Source: Chthonomonadales bacterium
Lineage (GTDB): Bacteria > Armatimonadota > Chthonomonadetes > Chthonomonadales > Chthonomonadaceae
DNA: 19,069 nucleotides
Reading direction: 5' to 3'
NCBI GenBank assembly: GCA_038217285.1
Contig: JBBQPO010000102.1
Coordinates: forward strand, 1-19,069
The position numbers and the translations under genes were made by a program. The notes beneath the pieces are model-generated. The model made no database searches. It had not been told where the DNA came from and saw only the letters and a list, made by a program, of their open reading frames with translations. The first letter of the stretch is position 1. Each line of letters opens with the position of its first letter. Below are positions 1-19,069 of the stretch, in pieces.

Positions 1-1
1 G

Positions 2-307
2 GCGGACATCCAGGGGCAGATGGACTCCGTCCGCAAACTTCAGCCGAACGCGGAGTTTATCCTCGTCTCCTCCATGCTGCCCAACGCAGACTGCAACTGG
101 GCCAACCCGCCGTTGATCCTCGCCTACCGCGATGCCCTGAAGAAACTCACCGGTCCCAGAATCGCAATCGCCGACCTCTCCTCGGTCTGGGACGAGATCC
201 TGAAAAGCAAAACGTACCTGGACTTCACCGGCAACGGCGTCAACCATCCGAACGATTTCGGCCATCGCCTCTACGCCCAGACGCTCTCCGCCCTCTTAAT
301 CAAATGA
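2..307 (+). CDS. SGNH/GDSL-family hydrolase, C-terminal part (5' truncated by window edge)
   Basis: Frame is open from position 2 (ADIQGQMDSVRK...). The C-terminus carries the block-V-like motif NGVNHPNDFGHRLYA, preceded by a typical 'PNAEFILVSS' strand. TGA at 305-307. Confidence 0.8.
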   Translation, partial: ADIQGQMDSVRKLQPNAEFILVSSMLPNADCNWANPPLILAYRDALKKLTGPRIAIADLSSVWDEILKSKTYLDFTGNGVNHPNDFGHRLYAQTLSALLIK

Positions 308-467
308 CAGGAAGTTCTACGACCACCGTAGGGCCAGTATTATCGACATCACTGGGAACGAATTGCATGAGCTACTCCGCTCTCAGTAGAACCCCTAGTA
401 AGCTACGAAGAGAGGCGAACAAACATGCTTTTGATACGGCGCTTAGGTTTGCAGATTGGAGGTAAGA

Positions 468-920
468 GTGGATAGCGATGAGGTACAAGAGGACGCACGC
501 GAACTTCGTCTTGCCGACGCGGCGAATACCTATAATCGGGCCCTGGCGGTGGTCAGGAAGAAAGGCTATCGCATCTATTACTATCCCGACGAGGATGAGG
601 AGCGCACAGGCTGCTTTTGGGCCATCAAGGACAAGCGTGATTTCATCGCCTCCGACCCATTGGGGCTTCTGGGGTTGATTACGATGTGGGAATACTTCGG
701 TGATGAGTGGCAGGCACTCGCCGTTCCGAACATATACGATGAGGTGATGGACGTAGCCGTTCCACAAGACGAATATTCCACCCTGACTGATGCGGAGTTC
801 GCCTGTGTGGTTGAGCACCTGCGACCTTTCTTCGAGGCGCTGTGGAAGCCGCTGCCGCCAACAGTGAATAGAGCCGAACTCGCTCACATCATGGAAACCT
901 ATTATCGGAGTAAAGAGTAG
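468..920 (+). CDS. Hypothetical acidic protein (~150 aa), possibly a polymorphic-toxin immunity-type protein
   Basis: GGAGG at 458-462 precedes GTG at 468, a better start than TTG 456. Protein-like composition (LRLADAANTYNRAL...KKGYRI...FWAIKDKRDFIASDPLGLLGL). The immunity role is inference only. Confidence 0.7.
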   Translation: MDSDEVQEDARELRLADAANTYNRALAVVRKKGYRIYYYPDEDEERTGCFWAIKDKRDFIASDPLGLLGLITMWEYFGDEWQALAVPNIYDEVMDVAVPQDEYSTLTDAEFACVVEHLRPFFEALWKPLPPTVNRAELAHIMETYYRSKE

Positions 921-991
921 TCACCACTTGCGGTACTTTTCGTCGTTGAGGAGTTTCATCGGCTCATTTTGAAGGCTCGAGCGGTGCAGGA

Positions 992-1408
992 TCATCGTTG
1001 TGAAATGAGGATGACGAAGCCCTCTTGCGTGAAGTGATGATCGCTGGTGAGAACTTCGGTGATGGCTTCCCGTCGGCACGCGTTCATCGAGATGCAGTCG
1101 GTGAGGCTATAGCCCTTATCAACCCGACGTTCGTAGAGATCAAGGCCCTCCAGGAACATCTGATGGGTTTGAGGCAAGACGGTCACCTCTTCGTCCGCCA
1201 GGATGCTGCGGACCATACGAATCGCCAGAGCACGCTGATAATCGCCGCGCCCTGCCATGCCTGCGAGAAACTCGGTGAGAACCTCATCGGTAGTCACGAT
1301 GTTCAGATCATCCAGAGTTTCGACGGCGTTACGCACCGCTTCACGCCACTGATCCGTTGGGCTTGAGACAGCAAGCCAGTAAAAGGTGTCGGCGAAGACG
1401 CGGCTCAT
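992..1408 (-). CDS. vapC: PIN-domain (VapC-like) ribonuclease toxin, 138 aa
   Basis: MSRVFADTFYWLA (first acidic D), VTTDEVLTEF (E), YSLTDCISM (D), LTSDHHFTQEGF (D). ATG at 1408 overlaps the upstream TGA (ATGA). Confidence 0.92.
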   Translation of the reverse strand: MSRVFADTFYWLAVSSPTDQWREAVRNAVETLDDLNIVTTDEVLTEFLAGMAGRGDYQRALAIRMVRSILADEEVTVLPQTHQMFLEGLDLYERRVDKGYSLTDCISMNACRREAITEVLTSDHHFTQEGFVILISQR

Positions 1409-1659
1409 TTCTTGGGCCATCCGTAGAGGTAATGGTCGTGCTGTTCCGCTAGATCAAGGGGCATTTTGGCGCGTTCTTCGGGCGGCATCTCCTCCGCCAT
1501 CGCCAGTAATTTCTCGGTGATGCTCTGTTTGTGCGGTGTTGCTTGGACGGGTGTTTCTACCGGACGAACCGTAACACGAAGACGTTGGCCTGCGAATGCG
1601 ATGAGGTGTTCCCGTATCTCTTCGGCGGTTCCTTCCAGTTCGAGCAGCGGCATAGACAT
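1405..1659 (-). CDS. Cognate antitoxin of the PIN toxin, 84 aa
   Basis: AGGAGGTG RBS at 1671-1664 before ATG 1659. Ends in DLAEQHDHYLYGWPKK, a tail typical of small PIN-associated antitoxins. 4-nt overlap with the toxin gene. Confidence 0.8.
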   Translation of the reverse strand: MSMPLLELEGTAEEIREHLIAFAGQRLRVTVRPVETPVQATPHKQSITEKLLAMAEEMPPEERAKMPLDLAEQHDHYLYGWPKK

Positions 1660-1677
1660 ATAGCACCTCCTGCGCCT

Positions 1678-1688
1678 ATTATACCGCA
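1678..1688 (-). promoter_or_regulatory. Putative -10 element (TGCGGTATAAT) of the antitoxin-vapC operon
   Basis: Perfect TATAAT at 1683-1678, 6 nt upstream of the RBS. No clear -35. Confidence 0.55.
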
Positions 1689-1926
1689 GCCGGTCTGCCC
1701 ACCTCCACATATAAACTCACCTCGATGATACAATTGCTGTCATGCCTAATGAGAAGATCGCCTGGTTTGAACCTTTTCGCTTCGCGTCGTACCTCATAGA
1801 GAGAGTCCTAACACGCGGAGCGTCGAAGGTAAGCCGTCCACATTCGCGCAACCTCGACCAGCACGGTTCCGTTAGGAAGACAGAGCGATAGCCCAACTTT
1901 GCTTGCCGTTGGATCAAGGAGGCCCT

Positions 1927-4900
1927 ATGCTGCATCGATTGTCTGCGTGTATTGTCGTACTGCCGGTTCTGATGGGACTGCTTGGAACCGCTCCTCAACA
2001 CACATGCGAGGCCACACCGGCTCCGCCGCCCAACTTAATGCAGCTTCGAACGCAGTACGGTCTCACCCCCGCCGCCGAAAAGATACTGCTTCAGAACGGC
2101 TTTCTGGTGCTGGATCAGGTCCGCTACAAAACCCTGCGCGATGCCTATCCCCTGCAGCACCATGTCACACCCATGTACGTTACGACAGATGCGATGCTCG
2201 AACTCTGGTCTTCGCTCAACCGTGAACTCCTCAAATCGACCGAGCGTCAGGTCTGCATCAAACAGCTCTCCTCCCTTCTGCCCGCTCTCGAAACGAGAGC
2301 GAAGACACTCTATGAGGCCGCTCACGAGGAGAAAGAGCGGAAGGCGCTCCGGCAGGTTCTGGTGACCATCGCCGTCTCCTCGCGCCTCCTGATCGCAACC
2401 GGTCACGCCCCGCCCTACCCTCCGGCGCTTCGCTCCGAGATCGACGCACAGGTGCAAAAGGTGATGGCGCACAGCGAGGCGACGGAGTATCCCGGCGAGG
2501 ACTACACCCAGTACACCGTTCGCGGTCACTATGCCGACGATGCCGCTCTCTCTCGCTACTTCCGCGCTTCCATGTGGCTCAGCAGACGCTTCTTCTCGGT
2601 CACGCGCGAGGCCGGCGGCGATCCGGATGCCTCTCTGCGTGCCGCTGTGGCCTGCGCCGCTGTGGTGCGTTCGGCCGGGCCGGACACCGGAGACGCGTTA
2701 GCCGGCCTCATCAGGCTGCGGGAGACGCTGGCCGGTCCCCCCGATGCGATCTCCATTCCACAACTGATCGTGGCGCTGAACCGCTCTGTCGGCGTCGGCT
2801 GGAGACTGGACCGGGCGCTGCTGCCGACGTCTCTGGCCGCCCTGCGCCGCGAACTGGCGCGACCGATCTATCCGGTCAGTCAGGTGCGCACCCGGATCGT
2901 CTATGAGCTCGGAACACCTTTTCCAACGCAGACCGTTGCGGTGCTGCCTGGCATCGCCGTGCCCGACAGCGTACTGTTCAAGCAGACCGTGCATCCTGCC
3001 ATTCACGACCGCAATTTGCCGACCGGGTTGGAAGTCGCCGCCTCGCTCGGTTCGGAGGCGGCGCGCCTGGAGATCGCGCAGCAGGAGGGGAATCGTTCCA
3101 AAGAAGTGCTGGCGGCGGTGGACCGCTTCGGCGCGCCTCTGAAAGCGGACGATGGGACGACGATCTACTCCGGCTGGATGCATGCGCTGAGCACACTCTC
3201 TACGACGCCGAAGGGAGCGCCAGACTTTATGCGAAATTCGGCCTGGCAGGCGGAGAAGCTGAACACGACGCTGGCAGGCTGGGCACAGCTTCGGCACAAC
3301 TTTATCCTCTATGCCGGACAGAACTATTCCATGACCCAGGGCAAACAGTGGGAGGAACCCGCGCTTGTGGAGGCGAACCCGGCTTTCTACCACGCGATGG
3401 CGCAACTGGCGGGACGTACGCTCAAGATCCTGCAAACGGCCGGAGGAGTGGACCCGAAGCCCGCGAAGGAGCTTGCCGCCTACGCAGCGACATGTCGGGA
3501 GTTCGAAGTCTATGCCAGCGCGGAGCTGGCAGGAACGCTGACCCATTCACAATCGGTGGAGATCGACAAGTTCTGTGAACGGCTCGATCCGGCGTATACC
3601 GGCTCTGCCGCCGCGATGGTCGCCGATGTGGCCACAGGAATGGAAGCCGGGGCGGGACAGGGAGCCGAGGTGCTGCATGCGGCGACAGGAGATCTGCGCA
3701 CTCTGCTGGTGATCCCCGATCCGAAAACCGGCGTCGTCTATACCGGGGCGGTGCTCTCCTACTATGAGTTCGCGCGGAGCGGACAGGAACGGCTGACGGA
3801 TGCCCGGTGGCAGGCACAGCAGACGCAGACCTATCTCCGCCCGGAACCGCCCTCCTGGTCTTACGCGTTCATGGTGCCGGAATCCGGTGCGGAGTGGCAA
3901 GGGCGCGAGCCGTTGCGCGCTGCCGAAAAACTGCTCGTCAATAACCGCACGGAAGAGGGTCTGGCGCTGTTGCGAGCGACGGTAGAGAAGAACCCGGAGG
4001 CAGCGCTGGCGACGGAAGCGCAGTTGCGACTGGGGCGCACCTATTTCGACCGGCATGAGCTGCCGCAGGCGGAGAGGGAACTGCGACGGTGCGAGCGTCT
4101 GCCGGGCTGCGCTGCATTCGATCAGGCGCAGGAGCTGATAAGGCAGGTCCAGTCCGATCAGCAGAGACACGACTACGAACAGAACGTCCTGGCGCCTCTG
4201 CAGGCGAAAGGTCTGGCGGAGATAAAGAGGCTGCGGGATGCGGTCGAGACGTACCGGCGGCAGCCGTTGGATGCGGGCCGGGAGCGACTGCTGGTGCAGC
4301 GACTGATCCGCGAACTGCCCTGGGAGGAGGCGAGAAATCCGTGGCAGGCGGAAGTCAAAGCGCTGCTACGATCAACTCGAGCCGCAGTTCGGACGCCTCC
4401 GAGTCAGGATGCGATCGGCTACGCCCTGTTGGTCGCGGAGCACGGAGGGCGGTACAGCGTCGGTACCCGCGAAGGAGTTGACCGTGAGATCGCCTTCTCC
4501 CGCCGGGCGAACTCCCTGCCGCTGCGGGCTGCCGCGCTCAGCCTGGCGCTGGAAAACGGCTATCTCGCTGATCAGAATAAGGCGGCGCTGACTCTGCTGC
4601 AGCCATTTCTCAAAGCGCAGGTTCTCGATAACCATACGGATCCCGCCCTGCAGCTGATCTTGACGTCGCCGGGCCAGGGGATCACTTCGGACTCCTCCTC
4701 CGGGATCTCCTTTCGCACCGATCCCAGGAATCTGTTTCGTCAGCAGACCGCAAAAACGCTGATGGCGTTGGCTTCGGCCTCACTCGACGCGGGGCAGATC
4801 CGACAGGCGGTTCGGTACGCTCAACTCTATCCCAATCCCCAGTCCGGCGGAATGAACGGCGAGGAGTTCGGGCTCACGAGCACGATTCAGGAGTGGGGCT

Positions 4901-6867
4901 CCATTCCCGACGCGGATCTGCCGGCGGCCTCCATGCTGGCGGTTCTGCATGGACTGGAGAGCAAACACCGAGCGGAGGCCATGGCCGTCCAGGCGCTGTC
5001 CATGGTCCGGCGCTTTCCGCGCTCCCGTTACGCCCTGATCGCGTTGAGCGAGACGATCCGGGAGCTGCGAGGCGACGAGAATGCGGCGGAGGAGCTCAGG
5101 CTCAAGGCGGTTCTGTCTCACGACTATCCGAAAAGCATCCCGACCCTCTGTCTCGAGATTGAGACGGCTTTCTATCAGGGCGATCTGACGCGAACGCGAC
5201 GCCTGCTGGCGGACTATCAGTCCAGGAGCAAAGGCAGGGATAGCATCCAGAAGTTCGAGCAGGATCCTGTGGGCGTGGACAGCATCACCTACGGGCTCTC
5301 ACAATACGACAAGTTGGCGCAGCAGTTGAAGCCCCTGCTCGATGCCGGCCACGACCCCGAAATAGCGCGCCTGGTTCGAACCGAACCGACGGGGCAGGCG
5401 CTTGCCGAGACGCTCATCAAGCGCCTGCCCGATCGCGCCGCAGAGATCTATCTGAACCTGAGCGGCTTCTATCACGATCCCGCTCTCACCATGCGCTTTT
5501 TGGAGCGGTTTCCCGCCGATCCTCGCGCCGGAGAAGCCTGGAAGCGGCTGGTCGGTGAGGACCGCATGGTCACGCCCGGCGCGCTGAATTATGGCGGGCC
5601 GGAAGTTGTGGAGTGGCTGGCTCCCTTTGTCAATCGGAACGATGCAAACTCGCCTGCCGCCGCGAAGCTGCTGAAGAAGGTGATCGGTGAGGGCTATGGC
5701 GAAGCCGGGATTCGGCTTGCTCAGGAGGAGGCACGGATGGTGCAGGGGCGCTCTCCGCAGTCGCGAGCGTCCGGCGTGGCCGAACTGGCGGTGGCACAGA
5801 CACTGCTCAACAGTCACCACCCGGAGGCGATGCTGGCCTATGCCGACCGAGCGATGGCAGTCCTGGCGAAAGACGATCCCCTGCATCTGGAAGCGGGGCA
5901 GCTAAGGCAGCGCGCCATGCAGGAGATCGCCGCCAAGCACAGGCAGGACTGGCGCCCGCTCTGGGAGGCGACACTGCGGATGGAAGATGCCCATGCTCTC
6001 TCGGAAGCGCCTATGCCCGCCGTTGCCTACGGACTGTTGCTGGCGTCGGAGACCGACGAGAAAGGCATCCGTCAGTTGACGGCGGTGGAGACGGCAACCG
6101 GGGCAAGACGGTGGACCAGTCATCTGCAGTCGCCCCTGCTCGATTTCGTCGCTCCCACAGGCGGGGATGCGATCTACTGTGTGGAGGAGAAGGGCGCGGT
6201 CGTCGCGCTCGATCCACAGACGGGCCAGAAGCGATGGCGGCAGATGGTTCTTAGCGGACAGGAGGGCGAGCAGTTAGACGGGATCACGGGAACGGCCCAG
6301 GCGGTCGTCGTCTATGGCTCGAAAATGACGCGGGGCTTTCAGCGTACTGAGGACGACCATGTCGGGGTGATCGGGCTCTCCCCACAGGACGGCCATTCCC
6401 TCTGGCGGCATGCCGACTGGCATCTGCCCAAGGCGGGACGAACGGTGCAGGGGAAGTCGGCAGTCGTGAAGGATAAGATCGTCGTCGCCCTGGAGCCCGC
6501 CCAGGTGGTCGCCTTTCAGCCGAATACCGGCACGGTGATCTGGAAACATGCCTATCCGGATCCTGCACCGCTCGATCCCAATGCGCGAACAAGGAGGCAG
6601 ATCCCGACCCTGCTATTCCAGCCGCAGGCGTTCGAAGAAGGCCATGTGATGGTCTTCACCTTCCGGCCTTCCAGGCATTACGAGCTTCTGGACGGCCAGA
6701 CCGACGCCGTCTTGAAAACCATCGAGGCCCCGTCTGCCGAAAATGCGCCAAGCGGCCTCGTCGAGCGCCTTACCGCGCTCCCATCCGCCCACGAACTGTG
6801 TAAGCACAACCGACCACCCCTGTTCCGACATGTTCGCTCTCAGTTCTACACCCGCCCCCCAAAATAA
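1927..6867 (+). CDS. Large exported protein (~1646 aa): signal peptide, DUF3160 domain, TPR/helical region, C-terminal PQQ/BamB-like beta-propeller repeats
   Basis: AGGAGG at 1917-1922 and ATG 1927, with a hydrophobic N-terminus. DUF3160-type motifs: LLQNGF, PMYVTTDAML, EDYTQYTVRGHY, KLNTTLAGWAQLRHNFILY, GAVLSYYEF, RLTDARW. TPR-like ATEAQLRLGRTYF. Propeller repeats AVETATGARRW, ALDPQTGQKRW, GLSPQDGHSLW, AFQPNTGTVIW. Confidence 0.85.
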   Translation: MLHRLSACIVVLPVLMGLLGTAPQHTCEATPAPPPNLMQLRTQYGLTPAAEKILLQNGFLVLDQVRYKTLRDAYPLQHHVTPMYVTTDAMLELWSSLNRELLKSTERQVCIKQLSSLLPALETRAKTLYEAAHEEKERKALRQVLVTIAVSSRLLIATGHAPPYPPALRSEIDAQVQKVMAHSEATEYPGEDYTQYTVRGHYADDAALSRYFRASMWLSRRFFSVTREAGGDPDASLRAAVACAAVVRSAGPDTGDALAGLIRLRETLAGPPDAISIPQLIVALNRSVGVGWRLDRALLPTSLAALRRELARPIYPVSQVRTRIVYELGTPFPTQTVAVLPGIAVPDSVLFKQTVHPAIHDRNLPTGLEVAASLGSEAARLEIAQQEGNRSKEVLAAVDRFGAPLKADDGTTIYSGWMHALSTLSTTPKGAPDFMRNSAWQAEKLNTTLAGWAQLRHNFILYAGQNYSMTQGKQWEEPALVEANPAFYHAMAQLAGRTLKILQTAGGVDPKPAKELAAYAATCREFEVYASAELAGTLTHSQSVEIDKFCERLDPAYTGSAAAMVADVATGMEAGAGQGAEVLHAATGDLRTLLVIPDPKTGVVYTGAVLSYYEFARSGQERLTDARWQAQQTQTYLRPEPPSWSYAFMVPESGAEWQGREPLRAAEKLLVNNRTEEGLALLRATVEKNPEAALATEAQLRLGRTYFDRHELPQAERELRRCERLPGCAAFDQAQELIRQVQSDQQRHDYEQNVLAPLQAKGLAEIKRLRDAVETYRRQPLDAGRERLLVQRLIRELPWEEARNPWQAEVKALLRSTRAAVRTPPSQDAIGYALLVAEHGGRYSVGTREGVDREIAFSRRANSLPLRAAALSLALENGYLADQNKAALTLLQPFLKAQVLDNHTDPALQLILTSPGQGITSDSSSGISFRTDPRNLFRQQTAKTLMALASASLDAGQIRQAVRYAQLYPNPQSGGMNGEEFGLTSTIQEWGSIPDADLPAASMLAVLHGLESKHRAEAMAVQALSMVRRFPRSRYALIALSETIRELRGDENAAEELRLKAVLSHDYPKSIPTLCLEIETAFYQGDLTRTRRLLADYQSRSKGRDSIQKFEQDPVGVDSITYGLSQYDKLAQQLKPLLDAGHDPEIARLVRTEPTGQALAETLIKRLPDRAAEIYLNLSGFYHDPALTMRFLERFPADPRAGEAWKRLVGEDRMVTPGALNYGGPEVVEWLAPFVNRNDANSPAAAKLLKKVIGEGYGEAGIRLAQEEARMVQGRSPQSRASGVAELAVAQTLLNSHHPEAMLAYADRAMAVLAKDDPLHLEAGQLRQRAMQEIAAKHRQDWRPLWEATLRMEDAHALSEAPMPAVAYGLLLASETDEKGIRQLTAVETATGARRWTSHLQSPLLDFVAPTGGDAIYCVEEKGAVVALDPQTGQKRWRQMVLSGQEGEQLDGITGTAQAVVVYGSKMTRGFQRTEDDHVGVIGLSPQDGHSLWRHADWHLPKAGRTVQGKSAVVKDKIVVALEPAQVVAFQPNTGTVIWKHAYPDPAPLDPNARTRRQIPTLLFQPQAFEEGHVMVFTFRPSRHYELLDGQTDAVLKTIEAPSAENAPSGLVERLTALPSAHELCKHNRPPLFRHVRSQFYTRPPK

Positions 6868-7154
6868 TCATCTTGTCCCTTAAGGATCATCGGGGTTGAA
6901 TGATCCGTCGGGATCACGGCAATACCGTGGAATCAAGGGATGTTATCCCTCGCTACGCGCCTTCGGCGGACAGTCCTTCGGACTGGGGAGGTAGTTTTGT
7001 TTGGAAAGGTCCCTTCCACGGCAAACCAACGGGCTTCCTTTCTCTACACGTCCAGAGGACGCTCCGCCGAAGGCGCGTAGCGAGGGGTGATAACCCCTTG
7101 ACCAACCCAAGGCGCGTCGCTAATTCATCTCGGTGACTTAAGGGACAAGATAAG
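6867..7154. mobile_element. MITE-like non-autonomous element, 288 bp (IS4-family-like ends)
   Basis: Left end ATCATCTTGTCCCTTAAG (6867-6884) versus right end CTTAAGGGACAAGATAAG (7137-7154): 16/18 inverted match, inner 15 bp perfect. Flanked exactly by the direct repeat CCCCAAAATA (6857-6866 and 7155-7164). No transposase inside. Confidence 0.85.
6947..7086. repeat. Internal perfect 24-bp inverted repeat within the MITE
   Basis: CCCTCGCTACGCGCCTTCGGCGGA (6947-6970) pairs with TCCGCCGAAGGCGCGTAGCGAGGG (7063-7086). Extends imperfectly to about 6933-6983 / 7050-7101. Confidence 0.9.
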
Positions 7155-7197
7155 CCCCAAAATAGACTGCGTCCAACCGTTGTCTTGTTCATTACGC

Positions 7198-7238
7198 GAG
7201 ATGCGTTTGAGGTTGTACCATAACCTCAAACGGCTCTC
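7198..7238. repeat. Palindrome/hairpin at the truncation point of the vapC remnant
   Basis: CGTTTGAGGTT (7204-7214) and AACCTCAAACG (7222-7232) form a perfect 11-bp stem, with outer GAGA/TCTC pairing (7198-7201 / 7235-7238). Confidence 0.75.
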
Positions 7239-7322
7239 TTCAAGGTGGTACGACAGCGCTCATGCGCGTCCTGAGTCTTGTCTATAAGCGCAAAGAGGGC
7301 ACTCGCTAGCCGTAAGGGTCAT
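7226..7322 (-). pseudogene. Frameshifted and truncated PIN/VapC toxin remnant
   Basis: ATG at 7322 overlaps the antitoxin TGA (ATGA). Reads MTLT, then after a 1-nt shift ASALFALIDKTQDAHERCRTTLK, matching a VapC N-terminus (MxLxDaSALxALxDxxDxxHxxC). Runs into a TGA inside the 7198-7238 palindrome. Confidence 0.7.
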
Positions 7323-7609
7323 TCTTTAAACCCCAACTTGCGGTATTTTTTGTCCATAATCTCCGCAAAGGCTGCTTCGGTCTGATCGCCACTGGGAAAC
7401 CTGGTCGGCTTCTCGAAGGCGATAGTATCAAGGTTGTCGAAGAACAGTTCGAACTTCGCCTGTAGTGCGGCTTGGTCCGGCCCGTTTGTGGCCTCAACCC
7501 GTACCTGGACTTCATCTCCTGGATGAAGGCCGAGTTCTTCGACAGCCTCGCTGGGAATGGTAAGGGAACCGTCGTCTTTCAATTTCGATGCGAAAGTGAT
7601 TGCTGTCAT
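7319..7609 (-). CDS. AbrB/MazE/SpoVT-family DNA-binding antitoxin (start 7609 or 7621)
   Basis: SKLKDDGSLTIPSEAVEELGLHPGDEVQVRV is a swapped-hairpin signature. AGGAAAGG lies upstream, with TGGTATACT extended -10 at 7650-7642. Confidence 0.85.
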   Translation of the reverse strand: MTAITFASKLKDDGSLTIPSEAVEELGLHPGDEVQVRVEATNGPDQAALQAKFELFFDNLDTIAFEKPTRFPSGDQTEAAFAEIMDKKYRKLGFKE

Positions 7610-7856
7610 CGTAAACGTCATCCTTTCCTGGGCTATCAATCAGTATACCAAAGATGTCCTTCACGATAAGATGATGAAGTGCTGACGCCGGTGTGGTGGG
7701 CAGGGCTCATCGATGCCGCCTTCCGCCTGATGGCGGCAGGAACGTGTGATGACGGCTGGCTCCTGAAGTCGCTGTTGCGACGCTCTCCGCTTATGGGGGC
7801 CGGATTCGCGGGAGTTCACGTAAGCGAGGCTATCGAACTTTCTGGAGGCTTGTCCG

Positions 7857-7886
7857 AAAAGTGAAACATCGGAATTCTCCTGATGT
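7857..7886 (-). terminator. Possible intrinsic terminator after the uvrA / SitI3-like genes
   Basis: Minus strand ACATC(A)GGA-GAAT-TCCGATGT followed by TTCACTTTT, immediately after the 7893 stop. The stem is weak. Confidence 0.3.
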
Positions 7887-7892
7887 GTTCCG

Positions 7893-8579
7893 TCACGATG
7901 AGTCGCTATTACTGTCAGGTAATTGATCTATTGTTGGAGCGTACGGGTCACGGGGCAGTTCGGCAACAACGAAAGGAACATTGAGGGCTTCTCGTTCTTC
8001 CTGCTCCCAGCCCCAGATAGCAGGATCAATGGTTATCTGTCCGTCATGGCGCACTAATCCTAGAATAGAACTGTCTTCCAGTACCCATATACAATCTCCC
8101 GCCACACGTCGCAGGATTGCTTCGATGGCGCGGATCATTTGAAGGCGCCGTTCCCAATAGCCGTCCCCACTCGAGATGTCAAATCTGATTGCCACATAAT
8201 GATGCGGTTGAGCGGAAATGCCAACCATTTCATAGAGATCGGGCAGCCTCCCTTGATCGTCGAAATATCCCGCAGACTTTCGGTCGCTCAGCAGGAACAA
8301 ATGCTCCTCCGCGTAAATCATGACGCCCCAGTTGTCCAGGGTATTATCCAGATATCGGACAGGCACGTGACAATCATACACCATTGTAACTAATTTGCCC
8401 GTTCGCCTGAGATCCTGTCTAATTTGAACTGCCTCTGTGGTTTCCTCGCGTCCCCACCATGTCTTATGTGCCTGACCGCTTATCTGCGCAGCCAAACCCA
8501 TTTCTTCGCACATGAGGGCGAGAATCTGCGGCGGACTTTGCTGTGCTGCGATATAAAATGTAAACTCGATTCCGGACAT
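7893..8579 (-). CDS. Hypothetical protein, 228 aa, resembling SitI3-family immunity proteins
   Basis: N-terminal IEFTFYIAAQQSPPQILALM and C-terminal VAIRFDI...QMIRAIEAILRRVAGDCIWVLEDSSILGLVRHDGQITID..W resemble the recalled SitI3 pattern. ATG lies 3 nt after the uvrA stop. Visibly more AT-rich than uvrA. The CDS call is solid and the family call tentative. Confidence 0.6.
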   Translation of the reverse strand: MSGIEFTFYIAAQQSPPQILALMCEEMGLAAQISGQAHKTWWGREETTEAVQIRQDLRRTGKLVTMVYDCHVPVRYLDNTLDNWGVMIYAEEHLFLLSDRKSAGYFDDQGRLPDLYEMVGISAQPHHYVAIRFDISSGDGYWERRLQMIRAIEAILRRVAGDCIWVLEDSSILGLVRHDGQITIDPAIWGWEQEEREALNVPFVVAELPRDPYAPTIDQLPDSNSDSS

Positions 8580-8582
8580 GTA

Positions 8583-11465
8583 TTACTTCCCTGTACGTTC
8601 TTCCTGTTGCAGGTGGTGATTGAGAAACTGGCCGGTGTAGGAGCGGGGTTCTTTGGCGAGCGCTTCAGGTGTGCCGCAAAAGAGGATTTCGCCGCCTCTG
8701 TGGCCGCCTTCCGGGCCGAGGTCGATGACGTGGTCGGCGGTCTTGATGACGTCGAGGTGGTGCTCGATCACGAGGGCTGTGTGACCGGCGTCTACCAGAC
8801 GCTTCAGGCAGTCGAGCAGGCGTTCGATATCGGCGAGATGCAGGCCGGTGGTCGGCTCGTCGAGAATGTAGAGAATGCTGCCACCGCGTTTGAGTTTGCT
8901 CAGCTCGTTGGCGAGTTTGATGCGCTGGGCCTCCCCGCCCGAGAGCGTGGTCGCGGACTGCCCGATCGTCAGATAGCCGAGGCCAAGCTCGTTCATGAGA
9001 GCGAGTTTGCGGGCGATAGACACCTGGTCGCGAAAAAACTGCGCGCCCTCTTCGATGGACATCGTCAGAATCTCCGCGATGCTCTTGCCGCGATAGGTTA
9101 TCTCCAAAGTCTCCGCGTTGTACCGCGCGCCCTTGCAGGTCTCGCACTGCACCTCGACATCCGGCATGAAGCCCAGATGCGTCGTGACCGTCCCGTCTCC
9201 GGCGCACTCTTCGCAGCGTCCGCCTTTGACATTGAACGAGAAACGGGAGGGGGTATAGCCGCGCGCTACAGCCTCCGGCGTCTGCGCGAAGAGGGTGCGG
9301 ATGTTGTCGTAGAAGCCGGTGTAGGTCGCGGGGTTGGAGCGCGGGGTGCGCCCGATAGGCGACTGATCGATGTCGATCACATCCTTGATATGCTCGACGC
9401 CCTCGAGGCTGTCGTGCTCCCCGGCGAGAACGCGGCTGTCGTAGAGCAGGGAGGTGAGCTTCTTGAACAGAATGTCGTTGACGAGAGTCGATTTGCCGGA
9501 GCCGGACGCACCGGTGATGCAGACCAGTTTGCCGAGCGGAAATTCGACGGTCACGTCTTTGAGGTTGTTCTCTCTCGCGCCGCGCAGGGTGAGCACCTTG
9601 CCGTTGCCGGGGCGGCGCTGCGTCGGGGTCGGAAGGCGGCGGCGGCCGCTGAGGAACTGGCCAGTCAGCGAGGTCGGATGCGCCAGCAGCGTCTCCAGCG
9701 TTCCCTGCACAACGACTTCTCCCCCGTGTATCCCCGCGCCCGGCCCCATCTCGATCACATGGTCGGCGGCCCGCATCGTATCCTCATCATGCTCCACCAC
9801 CAGAACCGTGTTGCCGAGATCCCGTAGGCGACGCAGGGTGCCGATCATCTTCTGATTGTCCTTCGGATGCAGACCGATACTGGGCTCGTCGAGAACATAG
9901 AGCATCCCCATGAGGCCGCTGCCGATCTGCGTGGAGAGGCGGATACGCTGGGCCTCGCCGCCGGAAAGAGTGCCGGACTTGCGGTTGAAGTTGAGGTAGT
10001 CGAGGCCGATACCGAGCAGAAGCTCAAGGCGACCGACGATCTCACGCAGGATCTGTCCACCGGCTTCCAGATTGCGAACTCCGGGCTCCAGAGCGTCCAG
10101 AAAACACTTCAACTCCGAAAAGTTCATCTCCCCCAGCTCATAGATGTTGCGGTCGCCGACGGTAACGAGCAGACGCTGCGGGCGAACGCGAGCGCCGTGG
10201 CAGTCGGGGCAGCGATGCTCCACCATCACCTTCTCCAGATAGGCTTCCATGTGCGAACTGGCGACCTGCTGCTGTCGGTAGCGCCGATAGTGACGGTCTA
10301 TGCGCGGAATGATACCGTCCCACTTCATCTCCTGACCGATATATTTGCCCCGTGTCTTCGCGCCTTCCGGCTGGACAAGGACAAACTTTCCCCCCTTTAA
10401 GCCGTAGAGAACCACGTCAGCGGCTTCCGGGGAGAGGTCACGGAACGGGGTTTCGAGGTCGAAGCCACAGTGCTGCGCGAGACTCCAGAGCAGCGCGCCG
10501 TCCCAGGTGTCGGGGTTCCAGCGAAAGGCATCAGGGACGAAGGCCCCACCGACGATACTGCGGGAGGTGTCGGGCAGCAGCAGGGCACGGTGTACCTGGA
10601 GATAGGTTCCCAGTCCAGAGCAGGTACGGCAGGCGCTGGTGGGGTTGTTGAACATAAACTGCTCGGAACGGATGTCGCCCAGGGCCAGCCCATGTTCGGG
10701 GCAGCCGAACCCGCTAAGGAGGTCCGGGTTCGCGACGCCGTCCGGCAGGCTGACGATATGAACCCGCAGAAACTGCTCGCCGACGGCCAGCGTATTCCCG
10801 ACCGCCACCCCGAGCTGCCGGTCGATATCCGGCTTCACCACGAACTTGTCTATAATCACTTCCATGGCCCGCACCGTCGCGGCGTCCCGGTCCTGCTCTT
10901 CGCTGAGGTCCACCGGTTCGCCGTCGATGACCAGTCGCCGATAGCCCTTCTTGCATATCTCGGCGAACAGAAACTCCAGGTCTTCGCCGTAGACCGGAAA
11001 GACCGGGGCGCGCAGTTCGAACACCGTTCCGACAGGCAGACCCGCCAGGATCTCCACGATCTGGTTTTTCGAGCGGATCGGCACTTCCCGGCGGCAGTAC
11101 GGGCAGTGGGCGACGCCGATGGTGGCATAGAGGAGGTTGAGATAGCTGCTGATGTCGGTCATGGTGCCGACGGTGGAGCGGGGGTTGCGCCCGATCGTCT
11201 TCTGCTCTATCGAGATAACGGGAGAGAGGCCGTTCAGAAAGTCTACTGCAGGTTTGCTCACCTGCTCGATAAAGCGCTTCTCAAAGGAAGAGAGTGACGC
11301 CATATAGCGCCTCTGGCCCTCCGCGTAGATCGTGTCGAAAGCCAGCGACGATTTGCCCGACCCGCTCACGCCGGTCACAACGACGAGCTGGTCTCGGGGA
11401 ATCTCCAGGCTGATGTTTTTAAGATTGTGCTCTCTCGCGCCGCGAATCTCGATGGTAGTCCGCAT
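8583..11465 (-). CDS. uvrA: Excinuclease ABC subunit A (UvrA family), 960 aa, probably a divergent paralogue
   Basis: [13 protein letters not shown]; two Walker A motifs ([18 protein letters not shown]); two LSGGEAQRI signatures; Walker B YVLDEP/YILDEP; zinc-binding CxxC pairs. GGAGGAG RBS supports ATG 11465 rather than 11687. Confidence 0.95.
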
Positions 11466-11622
11466 GGGTTGTGTCGCTCCTCCCAGTTCTGCCCGCGCTG
11501 GGACAGAAGGTTGCCCCGACGCGAAATGGTGTTGCCTCTTCACTCTTTGCCGAAACCAAAAGCCGGAAAGGGCGTCTGAATCTACGGAAGAGGGCAGACG
11601 CCGATAGCGAGTGCCCGAAATC

Positions 11623-11633
11623 TGCGGTACAAT
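11623..11633 (+). promoter_or_regulatory. Putative -10 element (TGCGGTACAAT) for the glycosyltransferase
   Basis: 10/11 identical to the element at 1688-1678, about 100 nt upstream of GTG 11735. Confidence 0.45.
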
Positions 11634-11734
11634 GAGAGTGTTGGAGGGCGCGGCGTAGGTGCCTCCGTATTCCATACCATAAACCACGACATCGGCTGTT
11701 TCTGCCAGGCAAGTTGATCAAAGAGGAGGCTGCT

Positions 11735-12982
11735 GTGGTCGAACTCCACGCATTTACGCCGTCTCCTACGGCGGAACGATCCGTCGCCCCGGCGGGCGAG
11801 ACGGCAGCGCTCGACGTCCCGGAGCGAGCGAATATCGTGTTGCCGACGCGTCCGCGAACGCTGATTCTGACGGCCTCGATAGGCAACGGGCATGTGACCG
11901 CTGCCGCCGCTCTCGAGCAGGCGATGCGCCAACACGATATGGAAGTGCGCACCCTGGACATCATAGATCTGGTGTCGCCTGCCTTTCGTGCCTGGTATAA
12001 AGGCGGCTATGAGGCGCTCGTTCGCCGCGCTCCCCGGCTCTGGGGCGCGCTCTATCGTCTGACGGACACCCGCTCGCCCCTCTATACCATGCAGTCCCAG
12101 ATGGATCTGCGCGCCTTCTCACGCCTCACCGAATTTTTAGACGCCTACAACCCTGAGCTCGTCGTCTGCCCGCACTATCTGCCTCTCCCGCGCCTGGCCC
12201 GTTACTACCGCGACTATCGCGGCCCCCTGCCGAAAATCGCCACCGTGCTCACCGACGTCTATCCACACCGGTTCTGGCTCGGCGGACGCTCGGATCACTT
12301 CTTCGTTCCGAACGACCACTCCCGGCAGGTGCTGGAACGCCGCCGCCCGGAGTTCAAAGGCCATGTCTCGACGACCGGGATTCCTATCGACCCACTGTTC
12401 GGAGAGCAGGAGCCGCCCTGCGCCGCCCGAACGCGACTGGGCCTCGATCCGGCGCTGCCGACCCTGCTCGTGACTTCGGGCGGAATCGGCGGCGGACCCT
12501 TGCGGGAGGTGACCGAGGCGCTGGCGGCGCTGGACCGGCCCTGTCAGGTGGTCATCGTCTGTGGGCGCAACGAAGTCGCCTACCGGATGCTATGCCAGAC
12601 CATCGAGGAGTTGGCGCCGAAGACGAAAGTGAGCTTTGTTCCGAAGGGACTTGTCTCCCGCGACGAGATGGCAGGGCTTATGCGGGCCAGCGATCTGTTG
12701 ATCGGAAAACCGGGCGGGGCGACTTTTTCCGAGGCGCTCGCCAGCGGAGTCCCTATGCTCATCTACTCGCCTCTGATGATACCGGGGCAGGAGGAGAGCA
12801 ACGCCGACTATCTGATGGAGAGCGGCACGGCGCTGCGTGTCGAAGCCCCGGATGAACTGACCACACGCGCCAATGCGCTGCTCGATGCTCCCCGGGAACT
12901 GGAAAGGATGCGCTGTAACTCCCTGCGTGTCAGCCAGCCCGATGCCGCCCACGATATCGTCAAAATACTGCTCGAACTATAG
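11735..12982 (+). CDS. MGDG-synthase/UgtP-like GT28 diacylglycerol glycosyltransferase
   Basis: LILTASIGNGHVTAAAAL, PELVVCPHYLP, TVLTD, TGIPI, VIVCGRN, DLLIGKPGGATFSEALASGVPM, IPGQEESNA. GAGGAGG RBS before GTG 11735. Confidence 0.9.
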   Translation: MVELHAFTPSPTAERSVAPAGETAALDVPERANIVLPTRPRTLILTASIGNGHVTAAAALEQAMRQHDMEVRTLDIIDLVSPAFRAWYKGGYEALVRRAPRLWGALYRLTDTRSPLYTMQSQMDLRAFSRLTEFLDAYNPELVVCPHYLPLPRLARYYRDYRGPLPKIATVLTDVYPHRFWLGGRSDHFFVPNDHSRQVLERRRPEFKGHVSTTGIPIDPLFGEQEPPCAARTRLGLDPALPTLLVTSGGIGGGPLREVTEALAALDRPCQVVIVCGRNEVAYRMLCQTIEELAPKTKVSFVPKGLVSRDEMAGLMRASDLLIGKPGGATFSEALASGVPMLIYSPLMIPGQEESNADYLMESGTALRVEAPDELTTRANALLDAPRELERMRCNSLRVSQPDAAHDIVKILLEL

Positions 12983-13063
12983 CCCGTCCGAGCCCCTCCC
13001 GGATCCAGGGGAGGAAGATCATGGTAGTAGAGAGAGCGTTCTGACGGACACACCCTTTCGATG

Positions 13064-14638
13064 TCAGGAGATTCCCTGTGCCCAGGGAGCGATGGCGACG
13101 ATATGGCGCATCTCGTCCGGTGTCATTCCCAGCAGCGGCGCGCCCTCGATGACGTCCTGCAGATCGACGCCGTACCAGTTCCGCTTGCGCGGGTCGCACA
13201 GTCCGGCGATATTGAGGCAGACGGCGCTCCGGGCCACTTGTTGTGCAAAATCTTGCAGGTCTTGCGCGGAAGCCTCCCGTGTGTAGTCATGCATAAGGCG
13301 GGCGCACTGCCTCACTCCCTCCGCAAAGAGGATGCGATCTGCCGCCAGGTAACGCTGCAGCTGCGGGGCGTTGGGTAGTCGGTGTGCCATCTCTGCGTAG
13401 CTGACCGCCGCGAAGTAGAACATGGAGAAGGCGCTGAACAGCGGAAAGGTCGCCATACCGGCGTAACTGGCGGCCATAAAATGAGCCGTCCAGTCGGCCT
13501 CCTGCCGTGTGATCGTGCCGTACTCCGCGATACGGGGCGCGAACGCCTCTGTCCCCCAGGTCTCTTCCAGTATGCGGCCCAGACGCTCGATGCCGAGCAG
13601 GGTGAGCGGCATACCGGTGCTGAAGAGCGGATCGACGAAGGCGGCGGCGGATGGCAGCAGCGCCCAGCCCGGCCCGGTCACGGTCTCGACCCGCGAGGCG
13701 AGACGCGGCGCATAGACAAACGGCTGCACCGGAGTAGCCCCGGCGAACTGCGCCTCGATGGAGGGGAAGCGGCGCAGAAAACGACGCCAGGCGGCTTCCG
13801 TACCTTCCAGTTCCAACTCCTCCGCGAGCCATGCCTCGACCGCGCACCCCGCACTCGTCACCCCATTGTTGAATCGCAGCACCCACATCCAGCCGCCGTC
13901 AAAGACATGGTGCAGCGCCGCGTCATCGAGAGGATAGGGAGGTGTCTCCGCAGTGCGATAGGCAGGCATCGAGGCGCAGCGCGGAACGCCCGTAAAATGC
14001 GAGTAGAGGGCACGGGTCGCCGGATAGCCCGGAAAGATTCCGTGCGGCAGAGGCAGGGTTCGGGTGAGAAACCCGCCCGGCCCGCTCGCATCCACCACAA
14101 AGCGCGTCGTCAGTCGGAACGCCTCTCCCGCTCGTGTTCCCTCCAGCACGGAGCCTTCGACCGCAAAAGTGCCGCCGCTCAAATCCACGTCGTCCCGATA
14201 ATCGACGCCAAGCGCGATGGCCTCCCGCACCAGAAAGGCATCCACATCGGCGCGCAGCCAGTGGGTGTCTCCAACCTCATCGTTGGGGCTTGCCGTGACC
14301 AGCAGTTGATTGGAGCGATCCGCCGCCGCTTCGTAAGGCCGGTGCGCCACATGATGGAAATAGGTGAAGCCGCGTTTCAGTCCGCAGCCGATCTCGGGAT
14401 AGGCGCGCTGCCAGGCGCCGTAGGTCGTGAGCGGAAGAAGGCGAGGCAGATCATAGCGCTGGGCGAGCTGTTCGATTAGAAGATTCATCAGCGGCGACGT
14501 CGATTCGCCGATGGCAAAACGTGGATGCCGCCCGCGTTCCAATAACGCGACCGACAACCCTACCCGCCGCGCGACCATCGCGAGCAGCGTCCCCCCAAAC
14601 CCCGACCCAATGATCGTCAGATCGAAATCTGTCTTCAT
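13064..14638 (-). CDS. FAD-dependent halogenase, PrnC-like, 524 aa
   Basis: GSGFGG FAD loop, HPRFAIGES, GCGLKRGF (candidate catalytic Lys), HWLRADVDAFL, HHVFDGGWMWVLRF (WxWxI-type motif), AAAFVDPLFSTG. True start is ATG 14638 (MKTDFDLTIIG). Confidence 0.85.
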   Translation of the reverse strand: MKTDFDLTIIGSGFGGTLLAMVARRVGLSVALLERGRHPRFAIGESTSPLMNLLIEQLAQRYDLPRLLPLTTYGAWQRAYPEIGCGLKRGFTYFHHVAHRPYEAAADRSNQLLVTASPNDEVGDTHWLRADVDAFLVREAIALGVDYRDDVDLSGGTFAVEGSVLEGTRAGEAFRLTTRFVVDASGPGGFLTRTLPLPHGIFPGYPATRALYSHFTGVPRCASMPAYRTAETPPYPLDDAALHHVFDGGWMWVLRFNNGVTSAGCAVEAWLAEELELEGTEAAWRRFLRRFPSIEAQFAGATPVQPFVYAPRLASRVETVTGPGWALLPSAAAFVDPLFSTGMPLTLLGIERLGRILEETWGTEAFAPRIAEYGTITRQEADWTAHFMAASYAGMATFPLFSAFSMFYFAAVSYAEMAHRLPNAPQLQRYLAADRILFAEGVRQCARLMHDYTREASAQDLQDFAQQVARSAVCLNIAGLCDPRKRNWYGVDLQDVIEGAPLLGMTPDEMRHIVAIAPWAQGIS

Positions 14639-14658
14639 CTCATCCTTTCCTGCTTTCC

Positions 14659-15669
14659 TCAATTCCTGCCTTCCTGCTCGAACTCTTCCCCGCAGACGGT
14701 GCAGACGACCGGCGGAGAGATCTGTTGTGTTCGGTTCATTGTCGCGATTCGGGCGATACGGGCGGGCGCGCAGGCGCAGCGAGCGAAGGCTTCGATATCC
14801 CAGAGGTCCGCGAACACACGCCCACTTTTTAATCGCAGCCCATACTCCTGCGCCGCCTCCAGAGAACGAAGAGCCGGAAGCGCGAAGAGACCGCTCCGGG
14901 CGAGCCTGTCCAGCGCGCCGTTCCCGGCGCGGGTGGGGATCAGGCAGCAGACGGTCGCGCCGCACTCGAAGGCGACATCGAGCGAGCGGCAGGCCCACTC
15001 CACGCCTTCCGCCTCTGTCATAAACGGAGGCCGGAGCAGCAGAAAGACCCGCATGTCGATGTCGTTGTTGCCCAAAAGGGCAGCGCTGCGGCGAAAATCC
15101 CCGACCGTGAACCGCTTGTTCAGACGTTCTAAAGTGGGCTCGTGCGCCGTCTCCAACCCGAGAGCGACTTCGAGCTTTCCGGACAGACGCTGCGCGAACT
15201 GGAGGCAGCGCTCACCCACCAGGGCCGGATGGCACTCCACGATCACCCGCTCGAAACCGGCGACGAGGCGGGCAATCTCAGCATCGTCTTCGGGCGGGAT
15301 CGCCTGGTTGTCGAAGAAGCTGCCGGCATTATACAACTTGATCTGGCGCGCGGCCGGCAGGCGTTCGAGCGCCCAGGCGATCTGCGTGGGAATAGCGCCG
15401 AGGGGGACGCGACTGTCCAGTGTGTTCTTCCAGAGGTCGCACATCAGGCAGCGATAAGGGCACTCCCGATTGGTCAGGAAGAGCGTCGCGGTCGGTATCC
15501 GTTCGCCGGACGCGCCGACCTCTTCCTCCCACAGATAGGCATAGGGAATCCGTGGATCGAGCGCGTTTTTGGGGCCACGCTGCGCTTCGATCCAGCGTGT
15601 GCGCGCGGCGGCCCGATCCGGATAGATCAGGGCCGCCGCGCTAGCGTTGGAGAGAGAATCGGCAGGCAT
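14659..15669 (-). CDS. Radical SAM enzyme, RaSEA (archaeosine synthesis lyase, TIGR01210)-like, 336 aa
   Basis: CPYRCLMC (CxxxCxxC), IKLYNAGSFFD, VIVECHP, LEVALGLETA...LNKRFT and FLLLRPPFMTEAE mirror recalled RaSEA motifs (KIFTSGSFLD, EVAIGLET..INKGFT, YLLLKPPFLSE). ATG 15669 overlaps the upstream TGA (TGATG). Confidence 0.85.
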   Translation of the reverse strand: MPADSLSNASAAALIYPDRAAARTRWIEAQRGPKNALDPRIPYAYLWEEEVGASGERIPTATLFLTNRECPYRCLMCDLWKNTLDSRVPLGAIPTQIAWALERLPAARQIKLYNAGSFFDNQAIPPEDDAEIARLVAGFERVIVECHPALVGERCLQFAQRLSGKLEVALGLETAHEPTLERLNKRFTVGDFRRSAALLGNNDIDMRVFLLLRPPFMTEAEGVEWACRSLDVAFECGATVCCLIPTRAGNGALDRLARSGLFALPALRSLEAAQEYGLRLKSGRVFADLWDIEAFARCACAPARIARIATMNRTQQISPPVVCTVCGEEFEQEGRN

Positions 15670-17060
15670 CAGCGAACCGGCTGCAGCGAAGCCGGGACGA
15701 CATTGCCGGAAAGCCGCTCGTTCTGCGGATCCCAGGCCTCTTTCAGCCGATCTTCCCACTGCCGCAGGAAGGTGTGACGGCACCATGTCTTGCTGACGCG
15801 CCACGCCCGATAGCTTTCGCCGCCGACGCCGTCTTGGAATCGACGCTTCGGATAGGCGGGCATCTCGATCCCGATCACAGCCTCGATCCCCGCCTGCACC
15901 ACCTGCTGCTTGAGGGCGTAGAGCCGTTCCACGCTGCCGTCCAGCACAGTCTCGAACGGAATGGCCAGAGCCGCCGCCATCACGGAGCGCATCGTATAGG
16001 GAGAGAGCGCCTCGAAGCCGTACTGCTTCGCGGGGGCGTAGGTGCGGACATAGGCGCGCGAGAGGCCACCGGAGTAGGTCAGACTGTGCTTCATATTCTC
16101 GACACCCCAGCCCTCCTGGTAGAGCATCGGGTTGCGCAGGACGCTCGACAGAGTGAGGTCGGAGTCTTCGAGTGGGTACGATTTCAGGTTCTCGTCGCCG
16201 CCATCGCCATCCAGGAGATATTTGAGGTTCGGGTAGCGCTCCCGAATGCCTTCCAGCAGGCAGAGCGCGACCGCCGCGCACTCCACGTCCAGCGGATGAT
16301 AGTCCTCGATCACCCGAATCGCGGCCTCCAGGTTCACGCGCTCGGCGGGCATGCGGATCGCCTCCCACTGCGCTTCCAGCCCCAACTCTTTGACCACCGC
16401 TTCGGCCTGTGCCGCGTCCTTGCCGCCGCCCAGATCGAGGGTAAAGGCCCGCAGCAGGCCGGAATCACGGCCGAGTTCCTGCAGCGCATGGCGGGCCAAC
16501 AGGAAGACAGAGGTGCTGTCGATGCCGCCGGAGAAGGCCAGACCCACCATCTCCCCATCCGGCAGAGAGGCCAGCCAGCGCTTCAGCGTCTCGTATGTCG
16601 CCCCAATGTAAGCGGCGCCTGCGGCCTCCAGATCCGCCGGGCCGGTTCCGATAGGCGGATTGAAGAAGCGATGATAACGGGGAGCAGGATCCGGACAGCC
16701 GATCTGATCGATCTCGACAAGATAGTGCGCCGGCACCATGCGCGTGTAGAGCGGATCGAACTGCCAGCCGATCTTCTCCTTCTCGCACCATTCGAACAGG
16801 CTGTCGATGCGATCCGAGACCAGCAGGAACGGACCATGAAACATCTTGGCGACGAAGTAGCGCAGTGGGACGCCGATGGTTCGCGCCAGCCGCACGGTCT
16901 GCCCATCCCGCGCCACTGCCGCAAAATGGCCATCACTGGCCGCAAGCGTCGCCAGATCGGCACTCTGCACGGCATTGCGAATATCACTGCCCGTAAACGG
17001 CGTCAGGGCGGCGGTATGCGTTCCCGTCAAATCTACAAGGCGTTCCACACCAGCTAACAT
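15669..17060 (-). CDS. Asparagine-synthetase-like ATP-dependent amide ligase with degenerate glutaminase domain, 463 aa
   Basis: PP-loop LAFSGGIDSTS, LLDGDGGDE, PKRRFQDG; Ntn-fold remnant GHFAAVARDGQTVRLARTIGVPLRYF. No N-terminal Cys (starts MLAGVERL). AGAGGAG RBS before ATG 17060. Confidence 0.85.
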   Translation of the reverse strand: MLAGVERLVDLTGTHTAALTPFTGSDIRNAVQSADLATLAASDGHFAAVARDGQTVRLARTIGVPLRYFVAKMFHGPFLLVSDRIDSLFEWCEKEKIGWQFDPLYTRMVPAHYLVEIDQIGCPDPAPRYHRFFNPPIGTGPADLEAAGAAYIGATYETLKRWLASLPDGEMVGLAFSGGIDSTSVFLLARHALQELGRDSGLLRAFTLDLGGGKDAAQAEAVVKELGLEAQWEAIRMPAERVNLEAAIRVIEDYHPLDVECAAVALCLLEGIRERYPNLKYLLDGDGGDENLKSYPLEDSDLTLSSVLRNPMLYQEGWGVENMKHSLTYSGGLSRAYVRTYAPAKQYGFEALSPYTMRSVMAAALAIPFETVLDGSVERLYALKQQVVQAGIEAVIGIEMPAYPKRRFQDGVGGESYRAWRVSKTWCRHTFLRQWEDRLKEAWDPQNERLSGNVVPASLQPVR

Positions 17061-17093
17061 CGGCTTTCTCCTCTGATGACGATGATTCCCTTT

Positions 17094-17104
17094 ATGATAC
17101 GGCA
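17094..17104 (-). promoter_or_regulatory. Putative -10 element (TGCCGTATCAT) for the three-gene operon
   Basis: TATCAT at 17099-17094, 33 nt before ATG 17060. Same context as other candidate -10 boxes in the window. Confidence 0.4.
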
Positions 17105-17135
17105 AATTTCGACGCGAACGATGCAGTTTCCTACG

Positions 17136-17210
17136 AGGCAGAGCAGGAAATTCAAGGCAGAGCAGAAGAGGCAGAGCAGGAAGGCAGGAAGAAAGGAAGG
17201 CAGGAAAAAA
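17136..17210 (+). repeat. Purine-rich short tandem repeats
   Basis: AGGCAGAGCAG three times (17136, 17155, 17169), then period-8 units AGCAGGAA GGCAGGAA GAAAGGAA GGCAGGAA (17175-17206). Confidence 0.75.
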
Positions 17211-17248
17211 TGTACAAGAAAGACAGGGAGAAGGTGCCTCGGCCAACT

Positions 17249-17494
17249 CTACTGAGTGTTGTGTCGCGAAAGCCAGGTTTCCAGATCGACCGACGTCTTG
17301 AACTCGAAGAGTGCTTCTCCAAGGTCATTGAGTTGTTCGGAGGACAGGTGATTGAGTCGCTCCGTAATCCCGGAAGAGACGGAGCCAAAACGACGGTGAA
17401 TCAGATGGGCAATAATCTCTTCTTTCCCCTCCTGTATGCCTTCCTCTTTGCCCTCTTCCCAACCTTTTCTCACCCACGGGTTCATCAGTTCCAT
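17249..17494 (-). CDS. Putative in-frame internal small protein (RpnS-like intragenic antitoxin), 81 aa
   Basis: AAGGAGG (17506-17500), 5 nt, then in-frame ATG 17494, exactly at the start of the C-terminal domain (MELMNPWVRKGWEEG...). Confidence 0.6.
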   Translation of the reverse strand: MELMNPWVRKGWEEGKEEGIQEGKEEIIAHLIHRRFGSVSSGITERLNHLSSEQLNDLGEALFEFKTSVDLETWLSRHNTQ

Positions 17495-18175
17495 ATTTGC
17501 CTCCTTCTCAGCGGGAGTTAGTTTCGCAAACTCCCGCTCATACTGCTTCATCTCCTCAGCATTTAGTTGCAGGTAAGTCCCAATAAATCCGCCGATTAGT
17601 TGCGACCGGGCGGGATCGAGTTTGAGGGTTGCCAATAGCCGTAGACACTCCATGCGCACTTTTGGTCTGTCCCTGGGCGCAATCTTCATTTTCGCCATTA
17701 GTGCGCTTGCCACTGGATTGGGCGTCGAGACATAATTGCGCCACGACAGCCGATTCAACTGTATCACGTCATAATCGAATTGTAACACAGTTTTACCGGG
17801 AAAGGCTATCTGGTACCGGTGTGGTTCGGGGCGCTGTGGCGCATCATGGGAGAAGAGCACAACCGGGTAGATGGGCAGGTGGTACTTCTGATGCAGGCGA
17901 GCGAAGTAGGAGAACATGCGCTCAGGGAAGTCCGATTGTGTCTTAGACTGGTTTTCGACATGGACAAGGAAGAAAGCCTCCTCTCCCTGAAAACGAGTCT
18001 TCACCAGCAGATCGACTTCGTGCTTCTCGCCAGCCGTGACGTCGGTGAAGACCTCCTTATCCAGAAACTCGATAGAGGTTGGGTCCAGGTAGAGGGCCAC
18101 ATCGGGCAGGAAGAGCTGCACGAACTCGACAAAGAAAGCAGTCAGGAGTTCCTTAAACAGGCGATCATGATCCAT
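17249..18175 (-). CDS. Rpn/YhgA-like PD-(D/E)XK nuclease (putative transposase) with C-terminal DUF4351-type domain, 308 aa
   Basis: DHDRLFKELL..FF.EF, EVDLLVK, LVHVENQS, FPERMFSY, LPIYPVVLF; C-terminal GWEEGKEEGIQEG..RRFG..LSSEQLNDLGEALFEF..DLETWL. Confidence 0.88.
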   Translation of the reverse strand: MDHDRLFKELLTAFFVEFVQLFLPDVALYLDPTSIEFLDKEVFTDVTAGEKHEVDLLVKTRFQGEEAFFLVHVENQSKTQSDFPERMFSYFARLHQKYHLPIYPVVLFSHDAPQRPEPHRYQIAFPGKTVLQFDYDVIQLNRLSWRNYVSTPNPVASALMAKMKIAPRDRPKVRMECLRLLATLKLDPARSQLIGGFIGTYLQLNAEEMKQYEREFAKLTPAEKEANMELMNPWVRKGWEEGKEEGIQEGKEEIIAHLIHRRFGSVSSGITERLNHLSSEQLNDLGEALFEFKTSVDLETWLSRHNTQ

Positions 18176-18386
18176 AGTAGACTATTGTACCCGATGGCAA
18201 GGTGCCAATTTGTCAGCAGAGGCACTGTATGGCCCTGTTTAATTTGGTGAGGATCGCAGGAAAGTAGATCGTCTGCACGGAATATAATGGGGCCTCTGGT
18301 CGTTCGCCGTACTTCTCTCCTCGTCATCATCGCCTTGAAAGCGTGGCTTGTTCATAGCAAAGCCACAAATCCTTTGACAGAAAACT

Positions 18387-19069
18387 ATGCTTACACTTAA
18401 AAATGCTTGCCATCCACGCCTATCAGTATTCGATTCGACTCAGCGTGACACCGTCCATGATCTGCTTGACCTGACGGAAGATCGACTTGATCCGCGTCAT
18501 TTTTTCGAGGAAAACTATGCGACACAGGGAATGAAGACCCTTCTGGATGAATCGTTTAAACGGCTGGAAGGGGGTGCACAGGCCCAAGGGGTGTTTCGGC
18601 TCAGCCAGTCTATGGGTGGGGGCAAGACTCATAACCTCATCGCTTTGGGACTTCTTGCAAAGCACCCCGAGTGGCGCGAAGCGGTCATGAAGGAATTCCA
18701 TAAGCCGAATGCTTCGCTCGGAGTTGTGCGCGTTGCCGCCTTCTCCGGCAGACAGAATGATGTTCCCTTCGGCATCTGGGGCGAAATCGCGCGGCAGATC
18801 GGGAAAGAAGCAGAATTCGCGCCCTACTACGCGCCGCTGGCTGCGCCCGGTCAGGAAGCCTGGATCAATCTCCTGCGGGGCGAGCCTCTCGTGATCCTGT
18901 TGGACGAACTGCCGCCATACTTCAATAATGCCCGAACCAAGCCCATCGGGATGGGAACATTGGCCGACCTGACGACAACGGCACTGGCGAACCTGATGAT
19001 TGCTGTCAGCAGCAATAAGCTCGAAAATGTTGTGCTTGTCCTCACGGATCTATCCGGTACGTCTTACCA
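18387..19069 (+). CDS. DUF499-family AAA+ ATPase, N-terminal part (runs off window; not in ORF track)
   Basis: Manual translation from ATG 18387 has no stop: MLTLKNACHPRLSVFD...FFEENYATQGMKTLL...GVFRLSQSMGGGKTHNLIAL (Walker A)...GIWGEIARQIG...APG...PLVILLDELPPY (Walker B). Confidence 0.88.
   Translation, partial: MLTLKNACHPRLSVFDSTQRDTVHDLLDLTEDRLDPRHFFEENYATQGMKTLLDESFKRLEGGAQAQGVFRLSQSMGGGKTHNLIALGLLAKHPEWREAVMKEFHKPNASLGVVRVAAFSGRQNDVPFGIWGEIARQIGKEAEFAPYYAPLAAPGQEAWINLLRGEPLVILLDELPPYFNNARTKPIGMGTLADLTTTALANLMIAVSSNKLENVVLVLTDLSGTSY

Follow-up and report, generated by a model that had tools for sequence, protein, structure and literature searches.

A widespread but patchily distributed candidate pathway pairing an AsnB-fold ligase with a RaSEA/MnmL-clade radical SAM enzyme and, in many loci, a flavin halogenase homologue

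The formation of archaeosine in Euryarchaeota depends on ArcS and RaSEA. ArcS uses lysine and not NH4+ or glutamine, is active only in complex with RaSEA, and attaches the lysine whose skeleton RaSEA then strips off (PMC11298593). A second enzyme, MnmL/YhcC, is reported to convert cmnm5s2U to nm5s2U by removal of the glycine-derived carboxymethyl group (10.64898/2026.05.18.725915). These are the only characterised relatives of the radical SAM enzyme considered here, and both take an amino-acid carbon skeleton off a previously attached nitrogen. On the ligase side, beta-lactam synthetase and carbapenam synthetase (1mbz, 1q19), AsnB and TsnB9 share a two-domain fold with gene A below, in which the glutaminase site is inactive or missing and adenylation falls to a PP-loop domain. 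PltM, CtcP (tetracycline 7-halogenase) and PrnC-type halogenases share a GxGxxG motif with gene C, which also has a lysine aligned with that of PltM.

The three genes lie at 13064..17060 of a window, the whole stretch of DNA analysed, of 19,069 nucleotides from a Chthonomonadales bacterium (GCA_038217285.1, contig JBBQPO010000102.1, positions 1-19,069). Literature searches gave no published description of such a cassette or pathway, in keeping with the earlier note, which knew of no characterised pathway with this trio. The features are as follows:

15669..17060, minus strand: gene A, a 463-aa AsnB/beta-lactam-synthetase-fold PP-loop ATP enzyme
14659..15669, minus strand: gene B, a 336-aa radical SAM enzyme of the RaSEA/MnmL clade
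13064..14638, minus strand: gene C, a 524-aa flavin-dependent halogenase homologue of the PltM/CtcP type
15667..15671, minus strand: TGATG stop/start overlap of A and B (A's TGA 15671-15669, B's ATG 15669-15667, one base in common)
14639..14658, minus strand: B-C spacer of 20 nt, containing the Shine-Dalgarno-like stretch GGAAAGGA
17061..17248, minus strand: non-coding gap of 188 nt 5' of A, with CU-rich tandem repeats at 17136-17232 on the operon strand
17165..17212, no strand assigned: upstream arm (48 nt) of an inverted repeat, 39/48 complementary to the second arm
14641..14688, no strand assigned: second arm of the inverted repeat, which includes the last part of B and the ribosome-binding site for C
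12970..12993, minus strand: terminator-like hairpin with a T-rich tail, 70 nt after the stop of C, a consensus match only

This arrangement agrees with the earlier note in that all three genes are co-oriented, the first two share the TGATG overlap, the third follows after the 20-nt spacer (14658-14639) and the neighbours in the window look unrelated, being a UvrA paralogue, an MGDG-synthase-like glycosyltransferase convergent with C and a DUF4351/Transposase_31 (Rpn-like) gene upstream of the cassette on the same strand. A and B are translationally coupled, and all three proteins are present in a public protein collection with identical lengths and sequences. The promoter of its own that had been proposed for the cassette was not recovered: a sigma-70 consensus scan of 12800-17400 returned a single site, inside C, with 0.8 expected from shuffles, and no consensus promoter in the 188-nt gap. 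The gene before A has the same orientation and ends at 17249, so that read-through into A is possible. The pairing of the inverted repeat exceeds the best of 30 dinucleotide shuffles (34/48), and the repeat is not conserved in a same-genus genome.

Comparison of 80 loci (Acidobacteriota 38, Bacteroidota 20, Armatimonadota 8, Verrucomicrobiota 6, Planctomycetota 5, other 3) places A directly upstream of B in 78 and C directly downstream of B in 55, with C absent from the other 25. Spacing is regular, with a median of 971 nt from the stop of A to the stop of B (74 loci) and of 1568 nt from the stop of B to that of C (55 loci). In five A-B genomes C was not found anywhere in the genome, which indicates that A-B forms the conserved core and that C is an optional, lineage-dependent add-on. 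The trio recurs across phyla, a check that the earlier note had suggested. Homologues of B number more than 8000, the top 120 being at least 65% identical; at E<=1e-30 its relatives form 363 representative clusters, and they are encoded by at least 589 species genomes from soil, sediment and marine or other water bacteria of at least five phyla. The distribution is nevertheless patchy: among 201 Armatimonadota genomes B occurs in 31, C in 31 and both in 30, including pairs on different contigs or 30-70 kb apart, and among 201 Acidobacteriota genomes, one of them unpublished (G234), B occurs in 17.

Gene B contains the radical SAM motif CPYRCLMC (CX3CX2C), whose cysteines C70, C74 and C77 do not vary across 29 sequences, and ends in a Cys-rich tail. 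It matches the RaSEA family TIGR01210 at 6.3e-26 (91.3 bits, cut-off 212.15) and the MnmL/YhcC family TIGR01212 at 3.9e-4, also below the family cut-off. By its sequence B is a member of the RaSEA/MnmL clade, as the earlier label of RaSEA-like enzyme had it, and given that it falls far under both cut-offs its reaction could differ. ArcS-RaSEA resembles A-B in that a radical SAM enzyme from this clade has a nitrogen-attaching enzyme as its partner; the archaeal proteins form a complex (PMC11298593), and here the genes overlap and adjoin in 78 of the 80 loci. The partner, however, is an ATP-dependent AsnB-fold ligase in place of the TGT-like ArcS, and the hosts are bacteria. MnmL/YhcC, the other relative that removes an amino-acid-derived carbon unit from nitrogen, is a very distant match to B and has tRNA as its known substrate.

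Given that both of these relatives act on tRNA, and that PP-loop enzymes often activate nucleobases, the cassette could modify tRNA or another nucleic acid. This is very improbable: the cassette is patchily distributed (31 of 201 Armatimonadota and 17 of 201 Acidobacteriota genomes), it is accompanied by exported proteins and a halogenase of the small-molecule type, and A has no additional RNA-binding domain, the two AsnB domains filling its entire length in the model and in Foldseek alignments. Furthermore, no ArcS- or TGT-like gene adjoins B in the 80 loci, a PF00733 enzyme standing there instead in 78. The distribution and the partners argue against a tRNA substrate, in contrast to ArcS-RaSEA, and of all elements of the earlier interpretation, tRNA or a nucleoside as the substrate has the least support.

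Gene A matches PF00733 (4.6e-15), and its predicted structure (pLDDT 83) has both the Ntn-like N-domain and the PP-loop C-domain of the AsnB superfamily. The top Foldseek match of the model is beta-lactam synthetase 1mbz (E 1.2e-13, TM 0.60), with CarA, AsnB, ASNS and TsnB9 also retrieved; the alignments to the first of these and to CarA, AsnB and ASNS span 450-474 columns, and identity to the structural matches is 13-21%. The PP-loop reads FSGGIDS (SGGxDS) and, in the same alignment (A2), A has invariant motifs of its own, GCPDP, with its invariant Cys122, DGDGGDENLK, HSLTYSGGLSR and KRRFQ. The protein begins MLAGVERL, and no N-terminal Cys nucleophile for glutamine hydrolysis is present in A or conserved across 33 sequences, so that A cannot produce its own ammonia. 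A is therefore, as first proposed, an asparagine-synthetase homologue that lacks the glutaminase Cys; asparagine synthetase B proper was rejected, given this lack and a TIGR01536 score of 44.1 bits against a curated cut-off of 267.1.

The closest folds of A, beta-lactam and carbapenam synthetase, belong to enzymes that close rings and ligate no second molecule, which speaks against a ligation scheme. This raises the possibility of a lactam-forming natural-product cassette in which A closes an intramolecular amide, B catalyses an unrelated radical reaction, for instance C-C bond formation, methylation or epimerisation, and C halogenates the scaffold. The missing glutaminase Cys, common to A and those synthetases, would suit this scenario, as would the nearest solved relatives of C, which work on free small aromatic molecules. 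It is nonetheless unlikely for several reasons: first, the only characterised relatives of B cleave C-N bonds. Second, the 44-55% identity of A and of B between Bacteroidota and Armatimonadota is unusually high for secondary metabolism. Third, no scaffold-building gene is conserved in the 80 loci (no PKS, NRPS or amino-acid tailoring gene beside the cassette). Unlike the beta-lactam and carbapenam systems, the cassette here has no clavam or carbapenem genes nearby.

Gene C matches PF04820 (2.5e-9; 37 bits, gathering score 21), and its best solved relatives are PltM (3.4e-45) and CtcP (9.6e-45). Its GxGxxG motif is GSGFGG, and K88, within GLKRGF, is invariant in 29 orthologues (alignment A3) and aligns with the lysine of CGIKLGF in PltM, a position that is catalytic in flavin-dependent halogenases. 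The hallmark WxWxIP motif of these enzymes, kept as IP in PltM and CtcP, is absent from C, which has GWMWVLRF; all 29 orthologues keep L254 and have R, K, Q, H or N after it (WxWxL[RKQHN]). The earlier assignment to PrnC-like halogenases thus stands for the family and the lysine position and fails for the WxWxIP motif. C also matches the QhpG mono-oxygenase family NF049967 (6.2e-16; 58.3 bits, cut-off 240), and matches the hydroxylase QhpG about as well as it does CmlS; together with the replacement of IP this suggests that C may be a mono-oxygenase. Given that the lysine position is kept and WxWxIP is lost, halogenation by C is likely and not assured. No flavin reductase gene adjoins C.

The search for extra partner genes that had been recommended identified exported proteins: FG-GAP/UnbV genes lie within 8 kb of the cassette in 47 of the 80 loci, in conserved orders in three phyla, and none of these exported, UnbV or transporter partners adjoins the cassette in this window. 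An exported orthologue of about 1190 aa is found in 29/31 B-positive and 7/170 B-negative Armatimonadota genomes, in 25/31 and 6/170 at the stricter E<=1e-170, and in all 5 B-positive genomes tested from other phyla. Four of the 29 matches are weaker (E 1e-82 to 1e-101) and may be paralogues. In Acidobacteriota the orthologue is present at E<=1e-100 in 9 of the 17 B-positive genomes and, with every candidate scored, absent from the other 8, and 8 further genomes have it without B. The link of A-B(-C) to exported TPR/FG-GAP/UnbV proteins is new, and it is not universal.

In Blastocatellia a single strand carries genes for FG-GAP/UnbV, a UnbU/RnfD-like protein, an ABC permease, an ATPase and an NrtA/SsuA-like binding protein, followed by A, B and C, and Bacteroidota loci start with a LivJ/AmiC-type binding protein. 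These arrays, together with the C-terminal 470 aa of the large exported protein, whose jelly-roll/discoidin-like binding-type fold is a weak match (TM at most 0.21), could point to salvage or catabolism of an external compound that is captured by the exported proteins and a binding-protein transporter and converted by A-B-C in the cytoplasm. Such a role is very improbable, given that biosynthesis and not breakdown is where ATP-dependent amide ligases and halogenases are usually found, and that transporter genes occur in a minority of the 80 loci and none adjoins in this window.

The exported partners also bear on peptide or protein maturation, for instance the formation of a cross-link or protein-derived cofactor within an exported protein, comparable to QhpD (radical SAM) and QhpG (flavin hydroxylase) of quinohemoprotein amine dehydrogenase or to AsnB-like lasso-peptide cyclases. 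The match of C to QhpG, a weak match of A to a macrolactam cyclase family, the co-occurrence with exported propeller proteins and a Bacteroidales operon that includes a di-haem MauG/CCP-like propeller protein and a Rid-family protein would all accord with this. It is quite unlikely, however, since the surroundings of the cassette in the 80 loci contain neither a conserved intergenic reading frame of 20-90 aa, as expected of a precursor, nor a conserved gene for a PqqD/RRE-like protein, a protease or an exporter; C is much nearer to PltM/CtcP (1e-45) than to QhpG (58 bits against 240), and the large propeller protein is missing from the 8 B-positive Acidobacteriota noted above.

UnbV and UnbU, names that reportedly go back to Zazopoulos et al. 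2003, are the E4/E5 pair of enediyne clusters, and their role in enediyne biosynthesis is not known to have been explained. As in those clusters, the partners of A-B-C in other phyla carry an UnbV_ASPIC domain with an RnfD-family membrane protein adjoining; in contrast to them, no such PKS accompanies A-B-C. The source genome's only homologue of the membrane protein lies in a cassette of DUF1702, UnbV, membrane protein and PKS genes, the AT domain of this PKS matching DynE8. An enediyne-type PKS cassette that would include A-B-C was considered and rejected, the C-terminal half of the PKS being present in 1/201 Armatimonadota genomes (G000 only) against 31/201 for B.

The reading preferred here, tentatively and with less than even confidence, is that the locus represents an undescribed cytoplasmic cassette, widespread but patchy in its distribution, for amino-acid ligation, radical C-N cleavage and optional halogenation, with a tie to exported proteins. 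A would adenylate a small-molecule carboxylate and couple it to an amino acid through the latter's amino group. B, probably bound to A, would cut the C-N bond of that amino acid by radical chemistry to leave a primary amide or equivalent nitrogen, and C, where present, would halogenate an electron-rich ring on this molecule. Either the product or a precursor of it may be tied to the exported TPR/FG-GAP/UnbV lipoproteins and, in some lineages, to the UnbU/RnfD-like membrane protein and binding-protein-dependent transporters, given that the cassette is often adjacent to them or co-occurs with them. Ligation of an amine carrier followed by a radical C-N cut fits, by analogy, both characterised relatives of B. 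A more far-reaching version, possible but rather doubtful, makes A-B a bacterial small-molecule counterpart of ArcS-RaSEA on an asparagine-synthetase scaffold, in which glutamine-independent amidation would proceed by amino-acid ligation and radical trimming to the nitrogen, and the resulting compound, halogenated in some cases, would act together with an exported module of the UnbV/UnbU type, the pair that enediyne pathways also need.

If the preferred chemistry is correct, it would be a second, independent use of an amino acid as nitrogen donor with radical trimming, one that is not part of tRNA modification and that employs another ligase scaffold. Hundreds of species carry the cassette, in soil, sediment and marine phyla that have been little studied, so that its product could be ecologically common, possibly as an unrecognised organohalogen. 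The association with exported proteins of the UnbV/UnbU type offers a new approach to the enediyne-associated protein pair. Fused forms speak for the preferred reading: among 10 long proteins found, 6 are A-B and 3 are B-C fusions, and a Bacteroidales genome has an A-B reading frame of 756 aa. The fused proteins are all singletons and, because the genes overlap, could be frameshift artefacts. Cultured carriers of the cassette include Singulisphaera sp. PoT, Granulicella sp. L46 and Acidobacteriaceae bacterium KBS 96.

Because C was not found in some genomes and loci that hold A and B, the conserved core of the three-gene cassette is the pair A-B, with C as a third member depending on lineage. 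The genes occupy the window as follows:

17060..15669, minus strand: gene A, 463 aa, AsnB/beta-lactam-synthetase-fold PP-loop gene
15669..14659, minus strand: gene B, 336 aa, radical SAM gene of the RaSEA/MnmL clade
14638..13064, minus strand: gene C, 524 aa, PltM/CtcP-type flavin halogenase homologue

Homologues of B number more than 8000 in a set of 5.8 billion proteins, the best 120 at 65-94% identity, and an exhaustive search of cluster representatives with B gave 1606 matches, 363 of them at E<=1e-30. When each species was represented by one genome, at least 589 genomes encoded a relative of B, and the best 80 loci are distributed over Armatimonadota (8), Acidobacteriota (38), Planctomycetota (5), Verrucomicrobiota (6), Bacteroidota (20) and others (3). 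The earlier note had asked whether the trio is conserved across phyla. In 78 of these best 80 loci A is the gene immediately upstream of B (the exceptions being L008 and L056); C lies directly downstream of B in 55 of the 80, and a C profile at E<=1e-20 found nothing in four A-B-bearing Bacteroidota genomes or in Singulisphaera sp. PoT, in which A-B is present. The related loci show the same tight packing of genes as the window. Among 201 Armatimonadota genomes B occurs in 31, C in 31 and both in 30, with B lacking C in one genome (88% complete) and C lacking B in one; in several of the 30, B and C are tens of kb from each other or on separate contigs. Long B-containing proteins are rare and all singletons (six with an Asn_synthase domain, three with halogenase-type domains and one with neither) and, given that the genes overlap, the A-B and B-C fusions may be frameshift artefacts and are therefore given little weight. 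A second A-B copy in the Bacteroidales genome G202 (L085:6000-13323) has A and B as one 756-aa frame and its upstream FG-GAP genes split into short frames; this copy is either decaying or marked by assembly indel errors. At Verrucomicrobiota loci without C (L043:8019-12289), the genes that come after B encode a hexapeptide transferase, ApbE (flavin transferase), a DCC1-like thiol oxidoreductase, LpxK and a lipid A acyltransferase.

Protein A matches PF00733 (Asn_synthase) at 4.6e-15 over the PP-loop half only, scores far under the AsnB family cut-off and has no N-terminal Cys; a Protein Atlas look-up returned 'asparagine synthase' cluster names only. In a structure model built from 33 orthologues (pLDDT 83, pTM 0.86), both domains align to beta-lactam synthetase (1mbz, E 1.2e-13, TM 0.60), and two-domain alignments were also obtained to carbapenam synthetase, E. 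coli AsnB, human ASNS and TsnB9. Family invariants include FSGGxDS, GCPDP (Cys122), DGDGGDENLK, HSLTYSGGLSR and KRRFQ. A is shown to be an adenylating AsnB-fold enzyme that has no ammonia source of its own. With beta-lactam synthetase among the aligned structures, closure of a lactam by A, combined with an unrelated radical step, is an alternative, albeit an unlikely one.

Protein B carries a CX3CX2C motif and matches RaSEA (TIGR01210) at 6.3e-26 (91 bits, cut-off 212) and MnmL/YtqA (TIGR01212) at 3.9e-4; a solved relative was not found by sequence. The clade has two characterised members, both of which strip the amino-acid carbon skeleton from a nitrogen. Passages of PMC11298593 describe RaSEA as acting after lysine addition by ArcS, and ArcS as making no use of NH4+, Asn or Gln and being active only when complexed with RaSEA; the conversion of cmnm5s2U to nm5s2U by MnmL/YhcC is described in 10.64898/2026.05.18.725915. 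Beside these relatives, a cassette that modifies nucleic acid was considered and is judged very unlikely. The best solved relatives of protein C are PltM (3.4e-45) and tetracycline 7-halogenase (9.6e-45), and matches to CmlS and the hydroxylase QhpG, at ~1e-16 each, are far under the respective cut-offs. Compared with flavin halogenases, C retains the lysine position, Lys88 (GLKRGF) being aligned with the PltM lysine and invariant in 29 orthologues, whereas WxWxIP is altered, with WxWxL[RKQHN] in its place in 29 of 29 orthologues.

The AsnB fold of A without an ammonia source, together with the chemistry of the relatives of B, suggests a scheme in which A would couple a carboxylate with an amino acid, B would trim the ligated amino acid so that its nitrogen is left behind and C, if present, would halogenate an electron-rich ring; this scheme is put forward tentatively, at somewhat short of even confidence. 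Peptide or protein maturation is, by comparison, quite unlikely, as there is no conserved precursor peptide: such a precursor was rejected because the search for a conserved small reading frame beside the cassette came up empty.

When every reading frame in the 80 loci was clustered, a set of recurrent neighbours emerged, and their order relative to the cassette differs between lineages.

Recurrent neighbours of the cassette
~1190 aa: TPR, FG-GAP and weak UnbV_ASPIC domains
~560-640 aa: FG-GAP and UnbV_ASPIC
~290 aa: membrane protein, NQR2/RnfD family (weak match)
Transport: NrtA/SsuA-type ABC importer, or LivJ/AmiC-type binding protein (Bacteroidota)

Gene order by lineage (numbers are protein lengths in aa)
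Bacteroidota: binding protein, 1187, 560, A, B
Singulisphaera: 1170, 626, membrane protein, A, B
Blastocatellia: 600, membrane protein, permease, ATPase, binding protein, A, B, C, on a single strand
Acidobacteriaceae: A, B, C converging on ~620, membrane protein, ~600, large protein

FG-GAP/UnbV genes occur in 47 of the 80 loci (Acidobacteriota 32/38, Bacteroidota 13/20, Planctomycetota 1/5, Armatimonadota 0/8, Verrucomicrobiota 0/6, other 1) and the ~290-aa membrane protein in 28. With importer genes among these neighbours, processing of an imported compound by the cassette was also weighed, and is given a low probability. The ~1190-aa orthologue of the window's own genome lies on a different contig from the cassette, bears a lipoprotein-like signal and shares 44% identity with the protein of Acidobacterium. 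Across the 201 Armatimonadota genomes the ~1190-aa protein occurs at E<=1e-60 in 29 of 31 B-positive vs 7 of 170 B-negative genomes, and at E<=1e-170 in 25 of 31 vs 6 of 170; two B-positive genomes (69% and 86% complete) are without it, all candidates having been scored. One orthologue was found in each of the five B-positive genomes tested from other phyla. Among 201 Acidobacteriota genomes, a count that includes one unpublished genome (G234), B occurs in 17, the ~1190-aa protein in 17 (E<=1e-100) and both in nine, and the other eight B-positive genomes have no ~1190-aa protein with every candidate scored; the link of A-B to this protein is weaker in Acidobacteriota than in Armatimonadota. 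As related genomes are not independent, the counts in both phyla describe an association and are not a test statistic. In a model, beta-sandwich domains make up the C-terminal 470 aa of the large protein, and the jelly-roll, discoidin, CBM32 and PNGase F-like matches (TM <=0.21) were too weak for a function to be obtained from the fold. P0265 (896 aa) was rejected as a fusion of B with FG-GAP/UnbV: a lipoprotein-signal-like stretch lies where the two parts meet, and the protein probably results from the merging of two genes.

The UnbV_ASPIC domain derives its name from UnbV of enediyne clusters. The window's own genome has a single homologue of the ~290-aa membrane protein (27-32% identity), on another contig, where it sits in an enediyne-type cassette:

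contig C32, L083:537-10385: DUF1702 (PF08012, 3.2e-119), FG-GAP/UnbV, RnfD-family membrane protein and PKS

Given this setting, the protein pair adjoining A-B-C is of the UnbV/UnbU kind. The PKS (1944 aa, KS-AT-KR, its AT domain matching DynE8 at 1e-53) is regarded as unrelated to the trio because its C-terminal half was found in just one of the 201 Armatimonadota genomes, and an enediyne link of the trio was rejected on the same count. The Bacteroidales operon extends upstream to an HZS-alpha-like protein, a Rid-family protein, binding proteins and a DAHP-synthase-family enzyme, and also holds a propeller protein, part of which is di-haem CCP/MauG-like. Since queries with the HZS-alpha-like protein, the Rid protein and one of the binding proteins had no match in the window's own genome at E<=1e-8, the HZS-alpha-like, Rid and LivJ-type binding-protein genes were rejected, being lineage-specific additions. 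A search of the full-text literature, with subscription-only papers outside its scope, found no description of the cassette; a RiPP review and an ammosamide paper that came up are, going by their abstracts, on other subjects. New here are the genome-level co-occurrence, the optional C and the altered halogenase motif, together with a link to exported proteins of the UnbV/UnbU type that is general, though partial.

Within the window, the anatomy of three co-oriented genes given in the earlier note is borne out, on the minus strand: the TGA of A and the ATG of B share one base to give TGATG, and the stop of B is 20 nt from the start of C, which is preceded by a GGAAAGGA stretch. The sequences of A, B and C are exact entries in a public protein collection. 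A UvrA paralogue and an MGDG-synthase-like glycosyltransferase lie on the C side, converging on C, and a DUF4351/Transposase_31 gene on the strand of A ends 188 nt upstream of A; these flanking genes look unrelated to the cassette. A terminator-like hairpin lies 3' of C. The earlier note had also given the operon a candidate promoter of its own, which a sigma-70 consensus scan does not support: no match was found in the gap upstream of A, and the single match in the 4.6 kb scanned, where 0.8 would be expected, is inside C. Most of this gap is occupied by imperfect tandem repeats of 16-19 nt (window 17136-17232, AGGCAGAGCAGGAA-like on the plus strand). A 48-nt inverted repeat (window 17165-17212 / 14641-14688) is complementary at 39 of 48 positions, the best of 30 dinucleotide shuffles reaching 34, and could allow a CU-rich leader upstream of A to pair with the end of B and the ribosome-binding site of C on a single transcript; as a conserved regulator it was rejected, being missing from a same-genus genome. 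The same-genus genome G087 has a 319-aa ankyrin-repeat gene between B and C (L086:3334-4293) and MITE-like inverted repeats upstream of A. Rfam gave no matches at gathering scores in the window and seven related loci, on which result a riboswitch or other known RNA was rejected, and none at E<=1 in 12800-17400. Elsewhere in the window, a 1654-aa protein (1903-6867, plus strand) combines DUF3160 (1.7e-96) with a PQQ_2/BamB-like propeller, and PIN and MazE-like genes lie near it at 992-1420 and 7319-7639.
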